From: a virus
Lineage: Duplodnaviria > Caudoviricetes
IMG/VR virus record: IMGVR_UViG_3300029309_000102
Location: 1 to 39,138 of that record
Direction: 5' to 3' (one strand)
Length of the DNA: 39,138 bases
Shown: piece by piece, positions 1-39,138 of the stretch
How positions within the stretch are numbered: the first letter of the stretch is position 1
Layout: every line of letters starts with the position of its first letter
Notes under the pieces: model-generated
Told to the model about the DNA's origin: nothing
Seen by the model: only the letters and a program-made list of their open reading frames with translations
The model's database searches: none
Position numbers and translations under genes: made by a program

Positions 1-1
1 A

Positions 2-313
2 AGAGAACTTGGTAAAGAGACTGATACTCCTTATGCTCAACTGCGTGATGCTCACAATGCAGCGATGGTCAATGCAAACAAATTAAACGAGTTCGCACAT
101 GAGTATGGGGCGTTCAGTGCTGAGCGGCCCGACACTACGCGAGAACAAGTGTACGAACGAATGATGGCCTACCCGGATATTCAACCGTATGTTCAATTCG
201 CTCAAAATCAAATGACACCCAACCTCGCTGGTGGTTTCGGTCGCACTGGTATAGACCCAGCCCACTTACACACGGGCGACCCGAGCATTCACAATACCGC
301 AACGCCTTTATGA
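2..313 (+). CDS. hypothetical protein, 5'-truncated by the window edge
   Basis: The frame of ORF 65..313 is open back to position 2 (RELGKETDTPYAQLRDAHNAAMV...). Stop is TGA 311-313. Confidence 0.7.
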   Translation, partial: RELGKETDTPYAQLRDAHNAAMVNANKLNEFAHEYGAFSAERPDTTREQVYERMMAYPDIQPYVQFAQNQMTPNLAGGFGRTGIDPAHLHTGDPSIHNTATPL

Positions 314-335
314 TGCGGCATCATCGCAAAGCGTG

Positions 336-1127
336 ATGGACCCGTTCTCTCAAGCGTTTAACCTGCTGAAAGCAGACCACCTCATCAATACCTACGGTGA
401 GGATTTTGTGCTTGACATACTCGCAAAAGCCATGCCCGGAGACCCGCAAATTGAGGCTTTGCGACAATTTGTTTTGATGAACGACGATACTGAAGACCCT
501 GAACTTCGTGCTGAAGTTGAGGCTGCTTACAAGTACCTTACCGACATCTCATCGGGCCGAGAAGCCCAAATGCCTCACATCCGAGGCTACCAAGCGGGTG
601 GGCGAGGTATGACGACACCAACACCTGCATCCAGCGGCCCTACCCCAGCCTCTTACCCTCGTGCTGAGGAAAAAGAGATGCAAACAAAGAGCCTTGAAAG
701 CGAACTCGCCAACCCCCGCATGAAAACCACCGGCAAACCAATGAATGTGAGAGGCGACGCTGAGGAAAAATTCCACACGATGCAGCGTGCTAACCGAGAC
801 AAGCGAGCAGATGAAATCGCTGAGCAGAATTTGACGCCCGCCATGATGATGGACCAAGGAGGTAGGTCGGGTGGCGATAAAAGCCCCATGGCCTCCGTTA
901 GTTCGCCGTTGAGAGGTGCTCGTGGAGGTACGGTCCCAGTCCGACCACCGAAGGGACGCGACAGTCGTACATCAATGCGTGGTAGTGCATCACCTCGCAA
1001 TCCAATGGACCCACCCCGCCTCGGCTCCGGTATGCCCGACCCCGAGCGACCAAAGCCGTTTGAGTACGATGATGTCAAACTCGCAGGTACCGCGATTTCA
1101 AGAGCCCTCGCCCACCTCGGTTTTTGA
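336..1127 (+). CDS. hypothetical protein with N-terminal P-x3-AF-x2-LK tag; P/G/R-rich disordered C-terminal half (possible internal virion protein)
   Basis: 264-aa ORF (GTG 333 or ATG 336) beginning MDPFSQAFNLLKAD. TATA-like TTTATGA at 307-313 lies about 26-29 nt upstream, consistent with a leaderless transcript. Confidence 0.75.
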   Translation: MDPFSQAFNLLKADHLINTYGEDFVLDILAKAMPGDPQIEALRQFVLMNDDTEDPELRAEVEAAYKYLTDISSGREAQMPHIRGYQAGGRGMTTPTPASSGPTPASYPRAEEKEMQTKSLESELANPRMKTTGKPMNVRGDAEEKFHTMQRANRDKRADEIAEQNLTPAMMMDQGGRSGGDKSPMASVSSPLRGARGGTVPVRPPKGRDSRTSMRGSASPRNPMDPPRLGSGMPDPERPKPFEYDDVKLAGTAISRALAHLGF

Positions 1128-1132
1128 GGTGA
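1126..1132 (+). promoter_or_regulatory. archaeal-type Shine-Dalgarno GAGGTGA (representative; also 5371, 19425, 19748, 29041, 29792, 32743, 34719)
   Basis: The same heptamer recurs 4-6 nt before start codons, usually overlapping the upstream TGA stop (TGAGGTGA). Confidence 0.85.
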
Positions 1133-1136
1133 GTAA

Positions 1137-1856
1137 ATGAGCGAGCCAATCAACCTCGCTTGGCGTTTTCTCAAACAGGATGAAAACCGTCGCTTATCAC
1201 CCCAGCCAAAATACGACTACAGCGAACCTGTCTCATTAGCGATGAATGAACAAATCAAAGGCCCTTGTCAAATGTGCGGTCAAACTGAAGGACCTTACTA
1301 CGATGTCGGGTATCGCAATCCATTTCGTCCTCAACAAGATGCTATTTATACGCTGTGTGAAGCATGCTTGGATAAATTCTCAAACAGCCTTGACACCTAC
1401 GCTCCTTATGCTAAAGACATTGTACTGAGAGCGAAGCGCAACATGAGTCCCGCTGCTCGTCGCCACAAGTTGGAGTACGATACTGAATATGAATCCAGTC
1501 CTGAACGAGTTAAGTACCGAGAAGAACTCAATCGTGAGCGACAGCGCCGAGGCATTTACGGTAAGAAAAATCACATGGATGTTAGTCATACTGAAGGCGG
1601 TAAGTTGACGCTTGAAAGCGAGCATGATAACCGAGCACGGCACTTCAAGGAGCGAGGTACGCTGCGAGAGGTGGCGAAGTCAACGAGAGAAGACTTGGAA
1701 TTACTTCGCAACTTACTGCAAGGCCCTATGGACGAACAGGATAAGAAAATCGGTAGCGCTGTCGTTGGTATGCTTAACGAGCGAGAGCAGATGGAGGGAA
1801 GCGACATCCACGAGTCTCCAAAACACCACGACTTTTTCGGCGGCGTACACTTGTAA
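1137..1856 (+). CDS. Zn-finger plus HNH-like (beta-beta-alpha-Me) domain protein with N-terminal tag
   Basis: SD GAGGTGA 1126-1132. Contains CQMC...CEAC and a C-terminal R..LNR.R...G...MDVSH...DNRAR segment resembling minimal phage HNH nucleases. Starts MSEPINLAWRFLKQ. Confidence 0.6.
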   Translation: MSEPINLAWRFLKQDENRRLSPQPKYDYSEPVSLAMNEQIKGPCQMCGQTEGPYYDVGYRNPFRPQQDAIYTLCEACLDKFSNSLDTYAPYAKDIVLRAKRNMSPAARRHKLEYDTEYESSPERVKYREELNRERQRRGIYGKKNHMDVSHTEGGKLTLESEHDNRARHFKERGTLREVAKSTREDLELLRNLLQGPMDEQDKKIGSAVVGMLNEREQMEGSDIHESPKHHDFFGGVHL

Positions 1857-1861
1857 AGTGT

Positions 1862-1944
1862 AAAGGTTGTATTGTGTATTGTTTTTATTTTTACTATCTT
1901 GAATAAAAGTAAAGACAATACTACCTACTACCTTAACAACCTTT
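1862..1944. repeat. AT-rich long interrupted inverted repeat (hairpin); possible terminator, origin or structured RNA
   Basis: Inner arms 1876-1893 and 1904-1921 pair at 16/18 positions plus 2 G-U wobbles around a 10-nt loop. Outer arms AAAGGTTGT 1862-1870 and ACAACCTTT 1936-1944 are perfect complements, followed by a T run. Confidence 0.75.
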
Positions 1945-1962
1945 GATTTTTGTAGCCGCCAC

Positions 1963-1998
1963 CTTTAAGTTGACCTCAGCAGTGGCACAATCGGTGAA
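1963..1998 (+). promoter_or_regulatory. putative archaeal promoter (TATA-like CTTTAAGT) and SD for the membrane/GTPase operon
   Basis: CTTTAAGT at 1963-1970 in an intergenic gap; GGTGA a few nt before ATG 2002. Confidence 0.45.
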
Positions 1999-2001
1999 AG
2001 C

Positions 2002-2577
2002 ATGGAAGACCAACACGATGCTGAAATTCATTTGATGGGGCTTATTCTTGCGCAAAGCGCTTTAGTGGGCGTTGCTGTAGGTATTTTTGACGCTGAAGTG
2101 TGGCTCAAAAACGATACGCACTGGCTTAACGGATTTACCTACGCCATGGGCGCATTTTTCGTACAAGGTATGGCTTATTACTTCTTCAAAATGTTCTTTG
2201 AACGCACCATGCGTGAGCGAGCCCGCCTTTCGCAAATGGACAGGCAAAGAGTTCACAAGTCCCGTATGATGCAGCAAAATTTTGATTCTCGCCGTGCTGA
2301 AATGGAACTTCGCATGCAAGAAGCGCAACTTGAGCGTGAGTTGCGTTGGATGGAAGCGAACCCCGGTCAAATGCCCCCTTCTTGGGGCGTCCAAGGCGGC
2401 TCTCAATCCATGGTTGGTTTTTACGACCAGCAAGGTGGTGGAGCGGCATCCTTTGACGGTTCACGCATTCCCTCTCATCAAGCACAACCAAAACAACCCC
2501 TATCACTCGGCGTTGAAGAGGAGGCCCCGTTGAAGAAAGACGGTACCCCCGATAAACGCTACAAAAAGGGTGAGTGA
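2002..2577 (+). CDS. membrane protein, two N-terminal TM helices plus coiled coil
   Basis: Hydrophobic LMGLILAQSALVGVAVGIF and FTYAMGAFFVQGMAYYFF segments, then an R/E/Q/M-rich helix. Ends with the basic motif LKKDGTPDKRYKK. Confidence 0.8.
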   Translation: MEDQHDAEIHLMGLILAQSALVGVAVGIFDAEVWLKNDTHWLNGFTYAMGAFFVQGMAYYFFKMFFERTMRERARLSQMDRQRVHKSRMMQQNFDSRRAEMELRMQEAQLERELRWMEANPGQMPPSWGVQGGSQSMVGFYDQQGGGAASFDGSRIPSHQAQPKQPLSLGVEEEAPLKKDGTPDKRYKKGE

Positions 2578-2582
2578 GGTGC

Positions 2583-2837
2583 ATGGGTCGCATTTTCAAG
2601 ACGCCTTCGGACAATGCGACTGAGGAAACACTGCGTGCTATTCACATCGCAAATACGGTTGACACGACCTATGAGCGAGCGTGGGGCTGGGTAAAAACAG
2701 TCCTTGCCTCCTTACTCACCATGCTGATTGTGAGTGGGTTTGAATTTTACAACCCGGACATCAGTATTTACGAAAGTTCAGTGGACTGGTTCGTAGAGAA
2801 GGTTCATGAGTTCCTTCAATGGTTAAAGTGGTGGTAA
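2583..2837 (+). CDS. small single-pass membrane protein
   Basis: ATG 2583 preferred over GTG 2574 because of the GGGTGAG SD spacing. TM segment WVKTVLASLLTMLIVSGF; W-rich amphipathic C-terminus. Confidence 0.75.
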   Translation: MGRIFKTPSDNATEETLRAIHIANTVDTTYERAWGWVKTVLASLLTMLIVSGFEFYNPDISIYESSVDWFVEKVHEFLQWLKWW

Positions 2838-2838
2838 G

Positions 2839-3564
2839 TTGGTTGAACCAGCGGGCACTGCGTTAGTAGGCGCAGCCGTTTGGGGTCAACACATTTTCAA
2901 TTCGTGGCGACCAAGGCGTGTTGGTATTTACGGAGCGCCTATGGTTGGGAAGACTACGCTTGACCGCTACATGACAACACCGGGTGAAATGGAAGCGATT
3001 CCCGAAGAAGAGCGAACTACTCATGCCCGTTTGCTTGGTGTGGTCGGCCCTTACAAAATGCCTAAACCGACTCGTAAGCGTATCAGTTGGAACGGTGAAA
3101 AACGAGTGGTCTATTCAAGCGACATTGGTGGTCAAGAGCGATTTTGGAATTTGTGGGTTGAAGACATGGTAACTCGTAGAGTAGAAGCGGTTGTGTACAT
3201 GTTTGACGAAAGAGCGTTCAAAGGAGGGGATGAGGGACTACAGCAGATTGCTGGTTTCCGATACCTCGTTGACAGACTCATCAATCGCGATTATCGTTAT
3301 CGTTCATTGATGTCTCGCATTCGTGGTCGTAGGTACCATCCTCGTGTGATAATGCTCGTTGCGAACAAGGCAGACCGCTTCTTTGACGAGAGTGCTTCCA
3401 AGTTGTGGCACGATGGTCGGATAGGTGAGCATAAGGTGTTTGACCCGTTTCGTGACGACCTTATCCGTCTGCAAAAAGCAGGCATACCGACCAAACGCTC
3501 ATTCATGGCAACGCGCATCGGTTGGAATGTTGAAAAGACCATGCTGGACCTTTTGACCTCTTAA
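2839..3564 (+). CDS. Ras/Arf-superfamily small GTPase
   Basis: G1 GAPMVGKTT, candidate G2 ERTT, G3 DIGGQERF, G4 VANKAD, G5-like FMAT. TTG start; hydrophobic N-terminal segment GTALVGAAVWGQHIF. Confidence 0.88.
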   Translation: MVEPAGTALVGAAVWGQHIFNSWRPRRVGIYGAPMVGKTTLDRYMTTPGEMEAIPEEERTTHARLLGVVGPYKMPKPTRKRISWNGEKRVVYSSDIGGQERFWNLWVEDMVTRRVEAVVYMFDERAFKGGDEGLQQIAGFRYLVDRLINRDYRYRSLMSRIRGRRYHPRVIMLVANKADRFFDESASKLWHDGRIGEHKVFDPFRDDLIRLQKAGIPTKRSFMATRIGWNVEKTMLDLLTS

Positions 3565-3611
3565 GCCACCTCAGCAGAACCCTTTTACATGCTTCTTCCC
3601 TGCGTGAGTGC

Positions 3612-3815
3612 ATGGGGAGAAAGGCTACGGTCACCACGCTGCAATCAGCGGGTAAGCAAAACGGTAGTTTGCGGACCACTCTCCCAAAGTGGATTGTTGA
3701 CCACTTCGGTTTGAGCGCTGGTAGTAGCATCAACTGGTCGTTCATGGTTCAAAACGGCGAAGTAGCCGTAGTTATGACCCCAATTGAAGGTGAGGAGCAT
3801 GTATCGGCCAGTTAA
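3612..3815 (+). CDS. AbrB/MazE/SpoVT-family DNA-binding protein
   Basis: GSLRTTLPKWIVDHFGLSAGSSINW matches the swapped-hairpin signature. TATA-like CTTTTACA at 3582-3589 fits leaderless spacing. Confidence 0.85.
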   Translation: MGRKATVTTLQSAGKQNGSLRTTLPKWIVDHFGLSAGSSINWSFMVQNGEVAVVMTPIEGEEHVSAS

Positions 3816-4722
3816 TTCCCAAGCCTTGTATCAATCAAATGATGCTCACCTTGCTATGTTGGCTGCACAAGGAAACGAGCAACTGACACAGGCTGCTCTT
3901 AGTGAAATGGTTGCCGCTCAACAAGCGATGCAACAAGCAGGCGAAAGTCAAAACCTTGAGGTTCCTAAAGTCAACTTTTTTCCAAGCAATCACCACGACC
4001 CACGCAAAGCACGCAAGCGAGACATCAAGCAGGCTTACCGACTTCTCAAACCCGCTAAGCGCTCACGACTAAGCCCACTGCGTTGGGCTGGAAACAAGTA
4101 TCGCTACAACAAAGACACTGGTACTTGTGTTGTTGATGGTTGTGATTGTGCTGCTTTGATTAAACACGATAACCTCTACATGCGTATTTGTGATGAAGAC
4201 ACGGGGCGTAGCCTATGGGAGATGTACTGGCAAAATCCTGTGACTGGTCAGCCCGAGGCTTTCATCGCTCAAGATGGTGTGACCAGCGGGCGTAAAATGA
4301 GAGGTACTTACTGCCCTGAACATCTCCATTTGTTTCACTTACTCAAAAAATGGGAGACTGAGGAGGACAAACACCGTGAGATGAACCCAAATCGTCTCAA
4401 AGAGAAGGTGAAGCGAGGTGTTTCAATTGTCACTGTACCAGTCTCTTCGGTGAGAAAGAAAGACCCACAACCAGCCATGCTGCAAAAGTACGAACCGTTC
4501 TTTGCTGAGTTGGAAAGAGACGCCGGTAAGACCAAAGGAATTAGCATACTGAATTACAAAAATCCAGCCACTGGTGTGAATGATGTCACGATGGTTGTTT
4601 TTGATTTGCGGATTTTTCAACAGGAGTTGACAGCCCTTAATACCCCTACTCCTGACTTTCAAACGCTGCTGCAACAAGAACAGCAGAACCTTGATGTTGA
4701 AGGACAACTTGGGCAGGTGTGA
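3799..4722 (+). CDS. hypothetical protein with Q/A-rich N-terminus and probable Zn-binding residues
   Basis: SD GGTGAGG precedes in-frame ATG 3799. Contains CVVDGCDC and YCPEH motifs. Confidence 0.75.
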   Translation: MYRPVNSQALYQSNDAHLAMLAAQGNEQLTQAALSEMVAAQQAMQQAGESQNLEVPKVNFFPSNHHDPRKARKRDIKQAYRLLKPAKRSRLSPLRWAGNKYRYNKDTGTCVVDGCDCAALIKHDNLYMRICDEDTGRSLWEMYWQNPVTGQPEAFIAQDGVTSGRKMRGTYCPEHLHLFHLLKKWETEEDKHREMNPNRLKEKVKRGVSIVTVPVSSVRKKDPQPAMLQKYEPFFAELERDAGKTKGISILNYKNPATGVNDVTMVVFDLRIFQQELTALNTPTPDFQTLLQQEQQNLDVEGQLGQV

Positions 4723-4727
4723 GTCGT

Positions 4728-5372
4728 ATGTTCAATTTTGGTCAACCTCAACAACCTGCCGGTTTGAATTTATCAGTTACTGGTGCTCCTACCGGTCAAG
4801 CAGTACAAGGTTTGGGTCTCGGCGCTCAACCTCAACAGCCCGCTGGTTTCATGGGAGGTTTGGCCGGAGGGATGGGTATGCAACAGCAGTACGGCCAAGC
4901 GCAGCAATTTGCCCAACAACCTATGCTACCACCAAGTGAAATGGAATTGATGAATGCTTTGCTCCAATCACAAAATCCAATTCATCGTTTTATCGCATCA
5001 GGTGGACTTGCATCCCTCATTGACCTCATCGCTACTACAACCAGTCTCACACTGATGAATGTCCTCAAAAACGCCACCTTTGCTATTGACGATGATGAAG
5101 GCGGTATGAAATTGGACATTGGTGCTCTACCCGACAATCTCAAAACGCTCAGTGCTGAAAATGTTAGCGTGTTGTTAAACCAAATCGTAAGTAGCAGCCA
5201 ACAAACACTTCAACAGGCTGACATGCAACGACAACAAATTCTCGCCATGGCTCAACAATCCATGATGGGCGGCGCTCTTCAAGCGGCATTGGCAGATGAA
5301 GGGACAATGGAAAAAATCGGAGGCGGAATAGGTAGCGTGGCTCGCTCCTTCATGGGTCTGCCAAAACAATGA
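4728..5372 (+). CDS. Q/G-rich low-complexity protein with glycine-rich hydrophobic helices
   Basis: ATG 4728 follows AGGTGTGA. MFNFGQPQQPAG...AQPQQPAG repeats; GFMGGLAGGMG and IGGGIGSVARSFMG segments. Confidence 0.75.
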   Translation: MFNFGQPQQPAGLNLSVTGAPTGQAVQGLGLGAQPQQPAGFMGGLAGGMGMQQQYGQAQQFAQQPMLPPSEMELMNALLQSQNPIHRFIASGGLASLIDLIATTTSLTLMNVLKNATFAIDDDEGGMKLDIGALPDNLKTLSAENVSVLLNQIVSSSQQTLQQADMQRQQILAMAQQSMMGGALQAALADEGTMEKIGGGIGSVARSFMGLPKQ

Positions 5373-5381
5373 GGTGAAAAG

Positions 5382-5630
5382 ATGCAAGGGTCGTTTACAG
5401 AAGGTACTTATCAAGGTTTGAGTGATAGCAGTCTGAGTGTTTTTGCACCTACTCGTTCAGTCATTACCGACATGATAATGGTTCAGTTGTTAAGCATCAT
5501 TTTAGCACTCGTGCTATTGATGATTTTCAAGGGTAATCAGTTGGACACAAACGATATTTCACTCTTCTTGGTTGGTATCTTCGGCTCCAGTATTTTGCTT
5601 GGTAGCATTTACTCCCGACTCACAAGTTGA
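5382..5630 (+). CDS. small two-TM membrane protein (holin-sized)
   Basis: SD GAGGTGA 5371-5377. TM segments MIMVQLLSIILALVLLMIF and ISLFLVGIFGSSILLGSIY. Confidence 0.78.
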   Translation: MQGSFTEGTYQGLSDSSLSVFAPTRSVITDMIMVQLLSIILALVLLMIFKGNQLDTNDISLFLVGIFGSSILLGSIYSRLTS

Positions 5631-5852
5631 CCACTTACCCTTTGGACAATCACTTGAAGGTGCCATCGCTTTGAGTGGCATGAAGCACCCACACATTCTA
5701 CACATGTGGAGTTTCTTGATGAAAAGCACGCAGTCTCGGCAAGTATTGAGACGATTCATGTAGGTTCCTTTAGTCACGCGATTGCCCGTAATAATGTCTT
5801 TTGAAGCGACAACGATTTGAGGTGGTTTCACTCTCTCCCACCGTCGGAACAT
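5559..5852 (-). CDS. Cys-rich Zn-binding protein (DUF6171-like)
   Basis: RL..CxxC...CxxCGCF...K......CP.GKW pattern seen in a widespread phage family. SD GGTGGTGA lies 4 nt before the ATG on the minus strand. It is the only convincing minus-strand gene. Confidence 0.75.
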   Translation of the reverse strand: MFRRWERVKPPQIVVASKDIITGNRVTKGTYMNRLNTCRDCVLFIKKLHMCRMCGCFMPLKAMAPSSDCPKGKWSTCESGVNATKQNTGAEDTNQEE

Positions 5853-5912
5853 GATTTCACCACCAGCCTCATCAAGAAAAGGATTATGTTCAATGCCGCT
5901 TTAGAAGCGCAC

Positions 5913-6599
5913 ATGGGAGGAGCGGAGCGTGTTTCTAAACGGTCCTGCGCCTTCTGTCAACATCCCAGTCGTGACGAGTTGGAACAGGGCTTGTTGTTAG
6001 GTGAAATTTCATCCACTCAGTTGGATAAAGACATGGGTTGGAGGCACAATACCAGCGACCGGCATTTCCGTAACCACATGGGTCAATTCCACATGGCTTC
6101 TAATCCGCAGTGCAAGGTTTGTTCACATCCACAACGGGCTGAATTTGAACAACGATACTTCGCTGACGGTAGCGAATCCGAACTCATCGCTGTTGAATTG
6201 GGTATCGCTGAGTCATCGGTGTATCACCACATGAAACATCATTTCCAACCGTTAGTACAAAAAGCCGCAGTTGCTGAAGTCAGCATGGTCGTGGGAAGGG
6301 AATTGGATGTACTCAAGTCAAATGTTGAACTCCTCAATCATAAGTTGTCCGAATTGCTCAATGAGGGCAGTGTACACGAAGATGGGTTCGTGCGAGATGC
6401 AGTGTCCTTGCACAAAGAAGTGAGAGAGTCAATTAAGGACATCAGGAAAATGCAAGACGACTGGGGGCCTACGAGTGAAAACGGTGAAATCCATAATACC
6501 ATCAACATTCTCAAAGTTGAACTCGGTAAGGAGAGTCCTGATTCTTGGGCTCGTATTCGTGAGAAACTGATAGGGCATGTAGAGGAGGGCTTCGTATGA
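5913..6599 (+). CDS. tandem CxxC-HP-x-R...H-x3-H Zn-finger/HTH protein with C-terminal coiled coil; candidate terminase small subunit
   Basis: Two repeats (CAFCQHPSR...RHFRNH and CKVCSHPQR...HHMKHH) followed by helical oligomerisation-like segments. Start uncertain (ATG 5886 or 5913). The 5817 start overlaps the divergent gene. Confidence 0.55.
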   Translation: MGGAERVSKRSCAFCQHPSRDELEQGLLLGEISSTQLDKDMGWRHNTSDRHFRNHMGQFHMASNPQCKVCSHPQRAEFEQRYFADGSESELIAVELGIAESSVYHHMKHHFQPLVQKAAVAEVSMVVGRELDVLKSNVELLNHKLSELLNEGSVHEDGFVRDAVSLHKEVRESIKDIRKMQDDWGPTSENGEIHNTINILKVELGKESPDSWARIREKLIGHVEEGFV

Positions 6600-6997
6600 T
6601 GGCTGTTCCCGTACCCGATTTGCTTCAAGTCACTCATCCCGCTTATTCGTTAATGACGCAAAAAGAAGTTACTACGGAGGTTATTCCTTCGTTACTTGAT
6701 TTTGCCGAGCGAGTTGTTGAACGATTTGAGTTCTACGGTAATCTTGCCGTAGCCCCTCAAGACCTCATGATTATGCTAAAGAACGGGTTTGAAAAGTTGT
6801 GTAAGAGCGACGACCCACAGGAGGTTTTACCCATTCGTGATTTCCTCCCCCGTTTGTTAGAAGAGTTTGAAATGACCATGGGCAGTATGTCTCGCGCATT
6901 CCCTTCAAACCCACGAGTGAGTAAATTCTACACATCATTATCTGATATGCTCTATGTTGCTTACGACGAATTAAGCGGGGGGCCACTCTATGACTGA
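6596..6997 (+). CDS. hypothetical protein
   Basis: 133-aa ORF coupled by an ATGA overlap, with a GAGGAGGG SD. Confidence 0.75.
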   Translation: MMAVPVPDLLQVTHPAYSLMTQKEVTTEVIPSLLDFAERVVERFEFYGNLAVAPQDLMIMLKNGFEKLCKSDDPQEVLPIRDFLPRLLEEFEMTMGSMSRAFPSNPRVSKFYTSLSDMLYVAYDELSGGPLYD

Positions 6998-8201
6998 GGG
7001 TATGATGGGTCGCGGTTCGGACACCCGAATGTACGCTCCTCGTTCGGAGTCCTCGCACATGTTCCGTGCAAATTACGAGGATGAGCGTACACCCACAGGG
7101 CATGATGACCCTTCTGATAAAGAAAAACGCATGGATAAGCGTCAAGCCAAAAAAGAGCGTGAAGAGGAAAAAGAGCGCTCATTACGCCATATCAAAGTAA
7201 GGGCGCATCACATGGGTCTTAACAAACCCGAAGAGGATGATGGCGACGAGGGAGACAAGAAATTCAAACCGCGTGATTCGCCAAGTGAACCTACCATACC
7301 CTCGGGGGCCGGTGGTTTCCTCACCAGCCTTGGTGCTCAAGCCAAAGGCCCCGGCGCTGCTGGAGGTGAAATGATTCAAATGTCCGAGCCGATGGAGCAT
7401 GCTTGGAGTTCGTTGCTTAAGCAATCCCGAGCGCAAAAGAAGCGTCGCAAGAAGGAACAGTACGCCAAGTGGCGTCCATCTACCGGTCAGTTCAAGCGCC
7501 CTCGTGGCGGCTACAGCGGTCGTAGTGGTACCTCCGCCCGAGCAAAAAACCTATCTCGTCACCTCCCCATGGGTAAGAAGACGGGGCTGATGCGACCACA
7601 CTTGGCTGTTGAGATGTCTCACCGTGGTATTGCCAGCAAGCAGCCAATGTCCAAAGACCCACAAGCCTATGGCGCTTATCGTGGCTATCAAGAAGCGCAG
7701 AAAATTCAAGGTGGTGTGCCCAGCAGACTATCACGCCGTGCTCCGTTCGGTCAACTCAACGCACCCAGTGGTCGTGTGTTTGGTATTCGTGCGCCCAAAC
7801 CTCGTTTGAAACCTCACCGAGCACCACCGATTCAACCGCCCCGAATGCGTACACCTCACCTCAACCGACCAAAAATGCCCGGTATGGTGACGATGAGTGA
7901 GGACGAAGTGCAAGGCAGCGACCTGCTTAAGCGGGACATGAACCATTACTTGCTGGCTGAACTACGCACATCGCTCAAAGAACTCCAAGACCTGATGCGT
8001 CGCAAGAAGGACAAGGACCGCAAGAGCAAGGGTATGGGCACACCCGACACGGCTGGTGGTGCTTCTACGCTACCCAACTATCCCGGCAACAATCCAAAGC
8101 AGACAACAAACCCAACAGGGGCCACTGAAAGTCAAGAAGATGCTCGTCAATACGGACTTGACCCACGAGCACTTGCTGGTAGAGGGAGTGGACGAGCATG
8201 A
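6990..8201 (+). CDS. basic, K/R/P-rich largely disordered protein (possible DNA-condensing internal protein)
   Basis: 403-aa ORF with internal tag MSEPMEHAWSSLLKQ followed by a very basic region. Confidence 0.75.
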   Translation: MTEGMMGRGSDTRMYAPRSESSHMFRANYEDERTPTGHDDPSDKEKRMDKRQAKKEREEEKERSLRHIKVRAHHMGLNKPEEDDGDEGDKKFKPRDSPSEPTIPSGAGGFLTSLGAQAKGPGAAGGEMIQMSEPMEHAWSSLLKQSRAQKKRRKKEQYAKWRPSTGQFKRPRGGYSGRSGTSARAKNLSRHLPMGKKTGLMRPHLAVEMSHRGIASKQPMSKDPQAYGAYRGYQEAQKIQGGVPSRLSRRAPFGQLNAPSGRVFGIRAPKPRLKPHRAPPIQPPRMRTPHLNRPKMPGMVTMSEDEVQGSDLLKRDMNHYLLAELRTSLKELQDLMRRKKDKDRKSKGMGTPDTAGGASTLPNYPGNNPKQTTNPTGATESQEDARQYGLDPRALAGRGSGRA

Positions 8202-10576
8202 GTATTCTTGTCCGCAAAAGCGGTTTTCTGTTATTGAAAGGACACGGGGTTTATGCTTATTACGGCGGTCAAGCCCATTTGTTAACAGCGCCTCCACCCG
8301 AGGCCATCAACCCCGACAGTGAGATGGAGGATGTTCCAGCGTTCGCTCACTACGGTAATTTCAATCAACATCCAACAGTCGGCCATCTTACAGTAGGAAA
8401 TCTGATTCCGGGTAAAATTTTACGACGAGGTGGTAAGTACGGGGAGACGGTTTACCGTGATGAGGGTGGTAGAGACCATCACCATGGGATTGATGGTGTT
8501 CTTCATCACATAGGGAAGAGATTGGAAGAAATGGGGGCACTTGGTCTTCGCCATCCTCGTTTGGGTGAACTCACACCGGAGGCTCTCGTTCAACGAGCGA
8601 TTAACGAATACAACCGCACGCACAATGACAAAACAGGTGCGCACAAATTACCCGATGTTAACAGCATAGAGTGGCGTAAATTACACGCTACTCCTTGGAG
8701 TAAAAAAGATGCAGACAGCCCTATTCGTTCTGTGGATGGTATTTTACCTACGCTAAACACAAACATGCGTCCCCATCCACGACTTGGTACTTTCATTGAA
8801 TCCTATTCAATTCCATTTTGGAAAGAGTTGAACGAAATTCTTGTGAATCAACTCAACATGAAAGAATCTCAAAATTTGGAGTGGTTAACGCAACCTCATA
8901 TTTCAATTGATGACTTACACCCAACTGGTCGCCGCCTTAAGGGGCGTGGCGATGGTATGGTTGGCCCCGATGGGCGACTTCCTAAAGCCCACTTGCGAGA
9001 CACACCCGAAGGCATCAGCCATGACCAGTTGCTCGGGCCTATTCATTCGTGGGAAGTGCTGCATCACACTCCTGACATGTTTCACTACAAGTTGAGTCGC
9101 CAGCAGTCAACTCCGTTTAACACCAAGAAAAGCGCAGTAGGGCACATCAAACTCGCTCTTCAACGCTTAGAGCAACAGGGTTTACCTGTTCCTGACACAC
9201 CTGTACCTATCAATGTAGAGGCTACGAGCGGTGGAACGAATTATCAGATGGTCCCACTTAGCACAGCAGTTCGCTCCGACGCTATGCTTGGTAATTTGAT
9301 AGAAGAGTTGAGCACGACCCAATCGTTGAACTTCTTGTTTGGTAGAATCATGTCTCGGGGTAAGCAAAAGGAAGGCCCCGGTGCAAGGATGATGGCTCAT
9401 TTACTTGAGCAGTATGGTGGAGACCCTGATGACCCTGAGAATAAAGGTCGCACCTTTAGCACGCTGGACACGCATGTCACCGGTGCTGCTCACATACCTA
9501 TTGACCGGCAGTACTTTTCGGGTGAAAAGTCACCACGCCACCCTACGAAGGATGGTAGCACACATCACACGGCTGCTAAACTTTATGCCAAGGCTCACCT
9601 TGCTGAGTACGCAGACGCTGATAGCCTACGAGATTATCACCCGGAGGACTTCAAAGTAGCAGAAGATTTGGGTATTGACCGTGAAAGCATAAAAGGTGTT
9701 GACCAACGAAGAGCAGGCGCACAAGCAATCGCTGACATGCTCGCTACAGCGTTTGGCGGAACCGTTCAAAAACCACTGATTGAAGAAGAAGCATTACCTT
9801 CAAACCCTCTTAGCACTGGAATGCTTTTGGGTTATCCCGAAGAGGGATTGGCTCTACCTGAATACCTATCACACATCTCCGCTGTTGCTCTCCCTCCACC
9901 AAAGAGGCAAACGGCTGAGCCTCCTTTGAGAGAGATACCCGCTGCTTCGCCCGCTGATGTCGCCCCAGCGGGACGAGAGGTTCTTCATTCGCCTCCTCCA
10001 GCAGCCGCTGTTCCAGCAGCACCTCGGGCGGCACCTGCTCCACGAGTGGCTGTTCGCCAACCATTCCTTCCCGGCATTGGTACGGCGATGATGCAGCCTC
10101 AAACGCCGGAAGTTGTACAAATGCGCCAAGGCGTAGGCAACCTCCCGCCCGAACAGTTGCGTCAGTTTATTGGCGCTACAACTTATGGTCCGCGACCGGG
10201 CGAAGGCCCCGAGTTGACCGAAGCCGAACAGCGATTTCAACAAACTTTTGGCGACCCACGCCAGCGTCTTCTTACACAGTACATGAAGAGTCAAAGTGAT
10301 GCACTACCCGAGGCTGACCGTTTGATGAAAGCCATGGAGGACATGCAACGAGACGCTGCGAAAACTGACTCAAGCATCATGAAGCATGCCCTGACTCGTC
10401 CTGTGAACATCGCTGATGAAATGGGTGTTCGCCACCTTGCTAAGCAACTCAACCTCACACCTCTTGATGTACGCTCTATCGCTCAGCAGTTGGGCGACTG
10501 GGAACGCATCGCCAAGCGCCTCAATGTAAAAAGCGACATTGTAAAGGTCATTAAAGTCAGCATCGGGGGTGTTTGA
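8198..10576 (+). CDS. large hypothetical protein, P/A-rich linker and C-terminal HTH-like helices
   Basis: 792-aa ORF with ATGA overlap. C-terminal LAKQLNLTPLDV...IAKRLNV resembles tandem HTH motifs. Confidence 0.8.
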   Translation: MSILVRKSGFLLLKGHGVYAYYGGQAHLLTAPPPEAINPDSEMEDVPAFAHYGNFNQHPTVGHLTVGNLIPGKILRRGGKYGETVYRDEGGRDHHHGIDGVLHHIGKRLEEMGALGLRHPRLGELTPEALVQRAINEYNRTHNDKTGAHKLPDVNSIEWRKLHATPWSKKDADSPIRSVDGILPTLNTNMRPHPRLGTFIESYSIPFWKELNEILVNQLNMKESQNLEWLTQPHISIDDLHPTGRRLKGRGDGMVGPDGRLPKAHLRDTPEGISHDQLLGPIHSWEVLHHTPDMFHYKLSRQQSTPFNTKKSAVGHIKLALQRLEQQGLPVPDTPVPINVEATSGGTNYQMVPLSTAVRSDAMLGNLIEELSTTQSLNFLFGRIMSRGKQKEGPGARMMAHLLEQYGGDPDDPENKGRTFSTLDTHVTGAAHIPIDRQYFSGEKSPRHPTKDGSTHHTAAKLYAKAHLAEYADADSLRDYHPEDFKVAEDLGIDRESIKGVDQRRAGAQAIADMLATAFGGTVQKPLIEEEALPSNPLSTGMLLGYPEEGLALPEYLSHISAVALPPPKRQTAEPPLREIPAASPADVAPAGREVLHSPPPAAAVPAAPRAAPAPRVAVRQPFLPGIGTAMMQPQTPEVVQMRQGVGNLPPEQLRQFIGATTYGPRPGEGPELTEAEQRFQQTFGDPRQRLLTQYMKSQSDALPEADRLMKAMEDMQRDAAKTDSSIMKHALTRPVNIADEMGVRHLAKQLNLTPLDVRSIAQQLGDWERIAKRLNVKSDIVKVIKVSIGGV

Positions 10577-11710
10577 TTGAAACCAGTCGGTGTGATTCGT
10601 AAGAACATGGGACCGCTTTCACTTCAAGTTCCCTTGGGTGAGTCGGGTTTCTATTTCAGTCCATTAAGTGGAATGGGAACCGCTGAACCTACTGCTAATC
10701 CCAATGTGCGTTCAGCAAGAGACTTTAGCACTGCTTCAATTAGCGCTGAAAATGCAAGAGAAAAACTGAGGCAAATGGCTGCGGACAGGCAGGCAGCGTT
10801 CAATAGAGACCCTGATTCAAGTTTTGGCGGCGATGCCGCTGAAATAGCAAGACAGCAAGAGGAAAGAGCGCTACAGCGTGTTCTTGAGGCTGGTGAGGCT
10901 CAAAATCAGCAAGAGCGTTACATATCGGAGTCGCTTGATAGACAAGGAATGCGTGGACCCGTTGGTGTGATGGGGCCCATAACAGGAGAGGCTGATAGGG
11001 CGGCTGCTCTTGCTGAAAGAGCGGGTAGATTTGGGATGGCTGGTAGGCTTGCTGGCACTGGAGTTGCTGGTGCTTTGGGAGGTCTTACTGGTTTGATAGC
11101 GCTACAAAACGCTGGTGCTCAAGGTCAAGACGCCATCAGTGGACTCGGCTCGGCTGGATTGAGAGGAATGGGTACTTTCAGCACTGCTAACCCCGCACTT
11201 GAAAGAGCAGGTGGCTACATAGGCTCACGAATAGGTGACTCCGGTATTGGTATGACAGGAGAGGCGTTTAGAGCAGGCCCAGCGAGTCAAATGGCTGGTA
11301 GGGCCAGTGGAGCAAGTCAAATGGCTGGGCGTGGAGGGCGAGTGGGTGTTGTTACCGTTCCCAAATTACATAGAACTCCCGGTGTTGCTGATAGCATAGC
11401 GCCTCCAGCGCCTACTCCTCCTACCGTTGCTGAACCTACTTCCACCAATGATGATGGTGGAATGAGTGAAAAGGTTGCTGGTTATGTTGGCGTTGCTACT
11501 AAAAATCCCGTTAAAGAAACAGAAAAAGCAACAAACGCTACCGATACCATGGGCATAAATCAATCAATGGTTTCACCGGAGAAGAAGTACGCATCTGATA
11601 AAGACATGGAACGATTCATCACCATGGCTGGACCGACTGGTGAAAAGATGCCGAGAGGGACTGGGCGCGATGGCAGTATCACGGCGAGGGACTTGCAGGA
11701 AGCGGAGTGA
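10577..11710 (+). CDS. Gly/Ala-rich protein with glycine-zipper hydrophobic segment (possible ejection/membrane-interacting protein)
   Basis: 377 aa, TTG start after GGGGGTG. Segment GMAGRLAGTGVAGALGGLTGLIAL; ASQMAGR occurs twice (DNA repeat 11281-11298 and 11311-11328). Confidence 0.72.
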   Translation: MKPVGVIRKNMGPLSLQVPLGESGFYFSPLSGMGTAEPTANPNVRSARDFSTASISAENAREKLRQMAADRQAAFNRDPDSSFGGDAAEIARQQEERALQRVLEAGEAQNQQERYISESLDRQGMRGPVGVMGPITGEADRAAALAERAGRFGMAGRLAGTGVAGALGGLTGLIALQNAGAQGQDAISGLGSAGLRGMGTFSTANPALERAGGYIGSRIGDSGIGMTGEAFRAGPASQMAGRASGASQMAGRGGRVGVVTVPKLHRTPGVADSIAPPAPTPPTVAEPTSTNDDGGMSEKVAGYVGVATKNPVKETEKATNATDTMGINQSMVSPEKKYASDKDMERFITMAGPTGEKMPRGTGRDGSITARDLQEAE

Positions 11711-11716
11711 TGAAAA

Positions 11717-13201
11717 ATGGACAAAAAATCTGCTGAGATGGCTGAACTGGTCATTGAGATGGATAAGAAAATGTCCGCTCGCTCGTTCAAGTACTTCTTT
11801 GAAACCGTGCTTGGCTTTGACTATGCTGACCACCACGGGCTGTGGGACAAGGGTTTGAGCGAGAACCGCTATTACTGCGTCAAAGCATCTCGTGACCACG
11901 GCAAATCTGTGTTCTTCATGTCTTACGCCTTGTGGATAGCGGCGTTTAATCCCGGTACACACATCATGATTTTCTCACACTCGTTGGAGCAGACCCTTGA
12001 GCACATGCGTTTCATTCGTGGCAACATTGACGCTGCACCTTGTCTCAAGGAGTTGAAGCCCGGTGGCATTCCTTGGCGAAAAACCTACTTTGAGTTCACC
12101 AACGGTAGCCGTATTATGGCTAAGTCGGTTGGTGGTGGTACTCGTGGTTTCCACCCGGATGTTGTGTTGTGTGACGACATCCTGTGGGGTACGACTGGCA
12201 GTGAGTTGCAGCGAGCAGCCGATTGGTTCTACGGTGTTCTTCTTCCTGTTCTTCACCACACGGGTCGCCTCATGATGGTCGGTACGCCGTTTTCGTACAA
12301 TGACTTGTACGCTCAACTTGAGCAGACTGAAACATTCCAAGTAGAAACATACCCGGCAATCAACCGTGAGGGCGAAGCGCTGTGGCCTCAGCGCTGGAAC
12401 CTTGAAGCGCTTGACCAGCGGCGTATGTCCATGCCTGCTATTCAGTTCACTCGTGAGTACCTGTGTGAACCGATTCACGATGTTGCGAGTATGTTTCCAA
12501 TGGCGCTGCTTGAAAAAGCCCGTGACCACGAACTTAAACTGTTGGACTACGCTGAGTACGAGTACGATGAAGAAGGCGAAAAAGCCGGTGTGTTTGGACA
12601 GCACTTCATCGGTTGGGACACAGCAATTGCTTCGGACAAGAACGCTGACTACACAGCCATGACGGTACTGCGTACGCTGCCTGATGAGGATGTGAAGCAA
12701 ATCGTAGGTATTGTACACGAGCAAGGCATGGGTTCAGCAGCGCAGAAGCGGCAAATCATCATCCTCAACAACCGATTCCAACCCGACCTCATAGAGTTGG
12801 AGGGCAACAACTTCCAGCGAATGTTTGCTATGGAACTGAAAGACATCCGCCAAGACATCCCCATCCGTACATTCATGACGACAAAGACCCGTAAGGAGAG
12901 TCTGTTTATGTCCCTCTTGATGGCGTTTGAACAGGGTCAAATCAAAACACCCTACGGTGATGAACGCTCCAAGCGCTTTACACACAAGTTAGAGGAAGAA
13001 CTCACTCGCTTCGGCATGCAAAAGAACGGGCGCTTGGAAAGCGTCGGTGTTCATGACGACTTGGCGATGTCGCTTGCTTTGGCAAACTGGGGAACCAAAG
13101 AGTTCCGAGGTAGCGTTGTCATGCTTGACGACTACATGCCGGGCTTTGACGACTGGCTGACAGGGAAACCAAGAAACAAGAATAGGTGGATTGTACCATG
13201 A
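11717..13201 (+). CDS. terL: terminase large subunit
   Basis: Walker A ASRDHGKS, RGFHPD followed by Walker B VVLCDD, coupling motif VGTP, RNase H-like nuclease motifs IGWDTA...DYTA and HDDLAMSLALA. Confidence 0.96.
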   Translation: MDKKSAEMAELVIEMDKKMSARSFKYFFETVLGFDYADHHGLWDKGLSENRYYCVKASRDHGKSVFFMSYALWIAAFNPGTHIMIFSHSLEQTLEHMRFIRGNIDAAPCLKELKPGGIPWRKTYFEFTNGSRIMAKSVGGGTRGFHPDVVLCDDILWGTTGSELQRAADWFYGVLLPVLHHTGRLMMVGTPFSYNDLYAQLEQTETFQVETYPAINREGEALWPQRWNLEALDQRRMSMPAIQFTREYLCEPIHDVASMFPMALLEKARDHELKLLDYAEYEYDEEGEKAGVFGQHFIGWDTAIASDKNADYTAMTVLRTLPDEDVKQIVGIVHEQGMGSAAQKRQIIILNNRFQPDLIELEGNNFQRMFAMELKDIRQDIPIRTFMTTKTRKESLFMSLLMAFEQGQIKTPYGDERSKRFTHKLEEELTRFGMQKNGRLESVGVHDDLAMSLALANWGTKEFRGSVVMLDDYMPGFDDWLTGKPRNKNRWIVP

Positions 13202-14112
13202 AGGAACAGAAAGTAGGAAAGAAACCACACGGAATGGTGTTGGTCATTTCAGTAGGCAAACCGGGTGGAAAGAAGCCTGAGCGAGAGGCCGACCCGGACA
13301 CCAAAAAGAAAGCCAGTGAAAAGCAACTGCTTAATGAAGCGGCAACGCTTCGTGAAATGGGTGATAAAAGAACAGCCCGTCGTTTTTCTGATGTTGCTGG
13401 TCTTATGTCGCGTGGCCCAGCGCTTCGTGAATCAAGTATTCAACGGCTTGGTACAAAGGCCGCTCAAGCACTTGACCCCGACGAAGAAGGTCAAGATGAC
13501 TATGCTCGCCTTTTGTTTAATGAAAGTACGCGCGGTGCTGACTATCAAGACATGAAACTCAATCCAAAATTTTACCCTCCCGAAATGCGCCGTGAAGTTA
13601 TGAAACTCATTTCTCAAATGGCACGGCAAGGCACTCAAGCGGACACCATGGATGAAAAAGCACGCTTGGCTTTGGATGAATTGCGTGAAGAAGACCCCAC
13701 TCAATTTTTTGCTGACCAAGACTTCGTACAGCGCTCTTATGAAAATTTGGAAGCCTTGGATGCGATGATGAAAGGTGAGCCTGTGAACTTTTGTACTTGT
13801 TGTTCACCTACTGACATCGCTTGGGCTGTCGCCAAGGCAAAGAAAAAATCCAAGCCGTTCCACGGCTACAACCCAAAGCGCCATCACAAGAAAGGTGGAT
13901 TGAATGCAGCGGGTCGTGCTAAGTTCAAGCGTGAGACTGGAGCAAATCTCAAGCCCCCTGTCACCAAAAAACCGAGTAAATTGAAACCCGGTAGTAAGTC
14001 CGCTAAGCGTCGGAAATCGTTTTGTGCTCGCATGGGAGGAATGAAAGGTCCGACCAGCAAGAAGGGTAAGTTGACGCCCAAAGGTGCAGCATTGAAGAGG
14101 TGGAATTGTTGA
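13198..14112 (+). CDS. protein with C-terminal basic phage domain (DUF6321-like, RRKSFCARM)
   Basis: ATG 13198 overlaps the terL stop (ATGA) with SD AGGTGGA. GGLNAAGRAK...KRRKSFCARMGG...ALKRWNC is preceded by the tag SPTDIAWAVAKA. Confidence 0.75.
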   Translation: MKEQKVGKKPHGMVLVISVGKPGGKKPEREADPDTKKKASEKQLLNEAATLREMGDKRTARRFSDVAGLMSRGPALRESSIQRLGTKAAQALDPDEEGQDDYARLLFNESTRGADYQDMKLNPKFYPPEMRREVMKLISQMARQGTQADTMDEKARLALDELREEDPTQFFADQDFVQRSYENLEALDAMMKGEPVNFCTCCSPTDIAWAVAKAKKKSKPFHGYNPKRHHKKGGLNAAGRAKFKRETGANLKPPVTKKPSKLKPGSKSAKRRKSFCARMGGMKGPTSKKGKLTPKGAALKRWNC

Positions 14113-14282
14113 ATAGTCCGTTTGAAATTTGTTTTGATGAATTGAAAAAGAAGTTGTGTCCCGAAGGGAAAGCAGCAGCGAAAAGAAAATTTAAGGTGTA
14201 CCCTTCAGCGTACGCCAACGGTTGGGCAGTGCAGTATTGTCGTGGCAAATTCCGTAAGAAAAAAGGAGGTAAGAAAAAATGA
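14109..14282 (+). CDS. small basic protein with VYPSAYAN motif (N-terminal half of a DUF5872-like family)
   Basis: TTG 14109 overlaps the previous stop, with SD GAGGTGG. Contains KRKFKVYPSAYANGWAVQYC. Confidence 0.7.
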   Translation: MNSPFEICFDELKKKLCPEGKAAAKRKFKVYPSAYANGWAVQYCRGKFRKKKGGKKK

Positions 14283-14455
14283 AATTGAAACGCGATTCTT
14301 GTTGTTGCGGGGGCAGCAAAAAAACACCGTGCGTGTGTATGCTTAAAGGCGTCATGCAGTGTTCAGCAACAGCCCCTAAATGCCCTTGCTATGCTCTACT
14401 TGACAAACAAAAAGAGAAGGCGAAAAAGGTAAGTAAAATGGTAGGCGTGTATTGA
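14279..14455 (+). CDS. 58-aa Cys-rich mini-protein (not in the ORF track)
   Basis: MKLKRDSCCCGGSKKTPCVCMLKGVMQCSATAPKCPCYALLDKQKEKAKKVSKMVGVY. SD GGAGGT upstream; ATGA overlap at the start and TGATG at the end exactly fill the gap. Confidence 0.75.
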   Translation: MKLKRDSCCCGGSKKTPCVCMLKGVMQCSATAPKCPCYALLDKQKEKAKKVSKMVGVY

Positions 14456-15732
14456 TGCTCTCACCTTTGGATGTCGCTTGGCTTGTGATAAAAGAGGAGC
14501 CTGTGACCCCAGTGAACCCAGCAGTGAACGCAGGTATGATGCGATATGTTTACGAACACCCAAACGACCCCACTCAATACTTGAAAATTCCAAGGTCCAC
14601 TGCAAATCCCTACTTTAAAGAAATCGCCTCAAATGCTGCGTTGAGTCAAATGGGTGAACAGGTGGAACCTGAACGCCCAGTTCTCACTAACACTGGCCTG
14701 CATGGGAGGACTGGTTCAATTGAGCAAGTAATTAAACCTGCAACTACACAAAGAATAGTACCGGGTGGCCCTGTTCAAGAGAGCGTAAAACGCACCTTTT
14801 CCATAGCCTTACCGCCGCCGCACGGCGGTGAGCCGCGTACAGAAGACGAAAAAGAGGCTTCAAGAAGGCGTCAACTCATACTGGATGCTCAGACTTCTGC
14901 TTTCGGTGAAGACACATTCCTCGGAAACATGATTCGTGACCTTCACACGAAGAACATAGGTTTTGACATGCCTCCCTCTTTGCTTGAAGAAAAAATAAGT
15001 GATAAGACTACTGACCCGAAAGAATTGGGTCAACACTTGATGGCTTTTGACCCTATGGCTCAGCATTTAACCGATAAAGAAGTTGACAAATTGGTATCTG
15101 AATTGTTGGAAGTTTATGACAAATATCCTGAAAAATTGGAGAGGTATGCTGAACTGATGCAAGATAGGTCTCAGTTTGACCCCCTTATGGACGCTCTTTA
15201 CCATCAACCTAACCCGCTACCAGCCTCACTACGAGGGCGGGAGGGAGCAGTCCGGGCGAGGAATGAAGCAGGCGTTAGACGAGATGTTGGGAGAGATTAT
15301 AATGATTACATAAAGGAGTTGAACAATTTGAAAAGGGCTATGCAATTTATCAAAGACCCTCAACAAACAACGCTCAATGAATTTTTTAAACCAATCCCTC
15401 GCGACCATCCTGACAGGCGCCGGTTTGGCGATGTCAAATTTGATGCTCAAGTAGATACAGATACAATCATTAGAGAAGCCGTAAGAAGAAGTAGGGCAAA
15501 GCAAGCAGAAGCAGCGTTAGATGGACTGAGAGAAGATGAAAAAAATACAAGCCGTTCCACGGCTCTTAGAGCGTTTTACAGTGACATAATGAATGACATG
15601 TACAGACAGGGCTATGATGCTGAAAATGCCATCCTTCGTAATGACATGGGTGCTAACATACCATTTATTCGTAATCTTCTTGGTAGGGAACAAGAGCGGC
15701 AGGTTTTGGATGCTATGAGGAGTGGTGTTTGA
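14455..15732 (+). CDS. protein kinase-like fold protein (YrbL/atypical kinase-like) with N-terminal tag
   Basis: N-lobe AGMMRYVYEHPNDPTQYLKIP, helix-C Glu in FKEI, catalytic-loop-like RDLHTKNIG, metal-binding-like MAFDP. Starts MLSPLDVAWLVIKE. Confidence 0.6.
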   Translation: MLSPLDVAWLVIKEEPVTPVNPAVNAGMMRYVYEHPNDPTQYLKIPRSTANPYFKEIASNAALSQMGEQVEPERPVLTNTGLHGRTGSIEQVIKPATTQRIVPGGPVQESVKRTFSIALPPPHGGEPRTEDEKEASRRRQLILDAQTSAFGEDTFLGNMIRDLHTKNIGFDMPPSLLEEKISDKTTDPKELGQHLMAFDPMAQHLTDKEVDKLVSELLEVYDKYPEKLERYAELMQDRSQFDPLMDALYHQPNPLPASLRGREGAVRARNEAGVRRDVGRDYNDYIKELNNLKRAMQFIKDPQQTTLNEFFKPIPRDHPDRRRFGDVKFDAQVDTDTIIREAVRRSRAKQAEAALDGLREDEKNTSRSTALRAFYSDIMNDMYRQGYDAENAILRNDMGANIPFIRNLLGREQERQVLDAMRSGV

Positions 15733-16049
15733 TTGTGACGAATCGTTGCACCTGTCATGATGTGCTTATTGTAAAGAACTTGAACCGTTGGTTCAAGGAA
15801 AAATGGGTGGATGTGTCTCGTAAAGACAAAGATGGTAAACACCCACCGTGCGGTCGCTCCAAGGCAAAGAAGGGAAGCAAGGGCTATCCCAAGTGTCGCC
15901 CCAGTGTCAAGGTTAGCGACAAGACGCCAAAGACCAGCGGCTCTATGAGTGAAGGACAAAAGCGTGCGGCAACCAAACGCAAACGAGCCAAGAAGCAAGG
16001 TGTGGGTGGTAAACCCACAATTGTCAAAGGTTGGGTCGGTGTTAAGTAG
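15729..16049 (+). CDS. basic protein with WFKEKWVD...CGR...YPKCRP motif (DUF5872-like C-terminal half)
   Basis: LNRWFKEKWVDV...PCGRS...GYPKCRPSVKVSDKTPKT, a motif widespread in marine phages and large DNA viruses. Confidence 0.75.
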   Translation: MIVTNRCTCHDVLIVKNLNRWFKEKWVDVSRKDKDGKHPPCGRSKAKKGSKGYPKCRPSVKVSDKTPKTSGSMSEGQKRAATKRKRAKKQGVGGKPTIVKGWVGVK

Positions 16050-16071
16050 AGGTATCAATTGAGGTCAAATT

Positions 16072-17304
16072 ATGTGGGGCTCGGCGTTGATTGAAGACGA
16101 CTTCGGAGCGCTCCCGCTCCGTGAAATAGAGCAAGAGGTCGCTCTCTCACAATTTCAAAAATCCTACGACTTTCCACTCAACGGTGATGGTTGGTTTGAA
16201 ACTAAAATGGGTTGCAGCGCTGATGCTTTCGTGAAGCGTTTGCGGAAAGCCCGTAGGCATAACAAAGACCAAACTGGCGAAATTGACGGCTTCATTGATG
16301 ACATCCGCACCATGAAATCGCTTGAAACTGAAATGACCCTGCGCAATCTCTCGTGGGCCGACGGCTTTCAAAAAGCCATCAAAGCGCTCGGTTTGTCAGA
16401 CCGCTCGCTCAAACACTTACGCAAATTTGGAGAAGCCCGAGCAGTGTCGCTTCAAAAAGCCTGTATGATGTGGGAAGAAGCCGAAGCGGCGCTAAAAATG
16501 TTGGACGAATATGCTGATGTTTGGGGTGAAGAGGAGCAACAAGCGTGGGCTACAGCCATGAGCACTCGTTCGGATGCTCGTAAAATGTGGCGAACTGCTT
16601 TGTTCCAAGCGGATAAATTGACCAAGCATGAGCGTTCTTACCTTGAGTTCGCTGCCAAAGAGTTGTTCGCTAAAGGTCCGATGTCTTCAGGCGCTATCGG
16701 TGATAACATGAAAGAAGAGGGTATGCTTCACAAATCATTTACCAGTCGTAAATTCACAACGCTACTCAACATGTACGGTGAAGAATATGACATCATCAAG
16801 GGTGCTGATAGAGCCACCTATGTCCGACTCACCAATGAAGGTCTTGTCGTCAAGGACGCTTGGGCGTATGGCGCTGGCTTTCTTGACGCTGACGGCTACA
16901 TCACCATCACTGAGCGTGGTGAACCCCGTGCGGGTATGATTGCTACGGGAGACCGTGGGCGTGTACACTGTGAGGATTTGTACAAAACGCTGGACTGCGG
17001 TGTGCTTCAACTTGATAACAAAGTGTACAAGAACTCTCAGCGAAGTCAACACCGACTTCAATTTTATTCCAAAGCCGACTTGCGTAAATTTCTCAAGGGT
17101 ATTCAACCACACTTGAAGATGAAATCGCTCCAAGCAAAAGCAGTGTTGGCTTTTATTGATGAAAAAGACCCAGTGCGTAAAGAGGAGTTGAAGCGTCTCG
17201 TACGCTACAAAAATTGGGAAGATGACTCCAAGAAATCTGCCGAACTCCTTAACACATGGGGCGTTGACGCAGATACCATAGGCAAGTATGAGGAGGGATT
17301 GTAA
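16072..17304 (+). CDS. protein with C-terminal single-motif LAGLIDADG endonuclease-like domain
   Basis: YGAGFLDADGYI motif, with downstream F...IQPHLKMK..QA typical of LAGLIDADG domains, after a ~260-aa helical N-terminal extension. Confidence 0.8.
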   Translation: MWGSALIEDDFGALPLREIEQEVALSQFQKSYDFPLNGDGWFETKMGCSADAFVKRLRKARRHNKDQTGEIDGFIDDIRTMKSLETEMTLRNLSWADGFQKAIKALGLSDRSLKHLRKFGEARAVSLQKACMMWEEAEAALKMLDEYADVWGEEEQQAWATAMSTRSDARKMWRTALFQADKLTKHERSYLEFAAKELFAKGPMSSGAIGDNMKEEGMLHKSFTSRKFTTLLNMYGEEYDIIKGADRATYVRLTNEGLVVKDAWAYGAGFLDADGYITITERGEPRAGMIATGDRGRVHCEDLYKTLDCGVLQLDNKVYKNSQRSQHRLQFYSKADLRKFLKGIQPHLKMKSLQAKAVLAFIDEKDPVRKEELKRLVRYKNWEDDSKKSAELLNTWGVDADTIGKYEEGL

Positions 17305-19037
17305 TGGCGGACGACACTCAAGGACCAGTAAGCCGTTTCTTATCGGCACTCGCCAGTCCGTTTCGTCGGCGCACGACGCCCGAACCTCAAATGCCACTGT
17401 ACACCACTGGTATTCAAGAGCCTGTGCTGGCTCAAGGTATCACACTACCAGCCCTGTATGCTGTTAGTCAAGAGAACCTCATCCTTCGTACTGTTCAATC
17501 TAAACTAAAGCAAGAGATTTTCCGTCGTGGGTATCACTGGGAAAAGAAGTTCCGCAAGAAATGTGTTGAGTGTGAAGAAGAATTTCATCACGATGTTGAA
17601 CAGTGTAACAGTTGCGGAGGTGCCGTTAGAGACCCCGACCCCGAGCAGGTCATCTATCCTCGCTGGCTACTAAATCAAGAGAACGCTATGGAGCAGTCTT
17701 TCATGGATGTTCTCGGTGAAATTGAAAGCGACCTCAACATCGTGGACGATGCTTTTCTTATCCTCATTAAAGAATACTTCGTGGACCCCGAAAGCGGTGA
17801 AATCGCTTTTTACCGTGTGAAGAATATCATTCGTGGTGACCCAATTTTCATGCGCATTATTGCTGACAAGCGTGGTGTGCGTGGTGGGCGGTACAAAATT
17901 TGTCGCATTCATAGGGATGAAATCGCTTATCCCGGTCAAGAGCCGAAGTGTAAGACATGTGGCGCTGACCTCGTGGACGCTCACTATGTCAACATGGCTG
18001 GTAGTGGGAAAAACCAGTACTATACCAAAGGTGAAGTAATCCATCTCAGCAAGTACAATCCGTCTAAATTGTACGGTCGCAGCCCAGTCAACACCATGTG
18101 GCGACAAGCGATGAGCCTTACGGCCATGGATAACTACATCTACACTGCTTACCAAAAGCGAAGAACTCCAAAGGGTATCATCTCGGTCACGACCGATAAC
18201 TTGGAGTCCATGAAATCGTTTTGGAAGTCTGTTGACGAAAAAATGGAGCGAGACCCTCACTATGTGCCCAAGGTGGGTATTGAGTCTTCTTCGGGGCGTG
18301 GTGGAGTTAACTGGGTAAAATTCATGGACACGCTGGAAGAGATGCAGTACATCGCTGTTCGCGATGAAATCCGTAACCGAATCGCTGCTTACTACGGCGT
18401 ATCAAGCATTTTCATGATTGACAACGGTAAGTCGGGCGGGCTGAACAACGAAGGTCTGCAAATTCTTGTCACAAACCGTGCTGTAGAGTATGGACAAAAA
18501 GTGTACACCGAGAATCTTTTCCCACGCATGTTAAAGCAAATGGATGTCACTGATTGGAAGTTGACGCTTTACCCCAATGAAGAGGAGGATGAAATCACTC
18601 GCCTTCGCCGTGATGAAATGGAAGTCAATCTCGCTCAGCGTATGGCTATGCTTGGATATAAACCGGAACTGCTTGAGGAAGGTGAGCGGGACATTCGCTT
18701 CGTATATAGAAAACAACCGGAGGGTGAATCCGGCATGCCTCAACAGGGTATGCCTCAACAGGGCATGATACCGCAGCAAGCGATGATGGCTCAAGGGCGA
18801 ATGCCCCCTCAAATGATGGCTGGAGGAAGAATGCCCCCTCAAATGATGCCCCCGTCTCAACCCGGCGGGGAGGGTATGGGCATACGAACCCCCCGCTCTC
18901 CAGCGAGACCACAGGCTCGCGTGTCACCGGGGGCGGGTTCGCCAGTAAGTAGCGTTCAGCAACGAGGTATGCCTCCAACCATTCAGCAGCAAAACAGCAA
19001 CGCCATGATGGGCGCACGACGCCCGAGAGGACAGTAA
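17304..19037 (+). CDS. portal protein with Zn-ribbon insertions and Q/P/M/G-rich tail
   Basis: Portal-like motifs DLNIVDDAFL, EVIH...LYGRSP, RIAAYYGVS. Lies between terL and the protease/MCP genes. CVEC..CNSC and CRIH..CKTC inserts. Confidence 0.88.
   Translation: MADDTQGPVSRFLSALASPFRRRTTPEPQMPLYTTGIQEPVLAQGITLPALYAVSQENLILRTVQSKLKQEIFRRGYHWEKKFRKKCVECEEEFHHDVEQCNSCGGAVRDPDPEQVIYPRWLLNQENAMEQSFMDVLGEIESDLNIVDDAFLILIKEYFVDPESGEIAFYRVKNIIRGDPIFMRIIADKRGVRGGRYKICRIHRDEIAYPGQEPKCKTCGADLVDAHYVNMAGSGKNQYYTKGEVIHLSKYNPSKLYGRSPVNTMWRQAMSLTAMDNYIYTAYQKRRTPKGIISVTTDNLESMKSFWKSVDEKMERDPHYVPKVGIESSSGRGGVNWVKFMDTLEEMQYIAVRDEIRNRIAAYYGVSSIFMIDNGKSGGLNNEGLQILVTNRAVEYGQKVYTENLFPRMLKQMDVTDWKLTLYPNEEEDEITRLRRDEMEVNLAQRMAMLGYKPELLEEGERDIRFVYRKQPEGESGMPQQGMPQQGMIPQQAMMAQGRMPPQMMAGGRMPPQMMPPSQPGGEGMGIRTPRSPARPQARVSPGAGSPVSSVQQRGMPPTIQQQNSNAMMGARRPRGQ
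18732..18848 (+). repeat. coding tandem repeats in the portal tail (GMPQQ; GRMPPQMM)
   Basis: 15-nt units at 18732-18767. The 20-nt GAATGCCCCCTCAAATGATG occurs at 18799 and 18829. Confidence 0.85.
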
Positions 19038-19081
19038 TCTCTTTTAGGGCGGCATCACTACGAACGACAAGAGGCGAGAAC

Positions 19082-19426
19082 ATGGACCTACAGAAAATGG
19101 ACCCAATGGCCCGCAAAATGGCGATGCACAGCGAGGCATTCATCAAAGCACTGGAAAGCGGAAACGCCAACGATGCACAAGGGCATATCAATGAAGTGCT
19201 CAAGTTCGCTGGCTACTTATCCGATGACATTCATGGAGCCATAGTCAAGGCTGAGCGTGAAAATTTACAGGCTATTCAAGTGAACATGGTGCGAAAAATG
19301 AATCAAAGCGGTGCTAAATTTGACACCGCTCAACGAAATGATGTGCTCCCCGGTACGATTATTCCGGCTCGCACCAACCTCCAAGCAAGAGTTCACCGAG
19401 GCACTTTTGGTCGCTACCAACCATGA
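19082..19426 (+). CDS. hypothetical protein (head module)
   Basis: 114 aa, SD-like GAGGCGA; preceded by CTTTTAGG-GCGGCATCA. Confidence 0.75.
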   Translation: MDLQKMDPMARKMAMHSEAFIKALESGNANDAQGHINEVLKFAGYLSDDIHGAIVKAERENLQAIQVNMVRKMNQSGAKFDTAQRNDVLPGTIIPARTNLQARVHRGTFGRYQP

Positions 19427-19435
19427 GGTGATTGA

Positions 19436-19762
19436 ATGTCTGAAGAGAGTGCTACTGAGCGTTTGATGAACACATTGATTTCAAAAATGGAATCAATGGA
19501 TGGCGACCTTCAATCGCTCAAAGCGGAGAACGCCGCTTTGCGTAAAGCGATTAGCAATCCTTCCAACCTCTTGAAAAAGGCAGGCTTTGTTTCAACTTTG
19601 ACACCTCTCAGTGAGGATGTTGAAGTTGATGCTTTCCGTGCTGCTGACGATTCTATAATCAAAGGTCATACTGAGTTTACAAACGCCGACATTCACAAAA
19701 TGTCGTGGGATGAGATTCACGAAATGGCCGAGCAAGCAAAAAATACTGAGGTGAGTGCATGA
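19436..19762 (+). CDS. small coiled-coil protein sharing the scaffold C-terminal motif MSWDE[IV]H
   Basis: SD GAGGTGA 19425-19431. KMSWDEIHEMA here versus NMSWDEVHQLA at the end of the protease/scaffold. Confidence 0.78.
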   Translation: MSEESATERLMNTLISKMESMDGDLQSLKAENAALRKAISNPSNLLKKAGFVSTLTPLSEDVEVDAFRAADDSIIKGHTEFTNADIHKMSWDEIHEMAEQAKNTEVSA

Positions 19763-20481
19763 AGCCTATCCCATCCCCCTACGACAACAGCGTGATAATT
19801 GCATTGAACAAGGCGCAACAACTCCTTGAAAAAGCAGAAAAATTGGAGATGGTTGAACATGGAGGTAAAAAAGTACCTCACTTTGCCGCAGACGGTAAGG
19901 GTCAAAAGGACATGAAAACAAAAGCAAGCATGGCTGAAAAGGATAAGTACTGCATGAAGAACTTTGGTAAAAAGTATTCAGAATGCTCGGAAAAGCAAAA
20001 GGCTCAGTGCGATAAGGCTCACGGTAAAGTGGAAAAGGGCGAAAAGTGTCCTGATTGTAAAAACAATGATTGCCCGACTTGTAAAATGGAAAAGGGCGAA
20101 AAGTGTCCGTCATGCGGTTTAAACAAAGCAGACTGCATGGGGAAAATGGGAGGCTGCGGCTCAATGAAAATGAAGAAAGGATTTGACGAGGGCACTCAAC
20201 CCGGTTTTAGCACCTCGTTCAATTCTAACCCTCAAGGTGTGATGTTTATGGCTGAAAGTGGAGGACAGACTCGCAACGCCTACTACACCACCAATCAATA
20301 CCCCTACACTGGTGATGACATCGCTAACAAAGGCGCTACTTCTGAATCTTTCAACATGGAGTCTTTGTCCGGCAAATTGAATCCGCATGAGGGTGGTGGT
20401 GCTGACCGGCAAATCGTTGAAGGTCATCTCAGTAAAGCGCGTGCTATGCTTGAGGCAGCAGGTAAACCACGAAGGTTGTGA
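19759..20481 (+). CDS. Lys/Cys-rich protein with repeated EKGEKCPxC units
   Basis: SD GAGGTGA 19748-19754. Perfect 22-bp repeat at 20030-20051 and 20087-20108; many K-[AG] dipeptides. Confidence 0.75.
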   Translation: MKPIPSPYDNSVIIALNKAQQLLEKAEKLEMVEHGGKKVPHFAADGKGQKDMKTKASMAEKDKYCMKNFGKKYSECSEKQKAQCDKAHGKVEKGEKCPDCKNNDCPTCKMEKGEKCPSCGLNKADCMGKMGGCGSMKMKKGFDEGTQPGFSTSFNSNPQGVMFMAESGGQTRNAYYTTNQYPYTGDDIANKGATSESFNMESLSGKLNPHEGGGADRQIVEGHLSKARAMLEAAGKPRRL

Positions 20482-20487
20482 AGTCGT

Positions 20488-23400
20488 GTGCAAGATGATG
20501 CTGTCTCCGGTTATGTTCGGGCAAGAACTGAACTGTTGAAGTCAATTCTTGACCTCAACGACTACGATACAGCCGTTGCCAACTTTGCTTTTGCTCAAGC
20601 CAACCTTGAGAATCACGGCTACACCGTTGAAAAAATGTGGCAAGACCACATTTGCGAATCCGTTCTCAAGCACGAACTCAGTGAGGAAGAAGCAGCCTAC
20701 TTCAGTGAAATCAAGAAGTCCGACCTCATGGAGCGTCGTGGTGCTGAACACACTGTACCCGCTCACTTTTGGCGAGGGCGTATTCACGAAGTTGACTTGG
20801 AAGACGCCCATCGTGTGTGGCCGTCGCTTGACCCCATGATGGACCACAGTGAGTTTCACTACTCGGATGTCACACCGTTTGACGAGAAGTTCCATCCTAT
20901 GCGAAACCGACACAAAATCACGGGACGGCCACGATGGGTAGAGACTTTGAGAGGGCTTTACTTGCCCTCAGCACCGGGCGAAAGGTCCCGCATAGAGATG
21001 CTGAAAGAAAGTGAAAACACCTACGAGCGCCACCACGAAAAGGAAGAGCACGCTGCTGTCAAAGGGCGAAAGAAACTTGACGCTATCACTGATACCGAGA
21101 AGGACCATCACCCCTACCTCGGTCCTCTCCAAGACTCGCACCTCCACGACATTTACATCAACAACTACGAGAACTGGTTGAGTCAAAACCGTGACTTGGA
21201 AAAAGAAATGATTGAGCGATACCCCAATCCCGATGTTGCCGACTTTGAACTACGCAAGTTGCACTTTGAACAGGCTGCTGATGAGTGGGAGTCAAATGAG
21301 GAGTCAAGCAGCATTGACCCAACCGAGGGTATGACGCAAGAAGAGTTGTACGACGCTTTCAATCGCGGCGAATCCTTGGAGCCTATTCAAATACGAAACG
21401 GCCTTGGTTGGCTCGGTCTTACCGCTGGGATGGAGTTCCTTACCCCCGAACAGCGCATTGAGATTCTTCCTCATTTGATGGAAGGGAGCGATGGACACGA
21501 CCGTCAAATGATTGACCTCGGCGGCGGTCAAAAAATCTCAGTCGGGCGAATCAAGCGCAACATCGCTCATCGCTTTACTGGTGAGTTCCACCACGCTGGG
21601 CGAGCCAACATTCACGGTGGCCCCAATCTACGAGCGTACTTTGAGACGCCCAAAGACCATCCCGAGGGAATAGACTATTTCATCAAACACTCTCTTGCTG
21701 AAGCGCTTGGTACGGCCACGCTTGAAAGCGGTGAAAATATCGGTGAGTTGTTGCTGGACAGCATCAACACTGCTTTGTTTGGCGGTGATGATGAGCAGTA
21801 CCTCAGCCGCTTACCACTCATGAATATGAATGCGTTGCGTGCCGCAAGGAGACAGGCAAAAAAAGTTGCGAAAGAAACGGGTATCTCTTACAACGAAGCC
21901 TTGGGTGAAGAGTTCAAACATCATGATGAACGAGATGGTGAAGGACGGGTAGAGATTGATGGTTTGTTTGCTTTGGCTGGTATTGACCGAGATACAAAGG
22001 AGCCTGTTGAGAATCGCTTCATTGAGGGTCTCAGTGAGCCGTTGTTGGATGTGTCCTCACTGTTTGAAGTGTTTGCGAAAGCAGAACGATTGGCTGGCAT
22101 CGCTCTCACATCAAAGGATGTGCGCAACGCTGACATGTGGCATCACCTTGGTTTCAACGGACCTGCTTTGAATGAAATTGACCCAAGCCAACAGGACATT
22201 TGGATGCAGGGTGAGGAAGGCCCTATTGGAGCAGCAGCACTCTTCTCATCCGAGTGGCAAACTCGTGGTGGTGCTCACAGCAGCCCTCTTACCATCATGG
22301 AGATGCTTCATGACATGTTGCCCAAAGACGAAGAAGGCTACTCACTCTTCGGGCGTCTCAACCAAAACGGGCGCTTTGAAGTCAACCCAAAGTCAGTGGG
22401 TTTGTTTGGACGCTACATACCAATGCTCAGTACGAAACTCAGCAATAATCACTTCACTCCTCACGGCGTACAATCATTTTACGATGCTACCCGACTGGCA
22501 GACAATGGAGAACACCCCCGAAACACAAAACAGAAAATGTACCACGGTGCATCCTCTTCTTCGCCCGGTTATTCAAACAAAGTAAAGCCCGATGGCAGCG
22601 GTTTTGATGCAAGAACTGAAATTGACGGTTCATCCAACAAACACACTCTTAGCGGCAGACATGATTTTCAAAATGCGCTTTTAGTCACAGGCGGTAAACG
22701 CGGTGAGGCGACCAACCAGCGCTACAATTCCCGTATCAAGCATCGCGCCGTGACGGCTCAACAATTGATGAAACCACCCCATGACGCCCCGAAAAAGCGC
22801 CACTTGAGAACGAGGGACATTTTAGGTGGTAAGTTCACATTGAGCCACAATGCGAACAACATCAACGCTCACAGGGCGTTTCATGCTTACAAAGGGTACG
22901 AAGAAGGAGGCGGTGAACTTAGCGACGCTGAGCAAGATGAAGCAGACGAGTTGCAGGCTCAAGCAGACGAGTTGCACCTACGACTTGCAGACCCCGATAT
23001 GACTGACGAAGAGCATGAGGAGATTAACCGTCAAATAGAGGAACTTGAAACTCAAGCGAAAAACATTTACGACTTTGGAGGACAAGAGCCTTCACAAGCC
23101 AAGGGGCGTAAAACAAAGAGAGGTTACACCACTCCATCTACCAATCACGATACGAAGGATGAGGCTGACCTTGCTGCTATCGTTGAAATGGCGAAGCGCT
23201 TCAAAACGATGTACGAGAAGGAGGACCCCAGTGCGTTTGACACTTCGGACCCAAGAAAAGCCGATGCTAACATGCGCATGCTTTTCCATGATGCAAACCG
23301 AGCACTCATGATAATGCGCCATGAAGACCACGGTTTGTTCACACACGGTTACGACACACAAAGTGTTGACCAAAGAACAGCGAGTGAATTGTTGAGTACT

Positions 23401-25953
23401 GAGGATGAAGTCTTCAATCCACAGCGAAACCTCGCGTTGAGTATGATTCAGCACGGTGTTGAACTCACCCCCGACATGGAAGCACAGCAAGTGTTGGAAG
23501 CACTGGGCTTTCCAACGGACAGGAGAGGGAACTATGACCCAACTCACACTGCTCTTGCTGAGCAAATCGCCAGCGAATTAGACGGACCTATGAGTGCTTT
23601 GAAATTTGCAGACCTTCTTTCCCAAGGGCCTAAAATCCACCCCGAAAAAGACATGTCATTTGACCATGAAGGTGCAGAATCACATCAGCACTTTGACACC
23701 TTCATGCAAAAACTTCGCTCCTTACCCGAGTATCAAATCTACCGCGCTGGCGGTAGTAGAGCCGCTACTCCGCTAAAACCGTGGGCCAATGAGAATTACA
23801 CTATCCCCTTACTTCAATTGAAGAGACTCATGACAGAAAAAACCGCTACTGGAGAGGAGGCAGGTAAGCCTGTCGCTGAGAAGTACGGGATGAGGCATTT
23901 ACCAAACGGCTCTCGTGGTAAAAATGAGCGGGGGAATAAAAGCGTAGGAGCGGCTTTTGCACACGAGATTAACCGCTTGATGCACGATGTTGTCCTCATG
24001 TCAAAGGAGAACCTTGACCTTAGCCTCCTTGCTCAGCCACAAGTGGAGCAAGGCATTCACAATGTCACAACTGCGAACTACGGTACTGGTCGCCCGATTC
24101 ACCCTTACACCTCAATGGAGGGGCATCGTGTACACGACCACTTCGTGTCGGGTGTAATGCACACCGGGCGCTCAGCCATGCCCACGGTCGGGATTGAATT
24201 TGATGCAAACCGTCAACCTGTAGTCGGACCAAACATGGGTGGGGAACAGGATTTGAAGACCGTGAGCCTTGACAAGCAGCAAGCAGTCTTTGGTGAAGAC
24301 TGGACGAAAGCCATGAGCGACAGTGGCTGGCAACACGAGCAAGAAAACATTCGTATGATGCAGCCAAACCCAGCGGGTGAAACACCAAGCGACGACCCAA
24401 TGGACATCGGTAAGAGCCTTGACGACCAACTCTATGCGTTGATGAACCCGGATGCACTGCTCAAAGCAGACGGCAAACCTCTACCCATCCTTGCGATGCA
24501 CCGCATTTTCAAAGTCAAGGACTTGGAATGCTTGCGTGGTTATAGCGGTGAGTGGGCTGTTTCAGCGCTCCCTGCGGGTCAGCGCATGATTGTAGAGCGC
24601 CGCTCCGGGCGTGTAAAAGCCTACGATGAGGACGGACCAGTTACGCTGGAGGATGAAGACCGGAAGCACATCCGTGCGTTGACTGAAAAGAATTTCATCA
24701 TTGATGTAGTCAAGACCGACAGTGAGATTGTGCTTGTTGACATTTTGGACTACGATGATACCAACATCGCTGACATGAATGTGCGTGAGCGTATCAAGGT
24801 CATGCGTGGGCAAATGGACAGTCAAGAGCATGTCATTGTTCCCGGTCCTCACAACTTCCGCCTCACTGATGACGAGGGTTTGGAAGAAGCAACTAAGAGT
24901 CTGCAAGAAGAGCATGACCGTCTGTTGCTGCGAGACGCCACCTCCACTTACATGAAAGGAGAGCGCCGTCATCCGAAGTGGTACTTGATGCGTGCGAACA
25001 AGAACATAGCCTTCATCGTTCTTGATGTGCGAGGTAAGGGTCCTTTCACTTACCGCCTTGGTGCTGGACCACTTGACGCTGAGGGACTTGGCAACCGTGG
25101 TGTTGAGCATGAAGGTAAGCACTACCTTGATGTTGGTACAGTGCAAAGTCCCAAACCGTTCAACGAGGGTGATGTCGTGAGTGTCTCCGTATCAGGTGTG
25201 AAAAAGAAGAAGCGTAACGACAAAACGCTGTTTGATGTAACTGCATCAAAAATCGTAGGTGAGGCTGACTGTGCTGCTGCTTCTGCTGAAACGCTGTCCC
25301 TGTTGGCGAAGTCTCACGACCTCATTCATGTACCGTTTGACCTTTCGCTGCAAAAACAAAGCGTAGTGGTTTCACTTCACGGGATTGATGATGTGTCCTA
25401 CATGCTTGAGAAGTCCTCTCATGGGTTTTGGGCACACACGCCTACTTCCATGTTGGGTGAACTTAGCGGTAGCACTTACGCTGTTGAACTCGCTCAAAGT
25501 CTCGCTCCATTGTGGAAGCCCGCTACATCGCTGATGATGAAAACAAGTGTCCCAACTCGTAGCATGGCTGACCCCAAGCATCGTCGCGCTTCCGCCAAAG
25601 AGTCTGCTGGTGTTATTGAGGAAGACGATGAAAATGCCATCATCAAACCTAAGCGTGAGGAAATCATGGTCAAGACGCTGACTCGTATTGTTGACCTATA
25701 CGAGCGTATCGCTAAGGAGAAAATGTCCGGTAGGACCAGTGCTCAAGGACTGGGTATTGATGTAGGAAGTCAAGTTGAGTCTCCTCGTGGGCCCACCTCA
25801 CTAACATCTGAACAGTCCATGCCCGACTATGACATGAGAGACCGTCCAACCGAGGACCCCGAGGAAGAATACCCCGTGGCACGAAGAATGCGGGAGAAGC
25901 GTAAAAACAAGGAGCAGTCTGCTGGTTATGAAGCGGAATCGGAAAATGACTGA
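20488..25953 (+). CDS. 1821-aa protein with C-terminal degenerate ATP-dependent DNA ligase-like domain
   Basis: At about 24460-25320, ligase-like motifs EWAVSALPAGQRMIV, LVDIL, RERI..MR and LLLRD..STYMKGERRHPKWYLMR are followed by an OB-fold-like region (YLDVGTV). The catalytic Lys positions appear substituted. Confidence 0.75.
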   Translation: MQDDAVSGYVRARTELLKSILDLNDYDTAVANFAFAQANLENHGYTVEKMWQDHICESVLKHELSEEEAAYFSEIKKSDLMERRGAEHTVPAHFWRGRIHEVDLEDAHRVWPSLDPMMDHSEFHYSDVTPFDEKFHPMRNRHKITGRPRWVETLRGLYLPSAPGERSRIEMLKESENTYERHHEKEEHAAVKGRKKLDAITDTEKDHHPYLGPLQDSHLHDIYINNYENWLSQNRDLEKEMIERYPNPDVADFELRKLHFEQAADEWESNEESSSIDPTEGMTQEELYDAFNRGESLEPIQIRNGLGWLGLTAGMEFLTPEQRIEILPHLMEGSDGHDRQMIDLGGGQKISVGRIKRNIAHRFTGEFHHAGRANIHGGPNLRAYFETPKDHPEGIDYFIKHSLAEALGTATLESGENIGELLLDSINTALFGGDDEQYLSRLPLMNMNALRAARRQAKKVAKETGISYNEALGEEFKHHDERDGEGRVEIDGLFALAGIDRDTKEPVENRFIEGLSEPLLDVSSLFEVFAKAERLAGIALTSKDVRNADMWHHLGFNGPALNEIDPSQQDIWMQGEEGPIGAAALFSSEWQTRGGAHSSPLTIMEMLHDMLPKDEEGYSLFGRLNQNGRFEVNPKSVGLFGRYIPMLSTKLSNNHFTPHGVQSFYDATRLADNGEHPRNTKQKMYHGASSSSPGYSNKVKPDGSGFDARTEIDGSSNKHTLSGRHDFQNALLVTGGKRGEATNQRYNSRIKHRAVTAQQLMKPPHDAPKKRHLRTRDILGGKFTLSHNANNINAHRAFHAYKGYEEGGGELSDAEQDEADELQAQADELHLRLADPDMTDEEHEEINRQIEELETQAKNIYDFGGQEPSQAKGRKTKRGYTTPSTNHDTKDEADLAAIVEMAKRFKTMYEKEDPSAFDTSDPRKADANMRMLFHDANRALMIMRHEDHGLFTHGYDTQSVDQRTASELLSTEDEVFNPQRNLALSMIQHGVELTPDMEAQQVLEALGFPTDRRGNYDPTHTALAEQIASELDGPMSALKFADLLSQGPKIHPEKDMSFDHEGAESHQHFDTFMQKLRSLPEYQIYRAGGSRAATPLKPWANENYTIPLLQLKRLMTEKTATGEEAGKPVAEKYGMRHLPNGSRGKNERGNKSVGAAFAHEINRLMHDVVLMSKENLDLSLLAQPQVEQGIHNVTTANYGTGRPIHPYTSMEGHRVHDHFVSGVMHTGRSAMPTVGIEFDANRQPVVGPNMGGEQDLKTVSLDKQQAVFGEDWTKAMSDSGWQHEQENIRMMQPNPAGETPSDDPMDIGKSLDDQLYALMNPDALLKADGKPLPILAMHRIFKVKDLECLRGYSGEWAVSALPAGQRMIVERRSGRVKAYDEDGPVTLEDEDRKHIRALTEKNFIIDVVKTDSEIVLVDILDYDDTNIADMNVRERIKVMRGQMDSQEHVIVPGPHNFRLTDDEGLEEATKSLQEEHDRLLLRDATSTYMKGERRHPKWYLMRANKNIAFIVLDVRGKGPFTYRLGAGPLDAEGLGNRGVEHEGKHYLDVGTVQSPKPFNEGDVVSVSVSGVKKKKRNDKTLFDVTASKIVGEADCAAASAETLSLLAKSHDLIHVPFDLSLQKQSVVVSLHGIDDVSYMLEKSSHGFWAHTPTSMLGELSGSTYAVELAQSLAPLWKPATSLMMKTSVPTRSMADPKHRRASAKESAGVIEEDDENAIIKPKREEIMVKTLTRIVDLYERIAKEKMSGRTSAQGLGIDVGSQVESPRGPTSLTSEQSMPDYDMRDRPTEDPEEEYPVARRMREKRKNKEQSAGYEAESEND

Positions 25954-25988
25954 TGCCGCTTCATTTATGTAGGTGAACGAAAAGAGGA

Positions 25989-27398
25989 GTGGGTAGTGTG
26001 TTGCTACGAAAACAACCAGCAAGCCTCTCCCTACTCAAAGGGAGCAACGACCTCGTGGTCGCAGGGTACGCCAGTGTTGAACTCGTTGACAAGCAGGGAG
26101 ATTTAATCACAAGGTCAGCGTTGAAGGATGCGTTCAAAAAATACATGAGCGACCCCAAATACCGAAATGTACAACTGGCCCATTCAAACATTCAAGTTGG
26201 AGAAGTAATTCCACAATACACAGACAATCAAGGGAGGTTATGGAAAAGCGAAGTTGACGATGCTGGCATGTTTGTCGTTGTCCAACTCCGAAATGATATT
26301 GAAAAAGCACGAGAAGTGGCTTCGGAAATACGGAAGGGCAACTTAACAGGATTTAGTATCGGAGGACAGGCATTCAAGCGAGTTCACAAATCCGATGCAA
26401 CCCACGGCTCATATCAAGAAATCAGCAAACTGGAACTTCACGAAATAACCATCTGCGAAAAAGGAATAAACCCCGAATCAACATTCAAAATACTGAAAGA
26501 AGACAAAAACAACAAGGTGAACAAAATGACCGACGATGTAATGGAACAAATGAACGATGTGCTGTCCCGACTTGAAGGGCGACTGGACTCTATGGAGAAA
26601 GGTATGCCTCCTCAACTTCGTGCTGCTATGAAGGACGAGGACAAAAAGAAGGACGAAAAAGAAAAGGGAATGTACGCCATGGACAAGGACGAGGACGAAA
26701 AGAAAGACCACAAGGACAAGGCCATGGACGACAAAGATGAGGAGAAGGACGAGAAGAAGAAGTCCGACGAGTTCTCCGATGTTATCTCCGCTGAGTACCT
26801 TGACTGGATGGAAAACACCCTCAAGTCCGCTGGTGTGGACACCGACGGTGCCCGTGCTCACTTTGACGGCATCTCCAAAGCCAACCTTGGCTCCGACCCC
26901 GCCATCATTGGCGACGGCGCTGACTACTTCGCTGGTCAAGTCAAGGGTCGTGCTCAAGAAGGTGGCTCACCTTCCACCAACGCCCTCGCTCGTGCTGGTC
27001 TCTCCCGAGGCGGCGATGTTAACAAGTCCGACTTTGTGACCTCCGTTGACCCAGCCTCCCTTGAGGAAGCCTACAGTGTTTTCAAAGCCGCCAAACAAGA
27101 AGAGCAACTTCGCAAGGCTTTGGAAAACAACTTTGAACACCGCTTCGCTGAAGAGCAGCAGGCTGAAATCAGCAAGGCTCAAGCACAAGCCTTTGATGCT
27201 CGTGGGCCACTTGATGAAGTCATGAAGGCTCTTGGAGCACTCAACGACCGCATAGACAACATCGGTGCTGAATCTACTACACTTGCCAAATCTGACAGTG
27301 GACACACCGCTGTTGAAGTTCCAAGTACACAGGAACTTGGCAACATGTCGTGGGACGAAGTTCACCAACTCGCAAACGGGGTGTTCCGAGGCGAGTGA
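25989..27398 (+). CDS. HK97-type prohead protease fused to scaffolding domain
   Basis: VAGYASVELVDKQGD, LAH, GFSIGG, LHEITIC...INP (S78-like), followed by an acidic/Lys coiled-coil scaffold. Directly upstream of MCP. Exact start uncertain (25989/25998/26001). Confidence 0.9.
   Translation: MGSVLLRKQPASLSLLKGSNDLVVAGYASVELVDKQGDLITRSALKDAFKKYMSDPKYRNVQLAHSNIQVGEVIPQYTDNQGRLWKSEVDDAGMFVVVQLRNDIEKAREVASEIRKGNLTGFSIGGQAFKRVHKSDATHGSYQEISKLELHEITICEKGINPESTFKILKEDKNNKVNKMTDDVMEQMNDVLSRLEGRLDSMEKGMPPQLRAAMKDEDKKKDEKEKGMYAMDKDEDEKKDHKDKAMDDKDEEKDEKKKSDEFSDVISAEYLDWMENTLKSAGVDTDGARAHFDGISKANLGSDPAIIGDGADYFAGQVKGRAQEGGSPSTNALARAGLSRGGDVNKSDFVTSVDPASLEEAYSVFKAAKQEEQLRKALENNFEHRFAEEQQAEISKAQAQAFDARGPLDEVMKALGALNDRIDNIGAESTTLAKSDSGHTAVEVPSTQELGNMSWDEVHQLANGVFRGE
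26526..27398 (+). CDS. putative nested in-frame scaffolding protein
   Basis: AAGGTGA at 26514-26520 in an A/C-rich context, 5 nt before in-frame ATG 26526 (MTDDVMEQ), exactly where the protease domain ends. Confidence 0.6.
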   Translation: MTDDVMEQMNDVLSRLEGRLDSMEKGMPPQLRAAMKDEDKKKDEKEKGMYAMDKDEDEKKDHKDKAMDDKDEEKDEKKKSDEFSDVISAEYLDWMENTLKSAGVDTDGARAHFDGISKANLGSDPAIIGDGADYFAGQVKGRAQEGGSPSTNALARAGLSRGGDVNKSDFVTSVDPASLEEAYSVFKAAKQEEQLRKALENNFEHRFAEEQQAEISKAQAQAFDARGPLDEVMKALGALNDRIDNIGAESTTLAKSDSGHTAVEVPSTQELGNMSWDEVHQLANGVFRGE

Positions 27399-27407
27399 AC
27401 CCTCAAC

Positions 27408-28643
27408 AAACAAAACAAAAGGAGATGAAAAAATATGGCACGCAATTATGTACGAACTGTAACTGACATGGAGCGCTACTACTATGGCGCTGGAAATGCT
27501 ATGGGTTATTCCTACACTGGTAGTGAATTGCTCAAAGCAGACGCCCCCATGCTCTCAACCACCGCCGGAACCTACCAAGCCATCTACGGACGCAAGGTTT
27601 GGTCCCAGTTGAACCAAGAGTTCAACGCCTTCTCAATCCTTCCAAAGCGCCCTTGGGAGCGCAGTGGATGGCGAGTCATCACTGAGAAGCCTAACGGTGG
27701 TGTTTTGACTGGTGGTGTTGCTGAAAACGCAACCCTTCCTGAAACCATCAAGCCAACCTTCCAGCACATCGCTGCAAAGCCAAAAGTCATCGCTCACACC
27801 TTTGATGTCAGCGAAGTTGCTATCTTCTTGGCTGACAAAGATGATGGATTGGGCGACATGCGCTCAGTTCTCAAGGAAGAAATGGGTAAGCACCACGCTG
27901 AGATGGTCAACAAGATGCTTCTCACTGACTGTTCCACTGTCGCTGGAAACAACCTTGAATCTCTTGACCGAATCACCGGCAACGACGGTGGTGCTTCCGG
28001 TGGTTCTACTTCCATGGAAACGGGCAGCGCTTCCGCTGACCACTGTGGTTCAACCGACCTTGACATCTACAGCATCAGCCGCAGTGCAAACTCGTGGTCC
28101 AACGCTGAAGTCAACTGTGGTACTGACGCTGACGCTGCAAACCGCCGTGTTCTCAGCCTTGACCACTTGGACACTCTCTTCCAGCAGATGTGGGAGCGTG
28201 GTGGCAACCCCAAGGTCATTCTTACTGGCTACGACACCCTCATGCGACTCCAACAACTCCTCCAAAGCCAACAGCGATTCATGGAAGAGAAGCGAGTCAC
28301 ACCTACCTACAACGGTGTGAAAGGTGTTCCCGGTATTGAGGCTGGTTTCATCGTGGCTACCTACAACGGTGTTCCAATCATTCCTTCCAAGGATGTGGAA
28401 CCTGATGGTCTTTCCCGAATGTACTTCCTTGACACGGATTACCTCTACTTCAGCACGGCTATTCCTACTCAGTACTTTGAGAGCGGTATTGAAACCGGCG
28501 ACCCATTCGCCATCAACCGCCTCGGACAAGAGGGACTTTACCGAACGATGGGCGAAGTGTGGACGACTTTCTTTGGCGCTCAAGGCTCCATCCGAGACCT
28601 TAAGTGAGGAAAACAAAACAACAGGAGATGAAAAAACATGGCA
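27408..28643 (+). repeat. duplicated 33-nt translation leader before MCP (27408-27440) and the next gene (28611-28643)
   Basis: AAACAAAACAAAAGGAGATGAAAAAATATGGCA versus AAACAAAACAACAGGAGATGAAAAAACATGGCA, 31/33 identical. Confidence 0.9.
27435..28607 (+). CDS. major capsid protein (HK97 fold)
   Basis: 390 aa directly after the protease/scaffold, with a strong GGAGATGA leader and highly biased codons. Contains GGVAENATLPE, PKVILTG and YNGVPII motifs. Confidence 0.92.
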   Translation: MARNYVRTVTDMERYYYGAGNAMGYSYTGSELLKADAPMLSTTAGTYQAIYGRKVWSQLNQEFNAFSILPKRPWERSGWRVITEKPNGGVLTGGVAENATLPETIKPTFQHIAAKPKVIAHTFDVSEVAIFLADKDDGLGDMRSVLKEEMGKHHAEMVNKMLLTDCSTVAGNNLESLDRITGNDGGASGGSTSMETGSASADHCGSTDLDIYSISRSANSWSNAEVNCGTDADAANRRVLSLDHLDTLFQQMWERGGNPKVILTGYDTLMRLQQLLQSQQRFMEEKRVTPTYNGVKGVPGIEAGFIVATYNGVPIIPSKDVEPDGLSRMYFLDTDYLYFSTAIPTQYFESGIETGDPFAINRLGQEGLYRTMGEVWTTFFGAQGSIRDLK

Positions 28644-29042
28644 GCAGAATTGACATTAAGCGGAACGGCAACAGCAACCCTTGTGGGTGCATGGGAACTC
28701 CGAGCAGGCTCGCAAGACACCACTGAGTGGCTGGCCCGTGGTAGCACATACCCCGGCAACATTGAAGCGTTCAAGCCTTTGAACGGCGACGACTCCAGTT
28801 CAGGAGACGCAGCGAACGGATATGACCCAGCCCCCAAAATGGCTCTCATCACCGTGACCGGTGGAGCAGATGGCGAAACCATCATCCTTGATGGTGGAAT
28901 TAGCAGCATTCTCATGGTCTTGACCACTGACAGCGGTACATCCGCAGTGTCCGTTGGTGCATCCGTGAGCAGTAAAACCATCACGCTTCAGTACCTCAGC
29001 GGTTCAGCGAACACCACCAATGTAATGGTCTTGTACAACTGA
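28638..29042 (+). CDS. probable capsid decoration/cement protein
   Basis: 134 aa, T/G/S/A-rich and beta-prone, immediately after MCP with the same leader. Confidence 0.6.
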   Translation: MAAELTLSGTATATLVGAWELRAGSQDTTEWLARGSTYPGNIEAFKPLNGDDSSSGDAANGYDPAPKMALITVTGGADGETIILDGGISSILMVLTTDSGTSAVSVGASVSSKTITLQYLSGSANTTNVMVLYN

Positions 29043-29053
29043 GGTGAGCATTC

Positions 29054-29446
29054 GTGCCCACCATCACATACATTGGTACTCGCTACCAGCGCCCTTGCCC
29101 CGACAAGACGCACCGCGATTTCATTCGTGGTCAGACTCGGGAAGTTACAAAGGCTTGGTTGGACCGCTACGGTCCTCGCTTTGGCGACGACTTCCGCATT
29201 GAGGGTTGGACCCGAGAGAGTGAAGAAGTCACGGTTGACGAAGGACTTGACGGCATCCCCGACAAAAGTTGGTCCCGTGCTGATATTCAAAAGTGGCTTG
29301 CAGGCTACGACATCAAACCCAAAGGCTACGCTACAAAAACCACTTTGTTGGAACTCGTCGCAACTGTTATGAGTCCTGACGGAGTGGCTGAGACAGAAGC
29401 ACTGGTGGAAGACTCCGCCGAAGAATCACAGGAGAGTGAAGAATAA
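29054..29446 (+). CDS. protein with HEH/LEM-like motif
   Basis: SD GAGGTGA 29041-29047. WSRADIQKWLAGYDIKPKGYATKTTLLELV followed by an acidic tail. Confidence 0.7.
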   Translation: MPTITYIGTRYQRPCPDKTHRDFIRGQTREVTKAWLDRYGPRFGDDFRIEGWTRESEEVTVDEGLDGIPDKSWSRADIQKWLAGYDIKPKGYATKTTLLELVATVMSPDGVAETEALVEDSAEESQESEE

Positions 29447-29793
29447 TGGCAGTAACTATTGACCCCCGACCAACCTACTTTGGCGACCGCATGATTGTGA
29501 CCGGCTCCTACGACGCTGGAGAAACGAGCGTTGATTTGTCGGGATTGTTGGCGAGCATTGATTTTGCAGGCATCAACCCATTGGCTGCACAAGCCAATGT
29601 AACAGTGTCAAACACAGGAACTCACGCTAACGATGTAATCACGCTGGTTGACAGTTGCACTGTGTCGGGCACGACCATCACCATCCATAAGGCCGTTGTT
29701 GAAACAGACCCTGATGGTGCAGGTACAGGTAGTGGCGCTATCGCTGGTGCTACTATTGCTGGAACATTCTTGGCTATTGGACGACGCTCGTGA
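29446..29793 (+). CDS. hypothetical structural protein
   Basis: 115 aa, TAATG overlap, beta-rich. Confidence 0.72.
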   Translation: MAVTIDPRPTYFGDRMIVTGSYDAGETSVDLSGLLASIDFAGINPLAAQANVTVSNTGTHANDVITLVDSCTVSGTTITIHKAVVETDPDGAGTGSGAIAGATIAGTFLAIGRRS

Positions 29794-29804
29794 GGTGATT
29801 CCTC

Positions 29805-29999
29805 ATGGCGAACTTGACTCCCAAGTACAAAATCGTAGGCCCCTTCTCACCGAAGGAGTTCAGTGACACCAGTACCTTGGAGACGACAATTGAAGCCGCA
29901 GTTGGCACAATTGGCGATGCGACCAGTGCAACGAGTCTTGTGGCTTCGGACCCAATCACGGTATTGGGCAACATTTACATCATTGTCAGTTATGTTTGA
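29805..29999 (+). CDS. small hypothetical protein
   Basis: 64 aa, SD GAGGTGA 29792-29798. Confidence 0.7.
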   Translation: MANLTPKYKIVGPFSPKEFSDTSTLETTIEAAVGTIGDATSATSLVASDPITVLGNIYIIVSYV

Positions 30000-30014
30000 G
30001 TGTGAGGGGAATGA

Positions 30015-30314
30015 ATGTCTCTAAACACCCAAACAATTGAACTGTCGGACATTGAGCGCCTGCAAAAGCAAAACATCCTTTCGGATGTCAGTCTTGACAT
30101 GAACGCTGTGTTTAACGAAGAGAATCCTCTTGCTGGCGTCACCAGCGAACAACGCAACCGCAACAGCACCGCTGCTGATGTCCTCAACATCGGCTCGGGC
30201 ACTCGTTGTCAACACTGCGGTATGCTTCACTTCTTGTGGCGTGAAACTTGCGGGGCGTGTAAGAAACCCATGGATTACAACCTTGGGCACCGAGATGAGA
30301 ACAAGAGGGATTGA
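30015..30314 (+). CDS. Zn-ribbon protein
   Basis: RCQHCG...TCGACKKP; SD GAGGGG. Confidence 0.75.
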   Translation: MSLNTQTIELSDIERLQKQNILSDVSLDMNAVFNEENPLAGVTSEQRNRNSTAADVLNIGSGTRCQHCGMLHFLWRETCGACKKPMDYNLGHRDENKRD

Positions 30315-30316
30315 AC

Positions 30317-31954
30317 ATGCCAGTCGTATTCAATCCCGGTGAGCCCGAAACACGGCCCCTTGACCCCGAAGCGATTGTGTACACCACGGCGCAAAAGGTG
30401 GCTGATTACCTCGGTATCGGCCCTCAAGAGGCCGTGGTTGCCTCAGCCGACTCAGTAGCCGATGGTGTCTTCATTACGGGTGAGGACTACAGGCGCTGCG
30501 GTACTGAAGTTGGAGACATCATTTTCATTTACAGCGACGCCAATCCTCTCGGTGAAGAAAAGACAATCACTGACATCCAAAACGGCGGAACAAGTGGTGT
30601 GAAGTTGGTGTTCACAGGCTCTTTTACACACACTGATTATGAAACCGCTGATAACACCTTTGTGCAAAATCTCGCATCCTTCACGAACGGTAAGGTTGGG
30701 CGGCAGCGTGGTGTAACAAAGAACATCGTACATGCTCGTATTCGTGAGATTCAAGACCGCATAGACAACTACACACACAACGCTTGGCGACCGTATCTCG
30801 TGTCCGCTGAGTACATCAATTTTGACACTTACAAGCCCTACCGACGCCGATACTACACTGATTATGTCGGTACGACCCCACTGCTGTTTCGGAATGTCCA
30901 GCAAATGCTACGCATTGAACTATGGCAAGGCGACGACTACCGTGAGATTTGTGGTGCTGAGGCTCGCATTAAAATCCCCGAGGATGTGCGAGCCATTAGT
31001 GGTTCAATTGTCTTATCACCCGGCAACGGTAGGGCTGCTGTTTTGACCGCTGAGAAAGACAGCGCTGGTACCGCTACAACCGCTAAATGGCGTACGGATT
31101 TTGACGCTACAACCACAGCGCAAAACCTTGCTGACCTCATCAACAAGGAAGACAGGGTGAACAAGGCGTCCGTTGAGTTCTCCCCTGTCTTTACACTTGA
31201 GGGTTCAACTACAAATGTCGGTGTACACAACGAGTTCTTTGCATCAGCCAACGCTGACTATGGTACGGGTGTTGTGAAAATTTCAAGCATGCGCTCAGTG
31301 AAAGCCGGTGAAACTTGTAGCATCGTTTCAACCGACAGCACAGTGAACATCTCTCAAACACAGCGTAACACAGCCACCATCTCGGGTAACAGTGGTGATT
31401 TTGGTTCTGCTGCTACAGGTGTTGTCACAGTTACAAAAATTGTTGACGATGAAGTAGTTGATGTTCCAACGGAGGGTTTTGCCAAAGCAGGTGTTTTTAC
31501 TGACGGTACGAATGTCATTCGCTATGAAGGAATAACTGACACAACATTTACTAAATGTGAAGCAGTTATTGGGTCCGCTCCTTCCAGTGGTACCGCTACT
31601 CAACACTTGATGCGAGTTGATTTACAGGGTGGTAGCGCCAGTGGTGATGCCGCTCGTTTGCGAGATTGGTGGATGGACTATGAAATGGGTATCATTTACT
31701 TCAACAACTCCTACCCCTTCTTTGAATACAACGCTGTGAAGGTGTCCTACATCTACGGTGAGCGGTACTTGGAGAAAGCGATTGAAGAAGCGGCTACGAA
31801 AATGGTTGTCATTGATTTGCTGATGTCCGACGACCGCAGTGTCCTTTTACCCGAAGGTACAAGCAACATTGACTTATCAGCCAAGGTACAATTACTCCAA
31901 GGAGAGGTTGATAGAATCCTACCGAGGTACCGTGAAATGGTTCTGTTTGAGTGA
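30317..31954 (+). CDS. head-tail adaptor/connector (gp6/gp15-like) with large insertions
   Basis: N-terminal YTTAQKVADYLG and C-terminal VKVSYIYG...IEEAATKMV typical of adaptors; lies between the head and tail genes. Confidence 0.65.
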   Translation: MPVVFNPGEPETRPLDPEAIVYTTAQKVADYLGIGPQEAVVASADSVADGVFITGEDYRRCGTEVGDIIFIYSDANPLGEEKTITDIQNGGTSGVKLVFTGSFTHTDYETADNTFVQNLASFTNGKVGRQRGVTKNIVHARIREIQDRIDNYTHNAWRPYLVSAEYINFDTYKPYRRRYYTDYVGTTPLLFRNVQQMLRIELWQGDDYREICGAEARIKIPEDVRAISGSIVLSPGNGRAAVLTAEKDSAGTATTAKWRTDFDATTTAQNLADLINKEDRVNKASVEFSPVFTLEGSTTNVGVHNEFFASANADYGTGVVKISSMRSVKAGETCSIVSTDSTVNISQTQRNTATISGNSGDFGSAATGVVTVTKIVDDEVVDVPTEGFAKAGVFTDGTNVIRYEGITDTTFTKCEAVIGSAPSSGTATQHLMRVDLQGGSASGDAARLRDWWMDYEMGIIYFNNSYPFFEYNAVKVSYIYGERYLEKAIEEAATKMVVIDLLMSDDRSVLLPEGTSNIDLSAKVQLLQGEVDRILPRYREMVLFE

Positions 31955-32298
31955 TTCGTATGCCCCGTGATGAAGTAGATGACCTCATGGAAGAGTTAGC
32001 CAAAGAAATGCAGGGTGAGAAGGTGCAAGATGAGATACGCCAAGTTATCACTCAGTCGCCTGCCAATGTGCGTAAGCAAATTGACGAACAGGAGTTGGCA
32101 ATTGAAGGTATCAAGAAAGACGAAGGTGGGAACTACACGCAAAATGGACGGCAACCCAACGAAAGCGTTCTTAAGGCGGCATTGGATAGAGTAGATAAGC
32201 GGATGCTTCGTGAATCTCCAGCACTTCAAGAATACAAATTGAAGTTCAGCGGGGGCTCCTTGGTACCCGATGAAGCAGCGTACAGGAGAGATTTGTGA
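31951..32298 (+). CDS. hypothetical protein (neck region)
   Basis: 115-aa coupled ORF (GTG 31951 or ATG 31960). Confidence 0.7.
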   Translation: MIRMPRDEVDDLMEELAKEMQGEKVQDEIRQVITQSPANVRKQIDEQELAIEGIKKDEGGNYTQNGRQPNESVLKAALDRVDKRMLRESPALQEYKLKFSGGSLVPDEAAYRRDL

Positions 32299-32744
32299 TG
32301 GTGGCGACATTCACTGAGGGCCTTGATGTTGTCATCAATACCCTTAGTGATTGGAACCGAGCAAACACCAGCAACATCAAACCCGTGATTGCTGACATCG
32401 CCACCACACTGCCCGAGCGTGGGAAGCGCATTGACCTCAAGAAGTCGGACTATGTGTTCGTGTACGAAACGGCGCATAACGAAGAAGCGCCCGAACTTCT
32501 CTACGATTTTGTCACTACTCGCATCAACATCACCGTTGACCTACGAACAACCAAGAGCCGAGCGCACCAACAAGCCATGGAAAACGAGGTGCGTCGGCTC
32601 ATTCACACCAAGCGCAAGGGGGATGGAGTCTCCTTTGACCGCTTGGTTTTCAAGACTCGCACGGACCTCTCGGATAGAACCAAGAGTCTGTTCCGAATGA
32701 CCTTTCAGATAGAAGTAGTTATCTTTGCGGAACTCGTGCCATGA
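32298..32744 (+). CDS. probable tail terminator/completion protein
   Basis: ~149 aa directly before the tail tube gene, with alternating beta pattern INITVDLRT...FRMTFQIEV. Confidence 0.6.
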   Translation: MVATFTEGLDVVINTLSDWNRANTSNIKPVIADIATTLPERGKRIDLKKSDYVFVYETAHNEEAPELLYDFVTTRINITVDLRTTKSRAHQQAMENEVRRLIHTKRKGDGVSFDRLVFKTRTDLSDRTKSLFRMTFQIEVVIFAELVP

Positions 32745-32755
32745 GGTGAGCGGAC

Positions 32756-34720
32756 ATGCCTTCAACAGTGTATAAGGGTGATTTAACGGAGATTTCATTC
32801 GGTCACGAGACCGGATTACAACTTGAGCATAACTTTGCTGGCTCATTTTTGTTCCGTGCAAAAATTGGTACAAGAGACACGGTGGCTGACACCAGCGTGA
32901 TTACTTTCAGTGGCGGTGCCGCCTCCATGCCTGTCAACGGTGGACAACTCAAGTACCCTGTTGGCATACTGGTCGGGGCTAAAATCTCCTTCCGCTTTGG
33001 TAGCGGGACACCCAACTTCAGCAGCGACGACGATTCCTCCGTTAGCGGTCGCACTTTTACTGTTGTTAAGCACGCCATTAACGCCAGCGCTGATACTGAG
33101 TTGACAGTCACACCAGCGCTCACTACAGACCACAGCGGTGGCAACAAGGATTCTAAAACAGGCGACATCATGTTCATTCACGGGTTCACTGTCCCTTCTC
33201 TTGATGTTGGAATGGCTGCTACTGTCAGTGCTGCTACTTCCAGTGAATCAGTGCTCACCGACCAATTCCTTGGTCTCGCTGCAACTGTCACGCTGCCCGA
33301 AACCAAGGTGGACTTGAAGCGCTACCATGTTGTTGGTCTTGGTCGGGATGTTGCTGTGCAAGTGCCCGGACGCTTCCTCAACGAAGGCGGCTCATTTGAA
33401 GTCAACATGCACAACCCACGCTGGCTCTACTACTGCCTCGGTATGGAGGCTGTTGATGTCGGTACAACCTATGACAGCCTGCTTGACAACAACGATTACA
33501 AATTGAACGGCGCTACCAAGGTGGGTGCAACCCTACTGACATTTGACGGCACGAGTACTCCCGACTTTAGCGGTAGTGCCGACCCAGTGGCAGCGGGTGA
33601 TTATGTGATTATCAAAGACACCACGGCTGCTGACATCATCACTTACAACGAAGCCGACACCGGGAACAAATTCGGAGATGTGACCAACCCTAAATCAACT
33701 TACTTTGACACCACTGAAACGAATGAAATTCGTCGTATTGTGGCTATTACCGGCACTCAAATTTTCCTTGATGATGCCTTGTGTTTCCCGCACGCTGACA
33801 ACACCGTAATTCGTTTCGCTCGTTTCAACGCTGGTTCTACTCAAGGAAGCCCCGACCGACTCGGAACTGGTGCTCTCGCAAACGGTGTCACTCGTCTTCT
33901 CTACTCTCGCAGCAGTGTCCCTTCTTTTGCTATGGAAGTCAGCATTCGCCGCCGAGACAGCGACGGAAACGAAGACGATGTCACTGACGGCGGTGTCTCG
34001 GACACCAAGCAACTGACTCGTGTGTTCCGTGGCTGCAAGGTCAAGGACTTCAGTATCACCGCTGACACTGACGCAGCACTCCGCACTACAGTCAACTTTG
34101 ACGCAGCATTGTGCTACACCGATACTGGACGACTTGAAGACACCAAGGGCGACCGCTACAACCCTCACCGAATGTTTGAGGACACGGCCAACACTGACGC
34201 CAAGCGCAAGGAGGCCGGTATTGCCAAGTTCACTCAAAAGCCGTTTATGTTCTACAACGGTACCATCACTCTCGCTGGTGTGCGAATCGGTCAAGTTGTG
34301 TCGTTCAACCTTACGGGCAGCACGGGCGTGCAGCAGTTCTACACCATCAACGGCTCGCCGCTCACTGACGCTGAAACCGACCAAGTGCCACACGGTGGTA
34401 TGCGCAACGCTTCTATTGCCGTTGAAGGCAAGACCGAGTACATGATGGACATGGAGATTATCGTTGACGACCCTGTGTTTTATCACAAAATGCGCCGAGC
34501 CGTGGACTTCAACGCTAACACTGGCAACATGATTCGCCTGTCTTTCACCAAGCAAGGCAGTGCTGACCCTCGTGAAACGCTGGACTTCTACCTTGACGAC
34601 TATGTGATTACCGAGGCTCCTCTTCCTATCCCCGAAGACAAGGGCCCAATCCGAGCACCGCTCAAGGTCATGCCGAAGTCAATTCGTGTCATTTCAACCG
34701 ATACCCTGTTCCACTGCTGA
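32756..34720 (+). CDS. major tail (tube) protein with inserted beta domains
   Basis: SD GAGGTGA 32743-32749. Tube-like segments ISFGHET, GGSFEVN, PSFAMEV, FRGCKVKDFSI; followed by chaperones and tape measure. Confidence 0.72.
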   Translation: MPSTVYKGDLTEISFGHETGLQLEHNFAGSFLFRAKIGTRDTVADTSVITFSGGAASMPVNGGQLKYPVGILVGAKISFRFGSGTPNFSSDDDSSVSGRTFTVVKHAINASADTELTVTPALTTDHSGGNKDSKTGDIMFIHGFTVPSLDVGMAATVSAATSSESVLTDQFLGLAATVTLPETKVDLKRYHVVGLGRDVAVQVPGRFLNEGGSFEVNMHNPRWLYYCLGMEAVDVGTTYDSLLDNNDYKLNGATKVGATLLTFDGTSTPDFSGSADPVAAGDYVIIKDTTAADIITYNEADTGNKFGDVTNPKSTYFDTTETNEIRRIVAITGTQIFLDDALCFPHADNTVIRFARFNAGSTQGSPDRLGTGALANGVTRLLYSRSSVPSFAMEVSIRRRDSDGNEDDVTDGGVSDTKQLTRVFRGCKVKDFSITADTDAALRTTVNFDAALCYTDTGRLEDTKGDRYNPHRMFEDTANTDAKRKEAGIAKFTQKPFMFYNGTITLAGVRIGQVVSFNLTGSTGVQQFYTINGSPLTDAETDQVPHGGMRNASIAVEGKTEYMMDMEIIVDDPVFYHKMRRAVDFNANTGNMIRLSFTKQGSADPRETLDFYLDDYVITEAPLPIPEDKGPIRAPLKVMPKSIRVISTDTLFHC

Positions 34721-34731
34721 GGTGAAAAAGT

Positions 34732-35268
34732 ATGCTGACGCCCGCACAACGAGTCTATCACTACCGAAGAAAGAGTCCCGAGGATTATGCGACATGGTTC
34801 GCTAACGCCATGGACTTGACTGAAACCGACGCACTGCGAGCCGCAGGGCTGCGAAACAGGGAGTTGATTGAGGAAGCGGTGCTTTCTGCAAGCGCAAAAG
34901 AGGTATTTAAAGCGGAATCACAAGAAGTCTATAGAACTGAAAGTGAAGAGACCGAAAGTATTCCAAACAGTGAGGAGTTCCCCGCCGAACTTACTTACGA
35001 CTCCATGACACTCAACGAACTCCGAGAGGAGTGCAAAAGTAGAGGGCTCCCCTACTACGGAACGAAGGCCGAGGTAGCACTCCGCCTCAAGCGTGACGAT
35101 GAGGGAATCACCGAGCCCACGGCTACGACCGAAGCCCCCGCTGAGGCGGCTGCTGAGGAAGAGCCGGACGCTCCCGCTGAAGAAGCGGCAGTGACCGAGG
35201 TGGACAACCATGACCGTACTGAAGGACAAAACACAGATACTGAGGCAGAAGAACGAACAGAAGCATGA
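34732..35268 (+). CDS. SAP-domain protein
   Basis: Canonical SAP motif YDSMTLNELREECKSRGLPYYGTKAEVALRL; acidic E/A/P tail. Confidence 0.85.
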   Translation: MLTPAQRVYHYRRKSPEDYATWFANAMDLTETDALRAAGLRNRELIEEAVLSASAKEVFKAESQEVYRTESEETESIPNSEEFPAELTYDSMTLNELREECKSRGLPYYGTKAEVALRLKRDDEGITEPTATTEAPAEAAAEEEPDAPAEEAAVTEVDNHDRTEGQNTDTEAEERTEA

Positions 35269-35581
35269 GATACCCGTTGACCCCGGCGACCCCGATGTCG
35301 TCATTGAAGTGTGGGTTCGGGACATCACATTCTTTGATGTTCAACGCTCAGCGCAAGAACTCCTTACGATTGGCAAAGACGGTGAAATGTCCCTTGACCT
35401 TGAATCCTACTGGAAGTATGCGTTCACTCACTGGGTGACTCGCACCAACCCTGAACTCTCAACGGCTGAAATGCTTGAATTAAAAGGCAGCATTGGGCAG
35501 CAAATCGCTGCCATTTTGCCATCGCCGGACCGAGTAGGACAGATGTTGCAGGGGGATTTTACGAGCGGCGACGCTCAGTGA
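35210..35581 (+). CDS. tail assembly chaperone (G-like)
   Basis: SD GAGGTGG before ATG 35210; 123 aa between the tube and tape measure genes. Confidence 0.7.
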   Translation: MTVLKDKTQILRQKNEQKHEIPVDPGDPDVVIEVWVRDITFFDVQRSAQELLTIGKDGEMSLDLESYWKYAFTHWVTRTNPELSTAEMLELKGSIGQQIAAILPSPDRVGQMLQGDFTSGDAQ

Positions 35582-35856
35582 TTGAGACTTTTCTCAGTCG
35601 GAAGACCGTCGCCAACCCCGAGGACATCGGATTACAAATGGAATTGTGGGCGTATGTTGTCGCAAAGCACTATGGAATATCACTCAAAGAGGTATATGAA
35701 ATGACGCCCGAGACATTCCAACAGTCGCTTACTTGGGCCTTGGTTGGGCGCAAACAAGAGGAAAAGGAAATGAAGCGGCAACGCCAGCAAGCAAACAGCG
35801 GCGGACAAGAGACTGTCACGCTTGACTACTCGTGGCTTGAAATGGAGGACTTTTGA
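35578..35856 (+). CDS. tail assembly chaperone C-terminal part (T-like), probably reached by -1 frameshift
   Basis: In the -1 frame relative to the upstream gene and open through GGGGGATTTT 35551-35560. YGISLKEVYEMTP resembles GT-type chaperone motifs. Confidence 0.65.
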   Translation: MIETFLSRKTVANPEDIGLQMELWAYVVAKHYGISLKEVYEMTPETFQQSLTWALVGRKQEEKEMKRQRQQANSGGQETVTLDYSWLEMEDF

Positions 35857-37178
35857 TGGTAGCACTGGCCGGTTTGACTATTGCTTTACAGAATCTAACC
35901 AGCGGTGCTGGTACTTTGGGCACTATTTTCAGCAGTTTGGGGGGTATGATGGCTGGCATTGGTTCCGCCATTACAAGCGCTTTTGGTGGAGCAGTTGATT
36001 TTGTAAGGGAAAAATGGCAAGGTTTCAAGGACTGGTGGGGTGAAAACATCACACCCCTTTGGGAGGCAACAAAAGAATTTGCTGTCAATGCTTTCCAATC
36101 AATTGTTGACATGGTGACGCTAATTTTTGGAGGAGCGTTTGATTTACTCGTTGCGTTGTGGGAGGCAACAGTCGGTGTTTTCCAAGTCCTGTGGGATGCC
36201 ACAATGGGTCCTTTGGTTGAAGGATTTCAATTGCTTTTCACAGGAGCATTCCAATTACTGACCGGCAACTTCACTGGTTTTGTTGAGACACTCAAAGAGT
36301 CATGGGACGCATTGGTTATGCCGTTAGTGCAACCGTTTGTTGACCTCTTCCAAGCAGGCATGGCGTTGGGTTCGGGAAGTTGGGAAGGCTTCGTTGGTAA
36401 GTTGAAGGATGCTTGGGATAACAGCGTTGGGCCGCTCGTGTCGGCTTTCCTTGACCCATTCCTTGGAGCACTGTCCTCCATCGGTGAACGATGGAATACC
36501 ATGGTCTCCAACATGCGTGAGCGCTTTGGATTTGTTGATGCCATTTTCGTTAAGTTGGGTGAGTTCAAAGCCAACTTTGATTTGATTCGGGACAACTGGG
36601 GCCTTATCGTCAATGCGATGAAAACCAAGTTTGATGCTTTCATTGAGCCTATTAAGACCGCTCTTGGTGTACTCCTTTCGCCCTTCCAACTGGCATGGGA
36701 TGGTATTATTGCCGCCATTGACCTTGCTAAAGCAGGCTTTGACTTGTTCGCTGGTGGTCTGCAAACAGCGTACGATTCTTTCATCAAACCACCTCTTGAA
36801 TTTATGAACGACACATTGGAGTCCATTGTTGGCTTAGCAGGCGACGCTGTGGATAAAGTCGGCGGATTCTTTGGCGGTGCCTTGGACTTCGGCGCTGGAC
36901 TCATCGGCTTATCCGAGGGTGGTGTAACCAGTGGACCGAGCAGCGGTTATCCTGTTATGCTCCACGGCACTGAGGCGGTTGTGCCGCTATCGGGTGGACG
37001 CTCAATCCCTGTTGAAATGAAAGGCGGTGGCGGTTCTCAAACCTTCAACATCAATGTCAACCCAACCGGTATCACTGACCGTACTGACAAGCGTGACATG
37101 GCTCGTCAAATCGGCAACATGATTCAGCAAGAGGTCTCTCGTGCCCTTGGTGGTACGACTATGCGAGGGAGGATGTGA
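35856..37178 (+). CDS. tape measure protein
   Basis: Amphipathic W/F-periodic helical repeats and C-terminal GGV..GP..GYPVMLHGTEAVVPL, followed by TFNINV. Position after the chaperones. Confidence 0.85.
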   Translation: MVALAGLTIALQNLTSGAGTLGTIFSSLGGMMAGIGSAITSAFGGAVDFVREKWQGFKDWWGENITPLWEATKEFAVNAFQSIVDMVTLIFGGAFDLLVALWEATVGVFQVLWDATMGPLVEGFQLLFTGAFQLLTGNFTGFVETLKESWDALVMPLVQPFVDLFQAGMALGSGSWEGFVGKLKDAWDNSVGPLVSAFLDPFLGALSSIGERWNTMVSNMRERFGFVDAIFVKLGEFKANFDLIRDNWGLIVNAMKTKFDAFIEPIKTALGVLLSPFQLAWDGIIAAIDLAKAGFDLFAGGLQTAYDSFIKPPLEFMNDTLESIVGLAGDAVDKVGGFFGGALDFGAGLIGLSEGGVTSGPSSGYPVMLHGTEAVVPLSGGRSIPVEMKGGGGSQTFNINVNPTGITDRTDKRDMARQIGNMIQQEVSRALGGTTMRGRM

Positions 37179-37180
37179 GC

Positions 37181-38383
37181 ATGGCTGACGGCTACGGTAC
37201 ACCCATTCGTTTGATTTTTGACGACCCCAAAGCCATGGAAAGGGCTGGGTACGCTAACGGTATGGAACTCAACGCTACGAGCATGGCGTTAAGCGTAGAG
37301 CGAAGAGTGGGTGGAATGCCAATGCCGCTTAGCAAAGGTAAGCGTTTCGGTCTTGACTTGAACACGGTTAACAGCACCATCATCATTGATGCTGTGTTTG
37401 TGGACGACGACCACAACCGAAGAGCCAGTACAGCACGAAAGGCTTCGGGGCAGATTGACACAACTCAAACCTTTCTTACAGCGAGAGCAGTAGGCGAAAA
37501 AACCACGATAGCAGTGACGACATACGCACTTATTGTAGGTTCTTTAGAACTAAAAGACTCAATAGGGACAACTCATTCAATTACAATCGTTAGCACCAGT
37601 AGCACGAAGGGGTATGTTAGCGGTACAAGTATCAACCTCGGGACAAGCGGCACTGGTTTTGTCACAGCGGCGGAGTTAGCGACTGCTCTCGTTGCTTGCA
37701 TCAACGCAAACACCGGTACTTTCAATATGACAGCGAGCGTATCACCGTCCGATTTTGTTCCCACCGTCAATGGTAAAGTCACTATTACACAAGTTGTAAA
37801 TGGTGTTGTTGGAGGTCAACAAAACATTCGTTTCAGAAATGAATTTGGGCAAGCGTTATTCACTCGTCAATTTGCAGGTGGCAGGGCTGTCACTACTGAA
37901 CTTAAGTCAGCAGCAGATAAAGTGCAAGACCTCTACGGTATTTTGCACAACACCTCAAGAGGGGGTAGTGGACTGGTGGCTACCGGTGTTATGGGACTCG
38001 CTGCTGTTGTCGCTACTGGAGGCGCTGCTCTTGTTGTAGGGGCTGCTTCCACTGCTGTTGTCGGGGCAGTGGGCGCTGAGATTGCTACTTTAAATTTTAG
38101 AGGTGACTATCCAATTGGTATTCAAATCCCATACAACTCCATGGTTCAAGCAGCCAGCGGTGAAAAATATGCAGTTCGCAACTTTTTGATTCCTACCGGT
38201 AAGAAAACGGTTGATGAAAAAATGTCTCATGAAAATGACAAGCCAGCCTCAACTACATTTTCCACTCGTGATAATACCACAGGCATTCAAGGTACAGTGC
38301 AAAAAATGGACATCTTATATGACGCTGGTGAAGAATCGTACATGGTCAAAATTGTGTTTGCTCCGATTGATGCAATTATCTGA
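37181..38383 (+). CDS. distal tail/baseplate protein with long Gly/Ala/Val hydrophobic segment
   Basis: Follows the tape measure gene; T/S/G beta-rich; GLVATGVMGLAAVVATGGAALVVGAASTAVVGAVGAEIA. Confidence 0.65.
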   Translation: MADGYGTPIRLIFDDPKAMERAGYANGMELNATSMALSVERRVGGMPMPLSKGKRFGLDLNTVNSTIIIDAVFVDDDHNRRASTARKASGQIDTTQTFLTARAVGEKTTIAVTTYALIVGSLELKDSIGTTHSITIVSTSSTKGYVSGTSINLGTSGTGFVTAAELATALVACINANTGTFNMTASVSPSDFVPTVNGKVTITQVVNGVVGGQQNIRFRNEFGQALFTRQFAGGRAVTTELKSAADKVQDLYGILHNTSRGGSGLVATGVMGLAAVVATGGAALVVGAASTAVVGAVGAEIATLNFRGDYPIGIQIPYNSMVQAASGEKYAVRNFLIPTGKKTVDEKMSHENDKPASTTFSTRDNTTGIQGTVQKMDILYDAGEESYMVKIVFAPIDAII

Positions 38384-38392
38384 GGTGTGGCT

Positions 38393-39138
38393 ATGCCAGT
38401 CATGCTTCAAACAAACCACGCTCTCTTCTTTGATGGCGTGAGCGACAGCGTGATTATCCCACAGGGTTTGTTCAGTGGTATTGGTCGCAACAACGCTGCT
38501 GGTGAACGAAGCAGTAGCGACATCATAGACGGCTCATCAGTTGGGTCAAGAGGGAAGGGAATCATTGGAGATTTGCTGTCGCAAGACATCGCTATTGAAG
38601 CGTGGGTTACGCCCGACTGTGGAGGTGTGGTGGTCAGCAAAGAGGGCCTGTTTGAAGTGCGAGTAGGAAATGTTGACACACCGGGACCAATCACATTTGA
38701 GTTGAATTTGAATAGCGAACATGGCTTCCGTAAGGTGTACCTACAAACCGCTGTTGAAACCAGTACAGGCTACGACGGTACTGTTTATCCGGCCACAACT
38801 TTTGGTGGGTTAGAGGACTCGTACAATCGCTTCGCTGGTAGCAGCAAAGACGACGCTACTGCGCTCAACATCAATCAACGACAACTCCTCCATGTTGTGT
38901 GCGGCATCAGCGAAGACAACGCACAAATCATCGTCAACGGTGAAATCATGGCTCAACAACCGATTGAGGGTGATTACTCACTGGTGGCAAACGACAACCA
39001 TGTGTACATTGGTGGGAAAGGTGGGCAGTTTCGTGGTGTGATTGAGAGTCTTCACATCTCAGCCACCATGACTGACGAAATGAAGAGTGGTAATGCACCC
39101 TTGGTGTCAAACGATACCGTCGCTTTGTTCCGTTTTGA
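38393..39138 (+). CDS. LamG/concanavalin A-like domain tail protein, 3'-truncated (not in the ORF track)
   Basis: SD GAGGTG then ATG 38393. MPVMLQTNHALFFDGVSDSV...IAIEAWVTP...LHVV...IIVNG...VYIGG...FRGVIESLHIS; frame is open to the window end. Confidence 0.85.
   Translation, partial: MPVMLQTNHALFFDGVSDSVIIPQGLFSGIGRNNAAGERSSSDIIDGSSVGSRGKGIIGDLLSQDIAIEAWVTPDCGGVVVSKEGLFEVRVGNVDTPGPITFELNLNSEHGFRKVYLQTAVETSTGYDGTVYPATTFGGLEDSYNRFAGSSKDDATALNINQRQLLHVVCGISEDNAQIIVNGEIMAQQPIEGDYSLVANDNHVYIGGKGGQFRGVIESLHISATMTDEMKSGNAPLVSNDTVALFRF

What the first reader, a model, noticed from the sequence alone, without database searches (positions are those of the whole stretch)
336..14500. Shared 'P-x3-A-[WF]-x2-[LIA]-K' tag on unrelated proteins: candidate capsid-addressing and protease-release system for injected cargo
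Seen: six otherwise unrelated ORFs carry the same short helix. They are MDPFSQAFNLLKA (336), MSEPINLAWRFLKQ (1137), MSEPMEHAWSSLLKQ (7380, internal), SPTDIAWAVAKA (~13805, internal), MNSPFEICFDELKK (14109) and MLSPLDVAWLVIKE (14455). The tag ends in hydrophobic-hydrophobic-K, like ELLK-ADAP near the MCP N-terminus, LSLLK-GS in the protease, ALLK-ADG just before the ligase-like domain and LIVK-N before the WFKEKW domain. Established: T4 internal proteins use an N-terminal capsid-targeting sequence removed by the prohead protease. Inference: this archaeal virus uses a modular tag to load diverse payloads (kinase-like, HNH-like, basic DNA-binding proteins) into the head and release them by cleavage after Lys.
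Basis: partly seen in the sequence, partly recalled or inferred. Interest (0 to 1): 0.85.

Follow-up and report, generated by a model that had tools for sequence, protein, structure and literature searches.

The report
Capsid address tag of ocean archaeal viruses
Six unrelated genes beside the head-building genes of this ocean archaeal virus carry the same 12-residue peptide ending in lysine, found on over a hundred fast-changing protein families in its relatives, which likely loads them into the virus head and likely marks where the head protease cuts them free, though neither step has been measured.

Summary
The tag is real. The window is a magrovirus (Poseidoniales virus) head module. Consensus: M-x-[AP]-F-[DE]-x-A-W-x-h-L-K. 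It heads 43 of 494 structural-strand genes against 2 of 524 on the other strand in 10 related genomes (about 2 expected). It sits on about 120 cargo families, is conserved as protein, not DNA, and is missing from 384 host genes. Lys is never swapped for Arg. Hydrophobic-x-Lys sites are conserved in scaffold proteins and at the capsid propeptide boundary in 93 of 121 distant capsid proteins. Two window cargo modules start bare in small podovirus-type phages and follow Glu sites in T4-like cyanophages; one such cyanophage protein was found in virions. Best reading: a T4-CTS-like capsid address with a Lys cut site. Loading, cutting and injection are inferred; no complex could be predicted. This scan has noted the same tag on other magrovirus DNA at least eight times; my nine paper searches found no description in print.

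The parts
2..313 (+). 5'-cut ORF; in the near-identical record G001 its start carries the tag
   Evidence: 99.95% identity over 9,500 nt; 285-aa ORF, tag 32 bits
336..371 (+). N-terminal tag on a 263-aa orphan protein (336-1127)
1137..1175 (+). N-terminal tag on a 239-aa protein (1137-1856) with a Cys-pair segment and a phrog_6437 module
7380..7421 (+). Internal tag (one residue longer) in conserved 403-aa ORF 6990-8201; repeated up to four times in orthologues; a GGAGGTG site lies just upstream
8198..8239 (+). Second, weaker N-terminal type (run of hydrophobic residues then Lys) on conserved 792-aa ORF 8198-10576
   Evidence: 23 of 502 structural-strand versus 3 of 528 other genes, about 4-5 expected; few families
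11717..13201 (+). Terminase large subunit (context)
13804..13836 (+). Internal tag directly before the basic DUF6321 module of ORF 13198-14112
14109..14147 (+). N-terminal tag before a small basic module (phrog_27331), ORF 14109-14282
14455..14493 (+). N-terminal tag on a 425-aa protein with a predicted protein-kinase-like domain (14455-15732)
15759..15776 (+). Second-type leader ending in Lys before the DUF5872 module (ORF 15729-16049)
17304..19037 (+). Portal protein (context)
19082..20481 (+). Three small conserved head-module genes rich in h-x-K-small sites; likely scaffold/core proteins; 19436-19762 ends like the protease-scaffold tail
24451..24465 (+). h-h-K site before the ligase-like domain of the 1821-aa ORF 20488-25953
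25989..27398 (+). Prohead protease (Peptidase_S78, residues about 18-172, invariant His65 and Ser123) fused to a helical scaffold; 13 h-x-K-small sites; tag-like segments at 26472-26498 and 27060-27086; tail at 27345-27365
27435..28607 (+). Major capsid protein; predicted maturation site after Lys34 (27522-27536)

Best explanation
A 12-residue helix-forming peptide ending in Lys is shared by many unrelated, fast-turning-over magrovirus genes on the structural strand; it likely docks these proteins onto the assembling prohead core, the virus's S78 protease likely cuts after the Lys during maturation, and some freed cargo would enter the host with the DNA. Shown: the motif, its strand bias, protein-level conservation, strict Lys, cargo diversity, absence from host genes sampled, a matching Lys site pattern in scaffold and capsid proteins. 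Inferred: head location (about 0.7), cutting after Lys (about 0.65), injection and host take-over by ADP-ribosyltransferase-fold and kinase-fold cargo (about 0.5). The receptor (capsid propeptide, scaffold or protease) is unknown.
For: Strand bias 43/494 vs 2/524. Tagged genes have homologues in a median 0 of 9 other genomes, untagged structural-strand genes 8 of 9, as for T4 internal proteins (PMC3012670, PMC9026906, passages). Cargo is soluble (1 of 121 families with a TM-like stretch vs 12 of 101 untagged unassigned genes) and small (median 161 aa, n=118). After the h-D-x-A-W-x-h-h core, 124 of 139 are Lys, none Arg. Conserved Lys columns in h-x-K-small context: 18 of 49 in protease-scaffold and three small head genes, 10 of 157 in other-strand families, 7 of 52 in tail genes; Arg 1 of 25, Glu 0 of 43. 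Lys at the propeptide boundary in 93 of 121 distant MCPs whose leaders vary widely in length; HK97 is cut at K103/S104 (PMC10275583, passage). Three-way module test: the phrog_27331 and DUF6321 modules begin at or near the start Met in small podovirus-type phages, follow h-x-E sites in T4-like cyanophages (DUF6321: 7 of 8 shown by the anchor used), and follow tag-Lys here. The cyanophage protein holding both (T4-GC119) was detected in purified virions, 13 counts (PMC3037559 Table S8). Haloviruses HVTV-1 and HCTV-1 place Lys before repeated modules of head-region proteins. One recurrent cargo folds like Tpt1/KptA NAD-using transferases, with the tag modelled as a separate helix; T4 Alt is a packaged ADP-ribosyltransferase.
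Against: No proteomics, binding or cleavage data for any magrovirus. The residue after the tag Lys is varied (A 33, M 20, E 14, S 13, Q 13 of 124), looser than the MCP site. Some tags sit at the very C-terminus with nothing to release (4 cases). T4-GC119 was not detected in Syn9 virions, and table headers were lost in the PDF, so the S-SM1 column is inferred from gene size 1488 nt. Pairwise similarity of the 14109 module to GC119 is weak (E 0.005-0.03) and none was shown for the DUF5872 module. Tag versus protease-scaffold profile comparison is not significant (E 0.09). Enrichment in tail families is not zero, and some conserved Lys sites lie inside the protease fold. The lineage-wide MCP Lys site exists in relatives with no tag, so it shows protease specificity, not tag function. 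Genomes compared are related.
Confidence: 0.62

Rival explanations
1. The peptide is only an extended substrate site for the head protease (an activation leader), with no separate loading role.
For: Strict Lys; the junction after the protease domain reads P-E-x-x-[FY]-x-[IL]-L-K in both clades sampled and matches the tag at five positions; many internal tags are flanked by a second h-x-K site.
Against: MCP and scaffold sites need only h-x-K, so F, A and W upstream are not needed for cutting; C-terminal tags release nothing; in T4 targeting and cutting map to different CTS positions.
Confidence: 0.15
2. The peptide is a docking helix for another late target (outer capsid, tail, host membrane or assembly site, chaperonin or host protein) and is not cut.
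For: Tandem internal and C-terminal copies suit multivalent binding; varied residue after Lys; many tagged genes lie 10 kb or more from the head genes, near genome ends.
Against: Does not explain Lys never becoming Arg, the Lys falling exactly at module starts, or Glu sites before the same modules in T4-like phages; motif absent from host genes sampled.
Confidence: 0.17
3. The similarity comes from DNA: a recombination cassette end, repeat or translation leader that happens to encode this peptide.
For: Tagged genes come in tandem arrays with near-identical starts within one genome; Phe codon biased to TTT, 25 of 31.
Against: Codon identity at shared residues 0.41 against 0.37 expected, the same within and between genomes; upstream DNA not shared; internal in-frame copies; no Rfam match in window 1-20000.
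Confidence: 0.04
4. Chance resemblance among amphipathic helices.
For: Short motif; two of six window cases deviate.
Confidence: 0.01

Closest known systems
Capsid targeting sequence (CTS) of phage T4 internal proteins IPI-III and Alt, removed by gp21 (PMC9026906, PMC3012670, PMC5694885; passages read)
   Same: Short leader of about 10-12 residues shared by unrelated, poorly conserved, small soluble proteins; ends in the residue favoured at scaffold and capsid sites; virus encodes a protease of the gp21/assemblin fold; cargo includes an ADP-ribosyltransferase fold.
   Different: Archaeal virus; ends in Lys, not Glu; about 120 cargo families and up to 17 tagged genes in one genome against a handful in T4; also internal, tandem and C-terminal copies; cargo mostly not basic; no experiment.
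HK97-type prohead protease (Peptidase_S78) maturation, cut at K103/S104 (PMC10275583, passage read)
   Same: Same Pfam family; Lys-small site at the end of the MCP leader.
   Different: 33-residue MCP leader, scaffold fused behind the protease, and a portable tag on accessory genes, which the passages read do not describe for HK97.
T4-GC119 virion protein of T4-like cyanophages (PMC3037559, passages and supplement 1 parts 3-4 read)
   Same: Carries DUF6321 (E about 1e-7) and, weakly, the 14109 module; modules separated by protease-type sites.
   Different: Glu sites in one polyprotein, against separate genes or fusions with a Trp-containing Lys tag.
Propeptides of ejection proteins of giant phages SPN3US and phiKZ (PMC5694885, passages read)
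   Same: Many head proteins cut by the prohead protease; leaders thought to target them.
   Different: Those leaders are long (often over 100 residues), Glu-cut and mostly not shared; here one short shared peptide.
Head-region multidomain proteins of haloviruses HVTV-1 and HCTV-1 (Druskaviridae)
   Same: Related MCP (33-35%); helical linkers ending in Lys before repeated modules; h-x-K sites in protease and MCP (9 vs 2.7 and 11 vs 2.9 expected).
   Different: No Trp-containing tag found in the 15 head-region proteins scored (best 9.7 bits).

Membership tests
T4 CTS | Short N-terminal peptide shared by unrelated, variable proteins | tested here: met
T4 CTS | Ends in Glu, the gp21 cut residue | tested here: not met
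   Lys in 124 of 139; T4 cuts after Glu
T4 CTS | Confined to the N-terminus | tested here: not met
   113 N-terminal, 70 internal hits above 15 bits, 4 C-terminal cases
T4 CTS | Virus encodes a gp21/assemblin-fold prohead protease | tested here: met
   Pfam S78 E 1.5e-9; weak Foldseek matches to herpesvirus assemblins and T4 gp21, E 3e-3 to 1.4e-2, low-confidence model
T4 CTS | Peptide is enough to load a foreign protein into heads | not testable with these tools
   needs assembly assay
T4 CTS | Peptide removed during maturation; cargo in virions and ejected | not testable with these tools
   indirect only:
HK97-type S78 maturation | Lys-small site ending the MCP leader | tested here: met
   invariant L32-L33-K34 in 38 MCPs; Lys in 93 of 121 distant MCPs; cutting itself not shown
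Scaffold-tail mimic (earlier scan notes) | Tag matches, and varies with, the scaffold C-terminal tail | tested here: not met
   Tail changes between clades while the tag does not; similar tail in tagless relatives; no profile match. The shorter tag form of those notes was not sampled.
Scaffold internal-helix mimic | Tag matches scaffold residues 358-366 | tested here: inconclusive
   Class pattern met in 11 of 11 near-clade proteins, 0 in 108,946 other-strand residues, but pattern set after seeing it; Lys lost in distant clade; relaxed pattern has 5-6% chance per 300 aa
Signal peptide or membrane anchor | Long hydrophobic stretch | tested here: not met
   12-residue amphipathic, acidic at position -7; cargo lacks TM stretches
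DNA cassette or recombination site | Conservation at nucleotide level | tested here: not met

The most novel reading that the evidence does not exclude
Magroviruses run a plug-in injection arsenal: any gene that gains this 12-residue label is packed into the head, tandem labels turn fusion proteins into polyproteins diced by the head protease, and a genome-specific set of 5-17 effectors (ADP-ribosyltransferase-fold, kinase-fold, small basic modules, mostly unknown folds) is delivered into Poseidoniales cells at infection. It would be a T4-CTS-like system in archaeal viruses, apparently arisen separately, and far larger in cargo range.
Probability: 0.45. Interest if true: 0.82.

Novelty: new variant of a known kind. 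Interest (0 to 1): 0.62.

Why it matters
Magroviruses are abundant predators of uncultured marine archaea and most of their genes have no known function. If the tag is a capsid address, it labels, from sequence alone, over a hundred protein families as candidate injected host-takeover or anti-defence factors, gives a handle on Poseidoniales defences, predicts exact neo-N-termini for ocean virion proteomics, and offers a short Lys-cleavable peptide for loading cargo into HK97-fold shells. It would also show that the T4 solution to variable internal proteins recurs in archaeal viruses.

Tried and rejected
Complex prediction of tag with MCP and protease domain: the queue was full and no job ran, so there is no verdict. 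Profile comparison of tag with protease-scaffold (E 0.09) and MCP (E 0.076): not significant. PDB sequence search with the protease domain: only chance hits. Pfam on 119 cargo representatives: one hit above its curated cut-off (DUF6321), the rest weak Zn-ribbon or HTH hits or none; PHROGs on 49 of them: 3 with hits, all unknown function. Scaffold-tail mimicry: not supported for this tag form. DNA-level cassette: rejected. Rfam, tandem repeats and promoter scan gave nothing relevant. Search for HVTV-1 virion processing data found no usable paper. Three distant non-magrovirus relatives (G066-G068, simple gene caller) show no tag. HNH identity of ORF 1137 not confirmed.
Full report
Setting. The window is a 39,138-base virus record with terminase, portal, Peptidase_S78 protease, major capsid protein and tape-measure genes on one strand. 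Among annotated phage records the MCP matches only haloviruses of Druskaviridae and methanogen-associated viruses, 11 records, the pattern reported for magroviruses (PMC5434244, part 1 of 4 read). A contig with a 62% identical MCP lies inside a Poseidoniales single-cell genome. Structural and replication modules of such viruses run in opposite directions (PMC12999244, whole text).

Observation. A 99.95% identical record adds five tagged genes upstream. I called genes with my own script in 10 related genomes of 85-107 kb. A loose pattern occurs in the first 30 residues of 43 of 494 structural-strand genes and 2 of 524 others; shuffles give 2.4 and 2.2. Among 2,745 unique proteins, 91 were tagged, in 51 families; I dropped 7 families as false or doubtful, leaving 44. 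Consensus M-x-[AP]-F-[DE]-x-A-W-x-[LVFI]-L-K, Lys usually at residue 12 or 13.

Range. In 185,579 prokaryote genomes it hit 8 places, near my hand estimate of about 4 by chance; the one Poseidoniales hit is the viral contig. In 384 genes from about a third of that host genome, none scored above 12 bits and one matched the loose pattern. A more distant clade (MCP about 60%, protease about 36%) uses the same tag, with 17 flagged genes in G065:C2. Three non-magrovirus relatives lack it.

Level of conservation. Codon identity at shared residues is 0.41 against 0.37 expected, within and between genomes alike: the constraint is on the peptide. After the tag core 124 of 139 cases have Lys and none Arg. 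Tags also occur internally, up to four per protein, and four times at C-termini.

Cargo. 254 unique cargos form 121 single-linkage families, 77 singletons; many are cut at locus edges, one is a chance hit, and remote relatives are split, so 121 is an upper estimate. Tagged genes (46) have homologues in a median 0 of 9 other genomes, untagged structural-strand genes (448) in 8. One of 121 has a TM-like stretch; 4 are basic, 51 acidic. Pfam and PHROGs name almost none. ORF 14455 has a kinase-like domain. A recurrent cargo with a Y-H-G-T start, not in the window, models well (pLDDT 79) and matches Tpt1/KptA transferases (E 1.5e-4); the Atlas gives PARP and Arr leads.

Protease specificity. The protease gene encodes an S78 domain with invariant His65 and Ser123 and a helical scaffold; fold matches to assemblins and T4 gp21 are weak. 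h-x-K-small sites are 3-7 times over expectation in the protease-scaffold and three small head genes, 1.3 times on the other strand, but also 2.7-3.4 times in two tail-region families. Counting aligned columns instead of sequences: 18 of 49, against 10 of 157 other-strand (p 8e-7) and 7 of 52 tail (p 0.01). In 121 of 150 distant MCP representatives long enough to align, 93 have Lys and 14 Arg at window position 34, after leaders of very different length. HK97 is cut at K103/S104; HFTV1 MCP lacks residues 1-100 (bioRxiv 2024.12.09.627619, passage).

Module test. The DUF6321 module occurs in 234 phage records. In small podovirus-type phages it and the 14109 and DUF5872 modules start at or near Met; that these phages lack a head protease is recalled for T7-like phages, not tested. 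In T4-like cyanophages DUF6321 and the 14109-like module follow h-x-E sites; in magroviruses they follow tag-Lys. T4-GC119, which bears them, is listed as detected in virions in one proteome (13 counts), not detected in Syn9 (PMC3037559; column identity inferred). Haloviruses put Lys before repeated head-protein modules without the Trp tag.

Receptor. Unknown. Two protease-scaffold segments resemble the tag: the domain junction (162-170, kept in both clades) and a helix start (358-366, Lys lost in the distant clade); neither is significant by profile. The scaffold tail, proposed by earlier scan notes, changes while the tag stays and is present in tagless viruses. No complex prediction could be run.

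Comparison. It works most like the T4 CTS (passages) but fails two membership features (Glu end, N-terminal only), so it is an analogue. Lys cutting fits HK97-type proteases. Paper searches and term searches in two magrovirus papers (PMC11706807, PMC10160649; passages) showed no description of the tag. I did not see Zhou 2023, Nishimura 2017 or the original halovirus virion papers, nor supplements of the magrovirus papers, which may bear on novelty. Earlier notes of this scan report the same or a sister tag on other genomes; they are not independent evidence.

Verdict. Real, widespread, apparently unpublished; new variant of a known kind; capsid address plus Lys cut site at 0.62; interest 0.62.

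Noticed in passing
window 2002-5630: Conserved cassette of a divergent small-GTPase-like gene (2839-3564; P-loop and NKxD-like motifs seen by eye, no Pfam hit) with small membrane proteins and an AbrB-like gene, in 9 of 10 related genomes; untagged. Earlier scan notes cover it.
   Followed up: no
window 20488-25953: 1821-aa gene between small head genes and protease with a weak ATP-dependent ligase-like domain (E 0.002) flanked by conserved h-x-K sites; may be a packaged, processed polyprotein.
   Followed up: partly
window 16072-17304: Conserved gene before the portal with a LAGLIDADG-like C-terminal part and excess h-x-K sites.
   Followed up: no
window 8198-8239, 10577-10606, 15729-15776: Second leader type: short hydrophobic run ending in Lys on several conserved head-region genes (23 of 502 vs 3 of 528).
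   Followed up: partly
window 7362-7382: A GGAGGTG ribosome-binding-like site precedes the internal tag, so an internal start is possible; but only 13 of 66 internal tags have Met at the usual distance.
   Followed up: partly
window 19436-19762 and 27345-27398: The small head gene and the protease-scaffold end in the same Trp-containing helix, likely the capsid-binding tail; a similar tail is in distant tagless viruses.
   Followed up: partly
G065:C2 (L383, L386-L391): A 106-kb magrovirus contig inside a Poseidoniales single-cell genome, a direct host link, with 17 tag-flagged genes.
   Followed up: partly
G001:35800-36627, G002:4660-5505, G003:13622-14497: An untagged gene starting like HMG-CoA lyase family enzymes (label recalled, not searched) sits inside the tagged-gene array.
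   Followed up: no
G002:54001-69168, G003:54002-70648: Giant ORFs of over 5,000 residues follow the tail genes; the window's last ORF (38387-39136) is the start of one.
   Followed up: no
L442-L445 (G066): About eight dispersed genes share a near-identical N-terminal segment on both strands, probably a family of homing endonucleases, unrelated to the tag.
   Followed up: no
L219:3726-5213 (S-SM1 gene 115): T4-like cyanophage virion protein built of small basic Cys-containing modules joined by Glu sites; the modules recur beside scaffold and capsid genes of many marine phages and have no known function.
   Followed up: partly
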